IMG/VR virus record: IMGVR_UViG_3300045988_086533
Coordinates: 1 to 64,000 of that record
Strand: one strand, 5' to 3'
Origin: a virus
DNA: 64,000 bases
Shown here: positions 1 through 64,000 of the stretch, one piece after another
Position numbering within the stretch: the first letter of the stretch is position 1
Layout: each line of letters starts with the position of its first letter
The notes under the pieces: model-generated
Database searches by the model: none
What the model was told of the DNA's origin: nothing
What the model saw: only the letters and a program-made list of their open reading frames with translations
Made by a program: the position numbers and the translations under genes

Positions 1-1
1 A

Positions 2-73
2 TGTGGAGGCAAATTAAACTTTACAGGAGGATGTAATAGCTGTCCTGAATGTGGATACACAAAATGTGATTAA
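2..73 (+). CDS. 3' end of a gene cut by the window edge, with a Cys-rich zinc-ribbon tail (possibly a ribonucleotide reductase C-terminus)
   Basis: Frame 2 reads CGGKLNFTGGCNSCPECGYTKCD-stop. From memory, the Cys pattern resembles the C-terminal tail of class II RNRs. The fragment is too short to be sure. Confidence 0.3.
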   Translation, partial: CGGKLNFTGGCNSCPECGYTKCD

Positions 74-177
74 GGAGGGGATTATATGAATGAACAAATG
101 TTTAAGAGTATAACAAAATTAAGAATGTCAATGTTAATGTTTTATAAATTATATTATAAAATGTGATTAATACAAAT

Positions 178-209
178 AAGGTAGGGTATTAACCTACCTT
201 ATTTTATTT
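178..209 (+). terminator. intrinsic terminator
   Basis: Stem aaggtagg (178-185) / cctacctt (193-200), 7-nt loop, followed by attttattt. Confidence 0.55.
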
Positions 210-229
210 GAAAAAAAATATAAAAATAG

Positions 230-264
230 GTTAGTAAACTTTAAAAGTTTTCTATATTATATAT
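230..264 (+). promoter_or_regulatory. phage promoter motif, copy a
   Basis: gttagtaaa-N14-tatattatatat, followed by gtaag, 40 nt upstream of the 304 CDS. Confidence 0.55.
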
Positions 265-303
265 GTAAGATAAATTAAATAAAAATAAAGGAGTTGGTTT
301 TAA

Positions 304-987
304 ATGGCTAAAATAAATATTAAAGATGCAGGTAAATTTACAAGTATGGGATCAAGTGAATATTTCACATTAAAAGATGATGGAGACATAGCACAGGTAA
401 GAATGTTGTATGATGATCCAGAAGGTGGAGATATGGACTTTTTCCTAGTACATCAAATAGAGATTGAGGTCAACGGTAAGAAAGTAAGAAAATATGTAAG
501 TTGTAATGCAGTAGATGAGGATGGACATATACATAAAGATGATTGCCCACTATGTAAAGCTGGATATAGAACACAAGAAAAACTATTCCTACAATTATAT
601 GATGAGACAGATGGCAAACTTAAAATTTGGGAGAGAGGTAAAAACTTTGTAGGAAAAATAGTTAGTTTCTTAAATAGATATGGTAGCTTGGTAGAAAGAC
701 CGATTGAGATTGAGAGAAAAGGTAAAAAAGGTGATACTAATACAACTTATGAAATGTTCGCTTTAGAAAAAGACAACAAGGGTTTAGAGGATTTCCCTGA
801 AAAAGTTAATATAGAAGGAACTTATATTACAAAAGTTAGTAAAGCGGACATGATAGATATAGTAGACGGTATATATGACTGGGGTAGCAGTAAAGGACAC
901 AGTAGCGAAGAACCTGCACCAACTAGACGTGAGGAAGCACCAAGAAGGGAAAGTAGAAGACGTAGAGTTGTAGATGATGAATTTTAG
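304..987 (+). CDS. ssDNA-binding protein (phage gp32-like, zinc-finger type)
   Basis: RBS aaaggag. Has an H..H..DDCPLC metal-binding-like cluster, an Arg-rich linker and an acidic C-terminal tail VVDDEF typical of SSB tails. First gene of the replication module. Confidence 0.55.
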   Translation: MAKINIKDAGKFTSMGSSEYFTLKDDGDIAQVRMLYDDPEGGDMDFFLVHQIEIEVNGKKVRKYVSCNAVDEDGHIHKDDCPLCKAGYRTQEKLFLQLYDETDGKLKIWERGKNFVGKIVSFLNRYGSLVERPIEIERKGKKGDTNTTYEMFALEKDNKGLEDFPEKVNIEGTYITKVSKADMIDIVDGIYDWGSSKGHSSEEPAPTRREEAPRRESRRRRVVDDEF

Positions 988-1009
988 AATACAAATAAAT
1001 AACAAGTAA

Positions 1010-1039
1010 ATACCAGGTATAAATTACCTGGTATTTTTA
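1010..1039 (+). terminator. intrinsic terminator (probably leaky) between the SSB and polymerase genes
   Basis: 10-bp stem ataccaggta / tacctggtat, loop taaat, T-run. No promoter motif lies before the polymerase RBS. Confidence 0.6.
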
Positions 1040-1052
1040 TAGGAGGGATATA

Positions 1053-2498
1053 ATGAGCTTATTTAAAGATACATTCAGTCGTTGTAATAACAATAAAGAG
1101 ACTAATAAAAAAGCCTTGGAAGTGTTGAATAAAAAGAAAAATAAAAGAGCACCAGTAACAACAGTAGTGCCAAAAACAATGAAAGATAAAGTGGAGTATG
1201 CTAAGATGATGTCCACTAAAATATTTAGCGATAGATTAGATAGAATGGAACTAGTAACCTCAGAAGAACGTATTGATCAATATCTGGATAAAGTATTAGA
1301 TAATGGTATATTGGCAGTAGATACCGAAACAAACGGACTTGATAGAATAGATGGAAAAATAGCTGGTATATGTCTATATACACCGGGAGAAAAAGGAATA
1401 TATATTCCAGTAGGACACGTAAGTTATATGACTAATATGGAATTAAAGAATAATGTAAGTAAAGAATTTATGCGTAACTTCTTTGAAGTATGTAATAGGG
1501 AAAATATTAAGTATGTCCTACAAAATAGTAAATATGATATGCATATATTATATTGGATGATAGGAGTTAAAATAGTGCCATACTGGGATACATTAATTGG
1601 AGGATACTTACTCAATGAAAATGAGCCCCACGGATTAAAAGTATTATGGCAAAAGTACTGTACAGGTGAAAGCGCTGAAGTTGGGAAATTCGGTGAGTTA
1701 TTTAATGGAATTGAGTTCAATAAGATCCCACCAGATGTTGGATATATGTATGCAGCCTTTGACCCTATAATGACATACGAGTTATACGAATTTCAGTATA
1801 AGTATTTAGACAGAGATGGAGATTGTTGCTATAAAAAGGGACTTGAAAGGGTGGCGGATGTATTTAGAAATATAGAAATGCCGCTAATAGAAGTAGTATT
1901 CGATATGGAGGCACAAGGAGTAGACATAGATACCAATTTAGCACAACAATTAAAACAACGATATACTACGTATATGGATAATGCCCTTAATGAATTTAAT
2001 ACACAGGTGGCACAACTTGATGAACAAGGTGCATTCAATGACTTAAGAGTAAAACACCCGGATAAATATGGTAAAATAAGTGAGTTAGGGGAAGTAAACA
2101 TTAACATAGGAAGTAATCAACAACTAGTAATACTATTCTATGATGTCTTAAAATTAGACCCACCAAAGGGACAACGAAGTGTTGGTGAAGAACAACTAAA
2201 ACAATTAAACCATCCATTAGTGAGTTGTATATTAGAATATAGAGGTATGAGTAAACTGTTAAGTACCTATATTGATGCTATCCCTGATCATATAAGCAAA
2301 AGAACTGGTAAGTTACACGCGCACTTCAACCAGTATGGCGCTAAGACAGGTAGATTTAGTAGTAGTAATCCAAATTTGCAGAATATACCCAGCAAAACTA
2401 AGAAATTAAGTGATGGAACTGTAATAGATGCAGGACATGATATAAGACAAATGTTTATAGCTGGTGAAGGTAATGTAATAATTGGTGGAGACTTCAGT
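1053..2498 (+). CDS. polA: family A DNA polymerase, exon 1 (3'-5' exonuclease domain plus N-terminal part of the polymerase domain)
   Basis: Exo I motif AVDTETNGL. The stretch KTGRFSSSNPNLQNIP is typical of Pol I. The ORF ends inside motif A (GGDFS) at a stop that lies in the intron. Confidence 0.9.
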
Positions 2499-3256
2499 TA
2501 ACCTAAAAGACTGGCTGAAGTAAAACTCGGTTAATTCGGTGAAACCTAAACCATAAATGGCATGGTAATACCGAGCTAGGTACATATCTATTAATGGAGG
2601 TGATTATATGAAACCACTAATAATAGATAATATAGAGAATCCATTTTATTTCATCACTGAAAATGGTGATGTGTATAACAAAGAAGGTAAATTACTTACT
2701 AAACATATTACTGATGGGTATTATAGAGTTAAACTGTCTAGAGGATGTAAAAGAGGGATGTATAGGGTAAATAGATTAGTGGCTATGACATTTATTCCAA
2801 ATCCCAATAATTACCCTATAGTACATCATATAGATGCCGATAGATTAAATAATGACGTAAGTAATTTAGAATGGGTAGACAACTCCATGAATCAAATAGA
2901 ACGATTTAAAGTATATCCAGGAACTAAACGCAAACCGGTGTTGCAGTTAGATTTGGAAGGTAATATAATACATAAATTTGAAAGTCCTATACAGGCGGAA
3001 GAGGAGACCGGGATTGCTAGACAGAATATAAGCAAAGTATGTAGAGGCAAAAGAAAAACCGCAGGTGGTTATAAATGGAGATATGTACCAAGTGTAGAGA
3101 CTATCGAACAGAACCTATAATATAGGTTAACCTAGTAGAGTAGAAGTCAAGCGACTTCGAAACGCCGAGCAGTTTATCGGATAATTACCGATACTGAAGA
3201 GCTAGTCCGACACTCCAGGAAACTGGAGGAGGTGTAGCGAACCTCGTAACAGAATG
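2499..3256 (+). mobile_element. group I intron interrupting polymerase motif A, carrying a homing endonuclease ORF
   Basis: The exon end acttcagt (2491-2498) pairs with gctgaagt (2514-2521), giving a terminal U-G wobble at the 5' splice site (P1). The intron ends in G (3256). It contains a GAAA-tetraloop hairpin ctccag-gaaa-ctggag (3213-3228). Joining the exons restores DFS|QQEPR, compare DYSQIELR. Confidence 0.85.
2608..3120 (+). CDS. HNH homing endonuclease (I-HmuI-like), intron-encoded
   Basis: HNH motif VHHIDADRLNNDVSNLEWV. C-terminal intron-encoded-nuclease repeat ETGIARQNISKVCRGKRKTAGGYKWRY. Own RBS ggagg. Confidence 0.85.
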   Translation: MKPLIIDNIENPFYFITENGDVYNKEGKLLTKHITDGYYRVKLSRGCKRGMYRVNRLVAMTFIPNPNNYPIVHHIDADRLNNDVSNLEWVDNSMNQIERFKVYPGTKRKPVLQLDLEGNIIHKFESPIQAEEETGIARQNISKVCRGKRKTAGGYKWRYVPSVETIEQNL

Positions 3257-4168
3257 CAGCAAGAACCAAGATGTTTAGCCCACATGAGTGGTGATAAACA
3301 TATGATACAAGCATATTTAGACGGTAAAGACTTATATAGTACCATAGCAAGTAAACTATATAATATGCCATATGAGGAATGTAAAGAGTTTAGACCGGAT
3401 GGAACAGTTAATCCAGAAGGAAAAAATAGAAGAAGTAGTGTTAAACCTATATTATTAGGGATAATGTATGGTAGAGGCGTAACAAGTATAGCTGAGCAAA
3501 TGAATATTAGTAAAGAGGAGGCACAACAAGTTATTAATGACTTTTATGATCAGTTCCCAAATGTAAAAGGTTTTGTAGACTTTGCACAAGAAAACGCTAG
3601 AACTTACGGTTTTGTAGAGACTGCATGGGGTAGAAAAAGAAGACTACCTAATATGCAGTTAGACCCAATTGAAATAACAGTGGAGAACCCTAACTTAGTT
3701 GATACATTTAATCCATTAGATTTTACCGGTGGATCCACTACAGAGGTGAGCGATGAAGTTTATTTTAAATATCTTAAATTAATGAGAAAAGCGTTTGGTA
3801 AGGATGCAAAAGAAAAAATAAAACAAATGGCCAAGGATGAAGGATATAAATTAGTAGACAATGGAGGTTATATAGCTGATGCTCAAAGACAATGTGTTAA
3901 TAGTATTATTCAAGGAAGCGCAGCGGATATAACGAAGATAGCCATGATACGAATCCATGACAATAAACGATTGCAAGAATTGGGCTACAATCTTATAGCT
4001 TGTATTCATGATGAGGTATTAGGGGTTTGCCCAAAAGAGAACGCCAAAGAAGTTAGAGACATATTAGAACATATAATGGTACACGTAGTAGATGGTATAT
4101 TTGAAATACCAATGAAGACCGACATTGAAGTAACATACAGATGGTATGGAGAAGGAATAGAAATTTAA
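3257..4168 (+). CDS. polA: family A DNA polymerase, exon 2
   Basis: Begins QQEPRCLAHMSGD (the rest of motif A). Motif B-like RRSSVKPILLGIMYG, and motif C IHDEV. Confidence 0.9.
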   Translation, partial: QQEPRCLAHMSGDKHMIQAYLDGKDLYSTIASKLYNMPYEECKEFRPDGTVNPEGKNRRSSVKPILLGIMYGRGVTSIAEQMNISKEEAQQVINDFYDQFPNVKGFVDFAQENARTYGFVETAWGRKRRLPNMQLDPIEITVENPNLVDTFNPLDFTGGSTTEVSDEVYFKYLKLMRKAFGKDAKEKIKQMAKDEGYKLVDNGGYIADAQRQCVNSIIQGSAADITKIAMIRIHDNKRLQELGYNLIACIHDEVLGVCPKENAKEVRDILEHIMVHVVDGIFEIPMKTDIEVTYRWYGEGIEI

Positions 4169-4180
4169 AAATATTGAAAG

Positions 4181-4206
4181 CCCGGTTAGTAAATACCGGG
4201 TTTTTT
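4181..4206 (+). terminator. intrinsic terminator
   Basis: Stem cccggt / accggg, loop tagtaaat, T6. Confidence 0.6.
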
Positions 4207-4219
4207 ATATACTATATAT
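4185..4219 (+). promoter_or_regulatory. phage promoter motif, copy b (the -35 box lies in the terminator loop)
   Basis: gttagtaaa-N14-tatactatatat followed by gtac. Confidence 0.6.
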
Positions 4220-4252
4220 GTACATAGAAGTGAATATAATGGAGGGATGTAT

Positions 4253-5065
4253 ATGAGTTATAAATTATACAACGGGGATTGTCTGGAAATTATGGACAAA
4301 TTAATTGTAGCTGGAGTAAAGGTAGATGCCATAATAACCGACCCGCCATATGGGACACTAACTAAAATTTGTGAATGGGATAAGATAATTCCTTTCGATG
4401 AAATGTGGGGACGATTATATAAATTAAAAAAGAAAAATACTCCTATTATTTTATTTGGAAAACAACCATTTACAAGTGCATTAAATATGAGCAATTTAAA
4501 AGATTTTAAGTATGAAATAATATGGCAGAAAGATAAAGGTACTGATTTTGCAAATGGGAATAAAAAACCACTTAATATTCATGAAAATATAAGTGTTTTT
4601 TATGAAAAACCACCTACTTATAATAGGATATGTGATGAAGGAACTCCTTATATAAGAAAAAATAATAGAACTAATGGAAAGGATGATATAAATTTTACTA
4701 GTGATAATAGTGGCACTTGGATAAATGATGGAAAAAGAACTCCTACAACTGTTAGGAAAGTAAATAGAGTTAGTGCTGGTGGTAAGCAACCTTTGCACCC
4801 TACACAAAAACCTACAGAACTAATGGAGTGGTTAATAAAATCTTATACCAATGAGGGAGATTTAGTACTGGATTTTACAATGGGTAGTGGCTCAACCGGT
4901 GTTGCGTGTTTAAACACCGATAGAGATTTTATTGGGATTGAAAAAGATGAAAAATATTTCAACATGGCTAAAAACAGAATGGGCAATAACAAACTGGGTG
5001 CCATGGATGATGAAAAAGAAATCGTAGAAGCTGAGACATCTAAAAAACAGAGAAAATTATTTTAA
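4253..5065 (+). CDS. DNA methyltransferase (beta-class N6A/N4C, PF01555-like), paralogue 1
   Basis: Motif IV IITDPPYG lies near the N-terminus and motif I FTMGSGSTGVAC near the C-terminus. The protein ends in KKQRKLF. Start moved to the ATG 6 nt after ggaggg. Confidence 0.85.
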   Translation: MSYKLYNGDCLEIMDKLIVAGVKVDAIITDPPYGTLTKICEWDKIIPFDEMWGRLYKLKKKNTPIILFGKQPFTSALNMSNLKDFKYEIIWQKDKGTDFANGNKKPLNIHENISVFYEKPPTYNRICDEGTPYIRKNNRTNGKDDINFTSDNSGTWINDGKRTPTTVRKVNRVSAGGKQPLHPTQKPTELMEWLIKSYTNEGDLVLDFTMGSGSTGVACLNTDRDFIGIEKDEKYFNMAKNRMGNNKLGAMDDEKEIVEAETSKKQRKLF

Positions 5066-5081
5066 AAGGAGTTGTTTTATA

Positions 5082-6140
5082 ATGAAATTAAATACAAGTA
5101 TATTAAAAAATATGTTAAGTGCAGCGAGTAGATGTAAGCCTAGTAACTTATTAGAAATAACTAATTATTATGAATTAGATTTTAGCGTTGAGGGTATATC
5201 TCTTAGAGCTACAGATGGAGTTAACTTCATAACAGTTAATCATCCAACAAAATGTGATGAAGATATGTCAGTTATAGTAAAAGCTGATCAATTTAGTAAG
5301 TTGATAAATAAAACTACTAAAGATACAGTAGGACTTAAATTAATGGACAATTATTTAGAGGTAAAAGGTAATGGTACATATAAAGTAGAAATAGTTAGTG
5401 ATGAAGTTTACCCAACTTTGGATATAGATGCTGATAAAGAGTTTATGATAACATATACAACTTTGAGTAATGCAATAGTTGATGGTGCAAAAGCCAAAAG
5501 TACATCATCTAATGATGGTGTATTATATAGTTACTTACTACGAGATAATCAACTTATTACTGCAGATGCTATAAAAGTGTATAGTACAGAGTTGGACGGT
5601 GAGTATCTGGATGACATGGAATTATTAATACCTCCAACTTTAGCCAATTTATTACAATCTATAGATACAGAGAAGGTAATATTTACGGTAAATAAGGATT
5701 GTACATTATTAAGAGCAATAGGACAGAATGTAATTATTACAGGAGCATTACAAGAAGGGGCAGCTGAGTATCCAAATGTAGTTCCATTATTAGCTGGTAA
5801 ATATCCATATACTTGTGAGGTGGATGTTAAGGAAGTTTTACGAGCACTAGATAGATTGAACTTATTTGTGAGTCCATATGATAGAGGTATTATAGACTTA
5901 GTATTTACCAACACAAATATGACCATATCAACCGCTAGCAAGTCCCTAGAGGCGATTGAGTATACTAAAGGGATAGATTTACCTGACCCATTTATAATAA
6001 GTGTAGATGGGGGTTATTTAAAGGACTTATTTAGTGCAGTAGATGAACCTAATGTAAAAATACAATTCGGTACAGAAGAAACTATTAAGCTATGTACTAA
6101 GGATAGTATAATGATGTTGGCAACTGCCGACGAAGAATAG
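5082..6140 (+). CDS. dnaN: DNA polymerase III beta-like sliding clamp
   Basis: 352 aa. The N-terminal pattern (ISLRATDGVNFI ... EVYPTLD) matches the DnaN layout, and the length fits three domains. Confidence 0.7.
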   Translation: MKLNTSILKNMLSAASRCKPSNLLEITNYYELDFSVEGISLRATDGVNFITVNHPTKCDEDMSVIVKADQFSKLINKTTKDTVGLKLMDNYLEVKGNGTYKVEIVSDEVYPTLDIDADKEFMITYTTLSNAIVDGAKAKSTSSNDGVLYSYLLRDNQLITADAIKVYSTELDGEYLDDMELLIPPTLANLLQSIDTEKVIFTVNKDCTLLRAIGQNVIITGALQEGAAEYPNVVPLLAGKYPYTCEVDVKEVLRALDRLNLFVSPYDRGIIDLVFTNTNMTISTASKSLEAIEYTKGIDLPDPFIISVDGGYLKDLFSAVDEPNVKIQFGTEETIKLCTKDSIMMLATADEE

Positions 6141-6151
6141 GAGGTTCTTAT

Positions 6152-6931
6152 ATGAAGTTAAATAAAATAGCCAAAATGGTTAGAGCTGAAAAGAGTAATG
6201 AGATAGCTCAACAATTTGTAAATGACTTAATATATACAATAGAGAAGGAGAATGAGAGTGATTATATCCCAACTAGGTCTTATAAACCTAGTGGGATAGC
6301 TGGATGTAAAAGAAGTTTGTATTACCAAATGATAGGAGCTCAACCAGATGAACAAAGTAGTGGCGTAAATTTAGTTGGCATCTGTGAGAGTGGGACTGAT
6401 AGACATGAGACAATACAAGATTATATACAACAAATGGCAAAATACACCGGGCACTGTAAATGGATAAATGTTGGTGATTATTTACACAGTAAGGGAGTTA
6501 CTGATCCACAAGTGGTATCACAGGAAGGTAATGAAACTAAGTTATTTAGTAAGAAATATAATATGCGTTTTATGTGTGATGGATTAGTACAATATAAAGG
6601 TGAGTACTATATAATAGAAATTAAAACTGAAAGTACCCACAAATACAACTCCCACGAGGAGCCACACCAAGGACACAAATTACAAGCAGCTTGTTACTCA
6701 ATGTGTATAGGAGTTCCAAAAGTAATATTTATTTATGAAAATAGAGACAATTGCAGCAAAAAAGGTTATTTATTTGAAGTGCCACAAGAAATGATTGAGA
6801 GTATAGAAGACACTATCCAATATGTAAATGACTGTGTTAAATTTGACGTGTTGCCACCAAAGGAACCTAAATGTAACTATTGTATATATAAAAATACTTG
6901 TGCTAGGGAGGATACAAATGAACTATGGTAA
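6152..6931 (+). CDS. PD-(D/E)XK exonuclease with a Cas4/AddB-type Fe-S cluster
   Basis: Motifs CDG...EIK (D...ExK) and QLQAACY (QxxxY). One N-terminal Cys plus C-terminal CNYCIYKNTC (CX2CX5C). Confidence 0.75.
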   Translation: MKLNKIAKMVRAEKSNEIAQQFVNDLIYTIEKENESDYIPTRSYKPSGIAGCKRSLYYQMIGAQPDEQSSGVNLVGICESGTDRHETIQDYIQQMAKYTGHCKWINVGDYLHSKGVTDPQVVSQEGNETKLFSKKYNMRFMCDGLVQYKGEYYIIEIKTESTHKYNSHEEPHQGHKLQAACYSMCIGVPKVIFIYENRDNCSKKGYLFEVPQEMIESIEDTIQYVNDCVKFDVLPPKEPKCNYCIYKNTCAREDTNELW

Positions 6932-7403
6932 GAAGTTTGAAAATAATTTTAAAAAGGGTGTTGGTAAAGAATTAGTTAGATTATACGACACCACTAATGG
7001 ATATGCAGGGGTAAAAAACCCCTGTGATTTTATCTACTACAAATATCCATATCAGTATTTATTTGAGCTAAAAAGTGTAAAGGGCAGTAGGTTTGATTTT
7101 AGTAATATAACAGATAACCAAAAGGAACAGTTGGACTTCTATAGTCATGTACAAGGTTGTAATCCAATGGTAGTAGTAGAGTTCAGAGAGCATAAACAAG
7201 TATATATGATACCATGGAGTACCATAAAAAGAACAATGAAAAATAATAGACAAAGTTTAACTGTAGATGATTGTGAGATTATAGTAGCTATTTCCAAATT
7301 ACCAGTTACGTACCAAAGGATTAATTTTACTTTGAATAAAGAAACCTTTGACAGTAGGTTATTCTTAATGGCTCAATTAAAGGAGTGTTGTAGTGATGAG
7401 TAA
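6918..7403 (+). CDS. recU: RecU-like Holliday junction resolvase
   Basis: Starts at ATG 6918, after RBS agggagga. Motifs GKKFE, PCDFIYY, FELKS (ExK) and FSNITDNQKEQL fit the RecU pattern. Confidence 0.6.
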   Translation: MNYGKKFENNFKKGVGKELVRLYDTTNGYAGVKNPCDFIYYKYPYQYLFELKSVKGSRFDFSNITDNQKEQLDFYSHVQGCNPMVVVEFREHKQVYMIPWSTIKRTMKNNRQSLTVDDCEIIVAISKLPVTYQRINFTLNKETFDSRLFLMAQLKECCSDE

Positions 7404-7905
7404 ATTGGATATTATAAAAGAGTTTAATAAACAATGTGATGATATAGTTAATACTGCATTAACTATTAGTGAAAAATATACAGGTACCTTGGACGACTGT
7501 ATATACGATGTTAAGGAATTACTACAAAATACCTCTACACTAAGTAATGACGACTTAGAAAAGTATATAGCCTTATTACCTGTTTTAATGTATGAATTAA
7601 TAGACAAAATGCAAGTATTAGGTGTTAGGGTGGATGCAGCTAAAACACAAAAGAAAACACGTTTTAACACTGCCTATATGCACAGTGACGAAAGTACTGT
7701 TGCAGCAAAAACAAGTGATGCTCAATTAATGGTAGAGGAAGAACAATTTATAGAGGACATCTATATTAGAGTCTACAAACAATGTGAGAAGAAATTAGAC
7801 ATTGCTGACATGCTGCACAGTAGTTTGAAAAAATTAATGAACTTAAGACTTAATGAATTTAATGTTACTAGAAATAATATGATAGCTAATGGGAGGGATT
7901 TTTAA
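7396..7905 (+). CDS. hypothetical protein
   Basis: ORF with RBS aaggag. GTG 7393 is an alternative start. Confidence 0.5.
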   Translation: MSKLDIIKEFNKQCDDIVNTALTISEKYTGTLDDCIYDVKELLQNTSTLSNDDLEKYIALLPVLMYELIDKMQVLGVRVDAAKTQKKTRFNTAYMHSDESTVAAKTSDAQLMVEEEQFIEDIYIRVYKQCEKKLDIADMLHSSLKKLMNLRLNEFNVTRNNMIANGRDF

Positions 7906-8363
7906 TGGCAAATAAAAAAGTAAAAGTAAGAGTATTTGAAGGTGGGCAAGCTCCACAAAGTAATAATGGTAACTGGTATGATTGTTATGTACGTACTGCA
8001 AATGTAAATGGGGTAGAACCTACTAGTAATATAGTAAGGTTCGCCCCAGGAGATATAGTAGTAGTTCATCTAGGATTTTCTATGGACATGGGAAAGGGCT
8101 ACGAGGGGTATATATTACCTCGTAGTAGTACATTTAAACATACTGGATTATTATTAACAAATAGTATGGGATTAGTTGATGATACGTACTGTGGAGATAA
8201 TGATGAATGGTTAGCAATGTTTTACAGTACTAGATATGGAGCCTTTAAGAAAGGCGATAGATTAGTACAAATAAGTGTTAAAAAGAGTACTCCTTTAGAT
8301 ATAGATGAAGTTGATATATTAGGCAACGAAGATCGTGGCGGATATGGTACATCTGGGAAATAA
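7905..8363 (+). CDS. dut: dUTPase (trimeric type)
   Basis: LPRSS, GLVDDTYCG and a C-terminal DRGGYGTSG motif. Confidence 0.85.
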   Translation: MANKKVKVRVFEGGQAPQSNNGNWYDCYVRTANVNGVEPTSNIVRFAPGDIVVVHLGFSMDMGKGYEGYILPRSSTFKHTGLLLTNSMGLVDDTYCGDNDEWLAMFYSTRYGAFKKGDRLVQISVKKSTPLDIDEVDILGNEDRGGYGTSGK

Positions 8364-8369
8364 AACAGA

Positions 8370-8398
8370 GTGGGTGGTTAGTAAATCACCCACTTTTT
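8370..8398 (+). terminator. intrinsic terminator
   Basis: Stem gtgggtg / cacccac, loop gttagtaaat, T5. Confidence 0.6.
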
Positions 8399-8411
8399 CT
8401 ATACTATATAT
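8377..8411 (+). promoter_or_regulatory. phage promoter motif, copy c (the -35 box lies in the terminator loop)
   Basis: gttagtaaa-N14-tatactatatat. Confidence 0.6.
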
Positions 8412-8439
8412 AGAATACAAATAAAGGAGTGATTACATA

Positions 8440-9606
8440 ATGAGGGAGATTGATTTAAAAATGGCTGCATTGAATAAAAAATTTGGTGCAGATATAATAC
8501 AACAAGGAACTGACATAATAGAAGTGGATAAAATACCATTTAGTAGTCCTATGGCAAATTATATGACTTATGGTGGAATACCAATTGGAAAAATAACTGA
8601 GTTCTTTGGAGGTGAAGGGGGAGGAAAAACAACCTCCGCTCTTGATATTTGTGGTAATGCGCAAAAGAAATTCCAGGAGGTTTACGATAAAAAAGTTGGG
8701 GAATTGGTACAACAAATAGAACTATTACAACAAACTAACACAAAACAAGCACAAAAGGAAATTACAAAATTAAGCGCAGAATTAGATAAAGTACAGGAAA
8801 AAGGTGAAAAACTAGTATTATATATAGATACAGAACAAACTTTGGATACTGAATGGGCTAAGTTATTAGGCGTAGACACAGAGAAAATGATATTAGTAAG
8901 ACCACAAGAACAAACTGCAGAACAGGTACTACAAATAATAATTGAATTAATTAGTACTGGGAATGTGGGGTTATGCGTATTAGATAGTATACCTTGTCTA
9001 GTTCCTCAACAAATATTTGATGAGAGTATGGAGAAGAAAGCCTATGGCGGTATATCACAACCTTTAACTATATTTTGTAGTAAAATTTTACCTCATTTAA
9101 CAGTTAATCAATGTGCTTTCATAGGAATTAATCAAATACGTGAGGACTTAAGTAGTATGTTTAGTACCATAAGTACTCCAGGTGGTAAAGGTTGGAAACA
9201 TGCTTGTAGTTTAAGAATTAAATTTAGAAAAGATACATTATTGGACGAAAACAACAAAGAGTTAAGTAGTAAAGCTGAAAACCCAGCCGGTAATAGAGTT
9301 GGCATGGAAATTATAAAAACAAAGGTATGTAAACCAAATAGAAGACTAGGTTATTATACACTAAAATATTTAGAGGGTGTAGATACTCTATACGATATGA
9401 TTAATGTATGTATGTATTATAAAATAGTACAACAAGCGGGTTCTTGGTATAGAGTAATAGATGAGCAAAGTAATATAGTATTAGACAAGGAAGGCAATGA
9501 ATTGAACTTCCAAGGTATGACTAGATTTTTAGACTATTTACATAAACATGAAGATGTAGTTCATGAATTACTAACTAGACTAAATGGGGTGATGTTGGAT
9601 GAGTAA
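8440..9606 (+). CDS. recA: RecA-family recombinase
   Basis: Walker A GGEGGGKTT and Walker B-like LCVLDSI. QIRE and TPGGKGWKH resemble RecA loop regions. A coiled-coil insert of about 50 aa follows Walker A. Confidence 0.8.
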   Translation: MREIDLKMAALNKKFGADIIQQGTDIIEVDKIPFSSPMANYMTYGGIPIGKITEFFGGEGGGKTTSALDICGNAQKKFQEVYDKKVGELVQQIELLQQTNTKQAQKEITKLSAELDKVQEKGEKLVLYIDTEQTLDTEWAKLLGVDTEKMILVRPQEQTAEQVLQIIIELISTGNVGLCVLDSIPCLVPQQIFDESMEKKAYGGISQPLTIFCSKILPHLTVNQCAFIGINQIREDLSSMFSTISTPGGKGWKHACSLRIKFRKDTLLDENNKELSSKAENPAGNRVGMEIIKTKVCKPNRRLGYYTLKYLEGVDTLYDMINVCMYYKIVQQAGSWYRVIDEQSNIVLDKEGNELNFQGMTRFLDYLHKHEDVVHELLTRLNGVMLDE

Positions 9607-10225
9607 TAATGGTAATAAGTGCCAAGAAATAGTTATGCGCTATAAAAACGGTGAAAAAGATGCAATAAATGAATTACCCCAGTACATAGACAATATGGTA
9701 TATTCTCTATTAAAACCATATAAATTATATAATGATAGAGATGAAATGTATCAAGTTGCTTGGCAGTGTATAATGAAGTGTGTCGACCATTATGACCCAT
9801 CCTATGGCACATTATTCACGACATTTGCTTATCCAGCTATAAAAAGAGAACTACGACAATATAGGAATAGAATGGATAAACATAATAGATATACCACAGA
9901 TGGAGAACAGAATATATATAAGATATTATCTATAGACGGATATATACAACTCAAGCATCATGGACATATTAGATATACATCATTAGAAAATTATTTGGAG
10001 AGCAAGGAAGATGTAGAGCTTAGTGCTTTAGTACGTGAGTTAAAAGAAATTATTAGGGAAGAACTAAAGAGTGTGAAGAATGACAAACAACGTGCTATAA
10101 TAGCTGATTATCTGTGTGGCATAAAAGGTACATACATAGCATATCAGTACAGTGTATCACCTGCATATGTATCCAGAGTAGTAAAAGATTTTTTTAGAAA
10201 AGTTAAAGAACAAGTTAGCGAATAA
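9599..10225 (+). CDS. phage-encoded sigma-70-family-like factor
   Basis: Region 2-like YQVAWQCIMKCVDHYDPSYGTLFTTFAYPAIKRELRQY, and a C-terminal HTH YIAYQYSVSPAYVSRVVKDF (region 4-like). Confidence 0.55.
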   Translation: MSNNGNKCQEIVMRYKNGEKDAINELPQYIDNMVYSLLKPYKLYNDRDEMYQVAWQCIMKCVDHYDPSYGTLFTTFAYPAIKRELRQYRNRMDKHNRYTTDGEQNIYKILSIDGYIQLKHHGHIRYTSLENYLESKEDVELSALVRELKEIIREELKSVKNDKQRAIIADYLCGIKGTYIAYQYSVSPAYVSRVVKDFFRKVKEQVSE

Positions 10226-10248
10226 GAGATACCTCCTATACTATATAT
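10214..10248 (+). promoter_or_regulatory. phage promoter motif, copy d (variant -35 gttagcgaa)
   Basis: gttagcgaa-N14-tatactatatat. Confidence 0.5.
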
Positions 10249-10261
10249 ATAGGAGGTTTTA
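10231..10261 (+). terminator. hairpin plus T-run enclosing the -10 box
   Basis: Stem acctcctata / tataggaggt, followed by tttt. Confidence 0.45.
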
Positions 10262-10281
10262 ATTTAAGGAGGTGTTTTTAT

Positions 10282-10614
10282 ATGAGTACAAGAAGTAAAA
10301 GTGATGAACAAGAACAATATGTAGCTAATTACTTGGAAGGAGAAGTTACACCTAATAGTGGTGCAGGACATACTAAAAAAGGAGATGTATTAGTTGATAC
10401 ATTTTACTTAATAGAATGTAAAACTAAAATGCAACCTGCAACACAATTTACCATAAAGAAAGAATGGATAACTAAACTACAACAACAATCATTGGCAATG
10501 CATAGACCATATAGTGCGTTAGTATTTGACTTTGGGAAGGTGGGGGAAGAATATGCAATAATACCATTACAGGATCTAAAAGACTATATAGAAAAATTAA
10601 GGGAGGAATTATAA
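10282..10614 (+). CDS. small PD-(D/E)XK nuclease (Hjc-like resolvase fold)
   Basis: Pattern E..Q..V..YL.G...NSGAG..KGDV(7)LIECKT fits D...ExK. Confidence 0.45.
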   Translation: MSTRSKSDEQEQYVANYLEGEVTPNSGAGHTKKGDVLVDTFYLIECKTKMQPATQFTIKKEWITKLQQQSLAMHRPYSALVFDFGKVGEEYAIIPLQDLKDYIEKLREEL

Positions 10615-11627
10615 TGGAAGCATTAGCAACTAAATATAGACCGAGAACATTTAATGACGTGGTGTGTCAAGATAATATAAAAAAGGTATTAACTAACCAA
10701 TTGGAAACTGGAGAGATAAAACAAGCTTATTTGTTCGCCGGAAGCCCTGGAACTGGTAAAACTACTAGTGCTAGGATATTTGCAAATGACGTAAATGAAG
10801 GTAAAGGAAAACCAATAGAAATAGACGGTGCCAGTAATAATGGTGTTGATAATATACGTAGTATAATTGATGACTGTAAAATGAAAAGTTTAGACAGTAA
10901 ATACAAAGTATACATAATAGATGAAGTTCATATGTTGAGTCTCGGTGCATTCAATGCCCTATTAAAAGTGTTAGAAGAACCACCAAAGGGAGTTATATTC
11001 ATATTATGTACAACAGATCCACATAAGATACCACCAACTATATTAAGTAGATTACAACGTTTTGACTTTAAACGTATACCACAATTCGATATAGTACAAA
11101 GATTAGAGTATATCTTAAAAAAGGAAGGTATATTAACATATAACGTAGAGGCAATAGAGTATATAGCAAAATTAGCTGACGGGGGAATGAGAGATGCCAT
11201 AATGAAACTAGATACAGTACTAGGTTATACAAATGAGATAACACTACAAGCAGTATTAGATTGCTTAGGAATTACTAATTATGAATATCTATTAGGAATA
11301 GTACAAGGGATTATAAATAAACAACCAGATGAACCGATACAAATAATCGACAAGATATATAGAGACGGAAAAGACTTAAAACTATTTGTAAAGGACTTAA
11401 ATAAGTTTGTACTAGATTTATGTAAGCTGAATATAACAAGAAATAAAGAGTTAACAATGATACCAACTGATATAATGCGACAATGTATCCATATAGCAAC
11501 TAATACTTCAAAGTATGACTTAGTAGATATATTGGATGGGATCAATAACTTATTAGACAAGATAAAATATGAGCAGAATCCTAAAAATTTAGTTGAAAGC
11601 GAGTTGATAATCTTATGTCTAAAATAA
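10614..11627 (+). CDS. dnaX: clamp loader ATPase, DnaX (gamma)-like
   Basis: YRPRTF, Walker A GSPGTGKTT, IIDEVHMLS, NALLKVLEEPP and sensor TILSRLQRF. Confidence 0.9.
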   Translation: MEALATKYRPRTFNDVVCQDNIKKVLTNQLETGEIKQAYLFAGSPGTGKTTSARIFANDVNEGKGKPIEIDGASNNGVDNIRSIIDDCKMKSLDSKYKVYIIDEVHMLSLGAFNALLKVLEEPPKGVIFILCTTDPHKIPPTILSRLQRFDFKRIPQFDIVQRLEYILKKEGILTYNVEAIEYIAKLADGGMRDAIMKLDTVLGYTNEITLQAVLDCLGITNYEYLLGIVQGIINKQPDEPIQIIDKIYRDGKDLKLFVKDLNKFVLDLCKLNITRNKELTMIPTDIMRQCIHIATNTSKYDLVDILDGINNLLDKIKYEQNPKNLVESELIILCLK

Positions 11628-12418
11628 TAGGTCAGGCTAAGTTACAAGCCAAGCTGAATGGTCAACCTATACCTCACTTTTTTATATTGTGGGGTGATAG
11701 AGGGGCAGGGAAGTATCTAATGAGTAAACAAATAGCTAATAATAACCATTATAATTATGTATTAGTGGATAATAATATCGAAGGTATTAGACAATTAATA
11801 GAAGATTGTACTGCTATATCTACACCGACATTATTTTATATAAAGGGAGATGAGTTATCTATACCAGCACAGAATGCATTGCTTAAATTAGCTGAGGAGC
11901 CACCTAGTAAAGGCTACATAATGATTGGAGTAAGAAATATAGATAATTTATTAGCAACAATACGTAGTAGAGCAAAACTATTAATAATGGATAATTACAG
12001 TGTACACGAGCTAAATGATGTATTTGATTTATACGATCTGGGTGAAGTGCCAAGAGATATACTATGTAAAGTAGCCACAACACCGGGGCAAATGTTGGAA
12101 TATGTTGATAAGGATTTCATCAATATGTATCAATATGCATTAAAGGTATACAACAATATATTAAGAGTTAGCACAGGGAACGCCTTTAAGATATGTAATC
12201 CAATAGGGTTTAAAGAAAATGATGGCTATCCAGTGGAACTATTTTTAGAACTATTTAAACAGGTAGTAATAGATGAGCAGAAACACAGTAGCTATGTGGA
12301 TCATAAGATGATAGAGTACACTAGTTTAGCACTAAGAGATTTAAGGATAAGAGGAGCAAATAAACCATTAATATTCGATATATTTGTACTAAATATTAGA
12401 ACTTTAAGGGGGAAATAA
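11615..12418 (+). CDS. holB: clamp loader delta-prime-like subunit
   Basis: Degenerate P-loop GDRGAGK, NALLKLAEEPP and TIRSRAK. Confidence 0.75.
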   Translation: MSKIIGQAKLQAKLNGQPIPHFFILWGDRGAGKYLMSKQIANNNHYNYVLVDNNIEGIRQLIEDCTAISTPTLFYIKGDELSIPAQNALLKLAEEPPSKGYIMIGVRNIDNLLATIRSRAKLLIMDNYSVHELNDVFDLYDLGEVPRDILCKVATTPGQMLEYVDKDFINMYQYALKVYNNILRVSTGNAFKICNPIGFKENDGYPVELFLELFKQVVIDEQKHSSYVDHKMIEYTSLALRDLRIRGANKPLIFDIFVLNIRTLRGK

Positions 12419-12419
12419 T

Positions 12420-12743
12420 ATGTTACCATTAAAAAATGATGCTAGGGAAATTAAGAAGTTTGCCAAACAATTTGCAGAGGCTTATAAAGATTGTTTTGCT
12501 TGGTATAGTGAAGAAAAATATGTTCGTGGGTTTGCTGCAAGACACTTTGAAACTGTATGTGCTATCAATGAAGATGAGAATGGGATCAAGATAAGCAAGA
12601 AAAATAAAAAATTATTTATAGATGAATTTAGTAAAATTACATTAAATAATATACTATATATGAAGGAACAACACAACATAAAGGAAAAACAGGACATTAA
12701 GAAACATGGGATAAAACGTAAAAAACAAAAGGGAGGAAAATAA
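12420..12743 (+). CDS. hypothetical protein with a Lys-rich C-terminus
   Basis: ORF with RBS aaggggg. Confidence 0.5.
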   Translation: MLPLKNDAREIKKFAKQFAEAYKDCFAWYSEEKYVRGFAARHFETVCAINEDENGIKISKKNKKLFIDEFSKITLNNILYMKEQHNIKEKQDIKKHGIKRKKQKGGK

Positions 12744-12744
12744 T

Positions 12745-12903
12745 ATGTTTAATTTTATGGTTTTAATAGTTGCAATGAGTATAGTAATTGATTGGATAAC
12801 ACAAACAATAGGCGATAGGGATATTGATGGTATAAGTGCTATAGTAATTTCATTAGCTATATGGTATTTAATCCAAATAGTGGGAGGAATAAAATTATGT
12901 TAG
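12745..12903 (+). CDS. small membrane protein (52 aa)
   Basis: Not in the ORF track. RBS gggagg, two hydrophobic segments, fills an otherwise unexplained gap. Confidence 0.4.
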   Translation: MFNFMVLIVAMSIVIDWITQTIGDRDIDGISAIVISLAIWYLIQIVGGIKLC

Positions 12904-13796
12904 GTTTATTAGAACTACAGGGGCAAATAAGGGAAGGTAATTTACTTCCCTTTTATATTTTTACTGGGGAAGAAATTGAGCTGCAAAATATATACTTAAA
13001 ACAAATGGGTAATGTAGTGCGTATAGATAGAGTGGCTGACATATATAACAAAATAACAAGTAAACTAATAGGCGGTAAATTTGCAGTATATGTAGTTAGA
13101 GATGATATGGATTTTATTAAGAGTGAAAAAACGTGGGGCAGTATAAGTAATAAAATTAGAAATGCAGTATTAGTAGTACAAGTTACAACGCCGAGTAAAT
13201 GTAAAAAATTTATAAAGGAATTAAATAATTGTGTAGTAGAATTCAATCATATGACAACAAAACAATTGTTAAGTGTGGTTAATATGAAAGGTAGTGTAAG
13301 TAATAAACAATATTTTATAGAAGCCTGCAATAATGATTTAAATACAATTAACAATTATATGGATATATTCAAGAGATCAGGAATAAAAGAGCTGAATAAA
13401 AAGATAGTAGATGAGTATATACCAACAAAAGAAGAAGTAACTGTATTTCAACTAGCAGATGCCATAATGAAAAAAGATGAACAATTGACATTTAGATTAT
13501 TAGACCAGTTATTGGAGGATAAAAATAATGCAATGGGTATTATATATGCCATATATTCTCAACTCCATAAATGTGTATTAGTAGAAGGATATAGAGGGGA
13601 AGAAGATATCTCTAAAATAACTGGTATTAATAGTTGGATATGTAATAATATACTACGTTATAACCGTATAAAGCCCGCTAAATTACTTACTGCACTACGA
13701 TTAGTACAAAAGTATGATCAGGGAGTAAAGACAGGCAAATATGAAGGTGTAGTAGCTTGTTATAGTTTAATAATAGAAATTTTAAGTTATTGTTAG
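12897..13796 (+). CDS. holA: clamp loader delta-like subunit
   Basis: Start moved to ATG 12897, after gtgggagga. The N-terminus LLPFYIFTGEEIELQ resembles HolA. Position within the clamp-loader operon supports the call. Confidence 0.6.
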   Translation: MLGLLELQGQIREGNLLPFYIFTGEEIELQNIYLKQMGNVVRIDRVADIYNKITSKLIGGKFAVYVVRDDMDFIKSEKTWGSISNKIRNAVLVVQVTTPSKCKKFIKELNNCVVEFNHMTTKQLLSVVNMKGSVSNKQYFIEACNNDLNTINNYMDIFKRSGIKELNKKIVDEYIPTKEEVTVFQLADAIMKKDEQLTFRLLDQLLEDKNNAMGIIYAIYSQLHKCVLVEGYRGEEDISKITGINSWICNNILRYNRIKPAKLLTALRLVQKYDQGVKTGKYEGVVACYSLIIEILSYC

Positions 13797-13826
13797 CAAA
13801 ATGGTAAATTTTTCTATACTATATAC
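13793..13826 (+). promoter_or_regulatory. phage promoter motif, copy e (variant)
   Basis: gttagcaaa-N13-tatactatatac. Confidence 0.45.
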
Positions 13827-13841
13827 AAGGAGATGATAGTA

Positions 13842-14090
13842 ATGAAAATAAATAAAGAATTTGAAATTACTACTGACAAGGATAAAAATTATGTGCTTAT
13901 ACAAACATATAAAACTAAAGTAGGAACATATACAACAAAAGAAAGATATTATCCGACATTAGAGAAGGCATTAGTTGACTGTTTAAGATTAGGTATATTA
14001 GAGACAGAATTAAAAGATATAAGAACAGTATTAGATACATTAAACAAGCTGGAAAAGGATATTAAGAAAAGTTTGAAGGAGGGGAAATAA
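13842..14090 (+). CDS. hypothetical protein
   Basis: ORF. ATG 13842 is better spaced from aaggag than ATG 13833. Confidence 0.5.
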   Translation: MKINKEFEITTDKDKNYVLIQTYKTKVGTYTTKERYYPTLEKALVDCLRLGILETELKDIRTVLDTLNKLEKDIKKSLKEGK

Positions 14091-14348
14091 ATGACAAGAC
14101 GTAAATGTAAAAAATGTAATGGCGATGTGGAATATTGTAAAATGGGTAGAGGTAGTTATAGTTTAATATTTTTACTAACAGGTGGTTGTATGATGTGGAT
14201 ACCGATACTTGGTTGGATAGCTGCTCCAATATGTTTTATATTAGCGGTATTTATGTTAATTATGCCAACTCACTACTTTGTTAGATGCGTTAGATGTGGT
14301 GAGGTTGTAAATATAACAAAAGAGGAATATGAGGAGGTAACTAGATAA
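14091..14348 (+). CDS. zinc-ribbon membrane protein
   Basis: CKKCNG ... CVRCGE flank two hydrophobic helices. Confidence 0.5.
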   Translation: MTRRKCKKCNGDVEYCKMGRGSYSLIFLLTGGCMMWIPILGWIAAPICFILAVFMLIMPTHYFVRCVRCGEVVNITKEEYEEVTR

Positions 14349-15040
14349 TGTTTAGTGAAAAGAATTTTAAAGTAACTTTGGTAAATAAAGATGAAGTGAC
14401 ACAATTTATAAAGAAACATGGTGAATTTGCTTGTGTATGTTATGATACACCAAAAGAACAAGCGGAAAAAGTAGGATTACACTGTTTAAAGAGTGGGCAT
14501 TTAAGTGGCAGTAGACATTTATATTTTGTATTTGACTTACAAAGAATACCACGTTTCACGATAGATCAACTAGTAAGACATGAAGTAGGCGTAGTAAAAA
14601 ATGTGCAAAGTTTAAGATACGTTACAAAAGGTAAAATGGATGTATATGCTGCACCCGACATAATAAAGGACCCATTACTAGTTAGGGACCATTATATGAG
14701 TGAAGAATATGCTGCAACTAGTTATCAGTTGACAGTCGAAAGGATGAGACAAAAGGGTATTAGTAAAGAGCGTGCAAACGAGATAGCAAGAACTTTTGTA
14801 CCAATTGGAGTAGCGAGTGCTTGTAGCTTTGCAGTAAACATAGAAGGTCTTATACATTTAGCAAATGTAAGATTATGTAACAGAGCTGAATTACCGATAC
14901 ACTATTTAACACAACAAATGATAAAAGAAGTAATTGCAGTTGAGCCAAGATATGAAGAATTATTAGTTCCACAATGTAAAAAATTAGGGTACTGCCCAGA
15001 ATTGAAAGGGTGTGGATTATATGAGCCGAAGAAAAAATAA
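14348..15040 (+). CDS. thyX: flavin-dependent thymidylate synthase ThyX-like (divergent signature)
   Basis: HLSGSRH and RHEVGVVKNVQSLRY resemble the ThyX signature RHRxxSxxxxSxRY, but with one extra residue and R-to-E and S-to-V changes. Confidence 0.7.
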   Translation: MFSEKNFKVTLVNKDEVTQFIKKHGEFACVCYDTPKEQAEKVGLHCLKSGHLSGSRHLYFVFDLQRIPRFTIDQLVRHEVGVVKNVQSLRYVTKGKMDVYAAPDIIKDPLLVRDHYMSEEYAATSYQLTVERMRQKGISKERANEIARTFVPIGVASACSFAVNIEGLIHLANVRLCNRAELPIHYLTQQMIKEVIAVEPRYEELLVPQCKKLGYCPELKGCGLYEPKKK

Positions 15041-15218
15041 AAGTGATAGAGAATTAATAGCTGACCTAACAGATAGAGTAAAATTATTTTGTGATAGTAT
15101 GTATGACGGAAAAACTAGGGGATGTAAAGATTGTCCCCTAGCACAATATGAAACTGCGGACTGTAGGTTAGCTTATATGCAGTATATATTAGAAAAAGGA
15201 GGTTCACATAATGAGTAA
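15021..15218 (+). CDS. hypothetical Cys-containing protein
   Basis: ORF with an internal ATG chosen as start. Confidence 0.4.
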   Translation: MSRRKNKSDRELIADLTDRVKLFCDSMYDGKTRGCKDCPLAQYETADCRLAYMQYILEKGGSHNE

Positions 15219-15363
15219 AAATACAATTATTGCTGACGCGGTAACAATGGGAGGAATAACAGCCTGTACTGTTATAGCTGGATTTTCATTACCTGTTAGT
15301 TTAGGAATTATTATAGCAACTGCATTAGGTTGTGGTTACTTAACATATAAGGAGGAAAAATAA
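15211..15363 (+). CDS. small membrane protein (50 aa)
   Basis: Not in the ORF track. RBS aaaggagg, hydrophobic core GGITACTVIAGFSLPVSLGIIIATALGCG. Confidence 0.4.
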   Translation: MSKNTIIADAVTMGGITACTVIAGFSLPVSLGIIIATALGCGYLTYKEEK

Positions 15364-15552
15364 TTGGATGAATATTATTACACTAATGAACAAATAGAAA
15401 GCAGGGTCTTAGCACCCTGCAATATTGAAAGGTTAAAAGAGCATAGACAATGTGAGTTTTGCCACTTATGCTTTGACTGCATTGTATATAAGGATAGAAA
15501 TAAAATAAATTTATGTGAGTTTTTAGATAACTATTTAAAGGAGGAAAAATAA
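15364..15552 (+). CDS. hypothetical Cys-rich protein (TTG start)
   Basis: RBS aggagg 8 nt upstream. Contains CEFCHLCFDC. Confidence 0.4.
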   Translation: MDEYYYTNEQIESRVLAPCNIERLKEHRQCEFCHLCFDCIVYKDRNKINLCEFLDNYLKEEK

Positions 15553-15553
15553 T

Positions 15554-15796
15554 ATGGAAATAAAAAAGAAGAATTACCCTAAAGGGAATTTGGCTACTAG
15601 TGGAGATATAATCATAGATGGAGATAGTTATTTATTGATAGGTTGGGATTATGTTAAGCAAAAAGCCATTACTATAGATTTAAATGAAACTACTAACAAT
15701 GTACGAATATATAATAGTGGTGATGAGATTAGAGATAAATATAAAAATAATAGAATTATAAAAGCGTGTGATATAGTATTAAGTTTTAATGAATAG
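15554..15796 (+). CDS. hypothetical protein
   Basis: ORF with RBS aaggagg. Confidence 0.5.
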   Translation: MEIKKKNYPKGNLATSGDIIIDGDSYLLIGWDYVKQKAITIDLNETTNNVRIYNSGDEIRDKYKNNRIIKACDIVLSFNE

Positions 15797-15815
15797 TTTA
15801 AAGGAGGTAAATAGT

Positions 15816-16331
15816 ATGGAATATAAAATAGGTGATTTAGTTAAAATAAGAGAGAGTATACAAGCAGGGGAAAAATATGGAGAATGTAATGTTAATGAAT
15901 CTATGCTAAAATTTAGAGGTAAAATTGATAACATAGTAGATATAGATATGGACGGTGATTTATATTTAGCTGATAATAATAATTCTTTTGCATGGAATAA
16001 AGACATGGTAGAACCATTTATACCCGATAAGGGGGCAAAACAAACTAAAATAACTAGACAAACTATATATGACTATCTACTAAATAATTTAGCTGAAACT
16101 TATAAAAATAAAAATAATGATTATGGCAATAGCGTTGCTGATACTTATGAAAAATTCGGTGATATATCATTCTTAGTAAGAATTACAGATAAATATAATA
16201 GATTAATGACATTATGTAATCCAAATGCTCCAGAGCAAAAAGTAAAGGACGAGAAGATTGATGATACTATATTAGATTTAGCTAATTATTGTTTACTATG
16301 GTTAGTGGAAAGAGAATATAAAAACCAATAA
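15816..16331 (+). CDS. DUF1599-like protein
   Basis: The C-terminal half (NNDYGNS...FGDISFLVRITDKYNRL...DDTILDLANYCLLW) matches my memory of the DUF1599 pattern. Confidence 0.5.
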   Translation: MEYKIGDLVKIRESIQAGEKYGECNVNESMLKFRGKIDNIVDIDMDGDLYLADNNNSFAWNKDMVEPFIPDKGAKQTKITRQTIYDYLLNNLAETYKNKNNDYGNSVADTYEKFGDISFLVRITDKYNRLMTLCNPNAPEQKVKDEKIDDTILDLANYCLLWLVEREYKNQ

Positions 16332-16343
16332 GGAGATGATAGT

Positions 16344-16544
16344 ATGGCAAATGAGGTATATGAAAGATTGAATAAGTTAACAATGGATGAATTAATCAAG
16401 GTAATGACCATATTAAAGGATAATAAAGTAGATTGCTCACTACGTACAGTAACAGTAAATAATGATACTGCTCATGTAAAATTTATGTTGGTAGTAGATG
16501 ATGTGAACTTACTTATAGATACACTTGATAGCTTAGACTTATAG
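16344..16544 (+). CDS. hypothetical protein
   Basis: ORF with RBS aaggag. Confidence 0.5.
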   Translation: MANEVYERLNKLTMDELIKVMTILKDNKVDCSLRTVTVNNDTAHVKFMLVVDDVNLLIDTLDSLDL

Positions 16545-16553
16545 AGAATACAG

Positions 16554-16594
16554 TCCCACATAAAAAAAATGTGGGATTTTTTTATTTTTTTTTT
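16554..16594 (+). terminator. strong intrinsic terminator
   Basis: Stem tcccacat / atgtggga, A-rich loop, long T tract (16577-16594). Confidence 0.75.
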
Positions 16595-16604
16595 CAGAAA
16601 ACAC

Positions 16605-16633
16605 TTGATTAATTATATAAGTAGATGTATAAT
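16605..16633 (+). promoter_or_regulatory. sigma-A-type promoter
   Basis: TTGATT-17 nt-TATAAT. Nearly identical in its spacer to the promoter at 55395. Confidence 0.6.
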
Positions 16634-16678
16634 TATGTTAATAAAAGATAAGAAAAAAAGAAAAGGAAGGTAGATATT

Positions 16679-17008
16679 ATGTTAAAGATAAACCAAATAG
16701 AAGGAAAAATATTTAAAGTAGAAGCTCAAATAAGAGAAGCTAAAAAACAAGAAAACATGAAAGTATTAGAAAGTTTAAGATTAGAAAGTGCTCAATTAAG
16801 ACAAGAACTTGAAGATAGAAGAAGATTAGAACAAGAGATATATGTAATGATAAATGAATGTCAAGTAGTTTACAACAGTAAAGACGACAATAAAATAAAT
16901 GCTTGGTTAGAAAATAATTACAAACCATTTAGATCATTTTGGATCAGTAAATTTGGAGAAGATGTATTTGGAGAAACTTGGAATAAAATAAATAGAGCTA
17001 CCAAATAG
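16679..17008 (+). CDS. hypothetical coiled-coil protein
   Basis: ORF with RBS aaggaagg. Confidence 0.5.
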   Translation: MLKINQIEGKIFKVEAQIREAKKQENMKVLESLRLESAQLRQELEDRRRLEQEIYVMINECQVVYNSKDDNKINAWLENNYKPFRSFWISKFGEDVFGETWNKINRATK

Positions 17009-17036
17009 GTAGCTCCCAATAAGGGGGTTGGGGGAA

Positions 17037-17294
17037 ATGTTAGATATAAACTTCGGTAAAATGGAATTGTTGCACAGTTACCAAAAGCACGGACTTAATA
17101 AAACTAAAATATTAGAAGCATTAGAAACTGGTATAAAAGATGTAGTACCAGGTAAACAAAGTCATAAATTAATATACACAATGAATTATACTACAATAGT
17201 AGTAGACAAGAATAATAAGTTCTTAACTGCTTACAAAACAAGTGAGCAACAATATACTACTAAAAAAATAAAAGGTTTAAATGGAGGTAAATAA
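17037..17294 (+). CDS. hypothetical protein
   Basis: ORF. ATG 17037 follows a G-rich RBS. Confidence 0.45.
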   Translation: MLDINFGKMELLHSYQKHGLNKTKILEALETGIKDVVPGKQSHKLIYTMNYTTIVVDKNNKFLTAYKTSEQQYTTKKIKGLNGGK

Positions 17295-17295
17295 G

Positions 17296-17910
17296 ATGAT
17301 GAAAAAATTAATGAGTTTAGGTTTAGTTGGTATTTTAAGTGCAAGTTTAATGGTTGGATGTAGTAGTAATAACGACAGTAAAGATGATGACACTGTAACA
17401 ATTAAATACGTGGATGAAAATGGTAATGTTAAACAAGAAACTGTAACTAAAGAGAGAGCAAAACAAATAGAAGAACAACAAAAGAAACAACCTAATGACA
17501 CTACTAAAAAAGAACAACCTAAAAAAGAAACTAAAGACGATCAAGACGATATGACCGAAGATGAAATGTATGAAAAGGGATTAATTAAAAAACATGGTGG
17601 ACATTTAGAAGAAGAAGCTAAAGAACAAGAGAAAAAACATGAACAAGAAGATCAAGAACAACAAGAACAACAAGGTAAATATCCTATTTGCTATGATGAA
17701 GATGGCACACAAATAAATGATGAATATGGTAACTATACACCTGAATATGAACATAAAAAAGAGGAACAACAAAAACATAGACAATTTTATGATGAAGACG
17801 AAGATTACCCTAATAAGGACGTACATGATAGCTGCATAGACCCTGAAGATACATGTAATACAGATAACGACGTTGAAGAATCACCAAGTGAACCAGTAGA
17901 AAATAATTAA
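17296..17910 (+). CDS. secreted lipoprotein, highly acidic and low complexity
   Basis: Signal peptide MMKKLMSLGLVGILSASLMVG|C with a lipobox. The remainder is E/D/Q/K-rich. Confidence 0.7.
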   Translation: MMKKLMSLGLVGILSASLMVGCSSNNDSKDDDTVTIKYVDENGNVKQETVTKERAKQIEEQQKKQPNDTTKKEQPKKETKDDQDDMTEDEMYEKGLIKKHGGHLEEEAKEQEKKHEQEDQEQQEQQGKYPICYDEDGTQINDEYGNYTPEYEHKKEEQQKHRQFYDEDEDYPNKDVHDSCIDPEDTCNTDNDVEESPSEPVENN

Positions 17911-17917
17911 ATATGTA

Positions 17918-17952
17918 CTTAGTAAATACAACATTATTTCTATACTATATAT
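17918..17952 (+). promoter_or_regulatory. phage promoter motif, copy f
   Basis: cttagtaaa-N14-tatactatatat. Confidence 0.55.
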
Positions 17953-17991
17953 AAGTAAATAAATGAAGGAAATAACGGGAGGTACAAATAT

Positions 17992-18225
17992 ATGATTAAA
18001 GTTAAAAGTAAATTAAAACCAGTTAATGGAAAGGTTCAAGCATTTGTAAAAATGAAAGTAACACCACATCAAGAACCATTAGTATCACAATATGAATTAG
18101 TAGCCCTATTAATGGGCTACAGGGATGTAGTCTTAAAAGACTATACAGATTTTGCAGCAGTACAACACATTAAAGAAGCAGTAGAAGCAATGGAGAAGGA
18201 ACTAAATAGTAAGGGGGATAAATAA
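17992..18225 (+). CDS. hypothetical protein
   Basis: ORF with RBS gggagg. Confidence 0.5.
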   Translation: MIKVKSKLKPVNGKVQAFVKMKVTPHQEPLVSQYELVALLMGYRDVVLKDYTDFAAVQHIKEAVEAMEKELNSKGDK

Positions 18226-18383
18226 TGAAATATAGAGTAAGGGTAATAAACAAGAATAATGGCATGAACTGTTTTATATATCGTGATGTTACATTAGAAA
18301 ATTTAAACTACATATTACAAAGTTTAAGTACTTTGAATACTAATATATATTTTATAGAAGTTAAAAATGAGGAGGAGAAATAA
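18225..18383 (+). CDS. hypothetical small protein (52 aa)
   Basis: Not in the ORF track. The ATG overlaps the preceding stop (TAATG), and the ORF fills the gap. Confidence 0.35.
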   Translation: MKYRVRVINKNNGMNCFIYRDVTLENLNYILQSLSTLNTNIYFIEVKNEEEK

Positions 18384-18384
18384 T

Positions 18385-18936
18385 ATGATTAAAATAACAG
18401 TGGATACTAAAGATGGAGTACAAATAGTGAATAAGGGGGCATTAGTAAAAGGTGAACTACAAGATTTATTATTTGAACTAACTGCATTACAATCTACAGT
18501 AATAAATGCTATTGTAGAGAAATATAAAAATGAATTAAGCCCGGGTGTTAATACATTAAATGCTAAGTTTGACATGATAGACACAATAGCCCAAACAACA
18601 AAAGTAGCTATAGAATGTAATCATAAATATACTGACGATACAACAACTACAGTACAACATATAAAACCACCACAAGAGGAGCCAAAAGTGGCGGCGGAAG
18701 AAATAACTGTAAATGATATTATAAAAGGAGGATTAGGAATAGATATGGATAAATTAACATGGGAAATATATGCAACAAATGAATTAATAGAAAAATGGTG
18801 GCCAGTAATGAATGATCATATAATGACACAAGAAGAAATGAAACAACTACAAAAAGAAGCAAAACAAGTAGGAATAGATATGGACAATTTACTTAATGCT
18901 ATGATAGATAAATATGAAAAGATGGAGGATAAATAA
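18385..18936 (+). CDS. hypothetical protein (MIKI... paralogue A)
   Basis: RBS gaggagga. The N-terminus is similar to that of the next ORF. Confidence 0.5.
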   Translation: MIKITVDTKDGVQIVNKGALVKGELQDLLFELTALQSTVINAIVEKYKNELSPGVNTLNAKFDMIDTIAQTTKVAIECNHKYTDDTTTTVQHIKPPQEEPKVAAEEITVNDIIKGGLGIDMDKLTWEIYATNELIEKWWPVMNDHIMTQEEMKQLQKEAKQVGIDMDNLLNAMIDKYEKMEDK

Positions 18937-18937
18937 T

Positions 18938-19135
18938 ATGATAAAAATTAAGAACGATAAGATAGTACTAAAAGGTGATCCAATTAAACTAATGGAAGAA
19001 GCAACACTAGTAGTATTAGAAGTAATAGAAGCATTAGTAGAAAAGGAACACTTAGAACCTAATAAGATACCAGAGGTAATTGATGCATTAACAAAAGAAG
19101 TAATTACACAAACTGAACATTTAACAACTAAATAA
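18938..19135 (+). CDS. hypothetical protein (MIKI... paralogue B)
   Basis: RBS atggagga. Confidence 0.45.
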   Translation: MIKIKNDKIVLKGDPIKLMEEATLVVLEVIEALVEKEHLEPNKIPEVIDALTKEVITQTEHLTTK

Positions 19136-19144
19136 CAATCAAAT

Positions 19145-19179
19145 AGAGTGGTTAATAGTACATTAATCACTCTTTTTTA
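19145..19179 (+). terminator. strong intrinsic terminator ending the early region
   Basis: 12-bp stem agagtggttaat / attaatcactct (one G-U pair), loop agtac, T6. Confidence 0.75.
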
Positions 19180-19319
19180 ATACAAATAGTACAATAAACC
19201 TATATAATTAAGTCCTAAATGATTATTAATTGTACTAAAATAAGTCTTAAAATAGCAATTCTTACATTAATAATTACTAAGAATAACTAATATAAATTTG
19301 TGATAGGAGGATGGTCCAA

Positions 19320-19628
19320 ATGAAAAAAGTATTTGCTAAGAAATATATGGTAGTATTCCAAAGAGAGGAACATGATGAATTTGTAGTATATAATACGAAG
19401 AAGGAGTGGGATGAAGGACATACACACATACACAGTTATAAACAAGCAATGTACTTAGTTGATTGCATAATAAACAATAAGGTACCAAAGAAAGTTAATA
19501 AATACTTTTTAGTAAGCCTTGTAAGATTGAGTAATAGTAAGAAATATAAAGAGCAAATACAAAGGAGAATTGATGGGGAGGTAGAGATAAAACATTACCA
19601 CAATACTCCAAAGCATTTTAGAAAGTAG
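19320..19628 (+). CDS. hypothetical protein
   Basis: ORF with ATG 9 nt after taggagga. Confidence 0.45.
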   Translation: MKKVFAKKYMVVFQREEHDEFVVYNTKKEWDEGHTHIHSYKQAMYLVDCIINNKVPKKVNKYFLVSLVRLSNSKKYKEQIQRRIDGEVEIKHYHNTPKHFRK

Positions 19629-19636
19629 GTGATTAG

Positions 19637-20200
19637 ATGGCAAGAAAAGCAAAACTAACAGGAGATGAGATTGACCAATTATTTTTAGACTATTGTGCTA
19701 ATATGACCCATAAGCAATTGTGCGACAAATGGAATATTAGTAACAGTACATTAACAAAGTTAATACATAGTGAAGGTTGGGCGGAAAAAAGGAAAGCTAC
19801 AAAACAACTAGCACTAGATAAATGCCAGGCAGTGTATGTAGATGCTAATAAAGAATTAGTAGATAGATATTACCAAGCAGGATATAAGCTACTATGTTTA
19901 TGGGAGCAATCAATGGCAAAGAATAGTAGCAGCATCCTGGATAGAGAAGGTAAGATATCTCACTTTAAATTAGCTCAAGCTATACAGAATATGGTAGCTA
20001 TTAAGACATTCCTAGATGAATGTACTGGTACTATTCCATTTAAAGAAGCAATGGAATTAAAAATGAAATATGAACAAATGGAACTTAAAAAAGCTATTGC
20101 AGGACTTGGTGGTGATGAAAGCGTACAAGACGACTTTGTGGCAATATTAGCAGACTCTTTAAAACGTATCAATGAAGGTGATGACTATGAGCAAGATTAA
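19637..20200 (+). CDS. terS: terminase small subunit
   Basis: N-terminal HTH (THKQLCDKWNISNSTLTKLI). Lies immediately upstream of, and overlaps, the large subunit gene. Confidence 0.6.
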   Translation: MARKAKLTGDEIDQLFLDYCANMTHKQLCDKWNISNSTLTKLIHSEGWAEKRKATKQLALDKCQAVYVDANKELVDRYYQAGYKLLCLWEQSMAKNSSSILDREGKISHFKLAQAIQNMVAIKTFLDECTGTIPFKEAMELKMKYEQMELKKAIAGLGGDESVQDDFVAILADSLKRINEGDDYEQD

Positions 20201-21536
20201 TAAGGTAGTACCATTTGGATGGAAACCATTTAGCTCAAAACAAATACAAGTATTATCTTGGTGGTTGGACCCTAAGTATAAAAATAATACTGCATTGATA
20301 TGTGATGGAGCAGTACGTAGTGGTAAAACAGTTTGTATGAGTTTTAGTTATATTAACTGGGCCACAGAGAGATATAATGGTATGAACTTTGCACTGTGTG
20401 GTAAGACAATAGCCTCTTGTAGACGTAATGTTGTACAACCATTAAAACAGATGCTGCTAAGTAGAGGCTACATGGTGCATGACAATAGAAGTGAGAACCT
20501 ATTAACTATTAGTAGAACATGGAAAACAAAGAATGGCAATATTAGAAAAGCAATAAACTACTTTTATATATTCGGTGGAAAGGATGAGAGTTCACAAGAC
20601 CTAATACAGGGGATAACATTAGCAGGAGTATTCTTTGATGAGGTAGCTTTAATGCCACAATCATTTGTAAATCAAGCTACTGCTCGTTGTTCTGTAACAG
20701 GAGCTAAGTTCTGGTTTAACTGTAACCCTGATAGTCCTTTCCACTGGTTTAATCAGGAGTGGATCCAGAAGTGCGAACAAAGAAAGGCCTTACATATACA
20801 CTTCACAATGGAAGATAATTTAAGTCTAAGCCAAGAGGTAATAGAGAGATATAAATCAATGTATAGTGGTGTATTCTACAAACGATTTATATTAGGATTA
20901 TGGGTAATGGCAGATGGAGTTATATATCCAATGTTTGATCCAGATAGACATGCTAAAGAGTTAAGCCTTAACTGGACAAGAATATTTATTAGTGCTGACT
21001 TCGGGATACAAAATGCCACTACTTTTGGTATATTTGGTTACTATGCTCCTACAAAGAGATATCACCAAATAGCAAGTTATTATCATAATGGTAGAAAAGA
21101 AGGACAAAAGACTGTTGCGGAGTACGTGACAGATTTAATTGCATTTATACAGGAAAATAATGTAATGCCAGAATACATAACAGTTGACCCTAGTGCAGCT
21201 CCGTTAATAGTGGAGCTAAAGAAGAATAAGTTTTTCCAAAGACATCATATAAAAGTAGTTCCAGCTAAGAATAATGTGGAACTAGGAATACAACTAGTAA
21301 GTTATTTATTGAATCAAGATAAGTTTACATTAGATCCAAGTTGTAAAAGTGATATAGAAGAATTTGGGTCCTATTGTTGGGACGAAGATAAACTGGACAA
21401 AGGCGTGGAAGAAATATTAAAAATGAATGACCATGCTATGGATAAAATACGTTATGCAGTAATGACAGATAGTATTAATTATAGAACGTTAGATGATGCG
21501 CTTAAAGTACTAAGCGGTAAAGGTGCAATATATTAA
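20187..21536 (+). CDS. terL: terminase large subunit
   Basis: Walker A GAVRSGKT, Walker B VFFDEV, and nuclease-domain Asp motifs (ISADFG, NDHAMDKIRY). Confidence 0.9.
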   Translation: MSKINKVVPFGWKPFSSKQIQVLSWWLDPKYKNNTALICDGAVRSGKTVCMSFSYINWATERYNGMNFALCGKTIASCRRNVVQPLKQMLLSRGYMVHDNRSENLLTISRTWKTKNGNIRKAINYFYIFGGKDESSQDLIQGITLAGVFFDEVALMPQSFVNQATARCSVTGAKFWFNCNPDSPFHWFNQEWIQKCEQRKALHIHFTMEDNLSLSQEVIERYKSMYSGVFYKRFILGLWVMADGVIYPMFDPDRHAKELSLNWTRIFISADFGIQNATTFGIFGYYAPTKRYHQIASYYHNGRKEGQKTVAEYVTDLIAFIQENNVMPEYITVDPSAAPLIVELKKNKFFQRHHIKVVPAKNNVELGIQLVSYLLNQDKFTLDPSCKSDIEEFGSYCWDEDKLDKGVEEILKMNDHAMDKIRYAVMTDSINYRTLDDALKVLSGKGAIY

Positions 21537-21552
21537 AAGGAGGTAGGTAATA

Positions 21553-23145
21553 ATGAGTTTGTATAACAGTATAGATAGAGCATTAGTAGGACTATACAGT
21601 ACAGATAGAAGATTCTTAGAAGAATTACAACAGGTTAAATCGTACTACGAGTTCTACGAAGGTAGACCTGAACAATTAGAAGATGATTTAGAAGATTCAA
21701 CTGGCCAACTATGGGCAGTAAAAGACAGAGATTATAGACCAACAAGAGAGATAAGAAACTTAACTAAAAAGCTACTTAAAAAACAAGGAAGATTTATGAC
21801 TAGTGTTCCACCTACAATAGTAGTAAAGAGCGTAGATGGCACTGATCCAACGTTGGTGGATGATAAACGAATTGCCTATGAAAAAATATTAGATGATGGA
21901 AAGTTTTGGAATAAGTTTAGTAAAGCATTTATGGATTGTGTCATTGGTAAACGTGTATTATTAGCATTAATGTTGGATGTAGATGACTATGGCAACCCTA
22001 TAGACAATGCACCTATAAAGTTTAGATTTTATACAATGCCAGAATTCCTATATGAATATGACCCAAATGACTGTGACAAACTAATCAAAGTGCAAATAGC
22101 TTACCAAGATGAAAGCACAGTAGGTAAATTACAAAATGAGCAAAGATGGCATAAATGGATCTATGAAATGAGAGGTGAAGAGTGTTGGTGTACATACATG
22201 GTAGTAGATGGTACTAACACAATAGCCTATGCAGAAGTACCAAACATACTTAATAGTAGTATTGCAGGAGAACAACAAGATGAACAACAAATGCAACAAG
22301 TGGAAATACGTAGTGAGTGGAATACTGGATTAAGCTGCATACCATGTACAGTTATATTTAATGACGGACTTACAGGAGATATTAGAGGACGTAGTGATGT
22401 AAAAGATTTAATGGATATGCAAATGGATTATAATAAAACTATTAGTGATTATAGAGACAGTTTAAGATTTGCGATGTTTGACCAAACGGCCTTTATTGAT
22501 GCTGACAGTGCTTCTATTGAAGGAATAGTAGTGGCACCTGGGTCAATATTAGATATTAAAACAGATACATCTTTAGGAATGGGTAGTGCAAATGGTAGTT
22601 ATAAACAAGCATCTATACAAAAGGTCGGTAGTGAATTTACATTCCAAGGTGCAGCAGATGCTTATCTTGAGAGATTGAAAAAAGATATGTACGAATGTAT
22701 GGAACAACCACTACCAGAATCACTAGTTAATGTAGCAAGTGGTAAAGCGTTACGTATGTTATATGATGACCTTATTACACGTTGTGAAGAAAAATGGTCC
22801 GCATGGGATGAAGCTATTCTATGGATGCTAAAATTAATTGAGGAAATCGTATTAAAGAGTAATTTATATCCAGATGACCCTTCTATCAATCAAGCTATGC
22901 AGTACAAAGTAAGTTTAGATTTAACTCATAACTATCCAATTCCAGACGATGAGATTGATACTAAGACAATAGCAATAAAAGAAGTAGAAGCCAATGTACG
23001 TAGTAAACAAAGTTATATTAGAGAGTTTGGTAGTGCTGAGGAAGCTGATAAAGAATTTGATGAGATACTAGATGAGATGGATAAAGTTAATATGACACAA
23101 AATAGTATGGCTGATTTAAACGGATCAATTAGCAAAACTGAATAA
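21553..23145 (+). CDS. portal protein
   Basis: 530 aa, directly after terL and before the MuF-like gene. Confidence 0.7.
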   Translation: MSLYNSIDRALVGLYSTDRRFLEELQQVKSYYEFYEGRPEQLEDDLEDSTGQLWAVKDRDYRPTREIRNLTKKLLKKQGRFMTSVPPTIVVKSVDGTDPTLVDDKRIAYEKILDDGKFWNKFSKAFMDCVIGKRVLLALMLDVDDYGNPIDNAPIKFRFYTMPEFLYEYDPNDCDKLIKVQIAYQDESTVGKLQNEQRWHKWIYEMRGEECWCTYMVVDGTNTIAYAEVPNILNSSIAGEQQDEQQMQQVEIRSEWNTGLSCIPCTVIFNDGLTGDIRGRSDVKDLMDMQMDYNKTISDYRDSLRFAMFDQTAFIDADSASIEGIVVAPGSILDIKTDTSLGMGSANGSYKQASIQKVGSEFTFQGAADAYLERLKKDMYECMEQPLPESLVNVASGKALRMLYDDLITRCEEKWSAWDEAILWMLKLIEEIVLKSNLYPDDPSINQAMQYKVSLDLTHNYPIPDDEIDTKTIAIKEVEANVRSKQSYIREFGSAEEADKEFDEILDEMDKVNMTQNSMADLNGSISKTE

Positions 23146-23162
23146 TTTTCTATACTATATAT
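23128..23162 (+). promoter_or_regulatory. phage promoter motif, copy g (variant -35 attagcaaa)
   Basis: attagcaaa-N14-tatactatatat. The -10 region sits inside the palindrome ttctata-ctata-tatagaa. Confidence 0.5.
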
Positions 23163-23191
23163 AGAATAAAAAATTTGGGAGGTTGATTGAT

Positions 23192-23623
23192 ATGAGTAAA
23201 CAAGGTGGATGGACTAAAGGACGTAAAGGGGAAAAACAACTGAAATTTAAAGCTAAATGTGATAAATGCGGAAGAGAATTTTATCCTAGAGAAAAAGAAT
23301 TAGCTATATTAAAAGGATGTATTATTATTAGAGGGTTTGAATGTAGATGTGGTAAACAGTATGTAACTGTAGTAACTGATAATCAACTACGTAGAGAGAT
23401 GGCACAACTACAAGATCTCTTAGAAACTTTTACAAAGATCCAATATAAGAATAGATATGATGTAAATGAACAAATTAAAATACGTGGATTTGTACCACAA
23501 GAGATACAAGATAGAGTAAATAAAAAGGAAAAAGATTATATGGATGCAATAACAGAGCTTAGACGTGATATAGCTAAGAGAGGTAAAGAATTAAAAGAAA
23601 AATATAAAAATTATATAGACTAA
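23192..23623 (+). CDS. zinc-ribbon / coiled-coil protein of unknown function
   Basis: CDKCG...CRCG, followed by a basic coiled coil. Has its own promoter motif, between the portal and MuF genes. Confidence 0.5.
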   Translation: MSKQGGWTKGRKGEKQLKFKAKCDKCGREFYPREKELAILKGCIIIRGFECRCGKQYVTVVTDNQLRREMAQLQDLLETFTKIQYKNRYDVNEQIKIRGFVPQEIQDRVNKKEKDYMDAITELRRDIAKRGKELKEKYKNYID

Positions 23624-23626
23624 GTG

Positions 23627-23655
23627 TTGACACTTAATAAAAATGGTACTATAAT
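23627..23655 (+). promoter_or_regulatory. perfect-consensus sigma-A-type promoter
   Basis: TTGACA-17 nt-TATAAT. Confidence 0.65.
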
Positions 23656-23692
23656 TTATAGGTTAGGACTAAATAAAAAGTGTGAAAAAATG

Positions 23693-23720
23693 AGAGAGGT
23701 TAATAAACCTCTCTTTTTTT
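23693..23720 (+). terminator. intrinsic terminator about 40 nt downstream of the consensus promoter
   Basis: Stem agagaggt / acctctct, loop taataa, T6. Confidence 0.65.
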
Positions 23721-23749
23721 ATACAATAAATTATATAGGAGGTGGAGGT

Positions 23750-25654
23750 ATGGCTAAGACAAGATTTATTAGTGATACACAAACGGAGAATGGATTAGAG
23801 TATTTAAAAACACTAAATGATCAATTAAGAAATAAACCAAAGGAATTAACTAAAAAGCAACAACAACAGATAATACAAGTCTATAAAAATGCTTATATGG
23901 ATATAATAAATAGGAATATTAAAAGTGCTTATGGCAATAGTAAAGAAGTAAAGAACTTAACTGCCGCATATAGTCAACAGATATATGAAGAACTACAGAA
24001 GGTGATGAAGAAATATAATAACCAAACTGCTACAGATATGGCCAATATAAATAAACAAATGATGAAGCTATTAATGGGAGATGGATATCAACAGATTAAA
24101 GACCAAGTGGATAAATTAGTTGATATAGTTAATGCGGATACTGTGGAACAGATAGTGCAGGGTAAGTTATATGAAAAAGGTAAAGGACTAGATAAAACGT
24201 TGTGGAATGCTGCTAGTAAAAGTGGTGAAAAGATAGAAGATGCAGTAGCTAGTTGTACTGCTGAAGGTATGGGAGCCGCTGAGATGGCTGAGAACTTAAA
24301 ACAGTTTGCTATGGGTGGCCATCATACATGGAGTAGAAATAAGATAAGAGAAAAACTAGGTAGTGGATATGCAAGAAAATATAGTGGTGGATTAGACTAT
24401 GAGTCACTAAGATTAGCACGTACTACAATAACCCATCAAGCACAAGTGGAAACTATAAATACTAAAAGAGTTAATCCTTATATGGGCGGAGTACAATGGC
24501 ATAGTAACCACGAAGCAGGTAGAACTTGTGCTTTATGCAACGAACTGGATGGCCGTGTATATATAATAGACAAGGAAGATGTACCACTTGACCATCCAAA
24601 TGGAGCGTGTTGGCTAGAGCCTGTATGGATGATTAATGGTAAGAAAGCAACACCAGAGGATATAGCGAAGGATATGAAAGCATGGGCCAATGGTGAACCT
24701 AATAGTGGTGCAATGGACAAAATACCTGAGTATAAAGGACTAGGAGGACGTAAGCAACCAGTTAAACCAATTAAACCGGTTAAGAAAACAGTTAAGCCAG
24801 CAACTCCTAAAAAACAAACTGTTAAGAAACAAACTATCGAGAAACAAACTCCTACTGCTGCGTTTAATAAACTTACAGAACAACAATTGCAAGAGTATAA
24901 AGATGCCTTCTTAAAACATGGTATGAAAAAACGTGCTGACGTTAAATACTTGAAGGAAGCTGCAGAAGCTATGTTAAATGATTTCCCTGCTCACTTCCAA
25001 CAAGCGTATTATCGAATGAGTAAGGGAATAAAGGGATTCTGGGAAACAAGTAAAGATGAGGCATATTACACTAATGGTAGTAAAATAATAAGCATGAACT
25101 GTAATAAAGAACTTAAAAACGTGGAAAAATATAAATATTATAAATTTGCGGTTTGGTTCCATGAAACAGGCCATGCTATGGATAACTTACTTACATTAGA
25201 CAGTAATGGAAGAACTACTGGTAGATTAAGCTACGATAAGGAATTCCAACAAGCATTAATTAATGATTATGCTGCAATTAAAAAGAAATTAGTAAAACAG
25301 AAATATCCTGACATGAGCGATGCAGAAATAGCGCGTACATTTACCGACGAAAAATCATATGCTAAGTTATTTTACAGTGATTTAGCTAAAAACCATAAGA
25401 CAAAAGGAATACAAGACGTTATAGACGGTTTATCTAACAGTGATTGTAGAGTTATGTGGGGACATGGTAAAAAATACTGGAATAGAAGTGGCACAGAGGA
25501 AGGTAGAATGAATGAAATCGCATCTGAGGCATGGGCAAATATATGTGAGGCTCATGGTGATAAAGAAACTTTAGAATATGTAAATAAATATTTCCCGACT
25601 GCGACTAAAAGATTAAATGAAATAATAAAAAACAAATTAAAGGAGCTGAAATAA
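23750..25654 (+). CDS. MuF/SPP1 gp7-like head morphogenesis protein with a C-terminal HExxH metallopeptidase-like domain
   Basis: Start reset to MAKTRF, after ggaggtggagg. MuF signature RTCALCNELDG...PLDHPNGACW, a K/P/T-rich linker, then WFHETGHAMD (25160-25174) and a downstream NEIASEAW. Confidence 0.75.
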   Translation: MAKTRFISDTQTENGLEYLKTLNDQLRNKPKELTKKQQQQIIQVYKNAYMDIINRNIKSAYGNSKEVKNLTAAYSQQIYEELQKVMKKYNNQTATDMANINKQMMKLLMGDGYQQIKDQVDKLVDIVNADTVEQIVQGKLYEKGKGLDKTLWNAASKSGEKIEDAVASCTAEGMGAAEMAENLKQFAMGGHHTWSRNKIREKLGSGYARKYSGGLDYESLRLARTTITHQAQVETINTKRVNPYMGGVQWHSNHEAGRTCALCNELDGRVYIIDKEDVPLDHPNGACWLEPVWMINGKKATPEDIAKDMKAWANGEPNSGAMDKIPEYKGLGGRKQPVKPIKPVKKTVKPATPKKQTVKKQTIEKQTPTAAFNKLTEQQLQEYKDAFLKHGMKKRADVKYLKEAAEAMLNDFPAHFQQAYYRMSKGIKGFWETSKDEAYYTNGSKIISMNCNKELKNVEKYKYYKFAVWFHETGHAMDNLLTLDSNGRTTGRLSYDKEFQQALINDYAAIKKKLVKQKYPDMSDAEIARTFTDEKSYAKLFYSDLAKNHKTKGIQDVIDGLSNSDCRVMWGHGKKYWNRSGTEEGRMNEIASEAWANICEAHGDKETLEYVNKYFPTATKRLNEIIKNKLKELK

Positions 25655-25819
25655 ATGGTGGATAAATATAGAGAATTAGATGAGAAATATTATGAGATGT
25701 TTGATGATTATTTTCCAAGTTTTCAACTAGGACCTGATGAAGACAAAATACAACAGTGTATTGATGCCGGAAAGGATGCATATGAATTATTTAATTTAAA
25801 AGAAGATGTTAATTATTAG
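25655..25819 (+). CDS. hypothetical small protein (54 aa)
   Basis: Not in the ORF track. The ATG overlaps the MuF stop. Paralogous to the ORF at 25871 (QQCIDAGKDAYELF versus DRCIQSGKTYGEIF). Confidence 0.4.
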   Translation: MVDKYRELDEKYYEMFDDYFPSFQLGPDEDKIQQCIDAGKDAYELFNLKEDVNY

Positions 25820-25853
25820 TTAGTAAATCAGTAAGTTTTTCTATACTATATAT
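25819..25853 (+). promoter_or_regulatory. phage promoter motif, copy h
   Basis: gttagtaaa-N14-tatactatatat followed by gtaag. Confidence 0.6.
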
Positions 25854-25870
25854 GTAAGGAGTTGATAAGA

Positions 25871-26020
25871 ATGAGAGAAAAATTACAAAACTATTTAGAC
25901 AAGTTTGAACAACACTTTCCATTAATGGATGTAGAAGGACTTACTGAACAAGAGATAATAGACATAATTGATAGATGCATACAGAGTGGCAAAACTTATG
26001 GAGAGATATTTTATAAATAG
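25871..26020 (+). CDS. hypothetical small protein (49 aa)
   Basis: Not in the ORF track. RBS aaggag. Confidence 0.4.
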   Translation: MREKLQNYLDKFEQHFPLMDVEGLTEQEIIDIIDRCIQSGKTYGEIFYK

Positions 26021-26032
26021 GGAGGGATTTGT

Positions 26033-26413
26033 ATGGTAATACCTGAGGAAGTAAGAGTTGGAAGTGTATATTATAAAGTAGAATTAACTGATAAACCAAT
26101 AATATTGAATGGTAGACAATGTTTAGGATTATGTGATAAGTATACTCACGAGATACAATTGGACCCATCACTACAAGATGACCAAAGTTTAATACAAACA
26201 TTTTACCACGAATTAGCTCACGCAATGATGTTTGAGCGTGGAATAGATTTACAAGTATTAGGACTAAGTTATGATGACTATGAGAATGTTATAGATGGTA
26301 TAGGGATAATGATGCACCAGGTATTACTAGATAATCCCGATTTAACATTAACACCAGAGGAATTTGATGAAAAATATCCTCCAGAGGAAGAAGATAAAGA
26401 GACAACTAAATAG
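26033..26413 (+). CDS. small HExxH (zinc metallopeptidase-like) protein
   Basis: FYHELAHAMMFERG (HELAH at 26207-26221). Acidic C-terminus. Confidence 0.5.
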   Translation: MVIPEEVRVGSVYYKVELTDKPIILNGRQCLGLCDKYTHEIQLDPSLQDDQSLIQTFYHELAHAMMFERGIDLQVLGLSYDDYENVIDGIGIMMHQVLLDNPDLTLTPEEFDEKYPPEEEDKETTK

Positions 26414-26422
26414 ATAATAGAG

Positions 26423-26451
26423 CACTCAACCTAACAGTTGGGTGTTTTTTA
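26423..26451 (+). terminator. intrinsic terminator
   Basis: Stem cactcaac / gttgggtg (one G-U pair), loop ctaaca, T6. Confidence 0.65.
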
Positions 26452-26604
26452 TTGTCTATTTTTAGTTAATATTTTTTCGTAAAAATTAATATATAGATAT
26501 GACAAAGGTTCTTGGTTATCCATAAAACCTCGTATTAATGATGTTTTCTTTGTTTTCTCAAAACAATGATTTAATCGTCGATGGACGTTAAACTGGAGGT
26601 AAGT

Positions 26605-27261
26605 ATGGCAAAAAGAAAATTAAGAGAATTTTTAGCAGGACTTGATAATGCTGCTGAGGTAGAATTAGCTATAACAAAAGCCCTAGAGGAACAGGGATGT
26701 AAAGTATTAATAGATGATGGTAAGGATAATAAATATGTACCTAAAAACCGTTTAGATTCTAAGATAGCGGAGTTAGCAGAGGCTAACGAGGAAATAGATA
26801 CCTTACAAAAGCAAGTAAAAAATCCTACTGAGGCGGAAAAACAAGTAAAAGCTCTACAAGATAAAATTGCCGGCATGGAGGAAGCTGCTAAAAAAGAAAA
26901 ACTAACAACTGCCATAAATAAGGAATTAGCGGAAGCTAAACCAAAAGATGTAAACGACTTATTGAAATTCTTAGATATGGAAAAAGTCGTATTAAAAGAT
27001 GATGGTACTGTTGATGGATTAACAGACCAGTTAGCTACATTACAAAAGGACAAGGCCTACCTATTCGATAATGTAGAATCACAATCACAACCTAACAAGG
27101 GTTTTTTAAATCTTGGTTCTCCTGGAAAACCAAGTAATCTAAATGCCTTTGGTAGTAAAACTACACACGAAGGCGACTTTGGTTCACTATTAGGAAAACA
27201 ATGTAGTGAACAAGCACAACAAGTTGATAGTAATTATTTTTTTAATAACAACGATAAATAA
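26605..27261 (+). CDS. scaffolding protein (GP20-like)
   Basis: A/E/K-rich coiled coil containing KYVPKNRLDSK. Lies directly upstream of the capsid genes. Start at MAKRKL, after ctggagg. Confidence 0.6.
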   Translation: MAKRKLREFLAGLDNAAEVELAITKALEEQGCKVLIDDGKDNKYVPKNRLDSKIAELAEANEEIDTLQKQVKNPTEAEKQVKALQDKIAGMEEAAKKEKLTTAINKELAEAKPKDVNDLLKFLDMEKVVLKDDGTVDGLTDQLATLQKDKAYLFDNVESQSQPNKGFLNLGSPGKPSNLNAFGSKTTHEGDFGSLLGKQCSEQAQQVDSNYFFNNNDK

Positions 27262-27280
27262 TAATTAGGAGGTGGCATTT

Positions 27281-27679
27281 ATGCCAAAATTAAGAAGTAA
27301 GAAAATATTAGCACCTGAAAAAGAGATATTAGCATTTCCTGACCATTATGTAAATTTACCAGGAACAATAACTTATGCTAACTTAAAAACAATGGCAGTG
27401 GCTGATGATGATTTTGAGGGAGCAAAAACACTTAAAAAAGGTACAGTAGTAGCATTCGATGAAGATGGAAATGTAACTGCAGCTGCTGCTGGATCATCAA
27501 CTGCGGCTGCTACTGGAAATGGTATAGTATTTAATACTATAAAATTAGACGATTTTGATGAAACTGACGTGGCTATAAACGTGGCAGTATTAGTACACGG
27601 TTTCGTAAGAAAAGATAGACTAGTTGGAGCTGATAACTTAGACACTAAAAATACTTTAATCCACGTGGTAAATAAATAG
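27281..27679 (+). CDS. putative head decoration protein
   Basis: About 130 aa, between the scaffold and a gpE-type capsid gene. Ala/Gly-rich core, then VAVLVHGFV. Confidence 0.4.
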   Translation: MPKLRSKKILAPEKEILAFPDHYVNLPGTITYANLKTMAVADDDFEGAKTLKKGTVVAFDEDGNVTAAAAGSSTAAATGNGIVFNTIKLDDFDETDVAINVAVLVHGFVRKDRLVGADNLDTKNTLIHVVNK

Positions 27680-27692
27680 GAGGTGCTTATAA

Positions 27693-28793
27693 ATGGCAAA
27701 TGTAAATTTATTTGATTATATAAATGCGAAAGAAATCGCAGCATACGTAAAAGAAAACCCACTAAACAAAGAACCATACTTCGCTGAAACATTATTTCCT
27801 TCAAGAACTAGTATGGGAACTGATATAAGCTGGTTAAAAGGTGCTAATGGACTTCCAGTAGCATTACAACCAAGTGACTACGACGTTAAAGCTCGTATGA
27901 GAGAAAAAGAAGGATTCGAAGCAGTTGCTACTGAAATGGCATTCTTTAGAGAAGCTATGAGAATTGGTGAAAAAGATAGACAACAATTAAACTTATTATT
28001 AGCTCATCCTGATAATACTGTAGCATTACCATTAATAAGAAAAATATTTGATGAAGCTGCTAGATTAATAGAAGGTGCTAGAGTTCAAGCTGAAATAATG
28101 AGATGCCAATTAATGACAACTGGTAAAATAGATGTTGCTAGTGCAGATGGTAGAGCTCATTATGTATATGATTATGGTATGACAAACTTATACAAAGCTA
28201 TTAGAGCTGAATGGCAACCAGCTGCTAAAGCTACTGCTGATCCAGTTAGGGACTTAATTGATATATGTGATGATATGGAACTTAAAACAGGAATAAGACC
28301 TTCAAGAGCAGTAATGAATAGAAACACATTCTTAAATATGATAAATTGCGATACAGTTCAAAAAATGATGTATCCAGATGATTCTACAATGCATTACTTT
28401 GTAAGTGAACAACAAAAGAAAGCATTTATAGAACAAGTAACTGGTGTATCAATTTATGTATATAGTAAAAAATTTGGTAAATTAGACCACGCAACTGGTT
28501 TAGCAAGTGCTACAAAACAGGAAGTATTAATACCAGATAATAAAGTGGTATTAATGCCAGCTGGAAACTTAGGTAATACTGTTTACGGTACTACTCCAGA
28601 AGCATCTGACTTAATGTCAGGAACAGATGCACAAGTTGCACAAGCTGCTTATGGTACTACTGTTACTACTTTCAAAGAAAAACATCCAGTACAAGTTGTT
28701 ACTGTTGTTTCTTGTGTTATGATACCTTCATTCGAAGCAATAGACAATTGTGCAGTAATAGATGTATCTAAACAAGGCGCTATAGGCGCATAA
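27693..28793 (+). CDS. major capsid protein (lambda gpE-like family)
   Basis: 366 aa with a strong RBS and a terminator after it. The N-terminal LFDYINAKE...PYFAETLFP pattern and the gene's position support the call. Confidence 0.75.
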   Translation: MANVNLFDYINAKEIAAYVKENPLNKEPYFAETLFPSRTSMGTDISWLKGANGLPVALQPSDYDVKARMREKEGFEAVATEMAFFREAMRIGEKDRQQLNLLLAHPDNTVALPLIRKIFDEAARLIEGARVQAEIMRCQLMTTGKIDVASADGRAHYVYDYGMTNLYKAIRAEWQPAAKATADPVRDLIDICDDMELKTGIRPSRAVMNRNTFLNMINCDTVQKMMYPDDSTMHYFVSEQQKKAFIEQVTGVSIYVYSKKFGKLDHATGLASATKQEVLIPDNKVVLMPAGNLGNTVYGTTPEASDLMSGTDAQVAQAAYGTTVTTFKEKHPVQVVTVVSCVMIPSFEAIDNCAVIDVSKQGAIGA

Positions 28794-28826
28794 TTAAATA
28801 GCTCATTGTATTCCCTTATATATACA

Positions 28827-28868
28827 GGTTAGGCGAGGCTAACACGGCTTAGCCTAACCAATTTTTTT
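28827..28868 (+). terminator. intrinsic terminator after the capsid gene
   Basis: Stem ggttaggc / gcctaacc, followed by T7. Confidence 0.65.
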
Positions 28869-28883
28869 ATAGGAGGTGGTTAC

Positions 28884-29186
28884 ATGGTAGACGTTGATAC
28901 TTTAAAGGTTTTAATATTAGAGGACCAGTATCCTACTTTTACAGATGACCAACTAGAAGAAATGGCTAAAATATATGACAACATTTACCAACTAGCTTAT
29001 GTATGTTGTTTGGCGAAAGCGAGTGCAGATGAAATTACCATAGGTGCTATTAAAATAAAAAACAGTGCTGATATGTGGAATAATATGGCTGCAATGTTTT
29101 TAGAGCAATATAATACAGACTCCGGCAATAGTAAAAAAGTAACCTCCCTAACAGGAAAGGTGCCACGTAGAGTAGATGAGCAATAG
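28884..29186 (+). CDS. head-tail connector protein (gp6-like)
   Basis: Size and position after the major capsid gene. Confidence 0.4.
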   Translation: MVDVDTLKVLILEDQYPTFTDDQLEEMAKIYDNIYQLAYVCCLAKASADEITIGAIKIKNSADMWNNMAAMFLEQYNTDSGNSKKVTSLTGKVPRRVDEQ

Positions 29187-29592
29187 ACAGTCTATCCAAG
29201 CCGGGGTAATTAAGAAAGTACAGAATGCCATAAATAATTATGGTTATCAAGTACCAATATATAGGGATATATACCAAGTGGATGCAATGGGTTGTAAAGT
29301 ACTAAAGGAAGAAATGTCTTATATACAAGACTTACAATGTGTAATAGATAATAGTTCCAGTAGCAGAAGTAAGAGCATAACTAATAATAACCAAGGTATT
29401 ATAAAAGGTTATTCATATGCTACCTTATATGCTACATATGAGGAAGACTTCCCACTACAGGAAGATGACTTCATAGTTTATGAAGATACTTATTACAAGG
29501 TGATAGAAATAAGCGATGTAGTACATTATAATCTACTATACCAAGTTTCATTGGAAAGGGTTGATTTAGATGGCGAATACAATAACATTTGA
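29176..29592 (+). CDS. head-tail joining / head closure protein
   Basis: Position only. Confidence 0.3.
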   Translation: MSNRQSIQAGVIKKVQNAINNYGYQVPIYRDIYQVDAMGCKVLKEEMSYIQDLQCVIDNSSSSRSKSITNNNQGIIKGYSYATLYATYEEDFPLQEDDFIVYEDTYYKVIEISDVVHYNLLYQVSLERVDLDGEYNNI

Positions 29593-29920
29593 CACTAAAG
29601 AATTTAATGATAAAATAAAAACTTTCAATAAAACTATGCAGGCTGAGTTAAAGGTGGTAGGTAGTACTATTAGTAAGAATATGCAAACATATGCTAAGGC
29701 TAACCATCCTTGGACTAATAGAACTAAATCAGCACAGAATAAGTTAAAAGGTAAATATAAAGTAACTGAGAATGATTTAGATATTAGCATTGCACATGGC
29801 GTTGACTATGGATACTACCTAGAAACAAGAGCTGACTTTGATGGTAAATACAAAATATTAGAAGAGGCCAGGGATAGTGAGGTTGATAACTTTAAAGGTA
29901 TGATACAAAACTTGTTTTAA
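29570..29920 (+). CDS. tail completion / neck protein (HK97 gp10-like)
   Basis: Position and size. Confidence 0.3.
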   Translation: MANTITFDTKEFNDKIKTFNKTMQAELKVVGSTISKNMQTYAKANHPWTNRTKSAQNKLKGKYKVTENDLDISIAHGVDYGYYLETRADFDGKYKILEEARDSEVDNFKGMIQNLF

Positions 29921-29934
29921 AGGAGGGTTAAAAA

Positions 29935-30291
29935 TTGAGTGCGAGACTTAATATATATAATGTAATAAAAGGTGTAATTAATACAGTGCCAGTCCATGAC
30001 CGTCCTGCACGTATCACAGAGGATACTGCAGTAATAATGAGAACAAGTGCTAATCAAAGTTTCGATAACACTCTTTGTGGATGGGATAACTGGATTATAT
30101 ATATCTATACTCCACACAGTCCTCTACAACTAGATACGTTGAGAAACAAGGTTAGAAAAGCGTTATATTTAGCGGGCATTGAAATTACACATGATATGAG
30201 TGATGATATGTACGATCAAGATTTAAGATGTTATGTGTGTTCTTTGACTTGTAGAACACCAGTAATTTTTAATTATGATGATAATGAATAG
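29935..30291 (+). CDS. tail terminator-like protein (TTG start)
   Basis: RBS aaggaggg 7 nt upstream. Position before the major tail gene. Confidence 0.3.
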   Translation: MSARLNIYNVIKGVINTVPVHDRPARITEDTAVIMRTSANQSFDNTLCGWDNWIIYIYTPHSPLQLDTLRNKVRKALYLAGIEITHDMSDDMYDQDLRCYVCSLTCRTPVIFNYDDNE

Positions 30292-30305
30292 GAGGTAAGT
30301 GTAAT

Positions 30306-30875
30306 ATGGCTATATTATATAATATTAAAAAGGCAGTAATAACTGAACTTGACCCAACTACAGGGGCAGCTAAAGAAAGTGGAGTTGTGGCTCATATAAA
30401 AACTGCACAAAAGGCTGAATTAGAACCAGTGCTTAGCGAAGGTGAAGAAGATATACTAAGAAATGATGTTAGTATATTAGCAGTTGTTAGAACAGAAGAT
30501 TTAATTTATGGATATGATATAAAACTAACAGATAACCAATTTGATGATACAATGGCAGGACTTGTAGCTGGGTATAAAGTGGAAAATGGAGATACAACTG
30601 GTACTAAAAAGTTATCAACTCCAATGATGAGTGAAGGGAACGTGGCAAAACCATTTAAACTAGACTTATATGTTGCTAACTACAGTGGAGATTCAATTGT
30701 CAACTATGCAAAAGTTACATTGAATAAATGTACTGGTAAATTCCCTACAATGACAGTAGGAGATGGATTCTTTGCTCCAGAGTTTGAAATAAAAGCTAGA
30801 GAAAATACTAAAGCAAAACTACCAATAAAAGAAATAACATTTGTGAGTGAGTTACCAGAAGACCCTGCACAATAA
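30306..30875 (+). CDS. major tail (tube) protein
   Basis: 189 aa, immediately before the chaperone pair and the tape measure gene. Confidence 0.55.
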   Translation: MAILYNIKKAVITELDPTTGAAKESGVVAHIKTAQKAELEPVLSEGEEDILRNDVSILAVVRTEDLIYGYDIKLTDNQFDDTMAGLVAGYKVENGDTTGTKKLSTPMMSEGNVAKPFKLDLYVANYSGDSIVNYAKVTLNKCTGKFPTMTVGDGFFAPEFEIKARENTKAKLPIKEITFVSELPEDPAQ

Positions 30876-30901
30876 TATAATGTATATAGGAGGGAAATAC
30901 A

Positions 30902-31300
30902 ATGAGTGAGTTAAAAGTAATAAGTGCCAGAGAGTTTAGAAAAAAGGCCACTAGAATAATTGAAATAGATGGATTTGAACCGGGTGAAAAAATAGCAGTA
31001 AGAATAAAACCCGCGAGTTTATTAAACCTTATGATGAGTGGCAAACTTCCTAACAATTTATTAGGTACAGTAAATGACTTATTTGAGCAAAAGGACAATG
31101 CACAAGCAATGCAATTATTTGAGCAAGATGAAAATAAGATAAAAGATATAATGGAAATAATAGATTTAGTGTGCGAACAAAGTCTAGTAGAGCCAACATA
31201 TGAAGAAATTAAGGACGTGATTACAGATACTCAAAAGATGCAAATAATGGGTGAAGCACAAGGAAATGTGAATGCGGCTATACCCTCTATTCCAAAGTAG
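30902..31300 (+). CDS. tail assembly chaperone (G-like)
   Basis: Acidic protein of about 130 aa preceding the tape measure gene. Confidence 0.55.
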   Translation: MSELKVISAREFRKKATRIIEIDGFEPGEKIAVRIKPASLLNLMMSGKLPNNLLGTVNDLFEQKDNAQAMQLFEQDENKIKDIMEIIDLVCEQSLVEPTYEEIKDVITDTQKMQIMGEAQGNVNAAIPSIPK

Positions 31301-31532
31301 GAGGATACTAAATGTTATTTCTACTGCTAAGACTTTTGGATGTAGACCTAGTGATCTATTAGGAATAGATGAAGATGACGTGTATGGTCGTTATTGCATA
31401 GATGAAGCTGCAACATATCTATACAATATGATGCAACCTGATAAAGATGGCAAAACTAAAAAACCAACATTCATAGAAGATATTAGAGAAAGTAAAACTA
31501 AAAATCCGGGTTTAGATTTACTATTAGGCTAA
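31272..31532 (+). CDS. tail assembly chaperone, second ORF (T-like), overlapping in the +1 frame
   Basis: Overlaps the previous ORF by 29 nt. It could be expressed by a frameshift or from its own aagga RBS. Confidence 0.45.
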   Translation: MRLYPLFQSRRILNVISTAKTFGCRPSDLLGIDEDDVYGRYCIDEAATYLYNMMQPDKDGKTKKPTFIEDIRESKTKNPGLDLLLG

Positions 31533-31591
31533 TAAAATTAACAGTAGGACAGTAGTTCTACTGTTTTTAATTTATAAAGGTGGTGAATAAT

Positions 31592-34189
31592 ATGGCTGGT
31601 GTAGATTTGGGGAGCATTGTAGCTCACCTAAAATTGGAAATGAGTGATTTTAATAGTAACTTAAATAGAGCAGTAAGTCAAGTACAACAAACACAAAGTA
31701 GTTTTAGCGGCTTAAAGGCTACTGGGGAAAGTTTATCTAGTGTCGGTGCGGCACTTACTGCTGGAGTAACTGCCCCAGTGGTAGCATTAGGGGCAAGTGT
31801 AGTAAAAACACAAATGACATTCGAGCATTCAATGTCAAAAGTTAAAGCATTATCAGGGGCTACTGGTAGTGACTTAAAATTATTGGAGGATACCGCAAAA
31901 CAGATGGGTGCATCCACAGTTTATAGTGCAAGTGAGGCAGCTGATGCCCTTGGATATATGGCACTTGCGGGTTGGGATGCACAACAATCCGCAGCAGGTT
32001 TACCTGGAGTACTTAATCTAGCTGCAGCATCTGGAATGGATTTAGCACAGGCTTCGGACTTAGTAACTGATTACCTAACTGCATTCGGGTTAGAAGCCGA
32101 CCAGGCAGGACGTATGGCAGATGTATTATCCTACGCTCAAGCTAATTCAAATACAACAACAGAGATGTTAGGTGAAGCATTTAAAAACTGTGCAGTTAAT
32201 GCACATAATGCCGGTATGAGTTTAGAGGAAACTACTGCAATCCTTAGTAAATTTGCAGATGCCGGTCTTAAAGGTAGCGAAGGTGGTACTGCCTTAAATG
32301 CAATCATAAGAGATATGACACAAAAGATGAAAAATGGAGCAATACAAATAGGGAATACTAAAGTACAAGTACAAGATGCTAACGGTAACTTTAGGGAAAT
32401 GACCGATATTATAGCAGATGTAGATAATGCAACAAAAGGCATGGGAGATGCACAAAGAACCGCTGCATTAATGACAACATTTACTGCTGACAGTATAAAA
32501 GGTATGGGTATCTTATGTAATACTGGAGCTGATGATATCGATAAATTCACAAACGCACTAGAGAAAAGCGATGGTACTGCAAAGAAGATGTCTGATATGA
32601 TGAACTCAGATTTAACAGGGGCACTAAAACAGTTAAGTAGTGCTTGGGAAGCAGTACAACTCGACATAGGTAATACTACTGGTCCATTGTCATTAATAGT
32701 AGGCATGCTTACAAAATTACTTCAAGCCTTCTTAAAATTACCTGGGCCTATTAAACAAGCAATAGTGACAATTGCTCTATTAGCTGCAGCAGTAGGTCCG
32801 GTATTACTTATTATAGGTAAGGGTATACAAACATTTTTAAAATTACGTGATGCAATTAAAATAATAAAAGCCGCATTTGGTACACTGAAAACAACATTCT
32901 TAATTTTTAAATCACTTATAATGGATACTCTTGTCCCTATAATAACAGACACTGTAATACCTGCATTACAAGGTTTATGGGGGATATTAATGGCTAATCC
33001 TATTATATTAATTGTAGCAGCTATAGCCGCATTAGTGGCAGCATTTATATGGGCTTGGAATAATATTGATGGATTTAAAGAGTTTTGGATTGACTTATGG
33101 GAGAATATAAAAACTATGGCCAGTAATGCTTTAGAATCATTACAAAACTTCTTTACTGAAACTATTCCACAAATGATAAGTGATATAGGAAATTGGTTTA
33201 GTAACTTACCAGCAACTATTTGGTATTGGCTATGTTTCGTAGTAGCATATGCAGTACTATGGGTAGGACAGATGGCTCAAAAGGCATATGAAGCAGGTTC
33301 AAAATTTGTGCAAAATGCTATTACATTTATCCAACAACTACCTGGTAAAGTGTGGACTTGGTTAACAACTACTATTAGTAAAGTTGGTAGTTGGGTTGTA
33401 CAAATGGCAAGTAAAGCACAACAAGCCGGCAGTAGATTCCTAAGTAATGTAAGTACATTTATAAGACAATTGCCAGGTCGTGTATGGTCTTTTCTATTAA
33501 CAACAATAGCAAAAGTAATAGCATTTGCCATACGCTTTGCTCAAAAGGGTAGAGAAGCTGCACAAAGATTTAAAGATAATATTATTAATGGTATTAGTAG
33601 TCTACCAGGTAAAATGGTAAGTATAGGAAGTAATATTATACACGGTATTATTACTGGTATTACTAATGCGGCTGGTAATTTATTTAGCACAATGCAAAAT
33701 ATAGCAAGTAGAGCCTTAAATGCTGCAAAGGGTGCTTTGGGTATTCATTCTCCTTCAACAGTATTTAGAGATATGGTAGGGAAAATGATACCGGCTGGTG
33801 TTACTGTTGGTATTGAAGCGAACGCTGGTAAAACTATTAAAGCAATTAAAGATTATGCTAGTAGTTTGGTGACAACTATAGACACAAATAAATTCCTAGG
33901 TAAAGTTAATATGAGTACGGCTGGTATTAATATAAATAGTGAAAACACAGTTGATAGTAATTTACTTTATGCCATAAAAGGTATGGCACAAGTAATGCAG
34001 GACAGTAAACAAGAATTTGATTATAAAGAAATGGGTAAACAATATAAAAAGGCGTTAGAAGATACAAATACACCAATTGTAATGGACAAAGTGGTAGTAG
34101 GTCAAAAGGTTGCTAAGTCCGTACAGGATACAAATGATTACTACAATAACCAAAAGGAAAGATTTAGAGGTGAGAAGGATTATGTATAA
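31592..34189 (+). CDS. tail tape measure protein
   Basis: 865 aa, Ala/Gly-rich and helical, with central hydrophobic segments. Position supports the call. Start at ATG 31592, after aaaggtgg. Confidence 0.9.
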   Translation: MAGVDLGSIVAHLKLEMSDFNSNLNRAVSQVQQTQSSFSGLKATGESLSSVGAALTAGVTAPVVALGASVVKTQMTFEHSMSKVKALSGATGSDLKLLEDTAKQMGASTVYSASEAADALGYMALAGWDAQQSAAGLPGVLNLAAASGMDLAQASDLVTDYLTAFGLEADQAGRMADVLSYAQANSNTTTEMLGEAFKNCAVNAHNAGMSLEETTAILSKFADAGLKGSEGGTALNAIIRDMTQKMKNGAIQIGNTKVQVQDANGNFREMTDIIADVDNATKGMGDAQRTAALMTTFTADSIKGMGILCNTGADDIDKFTNALEKSDGTAKKMSDMMNSDLTGALKQLSSAWEAVQLDIGNTTGPLSLIVGMLTKLLQAFLKLPGPIKQAIVTIALLAAAVGPVLLIIGKGIQTFLKLRDAIKIIKAAFGTLKTTFLIFKSLIMDTLVPIITDTVIPALQGLWGILMANPIILIVAAIAALVAAFIWAWNNIDGFKEFWIDLWENIKTMASNALESLQNFFTETIPQMISDIGNWFSNLPATIWYWLCFVVAYAVLWVGQMAQKAYEAGSKFVQNAITFIQQLPGKVWTWLTTTISKVGSWVVQMASKAQQAGSRFLSNVSTFIRQLPGRVWSFLLTTIAKVIAFAIRFAQKGREAAQRFKDNIINGISSLPGKMVSIGSNIIHGIITGITNAAGNLFSTMQNIASRALNAAKGALGIHSPSTVFRDMVGKMIPAGVTVGIEANAGKTIKAIKDYASSLVTTIDTNKFLGKVNMSTAGININSENTVDSNLLYAIKGMAQVMQDSKQEFDYKEMGKQYKKALEDTNTPIVMDKVVVGQKVAKSVQDTNDYYNNQKERFRGEKDYV
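33275..33660 (+). repeat. three tandem repeats of about 37 aa within the tape measure protein
   Basis: AGSKFVQNAITFIQQLPGKVWTWLTTTISKV / AGSRFLSNVSTFIRQLPGRVWSFLLTTIAKV / AAQRFKDNIINGISSLPGKMVSIGSNII. Confidence 0.7.
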
Positions 34190-36389
34190 TTATTTTAATT
34201 TTAATGGCACTCAAATTAATGATTTAGCCATAGTGACAAGCATAGAAAAACCATATATACCAGAAAAATCTATCGATACTATAAGTGTATCCAGTAGAGA
34301 CGGGGAAATATTTGATGGGGCAAAATATGACCCCATCTCTATTCCTATATCTCTTGCGATAATAGGTGCTACGGAGGACGAGTATAAAACTCGAGTTCAA
34401 TGTTTACATGATATTCTTAGTACAAAACAAGAAGTGCCGATAAAATTTTGTGAGAATATTACAATTTACGGAATGTTAAAAGGAGCACTGAAAGTAAAGA
34501 AAAAGAATAGTATGAGTGGTTATGCTGACATTGAACTAATATGCCATACACCATATAGTTATAGTGATAATGTGCAGGCATACAATGCAGAAGATAACCA
34601 ACAGACTGTAGTGGTGGAAAACAATGGTGAATTACCAACTCTACCATATGTGAGTATAGGATTTGGTGCAGACGCACATTTTGCTCAGTTACAAAATAAT
34701 AAAACTGGAGAAAAAATATTAGTAGGTGATTACCCACACTTGCAATTAAGTACCACAAAGAAAGAGCAAACATTAATATTACATGACCCGTGCACCAGTG
34801 TAGGTACATTGATTCAAAGTGGAGCTAATATTAATTCTGGTCGTGGAACTGGTGGTTCTTTTACTATATCTTCTGGTGGTGAAAGTTTTATACTTAGTGA
34901 ATTAGGTAATAGTACTGAGAAAATAAAAGGTGCATGTGCACGTATTGCTTTAAGTAAAAATATTGATGATTTTAAAGTAATGGTGAGAATGCAATGTAGG
35001 TCAAGTGGTATAAATGGTGACCCAAATAATATTAAGAGTGAGCAGGAAAAAGTTAATGAGACTGTAGTTGAGGGTGGCAAAACTTATTACTACGTAGTAA
35101 CTGCTAATGGAGTTAATTATAGAACTGGTCCCGGAACTAATTACACATCTAAGGGGATTATTCCAAAAGGAACTAAGTTAACAGAGGTAACAATTCAAAA
35201 TGGCTGGGCAAAAGTAAAATACAAAACTAAGACATATTATGTATCAGCAAAATATATAAAGAAGCAAGTAAAGGACAATTCCAAAAGTACAGTACAAACA
35301 TTTACAGTAGCTAATATGTTATTAGTTCCAACTAAGACACTAACTGGGGCTAGTGGAGTTGTATATACTAAACCTAATCTAGGTAGTAAGGTAGAATGTA
35401 CTATACCATATGGAACTGCTCTAAGAATAATACAAAGAACGTATACGTATACATACACTGATTCTAATAATAGTAAGCAGACAGTAAAATTCTACAGAAT
35501 ATATAAACCTTGGAAAGATAAAAATGGTAAAAACCATTATGGATATGTAAATGTAGAAAATCTTAAAGGCTATGCAGGAGTAGATAATAGTGTTGATTAT
35601 AGTGACGACCCAGCATATGCAGACCATAAAACCGGCATAGCTGAGGTGTATGGTTTTGATGTTAATGGTACTCAAATATTTAGATTATATTTAGGTGACA
35701 TTAACCCATATTTTGAATATAACCAAGCGGAGGTCAGTGTAAGTAAGAATTCCATTTTAAAAACAAGTAATGCTAGTCCACAGGAATACACAGATAAAAC
35801 TGTTGATGCCGACGGTAAAACTGTTACTAATCATTACATGAGCGGTCAATATGGTAGTTGGAATGATGCCAACGCTTACTTTACATTAACTAGAAAGAAA
35901 ACAGGTGAAAACTACGTATATAGTGCACAGGTACAAAAGAATGAGAATGGTAAATTTACTCAGTCTATATCAGCTAATAACAAACGTAGTAGTGAATATT
36001 CTACTGAACCCTTAAGTTACTTAGCGATATATCTAGGAACTATGGCGGATAAGTTAGAGAATGCTTCCGGAGTCGGTATTAGTGATATAAAAGTATATGA
36101 CCTAAACCCGGAAAATGAGGAGCAAGTTAATATAAAATATTTTGAGGCCGGCGATAAACTAGACTTGGATTTTGAGAATGGTGACTGTTATTTAAACAAC
36201 CAATTAAGAAATGATTTGGTGGACATAGGTAGTATATACTTTAATGTGAACGAAGGTGAAACAACATTACAAGTAGTCAGTGATGATACGTCAGCTAGTT
36301 TGGGCGTATTAATAAGAGAAAAATGGTTAGGTGTAGTAGACGAGGATAGAAGTACACCACCACAAGATTTAAATTTAACAAGTGAGTAA
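34182..36389 (+). CDS. distal tail protein (Dit) with inserted SH3b-like domains
   Basis: Start at MYNYFNFNG overlaps the tape measure stop. SH3b pattern VVTANGVNYRTGPGTNYTSKGIIPKGTKLTEVTIQNGWAKVKY. Confidence 0.65.
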   Translation: MYNYFNFNGTQINDLAIVTSIEKPYIPEKSIDTISVSSRDGEIFDGAKYDPISIPISLAIIGATEDEYKTRVQCLHDILSTKQEVPIKFCENITIYGMLKGALKVKKKNSMSGYADIELICHTPYSYSDNVQAYNAEDNQQTVVVENNGELPTLPYVSIGFGADAHFAQLQNNKTGEKILVGDYPHLQLSTTKKEQTLILHDPCTSVGTLIQSGANINSGRGTGGSFTISSGGESFILSELGNSTEKIKGACARIALSKNIDDFKVMVRMQCRSSGINGDPNNIKSEQEKVNETVVEGGKTYYYVVTANGVNYRTGPGTNYTSKGIIPKGTKLTEVTIQNGWAKVKYKTKTYYVSAKYIKKQVKDNSKSTVQTFTVANMLLVPTKTLTGASGVVYTKPNLGSKVECTIPYGTALRIIQRTYTYTYTDSNNSKQTVKFYRIYKPWKDKNGKNHYGYVNVENLKGYAGVDNSVDYSDDPAYADHKTGIAEVYGFDVNGTQIFRLYLGDINPYFEYNQAEVSVSKNSILKTSNASPQEYTDKTVDADGKTVTNHYMSGQYGSWNDANAYFTLTRKKTGENYVYSAQVQKNENGKFTQSISANNKRSSEYSTEPLSYLAIYLGTMADKLENASGVGISDIKVYDLNPENEEQVNIKYFEAGDKLDLDFENGDCYLNNQLRNDLVDIGSIYFNVNEGETTLQVVSDDTSASLGVLIREKWLGVVDEDRSTPPQDLNLTSE

Positions 36390-36402
36390 GGAGGTATTTT
36401 GG

Positions 36403-39400
36403 ATGAATAAAAACTTATATATTTTCGACAATGATAAAAAATTACTAAAACTTATAAATACCACAAATACCAATAGTATAAAAGTATACGATGATACTTA
36501 TACTAGTGAACTTTTAACAGGGGCTGAAACTTATACAGCCTCTTTTAAAGTAAGTTACCAAGACCAACCAATATTTTTAGAAGGTAACTATATAGGATTT
36601 TACTGGCAGGACAATTTTAAATTAATGCAAATAAAGAAAACCACTAGTATTGAGCACATAGACGACGTAACTATTACTGTATATGCTGAGTTCATTGGTA
36701 TTGAATTATACAATAGTTATGTAGATAAATTCGTTGCAGACGGCACCGCCACAAAACTATTGGAAACTATATTAATGGATACTAATTACAAGGTAGGGTA
36801 TGTAAGTCCATCATTAGACGAGGAAGCCTTTAGAGTAGAGGCTACAGAAGTTACTAGTGTATATTCAGTTATACAAAATGCCACTTCAATATTATACGAG
36901 TGTGAGTGGCAATTTAGAACAGTGCCAGTGGACATAAAAAGAGGTAAATTTGACTTTTATGTAGATTGTTTTGCTAATGGTGAGAGAGGTACTAAGAGAT
37001 ATAAACGTTTTGAGAGTGATAGAAATAGTTATGGAATGAAACGTACCGGAGATATTACAAACTTTTGTAGTGGTATTATTCCAGTAGGGAAAAATGGACT
37101 TACTATTAGTGATGTAAAATGGGAAAAGGAACAAGGAGATCCAACAAATAAACCACTAGGACAAAATTATATATTTGATGAAAAGGCACATGAAATGCTT
37201 AATAATGGTGGTAAATATGTATTAATGAAATACAAAAGTGATGCCGATGATATATACACATTAATACACGAAGGGTATGCAAAATTAAAAGAACTAAATA
37301 AAACTAAATTCAGTTATGAAATTCCTGTATATATGACTGAACGTGACTATGAGGAAATTGATGTTGGTGATACTAACTACGTTGTAAGTAGAAAATTTAA
37401 TCCTCCAATTCAATTGGAAGCACGTATCACAGAATTTGAAATTAGTTTTACAGATAGAACTAAGAACAGTATAACTTTAGGCAACTATAAACAAATACGT
37501 AGTAAGATGAAGTCATTAAATAAAGATGATATAGTCAATGACGTAGTAGACATTATTAAAAAACACGGTAAATTAACAGCTAGTGACTTACTTGCAATTA
37601 GAAATTACCTTAACCAACTAGGCGTGGACAAAAAATTAATAGACAAACTTATTAAACAATATACAGACAAAGTAGTGCCAGACCCTATAAAACCTGGTGA
37701 TGATACAACCGACATAAGTGATGACACAGAGGATTATAGAGCAATAAATATAAAGAAAATAGACAATGGATTATGGATAGGAGATAGTAGAATTCATGAC
37801 TGTATAAAATATAAATGTGGAGAAATAAAAGGTAAAACACCTACTACTCAACCACAACCTGATAAAAAAGAAGATAGTAGTAAAACTGCAAAACAATATA
37901 AAGCAGCCGTAGATTATTATGCAGGATTTGGACTAGGTAAATGGAGTGATAAATATAGTGATGTTAGAAATATGAGAAGTAAATCTAACCATTGGAAAAT
38001 ATATGCTCCAGTTGAATATTACAGTAAAAAGTTTGGGCTTGATCCTCAACTAGTATATGCGATGATATACGCTGAGTCTAGTGCCAACCCATATGATGCT
38101 ACTAAGTATAGCGGCGGCGGATACGGTCTTATGCAATGCGAAAGAGCTGCTTATTTTAATAAAAAACAAAAGATTGAATATTTAGATGGTAAAGTTGAAT
38201 ACTTTACACCAAGTTACTCTAATATGAAACCTAAATCTTGTGGAACTAAAATAATAAATGGAGTAAAAGTAGATAAAGCTATATGTAACCAAATAATGTT
38301 TGGATGTAATGAACTTAGAAAATCATTAAAACGTTTTAAATGGAACATATTTGCAGCCTTGGTTGGTTATAACTTTGGTCTATATGGATGTGACTTATTA
38401 ATATGTAGATATGTAGCAATGAAAAATGGTTTATCATGGGTAAATAGATATGGTTATACAGTACAGAGTAGTAAAGTGCAGAAATTATACTTTGCAGAAC
38501 TTGAAAAATTAACTGCGGCATGGGCTGGTGGTAGAAAATGGTATGTAGAAAATAAAAAGGCAGGAACTGCTAATAATATTGAATGTTACCTTAGATGGTA
38601 CAAGGTAGTAGACGGTCAATTACCATACTGTATTGATGAAAAAGGTAAGAAAAGAGGTTATGGAGCAATAAAACCGGGCACATCAAATAAGAGTGCGGAA
38701 GCTACTGCCGTATCAACAGAGTCATCTATGGATAGAGCTGCAAGTGTTAAGAATGCTCCTACATGGAAAATAGAGGGTAACACAACTAATAAAAAAGGTG
38801 TTGCCGAAAATGTTAGAAAGAAAATAGTCAATAAGGCTAGAGAAATTTGTGACCTACACCAAAAGTATAAAAAAGCTACTTATTATGGCGGAGCATGTAT
38901 ATATGACGATAGTAAAAGATATAGAGTAAGTGGTACTATACATGGTATTAAAAATCCATACTGTTACGTGTGTTCTTCTCTTAGTAGTTGTGCCTATCTA
39001 TATGCAGGACTTAGAAGTGTAACTGCAAAATATGGTGGAGCCAACTGTGCATATGGTTCTTTAGTTAGATATGCTACAAAATATAGTGGATATACATTAA
39101 AGAAATTAACAAGTACCACTATCAATGAATTATTACCTGGTGACTTAATAATGCTAAGTAATGCCACAGTCCCTTCAAATGTAACTGTTGCTTGGGCATC
39201 AAAACCGGGTGGAGATAGTAAATATGCCAAAGCCGGTACTCACCACGTTGTTGTATATTGTGGTAAAGTTAATGGTAAACGTATGATAGCGCATGCTAGT
39301 GGAGGCCATAAGTGGCCAGATGCTATAAGATATGAAGATATGAGTATAACATATAGTAAAAGAGGTAGTATGACACACTGGTATACACATGGTATAATAC

Positions 39401-40956
39401 TTAGACCTTGGGACTTAGCAAGAGCTGATAAAGAAGCCAAAGTTAAAAATCAATCAGCTACTAAGCCAACACCTCCAAAAGACATAGTAGACGATGATGA
39501 CGGGGCAACTTATGAAGTTACATTTAAAGGACTTAATAGTGCAGCACCTAAAGACTTTGTAGAAGGCGGAAAACTTATTACTAATATTACGGTAAATGGA
39601 GTTACAGACAAAACGCCATACCCTAAGACTGTAAGTCATATAATGCTAGCTTTCGGAGTTCCCGCACTAGGGGATAATGTGGATAATGTTGTGGAAGATT
39701 ATCAATCACTTATAAAAGCACTATTGAAAAAGTATCCAAAGAAACCTATATTTGTATGTCAAGAACCTCGCTTAAGAAGTTCTCAATCTGGTAATTATCA
39801 ACAAATGAATGAGGCTATAGACTCACTTAATACTATGATGTTAGACTACTGTAACAAGACAAAATATGTAATATTTCTAAAGAAACCAAAGGATATGTGT
39901 GATACAACAGATAATCACTATTGGTTAAGTAGTTTAACTACTGACGGATATAGAATGAAAGACAAAGCATCTACTCAGACTTATTACAAAGAATATAAGA
40001 AGAAGATATTATACTTTGGAGAAGGAGCAGAATGGGAGAGCGACAGTGCAACTAGTAATAAGATGTTAGATAGTCAACGTGTATATACTTATAATAAACC
40101 ATTGAAAAAACTACAATTTAGGGTGCCAGCAACTTCATCCACTAACTACAATGATAGTTATTATGCACGTATTGTTTTCACTACTGCAAAAGGATTCAAG
40201 TTAATTCAACCTGACAGTGTATATTTAGAAGGTGTAGACTGTAAAAACGGAGTACTATTACCGAAGGAAAATACTACTTATATTGTATCAGTTTATTATA
40301 ACCCAGATACTACTATTAGTGATAAAGCGTATTTAGGAAGTGTTGGTGCTAAGAAAAAAGGTAGTAATTATGCACAACCATTATTTAAATATTCTAAGGA
40401 TTTAGTTAAAATTGCCAACAGTTACTACAATAATAATAGTAAGTTCAGTTATAATGCCACTACTCCTTGTGACTTTAAAAACCCAGCCGAAAATATCAGT
40501 AAATGGAAGGTGAATAATAAGTACCAAATTGATGACAGTTGTTTCCTTAACTACGTATTAACTGGATGGACTTATGAAAAATCTCCATATGGCAACGAAA
40601 AGAAAACTAATAATAATAGAAATAGTGATGTTAGCTGGGCAATTCCAAGCACTAGAAATGAGGCTAATATAGGGAAATATTTTGTACAAAAAAACTGGGT
40701 GGTAGACGTAGCAGACTTGGAAACATTTAAGAATTTAGCTATTGGTGATATTATATTTATGGATGCAGACAGTAAAAATAATGGTGAATTTATGGCTATA
40801 TCCCATACTGCAATAGTAATAGAAAAAGACAAAGCCGGAGATTATGTGGCACTTGAGTGCACAAATGGTTTAACCAATGGTGTATTTAGAAAAGTAAAAG
40901 TAAAGGACCTTACAAGTAAAAATATATTATTTGTAGGTAGATTTATGATAGGATAG
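36403..40956 (+). CDS. tail-associated lysin (Tal) with lytic transglycosylase and NlpC/P60 domains
   Basis: SLT motifs IYAESSANP...GLMQ...YNFG. NlpC/P60 motifs YVCSSLSSCAY, PGDLIM and HHVVVYCG. A second P60-like domain lies at the C-terminus (DDSCFLNYV, GDIIFMD, ISHTAIVI). Confidence 0.8.
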   Translation: MNKNLYIFDNDKKLLKLINTTNTNSIKVYDDTYTSELLTGAETYTASFKVSYQDQPIFLEGNYIGFYWQDNFKLMQIKKTTSIEHIDDVTITVYAEFIGIELYNSYVDKFVADGTATKLLETILMDTNYKVGYVSPSLDEEAFRVEATEVTSVYSVIQNATSILYECEWQFRTVPVDIKRGKFDFYVDCFANGERGTKRYKRFESDRNSYGMKRTGDITNFCSGIIPVGKNGLTISDVKWEKEQGDPTNKPLGQNYIFDEKAHEMLNNGGKYVLMKYKSDADDIYTLIHEGYAKLKELNKTKFSYEIPVYMTERDYEEIDVGDTNYVVSRKFNPPIQLEARITEFEISFTDRTKNSITLGNYKQIRSKMKSLNKDDIVNDVVDIIKKHGKLTASDLLAIRNYLNQLGVDKKLIDKLIKQYTDKVVPDPIKPGDDTTDISDDTEDYRAINIKKIDNGLWIGDSRIHDCIKYKCGEIKGKTPTTQPQPDKKEDSSKTAKQYKAAVDYYAGFGLGKWSDKYSDVRNMRSKSNHWKIYAPVEYYSKKFGLDPQLVYAMIYAESSANPYDATKYSGGGYGLMQCERAAYFNKKQKIEYLDGKVEYFTPSYSNMKPKSCGTKIINGVKVDKAICNQIMFGCNELRKSLKRFKWNIFAALVGYNFGLYGCDLLICRYVAMKNGLSWVNRYGYTVQSSKVQKLYFAELEKLTAAWAGGRKWYVENKKAGTANNIECYLRWYKVVDGQLPYCIDEKGKKRGYGAIKPGTSNKSAEATAVSTESSMDRAASVKNAPTWKIEGNTTNKKGVAENVRKKIVNKAREICDLHQKYKKATYYGGACIYDDSKRYRVSGTIHGIKNPYCYVCSSLSSCAYLYAGLRSVTAKYGGANCAYGSLVRYATKYSGYTLKKLTSTTINELLPGDLIMLSNATVPSNVTVAWASKPGGDSKYAKAGTHHVVVYCGKVNGKRMIAHASGGHKWPDAIRYEDMSITYSKRGSMTHWYTHGIILRPWDLARADKEAKVKNQSATKPTPPKDIVDDDDGATYEVTFKGLNSAAPKDFVEGGKLITNITVNGVTDKTPYPKTVSHIMLAFGVPALGDNVDNVVEDYQSLIKALLKKYPKKPIFVCQEPRLRSSQSGNYQQMNEAIDSLNTMMLDYCNKTKYVIFLKKPKDMCDTTDNHYWLSSLTTDGYRMKDKASTQTYYKEYKKKILYFGEGAEWESDSATSNKMLDSQRVYTYNKPLKKLQFRVPATSSTNYNDSYYARIVFTTAKGFKLIQPDSVYLEGVDCKNGVLLPKENTTYIVSVYYNPDTTISDKAYLGSVGAKKKGSNYAQPLFKYSKDLVKIANSYYNNNSKFSYNATTPCDFKNPAENISKWKVNNKYQIDDSCFLNYVLTGWTYEKSPYGNEKKTNNNRNSDVSWAIPSTRNEANIGKYFVQKNWVVDVADLETFKNLAIGDIIFMDADSKNNGEFMAISHTAIVIEKDKAGDYVALECTNGLTNGVFRKVKVKDLTSKNILFVGRFMIG

Positions 40957-40967
40957 GAGGGATTAAT

Positions 40968-43900
40968 ATGATTGGTGATGGACAAGAGCATGTTGATAGA
41001 CCCGTGTATGATGATGACGGTGAGATGATTGTGTGGCCAACACTAGATGATGACATGGAAGAATTTGCAGAGGAACCGGAAGTAGCTACTATAGCTGCTT
41101 CCGGTGATACTACAGAAGATGATACGTATTATGAAGTACCTGACACTGTAGAAGATGACCAAGATAGAATTGATGTGCAAGTTGAAGGTATAGAAGACGA
41201 AGAATGTGAGGATCCCAAAATAGGTGATATTCAACAAGCCGGAGAAGATTATAATGAGGCTATGGATAGAATTGTCGGTGTATTAATGCAAGCATTAAGT
41301 ACAGAAGAAATGACAGAGGAGATGAGTGCAGAACTACAAGACTCAACTAACAACATGGAAACTGCTAAACAAACTATAACTGATTTATGTGGTGACCCTG
41401 AAACAAAAGTATTACAAACTGACCCTGATACTAAAATTCCACAAAATCTACAAGAACTGTTAGAGACACTTACAAAAGATGGAAAGGCGCCATGGCTATA
41501 TATAGATGATGAAGGTAATTTATTATTAGATGGAGAAAGCGTACCCAAACTAAAAGTAGTAGAGTTAGAAGCACAAAAGATAAAAGCAGATTATGGTGAG
41601 TTTAAAGACCTTACCACTAAAAACTTTACGGCAGTTAATGCTAAAATTGATAATTTAGACGTAGGTAATTTAGATGCTATTAATGCAACTATAACAAATT
41701 TAAAAGCTACAGTAGCACAGATACAAACGCTAATAGGTGGAAACTTAACTATGGATAATATCCACTCTTTAGTATTAACAAGTGATAAAGTGACTATAGC
41801 TAATGCATTAATAAAAGATGCTATGATTGATACTGTTAGTGCCAATAAAATTAATACAGGTATTCTTAATACAAATAATGTGCAAATACAATCAAAAGAT
41901 GGAAGTATGTTATTGCAAGGCAATCTTCAACAATTTAAAGATGCCAAAGGCAATGTACGTATTCAAATAGGAAAAGATGCTAAAGGTAATTTTACATTTG
42001 TATTATATGATGAAACTGGTAAAGGTCAACTTATTAACCAGAACGGTATTCAATCAAGTGATGCTATAAAAGATGGATTAATAGTTGATAGTAAAGTAGC
42101 TGATAATGCTAATATAAGTGGAGGTAAATTAGATATTAGTAGTGTTATTAGTAGTATAAATAATAATACAAATACTATAAAAGCTAGTCATATTAAATTT
42201 GATGATACAGAACAAACACTGGACGTATCATTTAACCAACTTAAAAAGACAGTTGAAACTATAAAGGATGTTACTATTGGTGGAGATTTAAGTAGTGTTA
42301 TTGAACAAGTAAGTACAAATACAACTAACATAAGTATAGCACAAGGACAAATATCTACTCTTATTAGTAATACAACTATTACAAAACAAGATGGAACTGT
42401 AGTGCAGTTAAAAGATGCTTATAACAGTACAAAAGACACTGTAGATAAACATACAACTACAATAGGAAAATTAGAAACTAAGTATGAATCAGCATTAAAA
42501 ACAACTACAACAGAATACTACGTGTCTACTAGTAGTACTACTCAAACGGGAGGAAGTTGGGTTGAAACTACTCCTAAATGGGAAAAAGGAAAATATATAT
42601 GGCAAAGAATGAAATATACTTATGGCAATGGAAATATAACTTATTCTACTCCCGTATGTATTCAAGGCGCTAAAGGTGATAAAGGTGACCAAGGGGAAAA
42701 AGGTGATCAAGGTTTACAAGGTATACAGGGCGAACAAGGTGAACAAGGTATACCAGGAACACCTGGTAAAGACGGTACATCTGGTAAAGATGGTAAAACA
42801 ACATATTTCCATATAAAATACAGTGACAATGCAGATGGTAATCCAATGACTGAAACACCAAGTACTTATATAGGTACATATGTTGATTATAATGTGAATG
42901 ATAGTGCGGATTATAAGGCTTATAAATGGAGTAGATTTCAAGGTGTACAAGGTGAACAAGGTATACCAGGAACTGATGGTACCAACGGAAAAACTTATTA
43001 CCTACACATTAAATACAGTAATGATGGGGGTAAAACTTTTACTGCAAATAAAGGCGAAACTCCTGGAGCATATATAGGCGTTTACACTGATACAAACGAT
43101 AAAGATAGTGAGTCCGTTGCTGCATACACATGGAGTAAAATAAAAGGTGAACAAGGTGCAAAAGGTGATAAGGGTGATCCAGGTCTACAAGGTATACCAG
43201 GAACTGATGGTAAAGATGGTAAGACTTACTTTACATGGATTAGATATGCTGACACTATAGAGGGTAGCGGCATTAGTAATGACCCAACAGGTAAAACTTA
43301 TATAGGTTTTGCTTATAATAAAACAACTGCTACTGAAAGTAATACTCCTTCCGATTACACATGGAGTCTAATTAAAGGTGATAAAGGTGATACAGGTGTA
43401 AAAGGTGAAAATGGTAAGGATGGTAAAACTTATTACACTTGGATTAAATATAGTGATAATGCAGACGGAACAGGATTATATGATGCGCCAAAAGATACAA
43501 CAAAATATATAGGTATAGCAATAAATAAAACAACACCTACTGAAAGTAGTAATAAAACTGACTACACATGGAGTAAGTTTAGAGGAGATAATGGGGAACA
43601 AGGTGATAAAGGACAATCTCTAGTCAGTTCAGTTCCACAGTGGTATCTATCCACTAGTAAAACCGCCCAAGCCGGTGGTAGTTGGGTTGAAGATATGCCA
43701 CCTGTAACACAAGGTAAATACTTATGGTTAAGATATAAATTAACATGGGAAAACCCTTCACAAACTACTTATACAACACCAACATTAGAACAAGTGGCAG
43801 AACAAGTAAAAGATGTAACTAGTAAACAGTCAAAATTAGAACAATCATTGGATGGGTTTAAAATGACAGTGAGCGATACTTATGCAACAAAAGTAGGGTT

Positions 43901-43985
43901 GGATGAAGTAAAACAATCAATTCAAAATTTAGATGGTTACACTATAATACTTAGTAAAGAGTGTTTAGTAACTACATGTGATTAA
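40968..43985 (+). CDS. tail fibre protein with collagen-like repeats
   Basis: Acidic N-terminus, coiled coil, and five G-X-Y tracts alternating with conserved globular modules. Confidence 0.75.
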   Translation: MIGDGQEHVDRPVYDDDGEMIVWPTLDDDMEEFAEEPEVATIAASGDTTEDDTYYEVPDTVEDDQDRIDVQVEGIEDEECEDPKIGDIQQAGEDYNEAMDRIVGVLMQALSTEEMTEEMSAELQDSTNNMETAKQTITDLCGDPETKVLQTDPDTKIPQNLQELLETLTKDGKAPWLYIDDEGNLLLDGESVPKLKVVELEAQKIKADYGEFKDLTTKNFTAVNAKIDNLDVGNLDAINATITNLKATVAQIQTLIGGNLTMDNIHSLVLTSDKVTIANALIKDAMIDTVSANKINTGILNTNNVQIQSKDGSMLLQGNLQQFKDAKGNVRIQIGKDAKGNFTFVLYDETGKGQLINQNGIQSSDAIKDGLIVDSKVADNANISGGKLDISSVISSINNNTNTIKASHIKFDDTEQTLDVSFNQLKKTVETIKDVTIGGDLSSVIEQVSTNTTNISIAQGQISTLISNTTITKQDGTVVQLKDAYNSTKDTVDKHTTTIGKLETKYESALKTTTTEYYVSTSSTTQTGGSWVETTPKWEKGKYIWQRMKYTYGNGNITYSTPVCIQGAKGDKGDQGEKGDQGLQGIQGEQGEQGIPGTPGKDGTSGKDGKTTYFHIKYSDNADGNPMTETPSTYIGTYVDYNVNDSADYKAYKWSRFQGVQGEQGIPGTDGTNGKTYYLHIKYSNDGGKTFTANKGETPGAYIGVYTDTNDKDSESVAAYTWSKIKGEQGAKGDKGDPGLQGIPGTDGKDGKTYFTWIRYADTIEGSGISNDPTGKTYIGFAYNKTTATESNTPSDYTWSLIKGDKGDTGVKGENGKDGKTYYTWIKYSDNADGTGLYDAPKDTTKYIGIAINKTTPTESSNKTDYTWSKFRGDNGEQGDKGQSLVSSVPQWYLSTSKTAQAGGSWVEDMPPVTQGKYLWLRYKLTWENPSQTTYTTPTLEQVAEQVKDVTSKQSKLEQSLDGFKMTVSDTYATKVGLDEVKQSIQNLDGYTIILSKECLVTTCD
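42664..43620 (+). repeat. collagen-like G-X-Y tracts alternating with four modules of about 55 aa
   Basis: For example GAKGDKGDQGEKGDQGLQGIQGEQGEQGIPGTPGKDG. The modules read TY(F/Y)(H/T)(I/W)(K/R)Y(S/A)D...YIG...Y(K/T)WS(R/K/L)(F/I)(Q/K)G. Confidence 0.85.
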
Positions 43986-43997
43986 GGAGGTAATAAA

Positions 43998-46133
43998 ATG
44001 GCAAGTATAACAGTTTCAAGTAATCCCAGTACAACTGGGGATACATTAACAGTCAATTTTACAACGGATGCCACTAATATTACCGACATTTTACTGAGTA
44101 AGGACGGAGGTAGTACTTATATAAGTGCTACTTCCTTTACTAAGTCTAATGCCGTTTTTAATATTAGTGACTGGAGTAATGGTACATATGATAAATGTAA
44201 ATTAAAATGTGTGTACACTGAAAGTGGTGAAGGAACTACTCCTACTACTTATACAATAACTAATAATTTAACTAATTGTACTACTAGTAATACTCTTAAC
44301 TCTATAAAAGCTAATAGGATGTATGTTGCTACTATAACTCCTGATAGTGGATATAATTTATCAACTATAAAAGTTACTATGGGTGGTACAGATATAACAA
44401 GTAGTGTAGTAAGTGGTGATACTATAACTATTAGTAAAGTTACTGGAAATATAGTAATAACTGCTAAAGCTATTGAACAAAGTACTCCACCTGAAACATT
44501 AACTATAAGTAACATAGCAGATATAACACAAACTGAAAAAACAGAATTTTATATTCAATATACTACAAATATAGCAGTAGTAAAACATGAAGTGTCTTGG
44601 GATGGAGGAAAAACGTTCTATGATAAAACTAGTGACGTTACCGCAAGTGGTACAACTTACAAGTTTAAACACGATAACAAAGCTAGTGCAGGAAATTATA
44701 GTATGGCTATAAGAGTTACAACTGCTAAGGGTACAACTAAGACAAGTAATGTATTCAAAGTTACATTAACAAGTAGTGCAACTCCTGACCCAATCACTTT
44801 CACACAATATAAAAGAATTGATAATGGGGTAATCGTTGATACAACTGATGACACATACTACACTACAGTTAATAAGATAGCAGTAACTAGTGGTAAAACA
44901 TATGTACTTGATATAAGTCCTGTAAATTATGTGTGTATATGTTTCTATAATAGTAGCGATACTTATTTAGGTAATAACGGTGGTTTTGTAGAAGCTAATA
45001 CGCCTGAATGGTCAGTTGGTTCATTATCAACTTCATTTACAGTCCCTTCGGGAGCGTCTTATGTTAGACTATGTGGTACAGGTAATAAAGGACAACTTAC
45101 TGCAACAATAAAAGAAAGTGGCACTCCTACTCCTAACCCAAATCCTTCTGATTTACTAGATTCTACTGGAGCTTATGTAATAGATGATTTCTCAAGTAAT
45201 ACAGTAGATTCTAATAAATGGTCATATGAATTAGGGTATGTAAGAAATGGAGAAACTCAAAAATATACAAATACAAATGCAGTAGTTAATGATGGAATAT
45301 TAGCTTTAAGAGGTTTAAAAGCTAGTGATGGTTCTTGGACTTCTGCATCTATAATCTCTAAAGGACATTTTGCTTTCATGTATGGTAAGATAGTTGCTAG
45401 AGTTAGAGCTTGTAATTATAATGGTGCATTTGGTGCATTTTGGACTCTAGGAGATAGTTTTGAATTTGGATATAAAGAAAATGGTAATCCTGATACTTTA
45501 GGTGAATGGTGGGCATATTGTGGTGAGTTTGACGTAATGGAATTCTATAATGGAAAATTAACTTGTGGTACATTCTTTAATGAAAAAGAAGAAAGTGGAC
45601 GTGTATGGTATAATGATTATCCAACTGGTGACTGGCACGAATTCGCAATGGAATGGAAAACAGATGGTAGTTTAATTTTCTCTATAGATGGTCATGAGTT
45701 AAGTAGAACAAATGCTACTGATAATAGGGCATTCCATATACCTCACTTCATACTTTTAAATCAAGCAATTGGTGCTAGTGGTGGTACTCCTGATAGTAGT
45801 ACTACTGAAATTACACAATATGTAGACTGGGTAAAATATTATCCATTAAGTACTGATAATGTGGTATTAAATTCTAGTGATTTTACGCTAACAGCTATGG
45901 ATTGGAATGATAGTTCACATAACTGTATGGTAAGACCTACTTTTAATGACAATTGTATTAATAAATCATTAACATGGTCATCTAGTGATAGTGGATTAGT
46001 TTGGGTTCATAGTGGATTGTGTAATACTTATGCAGGAGCTAATGGTGAAGTAACAATAACTGCCACTTCACACAGTGGAGTATCTAAATCAATAACATTA
46101 ACAGTAAGTAATGGGACAATACGCGGTAAATAG
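43998..46133 (+). CDS. tail protein with a GH16-type glycoside hydrolase domain and a C-terminal Big_2-like domain
   Basis: GAFWTLG...GEFDVME (ExDxxE at 25... see 45525-45542) and WHEFAMEW...FSIDG. C-terminal LTWSSSDSG...VTITATS. Confidence 0.75.
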   Translation: MASITVSSNPSTTGDTLTVNFTTDATNITDILLSKDGGSTYISATSFTKSNAVFNISDWSNGTYDKCKLKCVYTESGEGTTPTTYTITNNLTNCTTSNTLNSIKANRMYVATITPDSGYNLSTIKVTMGGTDITSSVVSGDTITISKVTGNIVITAKAIEQSTPPETLTISNIADITQTEKTEFYIQYTTNIAVVKHEVSWDGGKTFYDKTSDVTASGTTYKFKHDNKASAGNYSMAIRVTTAKGTTKTSNVFKVTLTSSATPDPITFTQYKRIDNGVIVDTTDDTYYTTVNKIAVTSGKTYVLDISPVNYVCICFYNSSDTYLGNNGGFVEANTPEWSVGSLSTSFTVPSGASYVRLCGTGNKGQLTATIKESGTPTPNPNPSDLLDSTGAYVIDDFSSNTVDSNKWSYELGYVRNGETQKYTNTNAVVNDGILALRGLKASDGSWTSASIISKGHFAFMYGKIVARVRACNYNGAFGAFWTLGDSFEFGYKENGNPDTLGEWWAYCGEFDVMEFYNGKLTCGTFFNEKEESGRVWYNDYPTGDWHEFAMEWKTDGSLIFSIDGHELSRTNATDNRAFHIPHFILLNQAIGASGGTPDSSTTEITQYVDWVKYYPLSTDNVVLNSSDFTLTAMDWNDSSHNCMVRPTFNDNCINKSLTWSSSDSGLVWVHSGLCNTYAGANGEVTITATSHSGVSKSITLTVSNGTIRGK

Positions 46134-46147
46134 GAGAGTGATGAATA

Positions 46148-48061
46148 ATGAGTGAAATATATAGTAATACGTTCACCACAACGGTCAATAAAGTAGTGGT
46201 AGAACAAACTAGTAAGAATACTCAAATTAATATATATAATGGATCTACTCCTTTAGTGGCGGTTAACACAACGCCTACTAAAGGACAGTATAAAGTAACT
46301 ATAACAGAGACTACTAACTGTACTGCAAAACTAGAGAGTGATTATAAAACTATTACTCTCCTTACTGTGACTGGGAATGCAGGTGAAATACACGCTACTA
46401 TTAATATAGAAGGAAAAACCACAGTAAATAAAACTATACCAGTAGCAGCAATAACTAAAAGTTCTGTCATTAAGGCCACTCAAACACAATATGAACAATT
46501 GGCCGATAGATTTTCTTGGTGGGTTAAAGGTACTAGTACAAGTTCAATGCAACTAACACAAGATGCATTAAACATAATAACAAAACAAGTAAAAGTAGAT
46601 GGAGATATGCTAGTTAATGGCGCTATTGATGGTAAAACTATTACAGGTGCAACTATTATAGGTAGTACTTTTAGAAATCAAAACGATACATTTAGTGTTG
46701 ATAGTGAAGGTAATATAACAGGTGCTCAAATACAAGGTAGTGAGGTTATAGGAGACAGTTTCTCAGTTGAAGGTGAATTAACTGCTGATACTATAACTGC
46801 AAATAAAATAAATAGTGCACAATATCCAAGCACATTGGGTGACGACATACAAATCGAAATAAACCCTTCAACTGGTAGTGATGATGTTGAATTAGCGGAT
46901 GGAGCAGTATATCAAACAATTGCAGGAGTATTAGATGCCTTACCTAAATTTCTAAATGGTAAATGTATAAGTATATGGATGCGTGATGATATATCCGAAA
47001 ATGCAGACTTCCAAAATTATACTAGTGGACAAATAAAATTTTATCTCGATGGACATACATTATATGGATATATTAGAAACTACATGAGTAGTGCGAAATT
47101 ATGGGTATATGGCGGTTGGCCAGGTACAGAAGAAGGTCAAACCGGTGTTGTCCACCCCGACACAGGATGTGCAGTAGCTGGTAGAACTGGTAGTATTATA
47201 TCGCAAGAAAGTAGTTCACTTAATACATATAGTGTTAAAGTCTATGGTAGCGACAATAAACATAGTGATGGACAAAGTAATATTGTAGGTTATATCGGGG
47301 ACTCCTTTGCCACAATGTATATTAAAAATACTACATTAGTTAACTGTGAAGTAGGGTACAGGGGTAGTGCATGTGCAAGAATACACGATGTAAGTTCAGC
47401 CGGTGTATGTAGTCAATATGGATTCCAGACTACTAGTGGTGCTTTTATAACTATAGCAAATGCAGCTCACTGTGGTGGCTTAACTGCAAATACCGCCCAA
47501 ACATTACCTGGACAAATTATACAACACGCAAAAGCAACATTTGCTGGAGGTAGTCAAACTACAGACCCAGGTAAAGCTCCTACTACATCAACTAAAAAGA
47601 CTATAACAATAAAATCTAATAGTGGTGATACATACAGAAGTAGTGTATATAACAACTGGAAGAAAGATAATACTGCAAGACAAGGTGACTATGGTTACGG
47701 TGATTGTAATGGTTGCTGGTTTTTTGGTACTCAGTTTAATCAATTTAAAGGTAAATCTATTAGTAAAATAGAACTTACTATTAAAAGAATTTCCGGTGGT
47801 GTTCATGCAGCAGTTCCTATAGTAGTTAAAACTCATAACTATGCAAGTAGACCAAGTGGAAAACCTTCTTATGGTTCTAATTGTGGTAGTGTTAATATTG
47901 CAGTCGGTGATAGTGGTAAATTAACTATAACTAATAGTACTATATTAAATGCAATTTCTAATGGAACTGTAAAAGGATTTGGTATTCAATCTACTTACAA
48001 CTCTGCAAACTATGCAGTATGTAGTGGTAGTGTGACAATGAAGGTTACTTATACAGAATAA
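46148..48061 (+). CDS. tail fibre / receptor-binding protein (putative)
   Basis: 637 aa, Thr/Ser/Gly-rich, the last large structural gene before a terminator. Confidence 0.4.
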   Translation: MSEIYSNTFTTTVNKVVVEQTSKNTQINIYNGSTPLVAVNTTPTKGQYKVTITETTNCTAKLESDYKTITLLTVTGNAGEIHATINIEGKTTVNKTIPVAAITKSSVIKATQTQYEQLADRFSWWVKGTSTSSMQLTQDALNIITKQVKVDGDMLVNGAIDGKTITGATIIGSTFRNQNDTFSVDSEGNITGAQIQGSEVIGDSFSVEGELTADTITANKINSAQYPSTLGDDIQIEINPSTGSDDVELADGAVYQTIAGVLDALPKFLNGKCISIWMRDDISENADFQNYTSGQIKFYLDGHTLYGYIRNYMSSAKLWVYGGWPGTEEGQTGVVHPDTGCAVAGRTGSIISQESSSLNTYSVKVYGSDNKHSDGQSNIVGYIGDSFATMYIKNTTLVNCEVGYRGSACARIHDVSSAGVCSQYGFQTTSGAFITIANAAHCGGLTANTAQTLPGQIIQHAKATFAGGSQTTDPGKAPTTSTKKTITIKSNSGDTYRSSVYNNWKKDNTARQGDYGYGDCNGCWFFGTQFNQFKGKSISKIELTIKRISGGVHAAVPIVVKTHNYASRPSGKPSYGSNCGSVNIAVGDSGKLTITNSTILNAISNGTVKGFGIQSTYNSANYAVCSGSVTMKVTYTE

Positions 48062-48068
48062 AATTTAA

Positions 48069-48095
48069 AGGACTAGTTTAATCTAGTCCTTTTTT
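48069..48095 (+). terminator. intrinsic terminator
   Basis: Stem aggactag / ctagtcct, loop tttaat, T5. Confidence 0.7.
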
Positions 48096-48138
48096 AACTA
48101 ATATACAATATGAAACATGATATATAGGAGGTAATACA

Positions 48139-48306
48139 ATGGATGCATTAAACTTATTAAACACAATATGCACAACATACAAAAGAGAATTAGCAGACGC
48201 TAATGAAAAGAAGGTGATGTTGGAAGCACAATGTGAAATTTATAAACAACAGGTGGAACAACTTAAAAAGGAATTAGATGAATTAAAGGAGCCACCTAAA
48301 AAGTAG
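48139..48306 (+). CDS. small coiled-coil protein (55 aa)
   Basis: Not in the ORF track. RBS taggagg. Confidence 0.4.
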   Translation: MDALNLLNTICTTYKRELADANEKKVMLEAQCEIYKQQVEQLKKELDELKEPPKK

Positions 48307-48314
48307 GTGAATGT

Positions 48315-48614
48315 ATGAGTGATGAGAAGGTGCAAGAATTATTACTAAAGTTAATTGAAGATGTGGCAACAATTAACGCAAAATTAGACAATATTAATGA
48401 ACAGAGGCTAGCAAGCAGAATGGACATAATTGAGGCACAAACTAGAGAACAGGAACGAGTAATAAAAAGTTTAGAAAAGCGAAGTAACTCTTTAGAAGAT
48501 TTTGTACGTGATAGTTTGGTAGAAAAAGAGAAAACCAACAGAGCCTTGTGGACTTCTGTAGCACTCGCTATATTCAGTGTTGTGTTAACAATAATTACTA
48601 ATATTATATTTTAG
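48315..48614 (+). CDS. XhlA-like lysis-associated membrane protein
   Basis: Coiled coil plus a single C-terminal transmembrane segment (LWTSVALAIFSVVLTIITNIIF), directly before the holin. Confidence 0.5.
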   Translation: MSDEKVQELLLKLIEDVATINAKLDNINEQRLASRMDIIEAQTREQERVIKSLEKRSNSLEDFVRDSLVEKEKTNRALWTSVALAIFSVVLTIITNIIF

Positions 48615-48625
48615 GAGGTGTTAAT

Positions 48626-48868
48626 ATGAAACAATTTTTATTTGATCATCCAAAACTTAAAAATCCATATTTTTATTTATCTGTAGTGGCACTTATATTC
48701 AGTGCGAGTGGAGTGGATTTTAATCAACTTACAAGTTGGCAATTATTAGGTCAAGCGTTATTAAATATCGTAGACAATCCAGTATCTGTAATAGCCGTTA
48801 TTACTGCATTCCTAGGAATATGGAATGATAACTCAACAAAAGGCTTAGACGGAATAAATTACAAATAA
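48626..48868 (+). CDS. holin
   Basis: 80 aa with two hydrophobic helices and a polar C-terminus (NDNSTKGLDG) resembling SPP1/Hol44-type holins. Confidence 0.7.
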   Translation: MKQFLFDHPKLKNPYFYLSVVALIFSASGVDFNQLTSWQLLGQALLNIVDNPVSVIAVITAFLGIWNDNSTKGLDGINYK

Positions 48869-48918
48869 TTATTAAATAACTACTCTATTATATTAGAGTG
48901 AAGGAGAGGTGTAATAAA

Positions 48919-51900
48919 ATGAGTAATATTAATAGGGATTATTTAATAGTATTAAACCCCAAAACATCAAAGGTTACAGTACCAGAATTAAATTATTATA
49001 TTTATGACAAATACACTGCCAATCTATTTGTAAACTTAGTAACTGTGGAAAATGGTAAAATTGTAAATATGGCAGATGCTGATCAATATAAACTTGTTCT
49101 GCACGTGCTAAAACCTACTAATGAAATACAAACTGTAGAGGACATACAAGTATTCAATAAAGAGAAGGCGCTTTTTCAAATAGAACTAGACCAAGAACTT
49201 ACTAAAAATATAGGGCGCTATAAATGTGAATTATTAACTATTGATAAAACTGACCATGTTGTACAGTCAGCTAAATTTAGTTATAGAGTTAAAAAATCTA
49301 TTTATAATGATTTAGACGTGGTTACTGAAACACCAGAATATCCAATAATTATAACATTATTGGACAAATTACAAGACATAGATAAATACGAGGAAGAACG
49401 TAGAGCAAACGAGGTAGCCAGGGTGGCTGCTGAAAAAGCACGTGTTAAAGATTACACAGACTTAAGACAAACAGTAACAACTGACATAGATACTATGCAA
49501 GAAAAAATAGATAGTTTTGATGGGAAAGTACAAGAAGTAGATAATGCAGTACAACAAATGAGAACTAATATTACTAACTATCAAACTGAGAAAAATAAAG
49601 AATTAGATAGTTATAAGACACAAAAAGATACACAAATTAATACTTCCATAAAAAATATGGAGAATACTATAGACACTTATAAAACTGAAAAAGACAAACA
49701 AATAAATGACAAAATAACACAACAAGATACTAAAATTGATAAGGCTATAGACTTACAAAATAAAAATATACAAGCTAGTACTAAGGCATTAAATGATAAA
49801 CTTGATGCAGCAGTACAAGACCAAAATAATACTATAGCAGCTAATAACCAAGCACAAAACAAAGTTATTAGTGATGCAGTAGCAGCTCAAAATAAAACTA
49901 TTAATACTGTAGTGGAAAGTGATAAAGTACAAAATGATAGACTTGATACTTTAGAAACTAGTGACACCAATAACAAAGCCGAGATTAAAAAATTACAAGA
50001 TAAAGACGTTGAACACGAGGAGAGAATGACTGCAATAGAAGCAGTTAATGTTGAGCAAAATAATAGACTGGATGCCATAGAGATTAAAAATGACCAACAA
50101 GATAGTAGACTTAATGATGTTGAAGCTAAAAATAAAAAACAAGACATGGACTTAAAATGTTTATTTGCTGAGTCCCATAGTGAACGTATTACACTTGAGG
50201 ATGAAGTAGGTAATAGTGTTTTCTTACAAAACAGTAAACAAGGGTTTGCTACAGTAGATGAATTAAAAGGTAACACTTTAGTTAACTGTAATAAAGATAC
50301 TGACAAAGAATTAATACTTAATGGAAATATAGATACTAGTGGATATGGTACTGTTACTACTACAGAAGGTGTAGACGGGGGTAAAGTAGACGTAGCACTA
50401 GAAGGAAACACTATGGTTAATGTATGTGACCAGGAAGACCCAATAGCTATTACTAAAAATTATGAAGTAACTACTGGAAATCATGTGGCATTACAAGGTG
50501 AATATGATGGTAAGTGTAGACCTGTATTAAATGGTAATACTTTAGTTAATTTAATGACAAAATATAAAGACGAGAGTTTACTAGAGTATTTTTATCCCGA
50601 TGGAACTAACAATGTAGCCAATGTATCTATGTTAAAACCTAATACAGAATATACACTTATATATACTGCGAAATATCAAAAAACAGGTGATACTGGTTGT
50701 ATGATAATTCACTTAACATCTAGTTCAAATGATGGTATATCCACTAATCAAGAACTAACAACATCATATAGCCAATACATTTATAAATTTACTACGCCAT
50801 CTAATGTAAGTAACTTTGTACTAAGAAGTAACGGTAGTTATTTCTATGTTAAAGAGTGTAGACTATTAGAAGGTGATTATACTAATAAACCTATACCTAA
50901 TTATTTTACAGGATTACAAAGTAGCTTTGAGGATAAGTTAATTACAGATGAAAAGGATGCGAATAATGGTAAATATAAAGTAGACTATAAAGTTACTGGT
51001 AAGAATAAATGTCCTATTGAAAATAAAACAATTACTATTACTGCTAAGAATGCAGAAATAGGTAATTCTAAAAATTCAATATTATATAAAAACATAGATA
51101 TTTCAAATTTAAAAGGACAATATTATTTTAGTGGTGAATATACGATAAATAATACTACAAAAACTCCAACTTTACTTCTTAGTAACACTCCATTGACTAA
51201 ATTTATTCATAATGACTGTTATGAAGAAACAATAAATAATGGAGGTATACAAATTGGTATTGGTGTTATTGATTTAACTAAATATAAATACGCTACCATA
51301 ACAACTGGTAATGAAGCTCGAGATTTAACTGTAAATACTGATTACCAATGCACTCTTAAAAGTATTCAATTAGAAGAAGGTACTACTGCAACAACTTATG
51401 AACCATATAAAGAATACACTAAAACATTTTATTTAAACTCACCATTATTAGAAGGAGATACTATAGAAGATGTAAATGGTAAAGCAACTCATGTGCATAG
51501 ATATGGAAGCATAACCAATAAAGATTTAATACCTACATTCATTGATTTGGAAAACAATAATTATAGAAGCGATACTTCTTGTGCCTGCTTGTTTAATTTT
51601 AAAGGTAATACTTATAATAAACCTAAAACTATTATGTATTGTGATAAATTACCATATTACTCAAATTCATGGTCTGGCACTAATATAGATTCTGCTATAT
51701 GTGGTGTTAATCCTGAGTATGATTTTAGTATTAGATTACCTCTTTCAGCTACCGGCATAACTGCCCAAGATTCTGTGGATGAGTGTTTAGAAAAATTCAA
51801 AATTTGGAATACCAATAATTTAATCAATATAGTATATCAATTAGCAACACCAACATATGAAACTATAAGTAATGATTCAATATTATGTGATAGTTATGTA

Positions 51901-54114
51901 AATGGACATTTAGATGTAGATAGTGTAGTACCTATTGAGAGAGTTAACTTTAAACCGAGTTGGATTTATTGTAAATATGTTTATACTAATACTGAGTATA
52001 CAATTCAATTTGAAGCTGACAATGTCGGTACTCTTAATTTACATTTTAGTGGTGGGGATAAAAATAATAATAGCATAATAAAGGGCATTAACAAAATTAA
52101 TATTACTACAACTAACGATACGGCTTATTTACAATTTAGTGGTATAGGTTTTAATATGTCTAATATAGTAGTAACACCTAAAGTAGAGCAACCTTTTGGA
52201 TATTTTAAAGGAATGAAATCAGTAGGTCAAGATGATGAGAATGGCAATAAAATCGAAATTTTATCACAAAATAAGAATTTATGTAGTATAAATTCTTATA
52301 TAGGGGTAAAATACAATAAAATAGAAACAAATATAAAGTGTAAGAAAAATACAATTTACACTCTATCTTTCAATGATTTATCAGATTTAGAGGGTAATAA
52401 AGGTATAACTTTAATAACACATAAAACACCAACTGATGCAAGTAGTCATGAGGCTATTTATATTCATGCAATGAATGAAGGTGGGAAAGAATATGTTTTC
52501 AGAAGTAGTGGGTTTACGTTTAACACTAGTGATTGCAATTATATTTCTTTAACAAGCAACAATAATAGGGGTATTGATAATATAAATGTGCAAGAAATAC
52601 AAATAGAAGAAGGTTCACAAACATCTTATAGTCCACACACATTTAATACAAAAGAAATTTTATTAAATGAACCACTTAGAGGACTTCCAAATGGAGTTAA
52701 AGATAAAATTGTAATAATAGATGGTAAATGGTATATAGAAAGAAATTGTATGGCAGTACAATTTAAGGATTTAAAATATAGTAGAACAGACGTATATCAA
52801 AAAGCTGAATTCCCAGATGTTATTGGTTTTAGACTAATGAATACAGGAATAAACGCTCCTATATTATGTGATAGATTTGCTTATACTAATGATAGAATAA
52901 TTAACTTTGGAGAATTATTAACTAATAAAGAAAATATAAATATTACTAGTGGTGGTTCGTTCAACGAATTTTTTATAACTATACAAAAGGCAAAATTAAC
53001 AACTTTAGATTTTAATGGAGTAATGAAATATTTTACTGACAATCCAATGGAAATTATTGCTAAAGCAACTACACCAACATATGAACCAATAGAATATAAT
53101 TCTTTTGAAGTATATTCAGATACAACACATATATCTAATAACTCTAATATACCTTGTAATATGGTAATTAGAAATAGTGGTTTTAACTGTATACTAAAAC
53201 CTAATACTACTTATACTATATCTTCCAATAATGGTTTGAGCAGTGTGGTAACTAAAGATAGTATAGGAGATAGTGTATTAAGATTTTATGATAAAGATAC
53301 TACTAGTGTTACTAAAATGAATAATGTACTTGTATTAGAAGGTGATTATATTACTGGAAATCCACCTATCCCCGCATTCTTTAAAGGCATGGAAAGTACA
53401 TTTGAGCAAGAACTAGTTACAGATGAACAAGATAGGAATTATGGTAAATATAAAGTAAATGTAAAAGCCACTAACCCAGATAATAGCCAGCAAAATAACA
53501 TAACATTCTACATTAAAGAACCATTAAGAGGAGTAGGAGATGTAAAAGATAAAGTATATGTAAAAGAAGATAAAGTAGTAGTGGAAAGAAATTGTGCTGG
53601 TGTTACTTTAGATGGTAGTGAAAATAAAAAAATTAGTTTAAATGCTATTAGAGGTAATTTAGTAGAATTTATAATAACTGACAATTTAATACCTAATCGT
53701 GTAGGAGTAAAATATGTTGCAACTACGTTACCAAATATAGATGGTGTAGTTGAAAAAGTAGTATGTGGCTATAGGTCAATATATATACAATTACATAAAA
53801 CAAAATTACAGAGTATTGATGTACCTGGTTTTAGACAATGGCTACAAGCAAATCCAGTAACAGTAGTATATGAATTAGCCACTCCAACATACGAAGAAGT
53901 AGAATACTTTGACTTAAAATTATTTGTTGAAATATTTAAAGATACTACTATTATATACAATAGTAATATACCAGTAACAAGTACAATAAACTATACTTAT
54001 TCAACACCATTAACTGATGCAGTAAACACTGTGAGTGATATATCTGACCAACAAGACTCTATGATAATAGATATGGCAACTCAAGTAGCTACTATGGAAA
54101 TGATGTTGATGTAG
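48919..54114 (+). CDS. giant BppU-like baseplate/fibre protein (1731 aa)
   Basis: BppU-like N-terminus, a coiled coil of about 260 aa with Q/N/K/D repeats, then repeated beta-rich modules ending in ATPTYE. Confidence 0.6.
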   Translation: MSNINRDYLIVLNPKTSKVTVPELNYYIYDKYTANLFVNLVTVENGKIVNMADADQYKLVLHVLKPTNEIQTVEDIQVFNKEKALFQIELDQELTKNIGRYKCELLTIDKTDHVVQSAKFSYRVKKSIYNDLDVVTETPEYPIIITLLDKLQDIDKYEEERRANEVARVAAEKARVKDYTDLRQTVTTDIDTMQEKIDSFDGKVQEVDNAVQQMRTNITNYQTEKNKELDSYKTQKDTQINTSIKNMENTIDTYKTEKDKQINDKITQQDTKIDKAIDLQNKNIQASTKALNDKLDAAVQDQNNTIAANNQAQNKVISDAVAAQNKTINTVVESDKVQNDRLDTLETSDTNNKAEIKKLQDKDVEHEERMTAIEAVNVEQNNRLDAIEIKNDQQDSRLNDVEAKNKKQDMDLKCLFAESHSERITLEDEVGNSVFLQNSKQGFATVDELKGNTLVNCNKDTDKELILNGNIDTSGYGTVTTTEGVDGGKVDVALEGNTMVNVCDQEDPIAITKNYEVTTGNHVALQGEYDGKCRPVLNGNTLVNLMTKYKDESLLEYFYPDGTNNVANVSMLKPNTEYTLIYTAKYQKTGDTGCMIIHLTSSSNDGISTNQELTTSYSQYIYKFTTPSNVSNFVLRSNGSYFYVKECRLLEGDYTNKPIPNYFTGLQSSFEDKLITDEKDANNGKYKVDYKVTGKNKCPIENKTITITAKNAEIGNSKNSILYKNIDISNLKGQYYFSGEYTINNTTKTPTLLLSNTPLTKFIHNDCYEETINNGGIQIGIGVIDLTKYKYATITTGNEARDLTVNTDYQCTLKSIQLEEGTTATTYEPYKEYTKTFYLNSPLLEGDTIEDVNGKATHVHRYGSITNKDLIPTFIDLENNNYRSDTSCACLFNFKGNTYNKPKTIMYCDKLPYYSNSWSGTNIDSAICGVNPEYDFSIRLPLSATGITAQDSVDECLEKFKIWNTNNLINIVYQLATPTYETISNDSILCDSYVNGHLDVDSVVPIERVNFKPSWIYCKYVYTNTEYTIQFEADNVGTLNLHFSGGDKNNNSIIKGINKINITTTNDTAYLQFSGIGFNMSNIVVTPKVEQPFGYFKGMKSVGQDDENGNKIEILSQNKNLCSINSYIGVKYNKIETNIKCKKNTIYTLSFNDLSDLEGNKGITLITHKTPTDASSHEAIYIHAMNEGGKEYVFRSSGFTFNTSDCNYISLTSNNNRGIDNINVQEIQIEEGSQTSYSPHTFNTKEILLNEPLRGLPNGVKDKIVIIDGKWYIERNCMAVQFKDLKYSRTDVYQKAEFPDVIGFRLMNTGINAPILCDRFAYTNDRIINFGELLTNKENINITSGGSFNEFFITIQKAKLTTLDFNGVMKYFTDNPMEIIAKATTPTYEPIEYNSFEVYSDTTHISNNSNIPCNMVIRNSGFNCILKPNTTYTISSNNGLSSVVTKDSIGDSVLRFYDKDTTSVTKMNNVLVLEGDYITGNPPIPAFFKGMESTFEQELVTDEQDRNYGKYKVNVKATNPDNSQQNNITFYIKEPLRGVGDVKDKVYVKEDKVVVERNCAGVTLDGSENKKISLNAIRGNLVEFIITDNLIPNRVGVKYVATTLPNIDGVVEKVVCGYRSIYIQLHKTKLQSIDVPGFRQWLQANPVTVVYELATPTYEEVEYFDLKLFVEIFKDTTIIYNSNIPVTSTINYTYSTPLTDAVNTVSDISDQQDSMIIDMATQVATMEMMLM
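50864..53895 (+). repeat. three diverged internal modules in the giant fibre protein
   Basis: LLEGDYTNKPIPNYFTGLQSSFEDKLITDEKDANNGKYKV aligns with VLEGDYITGNPPIPAFFKGMESTFEQELVTDEQDRNYGKYKV. Also LATPTYETI / ATTPTYEPI / LATPTYEEV, and EPLRG..(N)GVKDK...ERNC occurring twice. Confidence 0.7.
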
Positions 54115-54125
54115 GAGGTGTGTAT

Positions 54126-54278
54126 ATGTTATATGAAGTTTTATTAAGAGCAATAAAACGACATAACTATATCAGTAAAAAAGATATTACAGAGAAACTA
54201 AGTTTACTATACAGTGCAGATAAAATAACAGGAGAACAATATGTAGATTTAATGTTTCTTATAGAGGAGGTGAATTAA
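54126..54278 (+). CDS. XkdX-like small protein (50 aa)
   Basis: Not in the ORF track. MLYEVLLRAIKRHNYISKKDITEKLSLLYSADKITGEQY, paralogous to the next ORF. Confidence 0.45.
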   Translation: MLYEVLLRAIKRHNYISKKDITEKLSLLYSADKITGEQYVDLMFLIEEVN

Positions 54279-54279
54279 T

Positions 54280-54426
54280 ATGCTATATAAATGCTTAAAA
54301 AGAATGATACAAAGAGAAAACTATGAAAGTAAAGAATCAATGGCTGAAAAAATCTCTATACTTTACGCAAATGACCAATTAACTAAAGAACAATACGAAG
54401 AATTAATGGCTATGTTAAATGCATAA
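54280..54426 (+). CDS. XkdX-like small protein (48 aa)
   Basis: Not in the ORF track. MLYKCLKRMIQRENYESKESMAEKISILYANDQLTKEQY. Confidence 0.45.
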   Translation: MLYKCLKRMIQRENYESKESMAEKISILYANDQLTKEQYEELMAMLNA

Positions 54427-54459
54427 TCTATGTAACATAGTAAGGAGAGGTGGTAGATA

Positions 54460-55338
54460 ATGAAAACTAAAAACGGTTTTACATTATTAGAAAGCGCTAA
54501 AGATGTTAAAAATTGGTTAGCAAAACAACACGTAAGTAGAACAATAACAAAATTACAAGTACATCATATGGATATGCCTAGCTACAGTACATGGGAAAAG
54601 ACCGATAAAAAGGTCTTTTCCGAGCCTCATTTTGGAAGAACTCAATCACTAGATGATTATGGAAAAAGAACATGGCATAGCAGTGACGGACATGGTCATT
54701 ATATTGCTCAACACTTCAATGTTTTCCCAGATGGAAAAATAACAACTGGTAGAAATTTAAACTCCACTCCAATTGGTATTAGGGGTTGGAATACAAATGC
54801 TATATGTATAGAAATATACGGATGCTTTGACAAGGGCAAAGACAAAATGACATCCGCACAAAAGAAAGCAGTAATATATCTTTATGGTGAATTGTGTAAA
54901 AGATTTAATATACCTGTAAATACAACTCATATAAGACCACATTGTTGGTTTACTGCTAGTGGAACATACTTAGGAAAATATGACTCTAGTAGAAGTGCTA
55001 AAACTTGTCCTGGCACTAACTTTTGGGGTCATGGATGTTCTCCTGACGGATTTGATCATTTTATAAAAGATGTTAAGAATTATGTAAATGGTAAAAAGGA
55101 AGAAGAACATAAAGAGGAAAAACCTAAAGAATTTAAACAATATATAGCACGTTGCACTACTGACGATCTTAATTGTAGAAAAGGACCTGGTATAAAATAC
55201 GATGTAGTGGATGTCATAAATAAAGGTGTTGCAATAACAATAGTAGAAGAAAAAGAAGTTGATGGAGGTACTTGGTGCAAAGGAAAAGCTGGATACTGGG
55301 TTAATAAGAAGTACTTAGAATTTGTTAGATATGTATAA
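54460..55338 (+). CDS. endolysin: N-acetylmuramoyl-L-alanine amidase plus a C-terminal SH3b domain
   Basis: Amidase_2-like motifs (LQVHHMD, AICIEIYG, KTCPG). C-terminal ARCTTDDLNCRKGPG...GTWCKGKAGYWVNKKYL. Confidence 0.8.
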   Translation: MKTKNGFTLLESAKDVKNWLAKQHVSRTITKLQVHHMDMPSYSTWEKTDKKVFSEPHFGRTQSLDDYGKRTWHSSDGHGHYIAQHFNVFPDGKITTGRNLNSTPIGIRGWNTNAICIEIYGCFDKGKDKMTSAQKKAVIYLYGELCKRFNIPVNTTHIRPHCWFTASGTYLGKYDSSRSAKTCPGTNFWGHGCSPDGFDHFIKDVKNYVNGKKEEEHKEEKPKEFKQYIARCTTDDLNCRKGPGIKYDVVDVINKGVAITIVEEKEVDGGTWCKGKAGYWVNKKYLEFVRYV

Positions 55339-55345
55339 AATAAGA

Positions 55346-55378
55346 AATTCTCACATTTATTATGTGGGAATTTTTTTT
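55346..55378 (+). terminator. intrinsic terminator ending the late region
   Basis: Stem aattctcacat / atgtgggaatt (one G-U pair), T8. Confidence 0.7.
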
Positions 55379-55394
55379 ATTTGTATAAAAATAG

Positions 55395-55423
55395 TTGAAT
55401 AATTATACAAGTAGTAGTATAAT
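55395..55423 (+). promoter_or_regulatory. sigma-A-type promoter
   Basis: TTGAAT-17 nt-TATAAT. The spacer aattatacaagtagtag nearly matches that of the 16605 promoter. Confidence 0.6.
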
Positions 55424-55457
55424 ATAAGTATAAAATATAAATAAGGGGATGTTAATA

Positions 55458-55625
55458 ATGAAAACAGGCGACAAATTAATACACATAATAAGTAATAAAA
55501 TATACACAGTAGGATATATGTATAGTGAGGACGATACAGATGCCGTATTAGTTGATGAGAATGGAGTTGCAGCTATATATCCTATGAAATTAATTAGAGG
55601 TTGGTTCAGAGTATATGAAGAATAA
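55458..55625 (+). CDS. hypothetical small protein (55 aa)
   Basis: Not in the ORF track. RBS aagggg. Confidence 0.4.
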   Translation: MKTGDKLIHIISNKIYTVGYMYSEDDTDAVLVDENGVAAIYPMKLIRGWFRVYEE

Positions 55626-55649
55626 ACCTCTATCAACTGGAGGTGTAAC

Positions 55650-57293
55650 ATGAAATTAAAAATAGACAAAGGAATAAAGTTTAGAGGTAGTTCACTATTC
55701 ATTAAAATAGTCGGTGATGAGTTAGAATATTTAGATGTAATTAGATCATTCAACTGTTATTACCATAAGAATAAAAATATGTGGGAACTCCCAAAAGGGG
55801 CATTTAAAACTATATTAGATAAATGCAGGGATTGTAATATTGATATAGTCGGTAAAATACCCAAAGAATTTGAGAATTATTTAAAATTACTGGACAACTA
55901 CGATAAACCACTGGCTGAATATAAAAGTAAAACTACACCATATAGTTATCAGATGGATAGTTTTTTATATTCCAGAGACCATACAAAATTTTTACTTGCG
56001 GACGAACAAGGTCTTGGTAAAACAAAACAAGCCTTAGACATAGCAGTGAGTAAAAAAGGACAAATGAAACATTGTCTTATAGTTTGCGGAGTCAACGAAT
56101 TGAAGTGGAACTGGGTAAATGAAGTATCAGTACATACTAATGAACAAGCACATATATTAGGATTTAAGGATGGTAAAATTGGTAGTGTACATGATAGGTT
56201 ATTAGACCTACAAAATAAACATGAGGAATTTTTCCTGGTTACTAATATTGAAACACTACGTGACACTAAAATACAGGAATACATAAAAATACTTTGTACG
56301 TGCGGTGTAATAGGTATGACCATTATAGATGAGATCCACAAGTGCAAAAACTCTACCAGCATCCAAGGTAAGGCCATCCATTGTTGTTGTTCTTATTATA
56401 AGTTGGCGCTTACAGGAACACCAATAATGAATGCTGCTATAGATTTATACAATGTACTGAAATGGCTAGAGGTAGAAAACCACAGTTTAACTCAATTTAA
56501 AAACCATTACTGTATCATGGGTGGCTTTGGTGGATACCAAATAGTGGGTTACAAACATTTAGATGAGCTGCAAAGTAGACTAGACAAATATATGCTAAGA
56601 CGTAGAAAAGAAGATGTATTAGACTTACCACCTAAAATATACACTAATGAGTTACTGGAGATGGATGCAGGCCAAACTAAAATATACAAAGAAGTAGAAC
56701 AAACTATACAAGATAATATTGATAAAATACTTCTATTACCGAATCCATTAACTGCTCTAACACGTTTGAGACAAGTTACAGGTAATCCAGATATTCTGAC
56801 TACACATAAAGTAAACAATGTAAAATATAAACGTATGGTGGAGATAGTGTATGAAGTGGTTAATAATGGAGGTAAAGTGATTATTTTTAGTAACTGGGCG
56901 AGGGTGATTGAACCGGCTGCGGAACTACTAGAAATGTATAACCCAGCCTGTATAACCTCTCAAGTGAAGGACAAGGATAAATTACTCAAGGAGTTTAAGG
57001 AAAACCCTAAATGCAAGGTTATATTAGGTACAATAGGGTGTCTAGGTACTGGTTTTACTCTTAATGAAGCTAATACGGTGATCTTCTTGGATGAGCCGTG
57101 GAGTAGTGCAAATAAACAACAGGCTGAGGACAGATGTCATAGGATAGGAACAAAGGGGACAGTAAATATTATTACTCTAATATGTAAGGATACTATAGAC
57201 GAAAAAGTACATAATATAGTAAAAAGTAAACAAGCACTATCTAGCGAGGTAGTGGATAATAAAAAATTATTTAAGGATATAATGGAGGGATAG
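55650..57293 (+). CDS. SNF2-family helicase/translocase
   Basis: Motif I LADEQGLGKT, motif II IIDEIHKCKN, motif III LTGTPIMN, motif VI QAEDRCHRIGT. Confidence 0.9.
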   Translation: MKLKIDKGIKFRGSSLFIKIVGDELEYLDVIRSFNCYYHKNKNMWELPKGAFKTILDKCRDCNIDIVGKIPKEFENYLKLLDNYDKPLAEYKSKTTPYSYQMDSFLYSRDHTKFLLADEQGLGKTKQALDIAVSKKGQMKHCLIVCGVNELKWNWVNEVSVHTNEQAHILGFKDGKIGSVHDRLLDLQNKHEEFFLVTNIETLRDTKIQEYIKILCTCGVIGMTIIDEIHKCKNSTSIQGKAIHCCCSYYKLALTGTPIMNAAIDLYNVLKWLEVENHSLTQFKNHYCIMGGFGGYQIVGYKHLDELQSRLDKYMLRRRKEDVLDLPPKIYTNELLEMDAGQTKIYKEVEQTIQDNIDKILLLPNPLTALTRLRQVTGNPDILTTHKVNNVKYKRMVEIVYEVVNNGGKVIIFSNWARVIEPAAELLEMYNPACITSQVKDKDKLLKEFKENPKCKVILGTIGCLGTGFTLNEANTVIFLDEPWSSANKQQAEDRCHRIGTKGTVNIITLICKDTIDEKVHNIVKSKQALSSEVVDNKKLFKDIMEG

Positions 57294-57296
57294 AAT

Positions 57297-57575
57297 ATGA
57301 AAATAATAGATGGAAATATGTATTATAGTTTAACAGAGATAGGGTCTATTATTGGTAGAACTAAAGCTACCATTTTAAGATGGTATGAGTATGAAGATCA
57401 GTTACCTGTAGAACAACGTAGATTACCAAACTACATAACATTAGGACAACAACACGCTAAATATTTTGCGGCACATGACATTGACACATTTACTGAGTTC
57501 ATGAAAACTAATAAAAGAGGGACTATGAAAAATGTCAGTGATAAATACAACGGTAACTTAGCAAATAATAAATAA
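57297..57575 (+). CDS. putative MerR/excisionase-type HTH DNA-binding protein
   Basis: YYSLTEIGSIIGRTKATILRWYEY. Confidence 0.4.
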   Translation: MKIIDGNMYYSLTEIGSIIGRTKATILRWYEYEDQLPVEQRRLPNYITLGQQHAKYFAAHDIDTFTEFMKTNKRGTMKNVSDKYNGNLANNK

Positions 57576-57591
57576 ATTATATACTATATAT
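57557..57591 (+). promoter_or_regulatory. phage promoter motif, copy i (variant)
   Basis: cttagcaaa-N14-tatactatatat. Confidence 0.5.
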
Positions 57592-57599
57592 AGGGATAT

Positions 57600-57638
57600 A
57601 ACCTCATAGAACCTACCTAAAATAGGTTTTATGGGGTT
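57600..57638 (+). promoter_or_regulatory. 16-bp stem-loop at the predicted 5' end of the transcript
   Basis: aacctcatagaaccta / taggttttatggggtt (two G-U pairs), loop cctaaaa, no T-run. Confidence 0.5.
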
Positions 57639-57669
57639 CATAGATTAATTACTTAAGGAGGCTAAAAAA

Positions 57670-58053
57670 ATGAAGGACTTAGGGGTTTTATTAAGTGAGT
57701 TAGCTGAAATAAAAGAACTCAATAAAAAGAATAAAGAGATTGAAAACAACTTGATTAAAGACACTAAAACTATGTTAGATGAGAAGGGTATTACTAAAGG
57801 AGAATACGATGGCATAAAAGTTTCTTATACTACTAATACTAAAAGTGAGTTAGATGATAACATCCTTATAGAGATATTATTAAATATGGCACAAGAAAAA
57901 CCTGAAATAATGGACTGTCTAATTAAAACATATACTGTAGATGAAGATAAGTTGGAAGAATTAATGTATGGGGGTCTAATAAGTACTGACGACATAGCTC
58001 CAGCTTATAGAGAGAAACAATATAAAACTTTAAGAGTAAAGAGGGTGAAATAA
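57670..58053 (+). CDS. hypothetical protein
   Basis: ORF with RBS aaggagg. Confidence 0.5.
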   Translation: MKDLGVLLSELAEIKELNKKNKEIENNLIKDTKTMLDEKGITKGEYDGIKVSYTTNTKSELDDNILIEILLNMAQEKPEIMDCLIKTYTVDEDKLEELMYGGLISTDDIAPAYREKQYKTLRVKRVK

Positions 58054-58412
58054 TGGCTCTACCTGGATTTAATGTTAATAAAGTACCAACTGTACAAACT
58101 AAATTAATAGAAGAAATTATAGACTATCTTAATAATAGAGCAGGAACTAAATATAAACATGATGCTAAAAATACTGTCAAATATATTTCCGCCCGACTAA
58201 AAGAAGGTTATACATTAGAAGATTTTAAATATGTGATTGATGTAAAAATAGCTGAGTGGGGTGGAACTAATATGGAAATGTATATTAGACCACAAACTCT
58301 ATTTAGTTCTAAAATGGAAAACTATGTTAATCAACCTATGCCACGTAGTAATCGTGCTAGTTATCAAGTTGAAAATGATTATAAACACGACACAACTAAT
58401 AGAAGGATTTAA
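58053..58412 (+). CDS. phage conserved C-terminal domain protein (Phg_2220_C-like, replication-associated)
   Basis: IIDYLNNRAGTKYKH...YISARLKEGYTLEDFKYVIDVKIAEW...YIRPQTLFS fits the family pattern from memory. Confidence 0.55.
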   Translation: MALPGFNVNKVPTVQTKLIEEIIDYLNNRAGTKYKHDAKNTVKYISARLKEGYTLEDFKYVIDVKIAEWGGTNMEMYIRPQTLFSSKMENYVNQPMPRSNRASYQVENDYKHDTTNRRI

Positions 58413-58427
58413 TCCTTCTATTTTTTT
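58401..58427 (+). terminator. intrinsic terminator
   Basis: Stem agaagga / tccttct, loop tttaa, T7. Confidence 0.6.
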
Positions 58428-58435
58428 AGGTCCAA

Positions 58436-58470
58436 GTTAGTAAAACGCTCAAATTTTCTATACTATATAA
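58436..58470 (+). promoter_or_regulatory. phage promoter motif, copy j
   Basis: gttagtaaa-N14-tatactatataa. Confidence 0.55.
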
Positions 58471-58508
58471 AAAAACCTTTTTTAAAATAAAAATTTTTTA
58501 AATTTGTA

Positions 58509-58543
58509 GTTAGTAAAATCGCAAATAATTCTATACTATATAT
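58509..58543 (+). promoter_or_regulatory. phage promoter motif, copy k (tandem with j)
   Basis: gttagtaaa-N14-tatactatatat. Confidence 0.55.
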
Positions 58544-58650
58544 AGATATTAAATATTAGTTATCCTAAAAATAAATAAAGAATCCCGCAATGGGAGATTA
58601 TTATGCAACAAAGTTGCATAATTCTTTTCAACTAAAAAAGGAGGAATATT

Positions 58651-58917
58651 ATGATAAGTACTAATAATTATTTGGTGGTGACTCCAAACAACTATTTTTT
58701 ATGCAATGATGTTAGACACATTATTAATAGTATAAAACACAGTTGTTATAGATTAAATGGTCATCAACTACAAAACTTTAATAAACTTATTACTAGACAT
58801 ATAGAGAGAGCTGATTGGAATAAACCAATAAAGAAACAAAAGTATATCATTAAAGATGATATATATGTAGTAAAGTTAGATAAAGATGAAATAAAAATGT
58901 TTTTTAGGGGGTGTTAA
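58651..58917 (+). CDS. hypothetical protein
   Basis: ORF with RBS aaggagg. Confidence 0.5.
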   Translation: MISTNNYLVVTPNNYFLCNDVRHIINSIKHSCYRLNGHQLQNFNKLITRHIERADWNKPIKKQKYIIKDDIYVVKLDKDEIKMFFRGC

Positions 58918-58919
58918 TT

Positions 58920-59726
58920 ATGGACGAAAAATACAAAATATATAATGGTGATTGCTTAGAGGTTATGGATAAACTGATTGAGCAGGGAATAAAAGTTGAT
59001 GCAGTAATATGTGATCTTCCATACGGAATAACTGGATATAAGTGGGATAGTGTAATTCCATTTAATAAAATGTGGGATAAAGTGAATAAATTAATTAAAG
59101 CTGATTGTGCAATTGTATTATTTGGACGTGAACCTTTTACAAGTGCATTAAGAATGAGCAATATAAGCAATTATAAATATGAATGGTACTGGAATAAAAT
59201 TAGTAGTGGTAATTTTGTAGGGGCAAAATTTGCTCCTTTTAAAATAATTGAAAATATTTGTATTTTTAGTAATGGGAAATGTCCCTATAATCCACAAATG
59301 ATAGAACGAACTGAAAAAGAAATAAATGATTATATTGCAAAGAGTCGTAATAATAATATTACAGTTAAAAATGATTATTTATATGATGGATTTAAAAGTG
59401 GTGTCATTGTGCCTTCATCCAACCCTAAATATAAATATCCCGTTAATTTATTAAATTTTAACTGGAAAGCTAAAGAATGTAATAGTAGATATAGAGTGCA
59501 CCCAACCCAAAAACCAGTAGATCTACTTGAGTATTTAGTTAAAACTTATACCAATGAAGGTGATTTAATATTAGACTTTACAATGGGGAGTGGCAGCACA
59601 GGAGTAGCTTGTTTAAATACTAACCGTAGATTTATTGGAATAGAAAAGGAAGAAAAGTATTTTATTATAACCAAAGAGCGACTAGAAGATGCTAAATTGA
59701 ATAATAGACAAAAGAAATTATTTTAG
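58920..59726 (+). CDS. DNA methyltransferase (beta-class), paralogue 2
   Basis: VICDLPYG (motif IV variant), FTMGSGSTGVAC (motif I). Ends in NNRQKKLF. Confidence 0.85.
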   Translation: MDEKYKIYNGDCLEVMDKLIEQGIKVDAVICDLPYGITGYKWDSVIPFNKMWDKVNKLIKADCAIVLFGREPFTSALRMSNISNYKYEWYWNKISSGNFVGAKFAPFKIIENICIFSNGKCPYNPQMIERTEKEINDYIAKSRNNNITVKNDYLYDGFKSGVIVPSSNPKYKYPVNLLNFNWKAKECNSRYRVHPTQKPVDLLEYLVKTYTNEGDLILDFTMGSGSTGVACLNTNRRFIGIEKEEKYFIITKERLEDAKLNNRQKKLF

Positions 59727-59739
59727 TGGAGGAATAATT

Positions 59740-59979
59740 ATGAATGATATAGAACTAACTAAGCAGAGACAAAAAGAAATAGCTAAATATGGTAAACGAC
59801 AAGGTTTTCCAATTTGGGTATGTTTTAAGATGAATTATTTAGGTGATATAACAGAGATTAAGACATTCTTTACTGCAAGTGCTAAAGATGAGTATATTAG
59901 TCAAAAGGTAGATGATTATAACTTTGTAGCATATCTGACATATTCCAATGATGTTAAAAAAGTTTCATATTCTATTTAA
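59740..59979 (+). CDS. hypothetical protein
   Basis: ORF with RBS gtggagg. Confidence 0.5.
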   Translation: MNDIELTKQRQKEIAKYGKRQGFPIWVCFKMNYLGDITEIKTFFTASAKDEYISQKVDDYNFVAYLTYSNDVKKVSYSI

Positions 59980-60001
59980 ATGCGAGGGAGATGAGTTTTT
60001 T

Positions 60002-60694
60002 ATGAATAATGAAAACTATGAATTATATCAAGGTGATTGCTTGGTCGTTATGGATAAACTGATTGAGGATGGGATAAAAGTAGATGCAGTAATATCAGAT
60101 CCACCTTATGGGATGGAGTTTAAAAGTAATCGTAGAAAGGAAAAATATGAAAAAATTAGTAATGATGATGATTTATCATTTTTAGATGAATATTTTCAAA
60201 AATGTAATAGGCTGTTAAAAGATGATACTCATATATATTGCTTTTGTAGTTGGCATAATATAGATAAATTTAAGATTGCCTTTGAAAAATACTTTACATT
60301 AAAAAATATAATAGTATGGGAAAAGAATAATGCATCTATGGGTGATTTGTATGGATCATATGCTCCTAAGCACGAATTTATATTATTTGGGCATAAGGGG
60401 AGAAGATTAAGAAATGGTAAAAGATTACCGGATGTTATACAAGCCAAAAGAACTGGAAATAAATTACATCCAACACAAAAACCCGTTGATTTATTAGAGA
60501 TTTTTATAAAACAATCAACAAATGAAAATGATGTAATTTTAGATTCATTTATGGGTAGTGGTAGCACTGGGGTTGCTTGTTTAAAAACCAAAAGGAGATT
60601 TATAGGCATTGAAAAAGAGGAAAAATATTTTAATATAACTAAAGAACGACTAGCATATGCTAGCTTAAATAATAGACAAAAAAAATTATTTTAG
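60002..60694 (+). CDS. DNA methyltransferase (beta-class), paralogue 3
   Basis: ISDPPYG and FMGSGSTGVAC. Ends in NNRQKKLF. Start at MNNENYELY, after gagggaga. Confidence 0.85.
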   Translation: MNNENYELYQGDCLVVMDKLIEDGIKVDAVISDPPYGMEFKSNRRKEKYEKISNDDDLSFLDEYFQKCNRLLKDDTHIYCFCSWHNIDKFKIAFEKYFTLKNIIVWEKNNASMGDLYGSYAPKHEFILFGHKGRRLRNGKRLPDVIQAKRTGNKLHPTQKPVDLLEIFIKQSTNENDVILDSFMGSGSTGVACLKTKRRFIGIEKEEKYFNITKERLAYASLNNRQKKLF

Positions 60695-60695
60695 A

Positions 60696-60730
60696 GTTAG
60701 TAAACTGTATAGTTTTTCTATACTATATAT
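60696..60730 (+). promoter_or_regulatory. phage promoter motif, copy l
   Basis: gttagtaaa-N14-tatactatatat followed by gtaac. Confidence 0.6.
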
Positions 60731-60899
60731 GTAACTTATTATTAAATTATTTTATTATTTTAATTTTTATTATTTTCTTATATGACCCAGTAGTGTATAA
60801 TAAGAGAGTAGGTGATTAACTTCATATAACCAACTAAGAAATTATTAACAATCCCCATATTTATATTCCAACGGCTTGGTAACCCGTTGGAATTTTTTT
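60731..60899 (+). ncRNA. candidate small non-coding RNA (about 165 nt), bounded by a promoter and a terminator
   Basis: No ORF longer than 8 codons with an RBS. Bounded by promoter l and the terminator at 60866-60899. A UCCCC motif (60852-60856) lies just 5' of the terminator. Confidence 0.4.
60866..60899 (+). terminator. intrinsic terminator
   Basis: 9-bp stem ttccaacgg / ccgttggaa, 9-nt loop, T7. Confidence 0.7.
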
Positions 60900-60909
60900 A
60901 TTTATTTTA

Positions 60910-60944
60910 GTTAGTAAAATTTGGTATTTTTATATACTATATTT
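60910..60944 (+). promoter_or_regulatory. phage promoter motif, copy m
   Basis: gttagtaaa-N14-tatactatattt followed by gtaac. Confidence 0.55.
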
Positions 60945-60982
60945 GTAACACAAGATAAATAAAATTTGGAGGAGTGATTTAT

Positions 60983-61678
60983 ATGAGATTAAATTTAATA
61001 GGTAATGAAGCTGATAGACAACTTGTATTAGCTAAGGAACAAGAAGGGAAAATAAATTTAGTTAACCTACTTAAGAAATATGGTGATGTAGTAGATTATA
61101 TGACTGAACCAATGGTAGCTAATTTTTATGGAGTGCCAAATAAAACTATTAAAACGTTAGCAACTAGAAATGAAAGTGAGTTAAAAGGATATGGATATAA
61201 AGTATATAAAAAAAGTGAAATCCTAAAGTTTCAAGATGAAACTTTAGAGAATGTACCAAATAGAGGATTAAGATTATATCCAACTAAAGCGGTAATAGTG
61301 GTAGGTATGATGTTAACTGATAGTCCAGTTGCCGAACAATTAAGAAGGGATATAATGGACATATTATTTGGCAAGGAAGTTGCGATACCAACTGAGAGCA
61401 CTATTAGAAATGTAGTTAGTACTGAACTTGACAAAAGAGTACCACAATTGGTTGGGTGTAAAGATGCTCAAGTAAAAGCCATTGTTAAAGCCATTAAAGG
61501 TAATTTATTTATTAAAACTAAAAAACAAGATTATGCAAATTATGAGACTGTAGTAGCATGGTTATTAGGGAAATATGGTGTGTATAAATTAGAGGATATA
61601 CCATTTAGTGATGACTTATATGTTGAGATAAAAGATTTTGTTAAGAAATTACATCCAAGACAAAAAAGATTATTTTAG
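60983..61678 (+). CDS. ORF6N/antirepressor-like DNA-binding protein
   Basis: MVANFYGVPNKTIKTLATRNESEL...LRLYPTKAVIVVGMML resembles the ORF6N domain. Ends in HPRQKRLF. Confidence 0.45.
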   Translation: MRLNLIGNEADRQLVLAKEQEGKINLVNLLKKYGDVVDYMTEPMVANFYGVPNKTIKTLATRNESELKGYGYKVYKKSEILKFQDETLENVPNRGLRLYPTKAVIVVGMMLTDSPVAEQLRRDIMDILFGKEVAIPTESTIRNVVSTELDKRVPQLVGCKDAQVKAIVKAIKGNLFIKTKKQDYANYETVVAWLLGKYGVYKLEDIPFSDDLYVEIKDFVKKLHPRQKRLF

Positions 61679-61680
61679 TA

Positions 61681-61715
61681 GTTAGTAAAACACAACTTTT
61701 TTCTATACTATATAT
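61681..61715 (+). promoter_or_regulatory. phage promoter motif, copy n
   Basis: gttagtaaa-N14-tatactatatat followed by gtaag. Confidence 0.6.
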
Positions 61716-61809
61716 GTAAGGGAAATAACCCCTCCCTTACATACACAACCCCTTAATATTTTATTTTTTACCCCGGTACCTATTCCCCCTTTGGTATCGG
61801 GGGTTTTTT
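61716..61809 (+). ncRNA. candidate small RNA (about 90 nt) with three C-rich motifs
   Basis: 5' hairpin gtaaggga / tcccttac with loop aataacccc. Linker caaccccttaa. Terminator ccccggtacc / ggtatcgggg with loop tattcccccttt, then T6. No ORF. Confidence 0.5.
61771..61809 (+). terminator. intrinsic terminator
   Basis: 10-bp stem (one G-U pair), 12-nt C-rich loop, T6. Confidence 0.7.
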
Positions 61810-61813
61810 CTTT

Positions 61814-61848
61814 GTTAGTAAAATTAGAATTTTTAATATACTATAAGT
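61814..61848 (+). promoter_or_regulatory. phage promoter motif, copy o (variant -10)
   Basis: gttagtaaa-N14-tatactataagt. Confidence 0.5.
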
Positions 61849-61865
61849 AAAGGGAGGTTTTGCAT

Positions 61866-62579
61866 ATGTATGATGTAAAAGATTTTAAATTTATTAAAAA
61901 TAGATGTTGGTTTAGGACTAACTGTCCTATGTATAATACAAAGGACTGCAATTGTAGTTGTAGTGTATATTTTCAGTATTACTATTTAGTTAATCTAGCA
62001 AATATACCACCAAATAAGCAGCAACCGGAGGACTTGAAGTTGAGCGCTGGAGATGACCTTAAAAAGTATGAATATCTTAATGGTGTGAAGAATAATATTA
62101 ATGAATTTGTACATGATGGATGTAATCTATATTTATACAGTCCTTACTTTGGTAATGGTAAAACTACTTGGTCCATAAAGTTGATGAGCAAATATTTTAG
62201 TAATATTTGGAATGGCAATGGCACTCGTTGTAGAGGTCTATTCATCAATGTAGATGAATTTCTAATGGCTAAAAGAAATGCCATAAAACGACCTGACTTA
62301 AGACTAGAAGAAATGGAAAAATTAATCCCAAGCGTAGACCTTATAGTATGGGATGACATAGGAGTTACAAAATTAAAAGAATATGACCATCAAATATTAT
62401 TCAGTTTAATCAATCCTCGTATAGTAAATAACAAAGCTAATATATTTACTAGTAATGTTATTGATGAACAATTGGATGATAATATTGGGGGTAGATTGGC
62501 AAGCAGAATATTAGATACAAGTACAATAGTTGAATTTACTAACAAGCCACAAAGGAAACCAAAAGGGGTGAGAATATAA
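61866..62579 (+). CDS. DnaC/IstB-like helicase loader ATPase with a Cys-rich N-terminus
   Basis: Walker A SPYFGNGKTT and Walker B LIVWDDIG. N-terminal CWFRTNCPMYNTKDCNCSC. Lies upstream of dnaB. Confidence 0.65.
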   Translation: MYDVKDFKFIKNRCWFRTNCPMYNTKDCNCSCSVYFQYYYLVNLANIPPNKQQPEDLKLSAGDDLKKYEYLNGVKNNINEFVHDGCNLYLYSPYFGNGKTTWSIKLMSKYFSNIWNGNGTRCRGLFINVDEFLMAKRNAIKRPDLRLEEMEKLIPSVDLIVWDDIGVTKLKEYDHQILFSLINPRIVNNKANIFTSNVIDEQLDDNIGGRLASRILDTSTIVEFTNKPQRKPKGVRI

Positions 62580-63874
62580 TGGTACAATTGCAAGCCATAA
62601 ATGATATATTAAATAATAATAACTTGGATCAATACACAGGCCAAGGAATAACAAAAGAGTACTTCAAGGACTATCAAGAAGAATTTGAGTTTATAAGTAC
62701 CCATTTTAGAACTTATGGAAAAGTACCTGACTGGGAAACATTCATGGGAAAATTTCCGGACTTTGATGTCGTGGAAGTATTAGAGCCATTAAAATATATT
62801 ATATATAACCTTAAGGAAAATTATTTATTTGATCAGGGGGTTTCATTATTTCAATCTAGCGGTGATATATTAGAACAGAACGCCTTTGATGGCTTACAAC
62901 ACATAGTAACAAGAGCACAACGTCTACTAGATCAAACGGTACAAAGTGGTGGTGTAAATATTAACAACATGGTAGATGAGAAAATAAAGGACTTAGAGAA
63001 TAAACGTGCTAAAGGTGGTATGCTTGGAATTGGAAGTGGCTTACCTGAATTAGATAAGATACTTAATGGATGGCTGCCTGGCGAAGAATTAGTTACTATA
63101 GTTGGTAGAGTTAATCAAGGTAAATCTTGGTTGCTACAAAAGTTTTTAACCGAAGCCAACAAACAATATAAAAAAGTACTCCATTACAGTGGTGAAATGG
63201 GGGTATTACAAGTGGCATATAGAAATGATACATTAGGTATGAACTACACTAACTCCCAATTAATGAGGGGTACAATAGGTGATGGTGACTATAAACAATA
63301 TATTAACGACCTAGAAACTAATAAAGAATTACCACCATATATAGTAGTAACTCCGGTAGACTTTGGAGGTAAAATGTTAACTGTATCTAAATTGAGAGCA
63401 CTTATAAAAGAGTATAAACCGGATATAGTTGGTATAGACCAGATATCATTAATGGAAGATGAACGACGTGGAAAGGGAGATCAAACAAGAACACAGTACA
63501 CACATATAGCTCAAGATTTATTTAATATTAGTATAGAATTTAGCATTCCAATTATAGTGGATGCCCAAGCCAACCGTAATAAGGCGGATATAGATAAGCC
63601 GGAAAACCCCGAACTTGCTGATATAGGAGAGAGTGATGGCATTGCACAAAATAGTAGTAGAGTAATTTCTTTAGTACAAACTAAAGCGGGGTTGAGCCTT
63701 AAAATAACTAAAAATAGATATGGCGAAAATAATAAGCAGCTACTATATGTGTGGGATATAGATAATGGTATATTTACTTTTGTAACTGAACAACTGGAAG
63801 ATGGAGCTGACATTGAGCCACAACTACCTTTGAAAAATAAAAATAAAATAAATGATGTAACTGATGTATTTTAA
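62579..63874 (+). CDS. dnaB: replicative DNA helicase (DnaB family)
   Basis: Walker A GRVNQGKS and Walker B VGIDQISLM. IIVDAQANR and GESDGIAQNS match DnaB motifs H3 and H4. Confidence 0.85.
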   Translation: MVQLQAINDILNNNNLDQYTGQGITKEYFKDYQEEFEFISTHFRTYGKVPDWETFMGKFPDFDVVEVLEPLKYIIYNLKENYLFDQGVSLFQSSGDILEQNAFDGLQHIVTRAQRLLDQTVQSGGVNINNMVDEKIKDLENKRAKGGMLGIGSGLPELDKILNGWLPGEELVTIVGRVNQGKSWLLQKFLTEANKQYKKVLHYSGEMGVLQVAYRNDTLGMNYTNSQLMRGTIGDGDYKQYINDLETNKELPPYIVVTPVDFGGKMLTVSKLRALIKEYKPDIVGIDQISLMEDERRGKGDQTRTQYTHIAQDLFNISIEFSIPIIVDAQANRNKADIDKPENPELADIGESDGIAQNSSRVISLVQTKAGLSLKITKNRYGENNKQLLYVWDIDNGIFTFVTEQLEDGADIEPQLPLKNKNKINDVTDVF

Positions 63875-63902
63875 AAAAAATTATAAGGAGGAATTGAGGA
63901 AT

Positions 63903-64000
63903 ATGGAAATTATTAATGATAAATATAAATTATATCAAGGTGACTGCTTAGAGATTATGGATAAATTGATTGAGGAGAGAGTAGTAGTAGACTTAACTGT
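63903..64000 (+). CDS. DNA methyltransferase, paralogue 4 (5' fragment, cut by the window edge)
   Basis: MEIINDKYKLYQGDCLEIMDKLIEE matches the N-termini of paralogues 1-3. RBS aaggagg. Confidence 0.6.
   Translation, partial: MEIINDKYKLYQGDCLEIMDKLIEERVVVDLT

Follow-up and report, generated by a model that had tools for sequence, protein, structure and literature searches.

Three DNA methyltransferases and one protein unrelated to them, encoded by a phage of which a stretch of 64,000 nucleotides (the window) was analyzed, end in the pentapeptide Q[KR][KR]LF, which raises the question of what a peptide of this kind does at the C-termini of proteins with different folds. From a comparison with related phages, about 100 in number, we infer that the tail docks these proteins on the sliding clamp which the phage itself encodes; this interpretation is drawn from sequences, without binding data. 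The four C-termini had been reported in a sequence-only reading of this DNA and are all exact in the sequence. The genes and tails concerned are:

4186–4215, + strand: promoter-like motif TTAGTAAA-N14-TATACTAT, repeated in the window, before MTase1 and dnaN
4247/4253–5065, + strand: N6/N4 DNA methyltransferase 1 (MTase1; PF01555, E 1e-31)
5048–5062, + strand: MTase1 tail QRKLF (...ETSKKQRKLF), proposed clamp-docking motif, no binding data
58911/58920–59726, + strand: N6/N4 DNA methyltransferase 2 (MTase2; PF01555, E 2e-26)
59709–59723, + strand: MTase2 tail QKKLF (...LNNRQKKLF), C-terminus read from sequence
60002–60694, + strand: N6/N4 DNA methyltransferase 3 (MTase3; PF01555, E 3e-43)
60677–60691, + strand: MTase3 tail QKKLF (...LNNRQKKLF), C-terminus read from sequence
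60983–61678, + strand: putative DNA-binding protein of KilA-N/ORF6N type (from homologues and weak fold matches); helical C-domain, tail predicted to be disordered
61661–61675, + strand: tail of the ORF6N-like protein, QKRLF (...LHPRQKRLF), C-terminus read from sequence

The window has 77 putative genes, all of them on the + strand and together encoding 20,352 amino acids. They contain four copies of Q[KR][KR]LF, every one of which closes a protein, while composition alone would lead one to expect 0.03 occurrences anywhere and 1e-4 at C-termini. All four tails have Q1, L4 and F5 of the clamp-binding motif, with lysine or arginine in place of a hydrophobic residue at position 2. The tails, which form the extreme C-terminus, are predicted to be disordered, and residues 225–231 of the ORF6N-like protein have a pLDDT below 50 in its AlphaFold2 (AF2) model. 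The statement that no other protein in the window ends in this way holds for the basic version of the motif, but not for LF ends in general, as a fifth LF-ending ORF (29570–29920), located in the structural module, has the C-terminus ...GMIQNLF. The NKKLF of the SNF2 protein, which had been put forward as a related sequence near the C-terminus, was rejected as a tail; it aligns with ...GNLFDILLK of phage Dp-1 and ...SNVFDILLRK of phage MS1, and belongs to a conserved, internal-like C-terminal segment also found in these two phages.

The three methyltransferases match PF01555 (E 1e-26 to 3e-43, 94–149 bits against a Pfam gathering cut-off of 26.7), and the catalytic motif reads DPPYG in MTase1 and MTase3 and DLPYG in MTase2. 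MTase1 is the first gene of an operon that runs on into dnaN, and an acidic low-complexity linker precedes its tail. The three enzymes are paralogous (36–48% identity), the alignment of MTase1 and MTase2 ending ahead of the tails. The tail is kept in the MTase2 orthologues of two relatives (L023 and L034), and 15 of 150 diverse MTase3 homologues end in LF, the canonical QLSLF among them. The ORF6N-like protein has only the 10-residue tail in common with the methyltransferases, consistent with the earlier claim that it is unrelated to them. It has no match in Pfam or PHROG profiles, but tblastn matches it to phage "antirepressor" genes; a search of BFVD with its model returned KilA-N/repressor proteins (E 1e-6 to 1e-2, weak and with low TM), and a fold search of the PDB returned nothing significant. 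Most of its full-length homologues (70/78) end in LF. More distant relatives, for which residues 1–130 are common, share only the N-domain and have an ANT/KilAC C-domain (PF03374). ANT-type homologues ending in EQLNLF or EQIKLF were also seen, on contigs of 1–2 kb. A megablast of positions 58000–63000 against GenBank phages gave no match, and relatives of the window were found via protein searches.

The proposed receptor is encoded immediately downstream of MTase1, and the window also contains the following genes of a replication module:

1053–1064, + strand: N-terminus MSLF of PolA, the replicative family-A polymerase, containing the LF core
5082–6140, + strand: DnaN-type sliding clamp of the phage, proposed as receptor (Pfam, phrog_947, PDB profile, AF2/Foldseek)
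10614–11627, + strand: DnaX-like clamp-loader gene (Pfam)
11615–12418, + strand: delta'-like clamp-loader gene (Pfam)
12420–12743, + strand: small unassigned ORF between the delta'-like and delta-like genes
12861–13796, + strand: delta-like clamp-loader gene (Pfam)

That the phage encodes its own DnaN-like clamp and a three-subunit loader, as had been proposed, is borne out by Pfam matches for both. The loader genes match DNA_pol3_delta2, DNAX lid, gamma3 and DNA_pol3_delta_C, and the clamp matches the DNA_pol3_beta N and C domains, PF00712 with 30.1 bits (cut-off 24.4) and PF02768 with a score under its cut-off. The clamp also matches phrog_947 and, in an HMM comparison with the PDB, has an E-value of 1e-26. 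Its monomer is modeled by AF2 as a confident beta-clamp fold (pLDDT 93.7; Foldseek TM 0.87 to Bacillus subtilis DnaN, 4tr6). The C-terminus of the clamp is acidic (...LATADEE), as are those of the clamps of relatives. We assume, without having demonstrated it, that PolA is an expected client of this clamp with the same LF core; in 64 relatives, MSLFKD, MAQKGLFG, MTQKGLFG, MGRIGDMF and MALFEV are among the sequences with which PolA begins, and MAQKGLFG is also the N-terminus of Dp-1 gp71.

For the comparison we used about 100 loci of phages with a DnaN-type clamp, retrieved through dnaN or through DpdA. Pfam misses both the Dp-1-type DpdA and the clamps of phages of Gram-negative bacteria; PHROGs recognises both. 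In these loci LF far outnumbers every other C-terminal dipeptide, ending 78 of 1482 dereplicated ORFs against 5.2 expected, with a preference for Q at position −5, K, R or N at −4, and K or R at −3. LF tails are found on at least 10 unrelated families, most of them DNA-modification enzymes: (i) DpdA-like 7-deazaguanine transglycosylases (phrog_887), including Dp-1 gp07; (ii) PF01555 N6/N4 methyltransferases; and (iii) DUF6884, Nlig-Ia ligase-like proteins, a class-I SAM methyltransferase, phrog_5172, a GIY-YIG endonuclease and others. LF ends 111 of 120 DpdA homologues, and most of the DpdA and ORF6N-like homologues without a terminal LF retain the motif, followed by 2–4 extra residues. In the most distant clades the glutamine is missing or shifted (KRLSLF, RIQELF), and only the LF core is universal. 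The usual place of the genes for tail-bearing modifiers is directly upstream of dnaN, in phages of Firmicutes, proteobacteria and cyanobacteria alike, and in relatives of the window this slot holds a methyltransferase gene, DpdA genes or nothing. Since the sequences are phylogenetically related, fewer independent events lie behind these counts than the figures suggest.

Co-occurrence of tail and clamp, which had been suggested as a check, is supported by the presence of the LF motif in 11 of 11 sampled DpdA genes of clamp-encoding phages, whereas DpdA of a clamp-less actinophage, Mufasa8, lacks LF, as does its ParB. In Cellulophaga phage phiSM, DpdA is short and has no tail, and the only annotated CDSs that end in LF, a ParB-like protein and hyp54, are the two neighbors of DpdA. 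For the control phages, the absence of a clamp was judged from annotation and from HMM and BLAST searches of the non-structural halves only. Basic tails occur in phages whose clamp ends in acidic residues, while acidic or neutral tails (QELF, QDLFDE, QMELF) occur in proteobacterial phages whose phrog_947 clamp ends in ...GMRG. In a clamp-less temperate pneumophage, a homologous methyltransferase carries the canonical host motif QLSLF. In these comparisons the flavor of the motif tracks the clamp that is likely to be used, although charge complementarity is only a contrast between two clades; within the Firmicute-type clade we found no rank correlation between tail and clamp charge (rho 0.05). 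The pneumophage also bears on the earlier proposal that a tail in a clamp-less phage would refute clamp binding, which is not a valid criterion because QLSLF is the canonical host clamp motif and hence argues for clamp binding.

That the tail reflects nothing but an ancestry which the methyltransferases share, or a cassette or recombination boundary at the DNA level, without selection on the peptide, can hardly be maintained. MTase2 and MTase3 are indeed about 80% identical across their last 45 residues, the DNA encoding the tails is nearly identical within the window, and the promoter-like motif (11 copies of TTAGTAAA-N14-TATACTAT, all on the + strand, 0.05 expected), which also flanks genes at 58.4–61.9 kb, directly follows the stop codon of two of the four tail genes; however, AT-biased codon usage gives near-identical DNA for the same peptide. 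Selection on the peptide, as the sequence-only reading had inferred, is demonstrated by its occurrence on unrelated families, by its survival of indels immediately upstream (KLQAVDNRQKRLF, KLQPRQKRLF, KLHPRQKRLF), by the use of other codons for it in Dp-1 and MS1 (cgt-caa-cgt-cga-cta-ttt in Dp-1, aga-caa-aaa-aaa-tta-ttt in the window), and by the three kinds of sequence that follow it (RBS, promoter or terminator). Codon usage and the sequence context downstream led us to reject the DNA-boundary alternative offered in that reading. A selected peptide might also be a stability or protease signal, similar to the ClpX "C-motif 2", that times removal of the enzymes. The MuA-type ClpX tag consists of basic and then hydrophobic C-terminal residues, and the tail resembles it and is disordered and terminal, but we regard this as very improbable, as it leaves unexplained the linkage to dnaN, the N-terminal LF motif of PolA, the QLSLF and acidic QELF variants, and the 2–4 extra residues that may follow LF.

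There remain two further receptors to consider, each of which we think unlikely. If the tail docked on another part of the replisome (the family-A polymerase, clamp loader, helicase or SSB), modification would still be coupled to replication, although not via the clamp. Co-occurrence cannot discriminate here: PolA, clamp-loader and helicase genes are also present in all sampled phages, and because every locus was found by way of dnaN or DpdA, association with PolA, the clamp loader or another conserved replisome gene would be equally strong. Binding data are absent, and position 2 is atypical for a clamp-binding motif. Nevertheless, the Q-x-x-L-F layout and terminal position are those of known beta-clamp ligands, the tail-bearing genes adjoin dnaN specifically, and the temperate phage with QLSLF on a homologous methyltransferase has neither clamp nor polymerase; moreover, because PolA itself carries the LF core at its N-terminus, a common receptor fits better than PolA as the receptor. 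The tail may instead target the host beta clamp, as a borrowed platform or in competition with host clamp clients, an idea with about the same standing. Phage proteins that use the host clamp, such as MuC, are known to carry clamp-binding motifs, and QLSLF is found on homologous methyltransferases, one of them in a phage without a clamp of its own; phages that do have one, however, deviate from the host consensus at the basic positions 2–3, this deviation varies between clamp lineages in accordance with the clamp's own C-terminus, and the tail-bearing genes share an operon with the dnaN of the phage.

We therefore consider it probable that [KR]-Q-[KRN]-[KR]-L-F-COOH serves as a short linear motif for docking and represents a basic form, specific to this lineage, of the beta-clamp-binding motif, although binding has not been shown and although the lysine or arginine at position 2, which is usually hydrophobic in the canonical motif, appears to count against a clamp ligand. 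Physical contact, the identity of the bound clamp and the functional consequence are inferred, not demonstrated. Under docking on the phage clamp, the tail would be presented on a flexible C-terminus, its Leu-Phe would insert into the hydrophobic cleft that domains II and III of the clamp (5082–6140) form between them, and the upstream lysines and arginines could pair with the conserved acidic C-terminus of the clamp (...ATADEE). In known beta clamps the C-terminus borders the ligand cleft. Clamps remaining on the DNA behind the phage replisome would recruit the three methyltransferases and, in relatives, DpdA 7-deazaguanine transglycosylases and other modifiers, so that nascent phage DNA might be modified at once, ahead of cutting by host restriction enzymes. 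The same tag may let the KilA-N/ORF6N-like protein act on DNA that is being replicated, for instance as a regulator coupled to that process.

A broader proposal, which we put forward only tentatively and hold to be somewhat less likely than not to be correct, is that the phrog_947 clamps of Firmicute, proteobacterial, cyanobacterial and Bacteroidetes phages are private modification hubs, having an orthogonal clamp-ligand code that has co-diverged from the host pair. Whole pathways would then dock by a terminal LF tag, including DpdA, its ParB-like DpdB partners, DUF6884, the N6/N4 and class-I methyltransferases, and possibly glycosyltransferases. An acidic clamp tail would be matched by a basic tag and a basic clamp tail by an acidic one, a code that might hold the enzymes of the phage to its own DNA and exclude host clients from that DNA.

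DNA methylation is generally post-replicative, and phage 7-deazaguanine modifications have been proposed to be made post-replicatively as well. If the tails do dock on the clamp, modification enzymes would ride on clamps behind the fork, which would explain how they match a fast phage replisome and beat host restriction, and phages with a family-A polymerase would have a reason beyond polymerase processivity to encode DnaN and a clamp loader. The LF tag is also a simple marker by which unknown proteins can be recognized as probable enzymes that act on or modify DNA; DUF6884, phrog_5172 and a family of 171–183 amino acids encoded upstream of dnaN are candidates for annotation on this basis. Clamp-tag pairs orthogonal to the host pair, if they exist, could serve as engineering parts and possibly as targets in anti-phage or phage-therapy design.

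The tail resembles the beta-clamp-binding motif of Pol II, Pol IV, UmuC, Hda, MutS/MutL, LigA and Mu MuC in having glutamine at position 1 and Leu-Phe at positions 4–5, in lying at a disordered terminus, in occurring on many unrelated DNA-acting proteins, and in its presumed target, a DnaN-fold clamp; it shares its terminal position with the motifs of Pol II and Pol IV. The consensus of that motif is QL[SD]LF (Q-phi-x-[LM]-[FL]), of which the glutamine and position 2 tolerate substitution, whereas positions 2–3 in the window are lysine or arginine and not hydrophobic or acidic. A further difference is that the presumed receptor is a divergent phage clamp with an acidic C-terminus and the presumed clients are DNA-modification enzymes, which are not among the beta-clamp partners named in a 2024 review.

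The replication module of the Streptococcus phages Dp-1 and MS1 is syntenic with that of the window (DnaN 34% identical). In these phages and in Queuovirinae the DpdA genes adjoin the phage clamp gene and their products end in QRRLF, QNRLF, QELF and similar sequences, while the window has methyltransferases in place of the DpdA/preQ0 pathway. We found no mention of a clamp in the text of the published DpdA work that was searched, no text on the clamp or gp7 in a 2016 host-phage interactome paper (considered without its supplements), and no description in the literature of phage methyltransferases or DpdA tethered to a beta-type clamp. As far as this search goes, the earlier remark that its author knew of no described clamp-tethered phage methyltransferase holds for beta-type clamps, but the idea itself has a precedent in phage T4.

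The T4 alpha-glucosyltransferase binds the gp45 clamp, and modification concomitant with replication has been proposed. As in the window, a phage DNA-modification enzyme is paired with the phage's own sliding clamp, binding having been shown only for T4; unlike in the window, the clamp gp45 is trimeric and PCNA-like, the enzyme adds glucose to hmC, and there is no description of a terminal motif common to several enzymes. According to a 2026 study, the ratio of alpha to beta glucosylation in T4 is set by the level of expression and not by clamp binding; as the contact with gp45 is hence not the main determinant of modification levels, the functional importance of the tails cannot be assumed. 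DNMT1 is a maintenance methyltransferase that reaches freshly replicated DNA through a peptide which binds the clamp, and differs from the enzymes of the window in that it uses PCNA and a PIP box, in the service of epigenetic inheritance rather than escape from restriction. Clamp tethering of DNA modifiers is thus already known, from DNMT1 and PCNA as well as from the T4 alpha-glucosyltransferase and gp45.

The window (32% GC) carries 77 putative genes, all on the + strand, and four of their products end in Q-[KR]-[KR]-L-F:

4253-5065, + strand, methyltransferase MTase1, ending ...SKKQRKLF
58920-59726, + strand, methyltransferase MTase2, ending ...NNRQKKLF
60002-60694, + strand, methyltransferase MTase3, ending ...NNRQKKLF
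60983-61678, + strand, ORF6N-like protein (231 aa), ending ...HPRQKRLF

The shared end reported by the sequence-only reading is therefore real and far from random: the pentapeptide occurs four times in 20,352 residues, always terminally, against 0.03 occurrences expected anywhere and 1e-4 at C-termini from amino acid composition. The further claim that no other protein ends alike holds for the basic pentapeptide, but not for LF as such, as a 116-aa ORF of the structural module (29570-29920) ends ...GMIQNLF; this end lacks the basic residues and could be a chance match (0.2 LF endings are expected per 77 genes). Pfam assigns all three methyltransferases to PF01555 (N6/N4 DNA methyltransferases). 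They are mutually paralogous (36–48% identity), and the MTase1–MTase2 alignment ends short of the tails; only the last ten residues are common to the ORF6N-like protein and the methyltransferases.

Residues 1-130 of the ORF6N-like protein recur in phage proteins having an ANT/KilAC antirepressor C-terminal half. In its AF2 model (pLDDT 73), the N-terminal domain is joined through a disordered linker (131-158) to a helical C-domain, after which residues 225-231 form a disordered tail. Fold searches gave no match in the PDB and weak matches in BFVD, towards KilA-N/repressor-type DNA binders. Of its 78 full-length homologues, 70 have LF as the last two residues and three have LFSS at the end. The protein is most aptly regarded as a DNA binder that bears the same tag and whose role is unknown; by analogy with T4 gp33/gp55 or Mu MuC, one might speculate about replication-coupled regulation. 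Antirepressor-type (ANT/KilAC) relatives on short contigs (proteins P0337, P0338, P0343, P0344 and P0359) end ...SSNQEQLNLF, ...EQIKLF or ...EQIKIF, which, judged by sequence, would be near-canonical clamp motifs on putative antirepressors.

Such a common end could reflect shared ancestry or, as the sequence-only reading allowed, a recombination boundary of gene cassettes. Common descent remains admissible for the MTase2/MTase3 pair. However, Streptococcus phage Dp-1 gp07, a DpdA-type 7-deazaguanine DNA transglycosylase (phrog_887) encoded just upstream of dnaN and without kinship to methyltransferases, ends ...NRQRRLF, and its MS1 orthologue ...KHKQNRLF. The codons differ (cgt caa cgt cga cta ttt in Dp-1, aga caa aaa aaa tta ttt in the window), and what follows the stop codon of the tail varies: in some cases a ribosome-binding site and the adjoining gene, in others a phage promoter or terminator. 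ORF6N-like tails are kept despite indels directly upstream (KLQAVDNRQKRLF, KLQPRQKRLF, KLHPRQKRLF). Megablast of 58000-63000 gave no close DNA relative among GenBank phages. Eighteen close IMG/VR relatives (L004-L021) have a variable 'modification slot' directly upstream of dnaN (at ~9000-10000; 4247-5065 in the window), which holds nothing, a methyltransferase ending SKKQKKLF, or one or two tandem DpdA-like paralogues ending NR[YF]QKRLF; every occupant bears the tail. Methyltransferases, ORF6N-like proteins or a phrog_5172 protein with the end NDRQKKLF occupy a further slot, which is flanked by the SNF2 helicase and DnaC-like genes. These findings exclude a DNA cassette boundary and, MTase2/MTase3 excepted, simple shared ancestry. 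The selected peptide favored by the sequence-only reading is thus sustained, and we have hardly any doubt that selection has maintained the tail as a docking motif.

The sequence TTAGTAAA-N14-TAYACTAT, probably an early/middle promoter of the phage, has 11 copies in the window (0.05 expected), on the + strand only (4186, 8378, 12628, 17919, 25820, 58437, 58510, 60697, 60911, 61682 and 61815). Several come immediately after the stop codon of a gene for a tailed protein; another is within ORF 12420-12743.

A clamp-family alignment search added 62 loci, whose clamps are 26–43% identical to that of the window; at nearly all of these loci, between one and three ORFs terminate in LF. Among 1482 dereplicated ORFs, LF is the top C-terminal dipeptide (78 observed, 5.2 expected), preceded preferentially by K/R at -6, Q at -5 (44/78), K/R/N at -4 and K/R at -3. 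Clustering by sequence sorts the carriers into about 19 groups: DpdA-like proteins (70 unique sequences), DUF6884 proteins, PF01555 methyltransferases, the ORF6N-like family, small Nlig-Ia ligase-like proteins, a family of 171-183-aa proteins encoded immediately 5' of dnaN, a class-I SAM methyltransferase adjoining DpdA, a putative glycosyltransferase-like pair, a primase, a GIY-YIG endonuclease and others. Database homologues of Dp-1 DpdA end in LF in 111 of 120 cases, and eight others have QKTLF/QKPLF plus two to four residues. Since the most distant clades have lost the glutamine, only LF with a basic stretch before it is universal. Of 150 mutually diverse MTase3 homologues, 15 end in LF (0.4 expected), including ...EQLSLF and ...KQLSLF. 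The uncharacterized DUF6884 proteins (PF21818; 146-154 aa; 5058-5522 in locus L054, and relatives) end ...SQQRRLF or ...KKQRKLF, and in Dp-1/MS1-like metagenomic phages their genes precede DpdA by ~4 kb; the tag marks this family as a probable DNA-acting enzyme.

That the phage encodes its own DnaN-like clamp and a three-subunit loader was corroborated: Pfam identifies 5082-6140 as DNA_pol3_beta-type and finds DnaX-, delta'- and delta-like subunits, and the clamp model (pLDDT 93.7) best matches B. subtilis DnaN (TM 0.87). The clamp-family profile matches solved beta clamps (E 1e-26). The clamp is 34% identical to Dp-1 DnaN, and Dp-1 and MS1 share the gene order of the window's replication module (SSB, PolA, DnaN, Cas4-like exonuclease, RecU, dUTPase, UvsX-like recombinase, clamp loader).

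The family-A polymerase gene (1053-4168) is interrupted (N-part 1053-2501, C-part 3254-4168) by a 170-aa ORF (2608-3120) whose end resembles an endonuclease-type insert; it is intact (785 aa) in one relative, L004, and in at least three pieces with two inserted ORFs in another, L006, a pattern that points to the insertion of mobile introns or homing endonucleases. A 107-aa ORF (12420-12743; phrog_22039, no function known), located between the genes for delta' and delta, has an internal ...SKKNKKLFIDEF; it may encode an accessory subunit of the clamp loader, or the motif may match by chance. The end of the DnaB-like helicase (62579-63874) is conserved as ...DVTDVF, with APSDVF in its place in other clades; SSB (304-987) ends ...RRRRVVDDEF; these acidic-aromatic tips are probably separate terminal docking motifs. 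VF ranks third among C-terminal dipeptides in the compared loci, behind LF and GK, with 30 ORFs, 11 of them in the ~450-aa length bin of the DnaB-like helicase.

The tail has the Q-x-x-L-F layout of the bacterial clamp-binding motif, likewise at a disordered terminus, and that motif is known to tolerate changes of Gln and position 2. PolA, as a replicative polymerase an expected clamp client, shares the core at its N-terminus: MAQKGLFG (Dp-1 group), MSLFKD (window group), MGRIGDMF, MALFEV, MPTISLFDM, and MRFDAIGMFWED in phages of Gram-negative bacteria. Linkage to dnaN is not confined to the clade of the window but occurs far outside it. In GenBank phages of eight host genera (Xanthomonas, Rhizobium, Pseudomonas, Providencia, Escherichia, Vibrio, Stenotrophomonas, Microcystis), a phrog_947 clamp gene comes next after dpdA, with at most two small genes in between, and DpdA ends RIQELF, REQRLF, RVQELF, RLQDLFDE, MIQGLF, NEQMELF or TDQPELF. 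Dinoroseobacter phage R5C, whose DpdA ends QVSLF, is no exception, since a clamp homologue, although not adjacent, is encoded 3.4 kb away. Cellulophaga phage phiSM (L114) encodes a processivity factor and a short DpdA without the tail; only two of its 59 annotated CDS end in LF, both flanking dpdA:

40255-40719, ParB-like protein, ending ...TSVNLF
41439-42092, hyp54 (217 aa), ending ...NQVNLF

In ParB-associated DpdA systems, the tag would thus appear to be carried by the partner. The prediction also holds in control phages that have no clamp of their own. In Arthrobacter phage Mufasa8, neither the annotation nor HMM/BLAST of the non-structural half reveals a clamp, and DpdA and ParB lack LF. 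The proposed co-occurrence of tail and phage clamp held when checked on DpdA. The temperate pneumophage phiARI0004 (L115/L117) has integrase, RecT and SSB but no polymerase and, on the same grounds as for Mufasa8, no clamp; its homologous PF01555 methyltransferase (record 30044-30739) ends ...NAQLSLFDEV, containing the canonical host beta-clamp motif, with the same alignment extent in at least eight pneumophage records.

Firmicute-type phage clamps have acidic ends (ATADEE, STLDNE, ...DDE) and basic ligands, whereas in proteobacterial phages the clamp terminates in ...GMRG or ...GMRQ and the ligands are acidic or neutral. Since the C-terminal residues of E. coli beta line the peptide cleft, this looks like charge complementarity; however, it is a two-clade contrast only, and no rank correlation between clamp and tag charge was found within the Firmicute-type clade. 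Moreover, the loci were sampled via dnaN and DpdA seeds, so that other replisome proteins co-occur equally well, and, given the common descent of the sequences, counts do not represent independent events. We consider the phage sliding clamp the probable receptor of the tail, in the absence of binding data.

Full-text literature searches combining clamp-binding motif, methyltransferase and phage, or DpdA and sliding clamp, returned nothing relevant; central DpdA papers and a pneumophage methylation paper do not mention a clamp, and methyltransferases are absent from the partners listed in a 2024 review of the beta clamp. As clamp-binding motifs are well known, and DNA modifiers tethered to clamps are established for DNMT1–PCNA and T4 alpha-glucosyltransferase–gp45, the methyltransferase/DpdA case is new only as a variant. 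The T4 precedent is also a caution that modification levels need not depend chiefly on contact with a clamp.

Follow-up and report, generated by a model that had tools for sequence, protein, structure and literature searches.

Genome and phage group

The DNA analyzed here (the window) is a stretch of 64,000 nucleotides of a human-gut phage genome, and its relatives are uncultured human-gut Firmicute phages. A search among cultured phages yielded no DNA match, near or distant, and the best DnaB matches in cultured phages are only 43-44% identical. The relatives of the endolysin point to gut Clostridium- or Bacilli-like Firmicutes and no finer, with a gut Clostridium-like Firmicute as the likely host. 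The phage looks virulent, as judged from genes predicted for its own replisome and for a sigma factor; no integrase was recognized among the proteins scanned.

Organization of the locus

The region upstream of the gene predicted for a DnaC-like helicase loader comprises a short, apparently self-contained transcription unit; its features are summarized in Table 1. The promoter of the unit is one of 17 copies of a repeated sequence in the 64-kb window, all on the + strand (0.93 expected by chance), and these copies are mostly located immediately 5' of a Shine-Dalgarno (SD) sequence and start codon. At the promoter position of the unit, the relatives carry GTTAACA-N17-TATAAT, which is sigma-A-like. 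The predicted transcript start is G61716, 7 nt past the -10 hexamer, and hairpin 1 begins at this base. The terminator has a 10-bp stem, in which 7 pairs are G-C, and then U6, as expected for an intrinsic terminator; its 12-nt loop is atypically large for such an element. The promoter and SD of dnaC (61814..61857) mark the downstream boundary of the unit. Transcript start, 3' end and abundance of the RNA are predicted values.

Table 1. Features predicted at the candidate sRNA locus and at the start of the DnaC-like gene (positions in the window)
Feature	Position	Strand	Details
Promoter of the sRNA unit	61681..61711	+	GTTAGTAAAA-N13-TATACTAT; 0 mismatches to the repeated early-promoter consensus
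-10 hexamer of this promoter	61704-61709	+	TATACT
Hairpin 1, 5'-terminal	61716..61740	+	GUAAGGGA/UCCCUUAC, loop AAUAACCCC; minimum-free-energy structure
C-run of the hairpin-1 loop	61729-61732	+	
Linker, single-stranded	61741..61770	+	AUACACAACCCCUUAAUAUUUUAUUUUUUA; 0 G; fold prediction
C-run of the linker (seed)	61749-61752	+	Core CAACCCCUUAA, then AU-rich tract
AU-rich tract before the terminator	61755-61770	+	
Intrinsic terminator	61771..61809	+	Arms CCCCGGUACC (61771-61780) and GGUAUCGGGG (61793-61802)
Terminator loop, oversized	61781-61792	+	12 nt, UAUUCCCCCUUU; C-run 61785-61789
Terminator U-run	61804-61809	+	T6 in DNA
Second full-consensus promoter, downstream of the unit, for the DnaC-like gene	61814..61844	+	0 mismatches
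SD of the DnaC-like gene	61852-61857	+	GGGAGG; outside the RNA; target proposed in the sequence-only reading
DnaC-like gene	61866-62579	+	ATG at 61866; IstB_IS21 and Bac_DnaA ATPase matches

A previous sequence-only reading of this DNA had described a promoter, a hairpin, a linker, a terminator loop and a T6 tract, and each of these parts was recovered where it had been placed. The absence of an ORF, also claimed there, was confirmed: no ORF of at least 25 amino acids overlaps the unit on either strand, and none is conserved in the relatives. A small protein was rejected as product, with a start codon that is not conserved and frames that shift; an ATG that many relatives have is missing in the window, is directly followed by a stop codon in two genomes (L005/L006), and the frames diverge after indels. 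The unit thus has the generic layout of a trans-acting sRNA, i.e. its own promoter, no conserved ORF, a Rho-independent terminator with U-tail, and a conserved single-stranded seed.

Predicted structure and C-runs

RNAfold predicted a two-hairpin structure for the unit (-30.3 kcal/mol, z = -4.2), and none of 200 shuffled sequences folded as well. The probability of being unpaired is about 1.0 for all three C-runs that lie outside the stems. On the + strand, runs of at least four Cs are infrequent: the 64-kb window has 16, four of them within the 94-nt unit, where about 0.02 are expected; one of these four is part of the terminator stem. The linker and loop motifs have CCCCUU(U) in common. In hairpin 1, an SD-like 5' arm is paired with an anti-SD-like 3' arm. 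In Firmicutes, 5' stem-loops and SD-like 'stabilizers' guard RNAs against RNase J1, and hairpin 1 is probably such a 5'-end stabilizer.

Conservation in related phages

The unit was found in all close relatives, and more divergent lineages also have it, as far as a DnaC identity of about 65%. The order promoter, unit, terminator, and then another full promoter before dnaC is present in the window and in 17 of 17 IMG/VR relatives. Identity between clades is 80-89% for the unit, compared with 55-75% for the fourfold-degenerate sites in the dnaC gene next to it; the conservation of the unit exceeds that of these synonymous sites, and it appears to be under purifying selection. The family model gave no match in the nearest cultured phages, phiCTP1 and Flasso.

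In an alignment of 28 family members, compensatory changes were observed in all 16 pairs (6/6 in hairpin 1 and 10/10 in the terminator), though these counts are inflated because the alignment had been made to fit the model structure and takes in paralogues. In the same alignment, 99.8% of the paired cells can form a pair, as against 76% in shuffles and 35-52% when the partners are slid; for the terminator pairs the value is 100% across the family, and covariation of a terminator would be expected whether the RNA is functional or not. G.U pairs account for 25 of the 406 pair cells; the structure is therefore specific to the + strand RNA.

The unpaired segments are conserved in a different manner. 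Each lineage has a C-run in the linker, 3-5 Cs long and with U/A after it, and the linker contains no G in seven of nine representatives (one G in L004). The terminator-loop motif CUCCCC(C)UUU persists over seven stem variants, five of which are unrelated in sequence, and termination does not require loops of this size (8-16 nt). All distant lineages (L066, L067, L062, L071/72 and L104), with terminator stems unrelated in sequence, have the linker C-run together with a C-rich terminator loop; this loop contains the full C-run in L066, L067, L071/72 and L104, and the exception is L062 with UACCUCUUUU. Three exposed CCCC motifs had been read from the window sequence. All three hold for the window's subgroup and for L066, the only members in which the hairpin-1 C-run is exposed; in most relatives these Cs are paired to an internal GGG. 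Conservation of the C-rich motifs in related phages is accordingly confirmed for the linker and terminator-loop runs and not for the run of hairpin 1.

The position of the unit varies in the relatives: it may precede dnaC, be one gene farther upstream, or follow dnaB. In close relatives, a sibling unit of the same plan with the seed AACUCCCCUUUU is located downstream of dnaB, for instance at 6040-6137 of L001. A third unit family, with a UGGUAA loop (60727-60899), was noted beside types A (upstream of dnaC) and B (after dnaB).

Candidate targets

The ribosome-binding site (RBS) of dnaC had been proposed as target in the sequence-only reading, by near-complementarity to the segment at 61729-61740 (CCCCUCCCUUAC). 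This pairing exists, with GUAAAGGGAGG at 61847-61857 and a one-base bulge; however, 8 of the 12 bases of the segment form the 3' arm of hairpin 1, a stable stem, so that it is mostly buried. The dnaC start region ranked an unspecific ninth among 73 start regions (-15.5 kcal/mol), and the complementarity is lost in distant members: the hairpin arm of L067, L071/72 and L062 has no anti-SD character, yet their dnaC has a normal SD. The dnaC RBS is not favored as a specific target.

Among the 73 start regions, the best predicted partners of both seeds are nine SDs of the AAGGGG type; the candidate phage targets of this kind are the genes at 9599, 12420, 17037, 18225, 55458, 58920 and 62579. Enrichment of GGGG-type SDs in early over late genes was rejected as an argument, being marginal only (9 of 52 non-structural genes versus 0 of 21; p = 0.052). 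The RBS of dnaB (AAAAGGGGUGAG) was rejected as a conserved target because L014-L016, which have AAGAGAGGUGAG instead, lose the GGGG SD while the sRNA is unchanged. Of the predicted partners, the start region of gene 17037 (AAGGGGGUUG versus CAACCCCUU) ranked first and is the best conserved, with complementarity in 17 of 17 genomes; this site ranked 11th in a scan of the whole window, and it gave no co-evolution signal (cognate -17.8 versus non-cognate -19.2 kcal/mol; permutation p = 1.0). Partner 12420 (AAGGGGGAA versus the window loop UUCCCCCUU) is uninformative, as most relatives have an identical start region there but differ in their loops. The linker is 71% complementary over 31 nt to the start region of the upstream gene, an AT-driven and unremarkable match (-11.4 kcal/mol). 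Target analysis of this kind is weak because any C-run pairs with any SD.

Elements of the type recognized by Hfq are represented in the sequence by the AU-rich tract next to the terminator and by the U6 tail; no gene for Hfq or for a phage RNA chaperone was recognized among the 43 phage proteins scanned.

Proposed function and alternative explanations

We consider, with a probability of roughly 0.55, that 61716-61809 is an independently transcribed sRNA of about 90-94 nt, a member of a new family around the helicase-loader and helicase genes, whose C-runs pair in trans. We infer its transcription and trans-action from the layout and conservation described above; pairing with SDs and any involvement of Hfq have the same basis. 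The early phage promoter would fire at G61716, and the 5'-terminal hairpin would shield the 5' end, by analogy with the 5' stem-loops and SD-like stabilizers of Firmicutes that act against RNase J1. The working parts would be the two exposed C-runs, CAACCCCUUAA in the G-free linker and UUCCCCCUUU in the large terminator loop. The RNA probably pairs with G-rich ribosome-binding sites: the C-runs would pair in trans with AAGGGG(G)-type translation-initiation regions of phage early and/or host mRNAs, and this pairing would block 30S binding or alter mRNA stability. The AU-rich tract, terminator and U-tail would end the transcript, and may also bind Hfq.

The unit might instead be a functionless remnant, i.e. 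the promoter and leader of a lost gene left behind by module shuffling, with a terminator that insulates the dnaC-dnaB operon and a short transcript as by-product. The promoter and the first seven transcribed bases of the unit (TATACTATATATGTAAGG; GUAAGGG/A) recur at a real gene as its promoter (at 25819) and SD, and the unit could accordingly derive from a gene start that has decayed. In many relatives, an ATG follows the SD-like GUAAGGA at a distance of 2-3 nt, different relatives have different genes on the upstream side of the unit with the junction at the promoter, and at least three gene ends have ...RQK(K/R)LF* in common and are followed by a promoter. A remnant, however, would not be expected to be conserved beyond the neighboring synonymous sites, to keep a C-run in a linker that stays G-free, to retain the loop CUCCCC(C)UUU through a complete turnover of the stems, or to have a sibling of the same plan after dnaB; and for a pure insulator, a promoter of its own and a 12-nt loop are unnecessary. 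We regard present lack of function as unlikely, and the unit as an apparent case in which duplication of a promoter-leader cassette gave rise to an sRNA gene.

Control in cis is quite unlikely. A leader or attenuator would be read, at the hairpin and the C-rich elements, by an RNA-binding protein of phage or host, or by a modified RNA polymerase, that sets read-through from the first promoter into dnaC-dnaB; comparable control is known from lambda pR'-tR' (Q), HK022 put and RAT/antiterminator systems. The promoter-proximal hairpin with a terminator about 55 nt later is the classical textbook layout, 18 of 18 close genomes have the unit immediately before dnaC, and the two similar CCCCUU motifs could be a bipartite protein-binding site. 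On the other hand, every genome has a promoter with 0 mismatches between the terminator and dnaC, and read-through control would therefore add little; L067 and L104 have another unit or a gene between the unit and dnaC; the sibling downstream of dnaB again has its own promoter directly after it; and no antiterminator-like protein was recognized among the 43 proteins scanned.

A decoy or sponge, which would titrate a host factor, present an SD-like 5' element to the 30S subunit, mimic the 16S anti-SD or sponge a G-rich RNA of host or phage, also has a low probability. For presentation of an SD-like element speak the 5' arm GUAAGGGA and the sibling, which exposes GGAGG in the loop of its 5' hairpin. 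Mimicry of the 16S anti-SD was considered because ACCUCCUU is found in the L004-clade hairpin; this hairpin contains ACCUCCUUA, which is also the sequence of the 16S rRNA 3' end. For B. subtilis, RNAs that sponge C-rich sRNAs have been reported (PMC8216469), and were counted for the decoy. Nevertheless, the SD-like and anti-SD-like arms pair with each other and are not conserved in L067, L071 and L062, there is no protein partner to propose, and the elements that are conserved are unpaired C-runs, in keeping with an RNA that pairs directly with G-rich RNA.

A DNA-level replication element (origin, single-strand initiation hairpin, or primase/helicase loading site) is highly improbable: the unit flanks the helicase-loader and helicase genes, and its tandem promoters and AT-rich DNA recall transcription-activated phage origins such as the T7 primary origin, but no iterons or repeats other than the promoters were found in 60600-62000, the 25 G.U pairs correspond to A.C mismatches on the other strand and are weak in DNA, and the position of the unit is variable in the relatives.

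If the trans-acting sRNA is expressed, it represents a new family, which includes at least one sibling and belongs to uncultured human-gut phages of an abundant group, and would extend the C-rich/anti-SD regulation of RsaE/RoxS, RNAIII and SprX to phage infection programs. The model is compact and testable, with two short C-run seeds, 73 predicted start regions and nine AAGGGG-type SDs. A further-reaching version, which is tentative and rather doubtful, takes the sibling set (type A, type B and UGGUAA-loop) as RsaE/RoxS-like anti-SD regulators that time the shut-off of some of the early genes and/or hijack a host C-rich-sRNA regulon; the RNAs would out-compete the ribosome at the AAGGGG-type sites of sigma factor, clamp-loader, methylase and helicase genes. 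If true, this would be, within the literature searched, the first RNA-based translational program in a lytic phage of Gram-positive gut bacteria. For annotation, promoter-to-terminator gaps in such phages deserve attention as candidate genes.

Comparison with known RNAs

Searches with Rfam models (cmscan, gathering threshold) gave no match in the whole window, and none in the loci of nine relatives. A scan of 60650-61900 at E-values up to 10 gave 14 weak chance matches, none of which was RsaE; among these sub-threshold matches, RAGATH-23 scored 22 bits against a cut-off of 92.6, and SraC/RyeA lay on the wrong strand. A type III toxin-antitoxin system (ToxI-like) was rejected, with no tandem or direct repeats besides the promoters and a DnaC/IstB-like ATPase as product of the downstream gene.

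The 5' stabilizers of Firmicutes (5' stem-loops, STAB-SD) have an SD-like sequence at the RNA 5' end. The hairpin of the unit likewise begins at the first predicted transcribed base and contains an SD-like sequence; such a role accounts for hairpin 1 only and not for the conserved C-runs.

Phage regulatory RNAs are known mostly from temperate enterobacterial phages and staphylococcal prophages, and RsaE is not known from gut Clostridium-like Firmicutes. The lambda RNA LPR1/PreS is a phage base-pairing sRNA that acts on host dnaN (bioRxiv 10.1101/2024.10.31.621285). Phage sRNAs are described as short, with their own promoter and terminator, and as regulating mRNAs during infection in a review (PMC12197685); a text search of this review gave no match to Gram-positive, Bacillus, Clostridi or lytic phage, and the sole Gram-positive example found in it is the staphylococcal prophage RNA SprY. 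The unit resembles sRNAs of the LPR1/PreS type as a short (predicted) phage transcript with its own promoter and terminator, and differs by its C-run seed and by the sibling copies that flank dnaC-dnaB.

SprX (RsaOR) of S. aureus converting phages pairs through a C-rich (UCCC) loop with the spoVG RBS and blocks ribosome loading (PMC4005690). Like SprX, which is trans-acting, the unit is phage-borne and has a C-rich loop that is predicted to be accessible. It differs from SprX, with no similarity in sequence or structure (no Rfam match), and comprises two hairpins in 94 nt in place of the stem-loops H1-H4 (PMC4005690); moreover, SprX is expressed in lysogens of a temperate phage and acts on host genes, whereas this unit has a repeated early promoter in a virulent-looking genome.

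RsaE/RoxS (RF01820) has multiple C-rich regions that pair with SDs, including a duplicated CCCCUUUGUU (PMC4409812). The likeness extends to a size of about 90-115 nt, to the order of 5' hairpin, single-stranded C-rich segment and Rho-independent terminator, and to several unpaired C-runs with G-rich SD regions as expected partners, which for the phage RNA are predicted. In both RNAs a C-run motif occurs twice and is followed by U-rich sequence (CCCCUUA/CCCCCUUU in the phage RNA, CCCCUUUGUU in RoxS), although the exact RoxS repeat is absent from the phage unit. The phage RNA is further distinguished by one C-run in its terminator loop, and by being phage-encoded and preceded by an early promoter, whereas RsaE/RoxS is encoded on Bacillales chromosomes under ResDE/SrrAB redox/NO control. 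With no Rfam match, the unit is neither RsaE/RoxS nor SprX; judged from its sequence and predicted fold, it is built like both without being a member of either family. It is credible that this phage sRNA family is new, and that the mechanistic kind to which it belongs is already known.

Phage, promoters and probable host

All genes of the window lie on the + strand, and Pfam scans show a replication machinery of the phage's own, with PolA, beta clamp, clamp-loader subunits, RecA, RecU, ThyX and dUTPase; other predicted products are a sigma-70 region-2 protein, an SNF2 helicase, several N6/N4 methylases, a terminase and an Amidase_2-SH3 endolysin. The family-A DNA polymerase (1053-4168) is apparently split: its N-terminal exonuclease and polymerase part occupies 1053-2501, and next come an HNH/NUMOD homing-endonuclease gene (2608-3120) and an ORF (3254-4168) that is presumably the remainder of the polymerase. 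The sigma-70 region-2 protein presumably serves middle or late transcription; its gene (9599-10225) has an unusual Shine-Dalgarno sequence (SD; AUGGGGUGAU) in its start region, which is one of nine of the GGGG type.

No near or distant DNA match to the window was found among 50,697 deposited phages, and no cultured phage has a DnaB more than 44% identical to the window's. The relatives derive from human-gut metagenomes, and the nearest genomic relatives of the endolysin are in a Bacilli MAG (68%), Clostridium sp. (52%) and Terrisporobacter (~50%), which together point to a gut Firmicute as the probable host.

A repeated promoter occurs in 17 copies (up to 3 mismatches; 0.93 expected by chance), all on the + strand, most of them directly followed by an SD and a start codon; it is confined to the non-structural part of the genome (1-26 kb and 57.5-62 kb). 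The relatives have GTTAACA-N17-TATAAT at equivalent positions, and the repeats are therefore considered sigma-A-like early promoters. Two perfect copies (58436-58466 and 58509-58539) lie 73 nt apart, separated by an AT-rich spacer without ORF, and gene 58651 is set apart from the second by a structured leader of about 110 nt (hairpins 58583-58595 and 58600-58622). Between the copy at 57557 and the SD of gene 57670 lies a leader of about 80 nt, possibly regulatory, which contains a long imperfect hairpin (AACCUCAUAGAACCUACCUAAAAUAGGUUUUAUGGGGUU). The exact 18-mer TATACTATATATGTAAGG is also found behind a canonical TTGACA -35 element in L030, L038, L043 and L057, larger unrelated phages (88-122 kb IMG/VR contigs) with a structured leader of about 120 nt after it; its presence in unrelated phages suggests a common host preference for this -10 and initial transcribed sequence.

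Organization of the unit

The layout that a sequence-only reading had proposed, i.e. promoter, hairpin, linker, terminator and T6 without an ORF, was confirmed; no ORF of at least 25 aa overlaps the unit on either strand. The predicted fold (RNAfold) consists of exactly two hairpins (-30.3 kcal/mol, z = -4.2), and none of 200 shuffled sequences was as stable. Only 16 runs of at least four C occur on the + strand of the whole 64-kb window (31.9% G+C); four of these lie inside the 94-nt unit and a fifth inside the neighbouring non-coding unit.

Coordinates of the unit and of associated features (window positions unless a contig is named; L numbers denote related metagenomic phage contigs or loci)
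Feature	Position	Strand	Description
Promoter of the unit	61681-61711	+	Perfect copy of GTTAGTAAAA-N13-TATACTAT
Hairpin 1	61716-61740	+	GUAAGGGA[AAUAACCCC]UCCCUUAC; onset G61716, 7 bases past the -10 hexamer
Linker	61741-61770	+	30 nt, zero G; CAACCCCUUAA and AU-rich tract
Terminator	61771-61780 / 61793-61802 (arms); 61804-61809 (T6)	+	Loop UAUUCCCCCUUU
Second promoter	61814-61844	+	Perfect copy; precedes SD and ATG (61866) of the DnaC/IstB-like ATPase gene
Type B sibling	L001:6030-6137; also L003, L004, L012 and others		About 35 nt after dnaB stop; same early promoter, 5' hairpin from transcript start GUAGAGGAAAUGUGGAGGCACAUUCUUCUAC, G-free linker with AACUCCCCUUUUUU, terminator
Type B sibling in L088	L088:5640-5761		About 1 kb past dnaB, behind a methylase gene
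Neighbouring non-coding unit	60696-60899		Promoter 60696-60726, body 60727-60865, terminator 60866-60899
RQK(K/R)LF* gene ends	59700-59726, 60668-60694, 61652-61678		Three consecutive gene ends
AAGGGG-type start regions, assigned genes	9599, 11720, 58920, 62579		Sigma factor, clamp-loader-like, methylase, dnaB
AAGGGG-type start regions, small ORFs	12420, 17037, 18225, 55458, 14091

The unit has its promoter and first transcribed bases (TATACTATATATGTAAGG) unchanged in common with a real gene (promoter at 25819), where they form promoter and SD. In hairpin 1, the 5' arm thus corresponds to an SD-like leader and the 3' arm to the complement of that leader, and this identity gives a hint that the unit may have originated as a duplicated promoter-leader cassette.

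Conservation among relatives

In all of 17 close IMG/VR contigs (DnaC-like protein 89-100% identical to that of the window) the unit is located immediately upstream of the dnaC promoter, as it is in 13 additional metagenome loci, and the gene upstream of it varies among the 17 in at least five contexts. Between clades, the unit is 80-89% identical compared with 55-75% for the fourfold-degenerate sites of the adjacent dnaC, which indicates purifying selection on the unit. Many relatives carry an ATG at unit position 10, 2-3 nt past an SD-like GUAAGGA; a small-protein gene was ruled out, however, since this ATG is missing in the window, the frame is a mere M-stop in L005/L006 and stops after eight codons in L003 and L016, and it is frameshifted by indels in the rest.

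Among contigs with DnaC homologues of 81-65% identity, the same plan was found again in L066 (81%), L067 (78%), L062 and L071/72 (74%), and in the L104 clade (~66%), where the unit sits one gene further upstream. No unit was found upstream of dnaC in L073/74 (72%), L064/65 (68%) and L018 (59%), or in the nearest cultured phages, phiCTP1 and Flasso.

The terminator stem of the L004 clade differs from that of the window by compensatory changes, and the stems of the distant lineages bear no relation to the window's.

Terminator stems in the lineages that carry the unit
Lineage	5' arm	3' arm
Window	CCCCGGUACC	GGUAUCGGGG
L004 clade	CCUCGAUACC	GGUAUCGAGG
L066	ACCCAGUACC	GGUACUGGGU
L067	CCUCUGUGUUG	CAACACAGAGG
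L071/72	CUCUUGUAGGU	ACCUACAAGAG
L062	GUUCCUUACUC	GAGUAAGGAAC
L104 clade	AUACUGAGUUGA	UCAACUCAGUAU

A terminator requires neither a large loop nor a specific loop sequence; the loops nevertheless retain a C-rich motif across lineages at lengths of 8-16 nt (UAUUCCCCCUUU; UCCCCCCUUU; UCCCCCUU; UUUACCCUCCCCUUUU; UA(A/C)CUCCCCCUUUU; GGACUCCCCCU; and, in L062 only, UACCUCUUUU), and all linkers contain at most one G and (A/U)CCC(C)UU(U/A) followed by U-rich sequence. No other single argument for the exposed C-runs as the functional elements is as strong as this persistence of the motif through complete turnover of the stem. Of the three exposed CCCC motifs proposed initially, those of linker and terminator loop are unpaired in all relatives compared, and the one in loop 1 is exposed only in the window's subgroup and L066, the hairpin-1 Cs being paired with an internal GGG in most relatives.

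Sibling units and covariation

A covariance model built on close relatives recovered the distant members and, directly after dnaB in all close relatives, a sibling unit (type B), whose terminator stem resembles that of the studied unit, type A (ACCCUGGCAUUG versus ACCCCGGUACC), and whose 5' hairpin exposes GGAGG; related units follow dnaB in L062, L064, L070, L071 and L073/74. The window also has a methylase-like gene next after dnaB, and L088 is 97-98.5% identical to it across 58.5-63.9 kb; by analogy with the layout of L088, type B is probably present just beyond position 64000.

Compensatory changes were observed for 16 of 16 base pairs in an alignment of 28 units, and 99.8% of the pair cells are paired, versus 76% after column shuffling and 35-52% with partners slid by 1-3 columns, figures from an alignment that was fitted to the structure and mixes paralogues. 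G.U pairs occupy 25 of 406 pair cells, which ties the structure to RNA of the + strand and not to DNA or the opposite strand. With filters off, a broader model detects this unit alone in the window, at 85.6 bits; its next hit, the 3' part of the neighbouring unit, scores 22.6 bits. For an intergenic element of a phage, such a clean comparative signal is unusual.

Neighbouring unit and gene order

The neighbouring ORF-less unit, probably the 'candidate sRNA 1' of the sequence-only reading, has a very AT-rich body with AAUCCCCAUA at 60850-60859 and no match in Rfam. It is also present in L013-15, where it directly adjoins the studied unit, and in L066, L064/L100 and L104; its terminator loop C(U/C)UGGUAA(A)C is kept over at least five unrelated stems, and in L062 and L073/74 the units that follow dnaB have UGGUAA in their 5' hairpin loops as well.

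Two N6/N4 methylase genes and a 231-aa gene without assigned function end in the same peptide, ...RQK(K/R)LF*, and the shared DNA (AGACAAAAAAGATTATTTTAG) leads straight into a promoter copy; the repeat unit that is shuffled among phages therefore seems to take in, besides the promoter, the final codons of the gene upstream. Differences among relatives fall exactly at these junctions.

Target predictions

Duplex energies were computed for the exposed segments of the unit against 73 predicted start regions in the window. The RBS of dnaC, the target originally suggested, ranked 9th with loop 1 and the 3' arm (-15.5 kcal/mol); eight of the 12 pairing bases are held in hairpin 1 (-12 kcal/mol), and in L067, L071/72 and L062 the arm lacks anti-SD character although the dnaC SD is normal. 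A specific target in dnaC is thus unsupported, and that the unit specifically throttles this gene is unlikely.

The best partners of the seeds in linker and terminator loop are nine start regions with AAGGGG-type SDs. For seven of these, the seeds outdo the 16S anti-SD core by at least 3 kcal/mol in pairing energy; for 14091, they are barely better. The location of all nine outside the structural block (9 of 52 versus 0 of 21 within; Fisher p = 0.052) is suggestive only. The GGGG SD of dnaB is missing in L014-L016 despite an unchanged sRNA. The start region of the 17037 orthologues, A(A/G)GGGGUUG(A/G)G, is kept in 17 genomes and complements the linker C(A/U)CAACCC(C)UU, with no advantage of cognate over non-cognate pairs (p = 1.0). 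The 17037 leader (17000-17040), the best start-region partner of the linker (CAACCCCUU versus AAGGGGGUUG), contains CUCCC...GGGGG and could fold on itself, which would sequester the first G-run. No target is nominated with confidence from the start regions of the window.

Interpretation and comparison with known systems

The anatomy is most likely that of a terminator-ended trans-acting small RNA, with own promoter, 5'-terminal hairpin, conserved single-stranded seed, AU-rich tract, terminator and U-tail; the probability that the unit is a functional small RNA with its own transcription and works through its C-runs is put at about 0.55. A decayed gene start with an insulating terminator would account for the mosaic junctions and for a 5' part identical to a real leader. 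It is an improbable reading, which leaves unexplained why the unit is conserved, why its linker is free of G, the motif in the loop and the sibling. The layout of promoter, hairpin and terminator would suit a cis-acting attenuator or antitermination site, which is still less credible, because a full promoter always follows the terminator and the position relative to dnaC-dnaB varies; a decoy or sponge RNA is similarly doubtful. An origin or other DNA element is very improbable in view of the strand-specific G.U pairs, the variable position and a search for iterons that found none, and a ToxI-like antitoxin RNA was rejected, as the unit lacks defining features of that class.

For a small RNA, hairpin 1 could serve, by analogy, as one of the 5'-end stabilisers that protect Firmicute RNAs from RNase J1, and the exposed CCCC(C)UU(U) motifs would pair with G-rich SDs, a mode documented for C-rich Firmicute sRNAs. 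Host-gene regulation by phage sRNAs is established for lambda (bioRxiv 10.1101/2024.10.31.621285); in a recent review of phage sRNAs (PMC12197685), the terms 'Gram-positive', 'Bacillus', 'Clostridi' and 'lytic phage' were not found. With the unit, RNA-based regulation becomes open to testing in phages of Gram-positive gut bacteria.

No Rfam family matched at gathering score, and RsaE and SprX were absent even at E <=10. The RsaE/RoxS family has multiple C-rich regions that pair with G-rich SDs, and RoxS carries CCCCUUUGUU in duplicate (PMC4409812); SprX of S. aureus converting phages stops spoVG translation through a C-rich UCCC loop (PMC4005690). The unit would work in the same way as these RNAs, but lies outside either family. 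On sequence grounds it is best filed as a new sRNA family with at least one sibling, known so far only from an uncultured group of human-gut Firmicute phages, within a mechanistic class that is already known.
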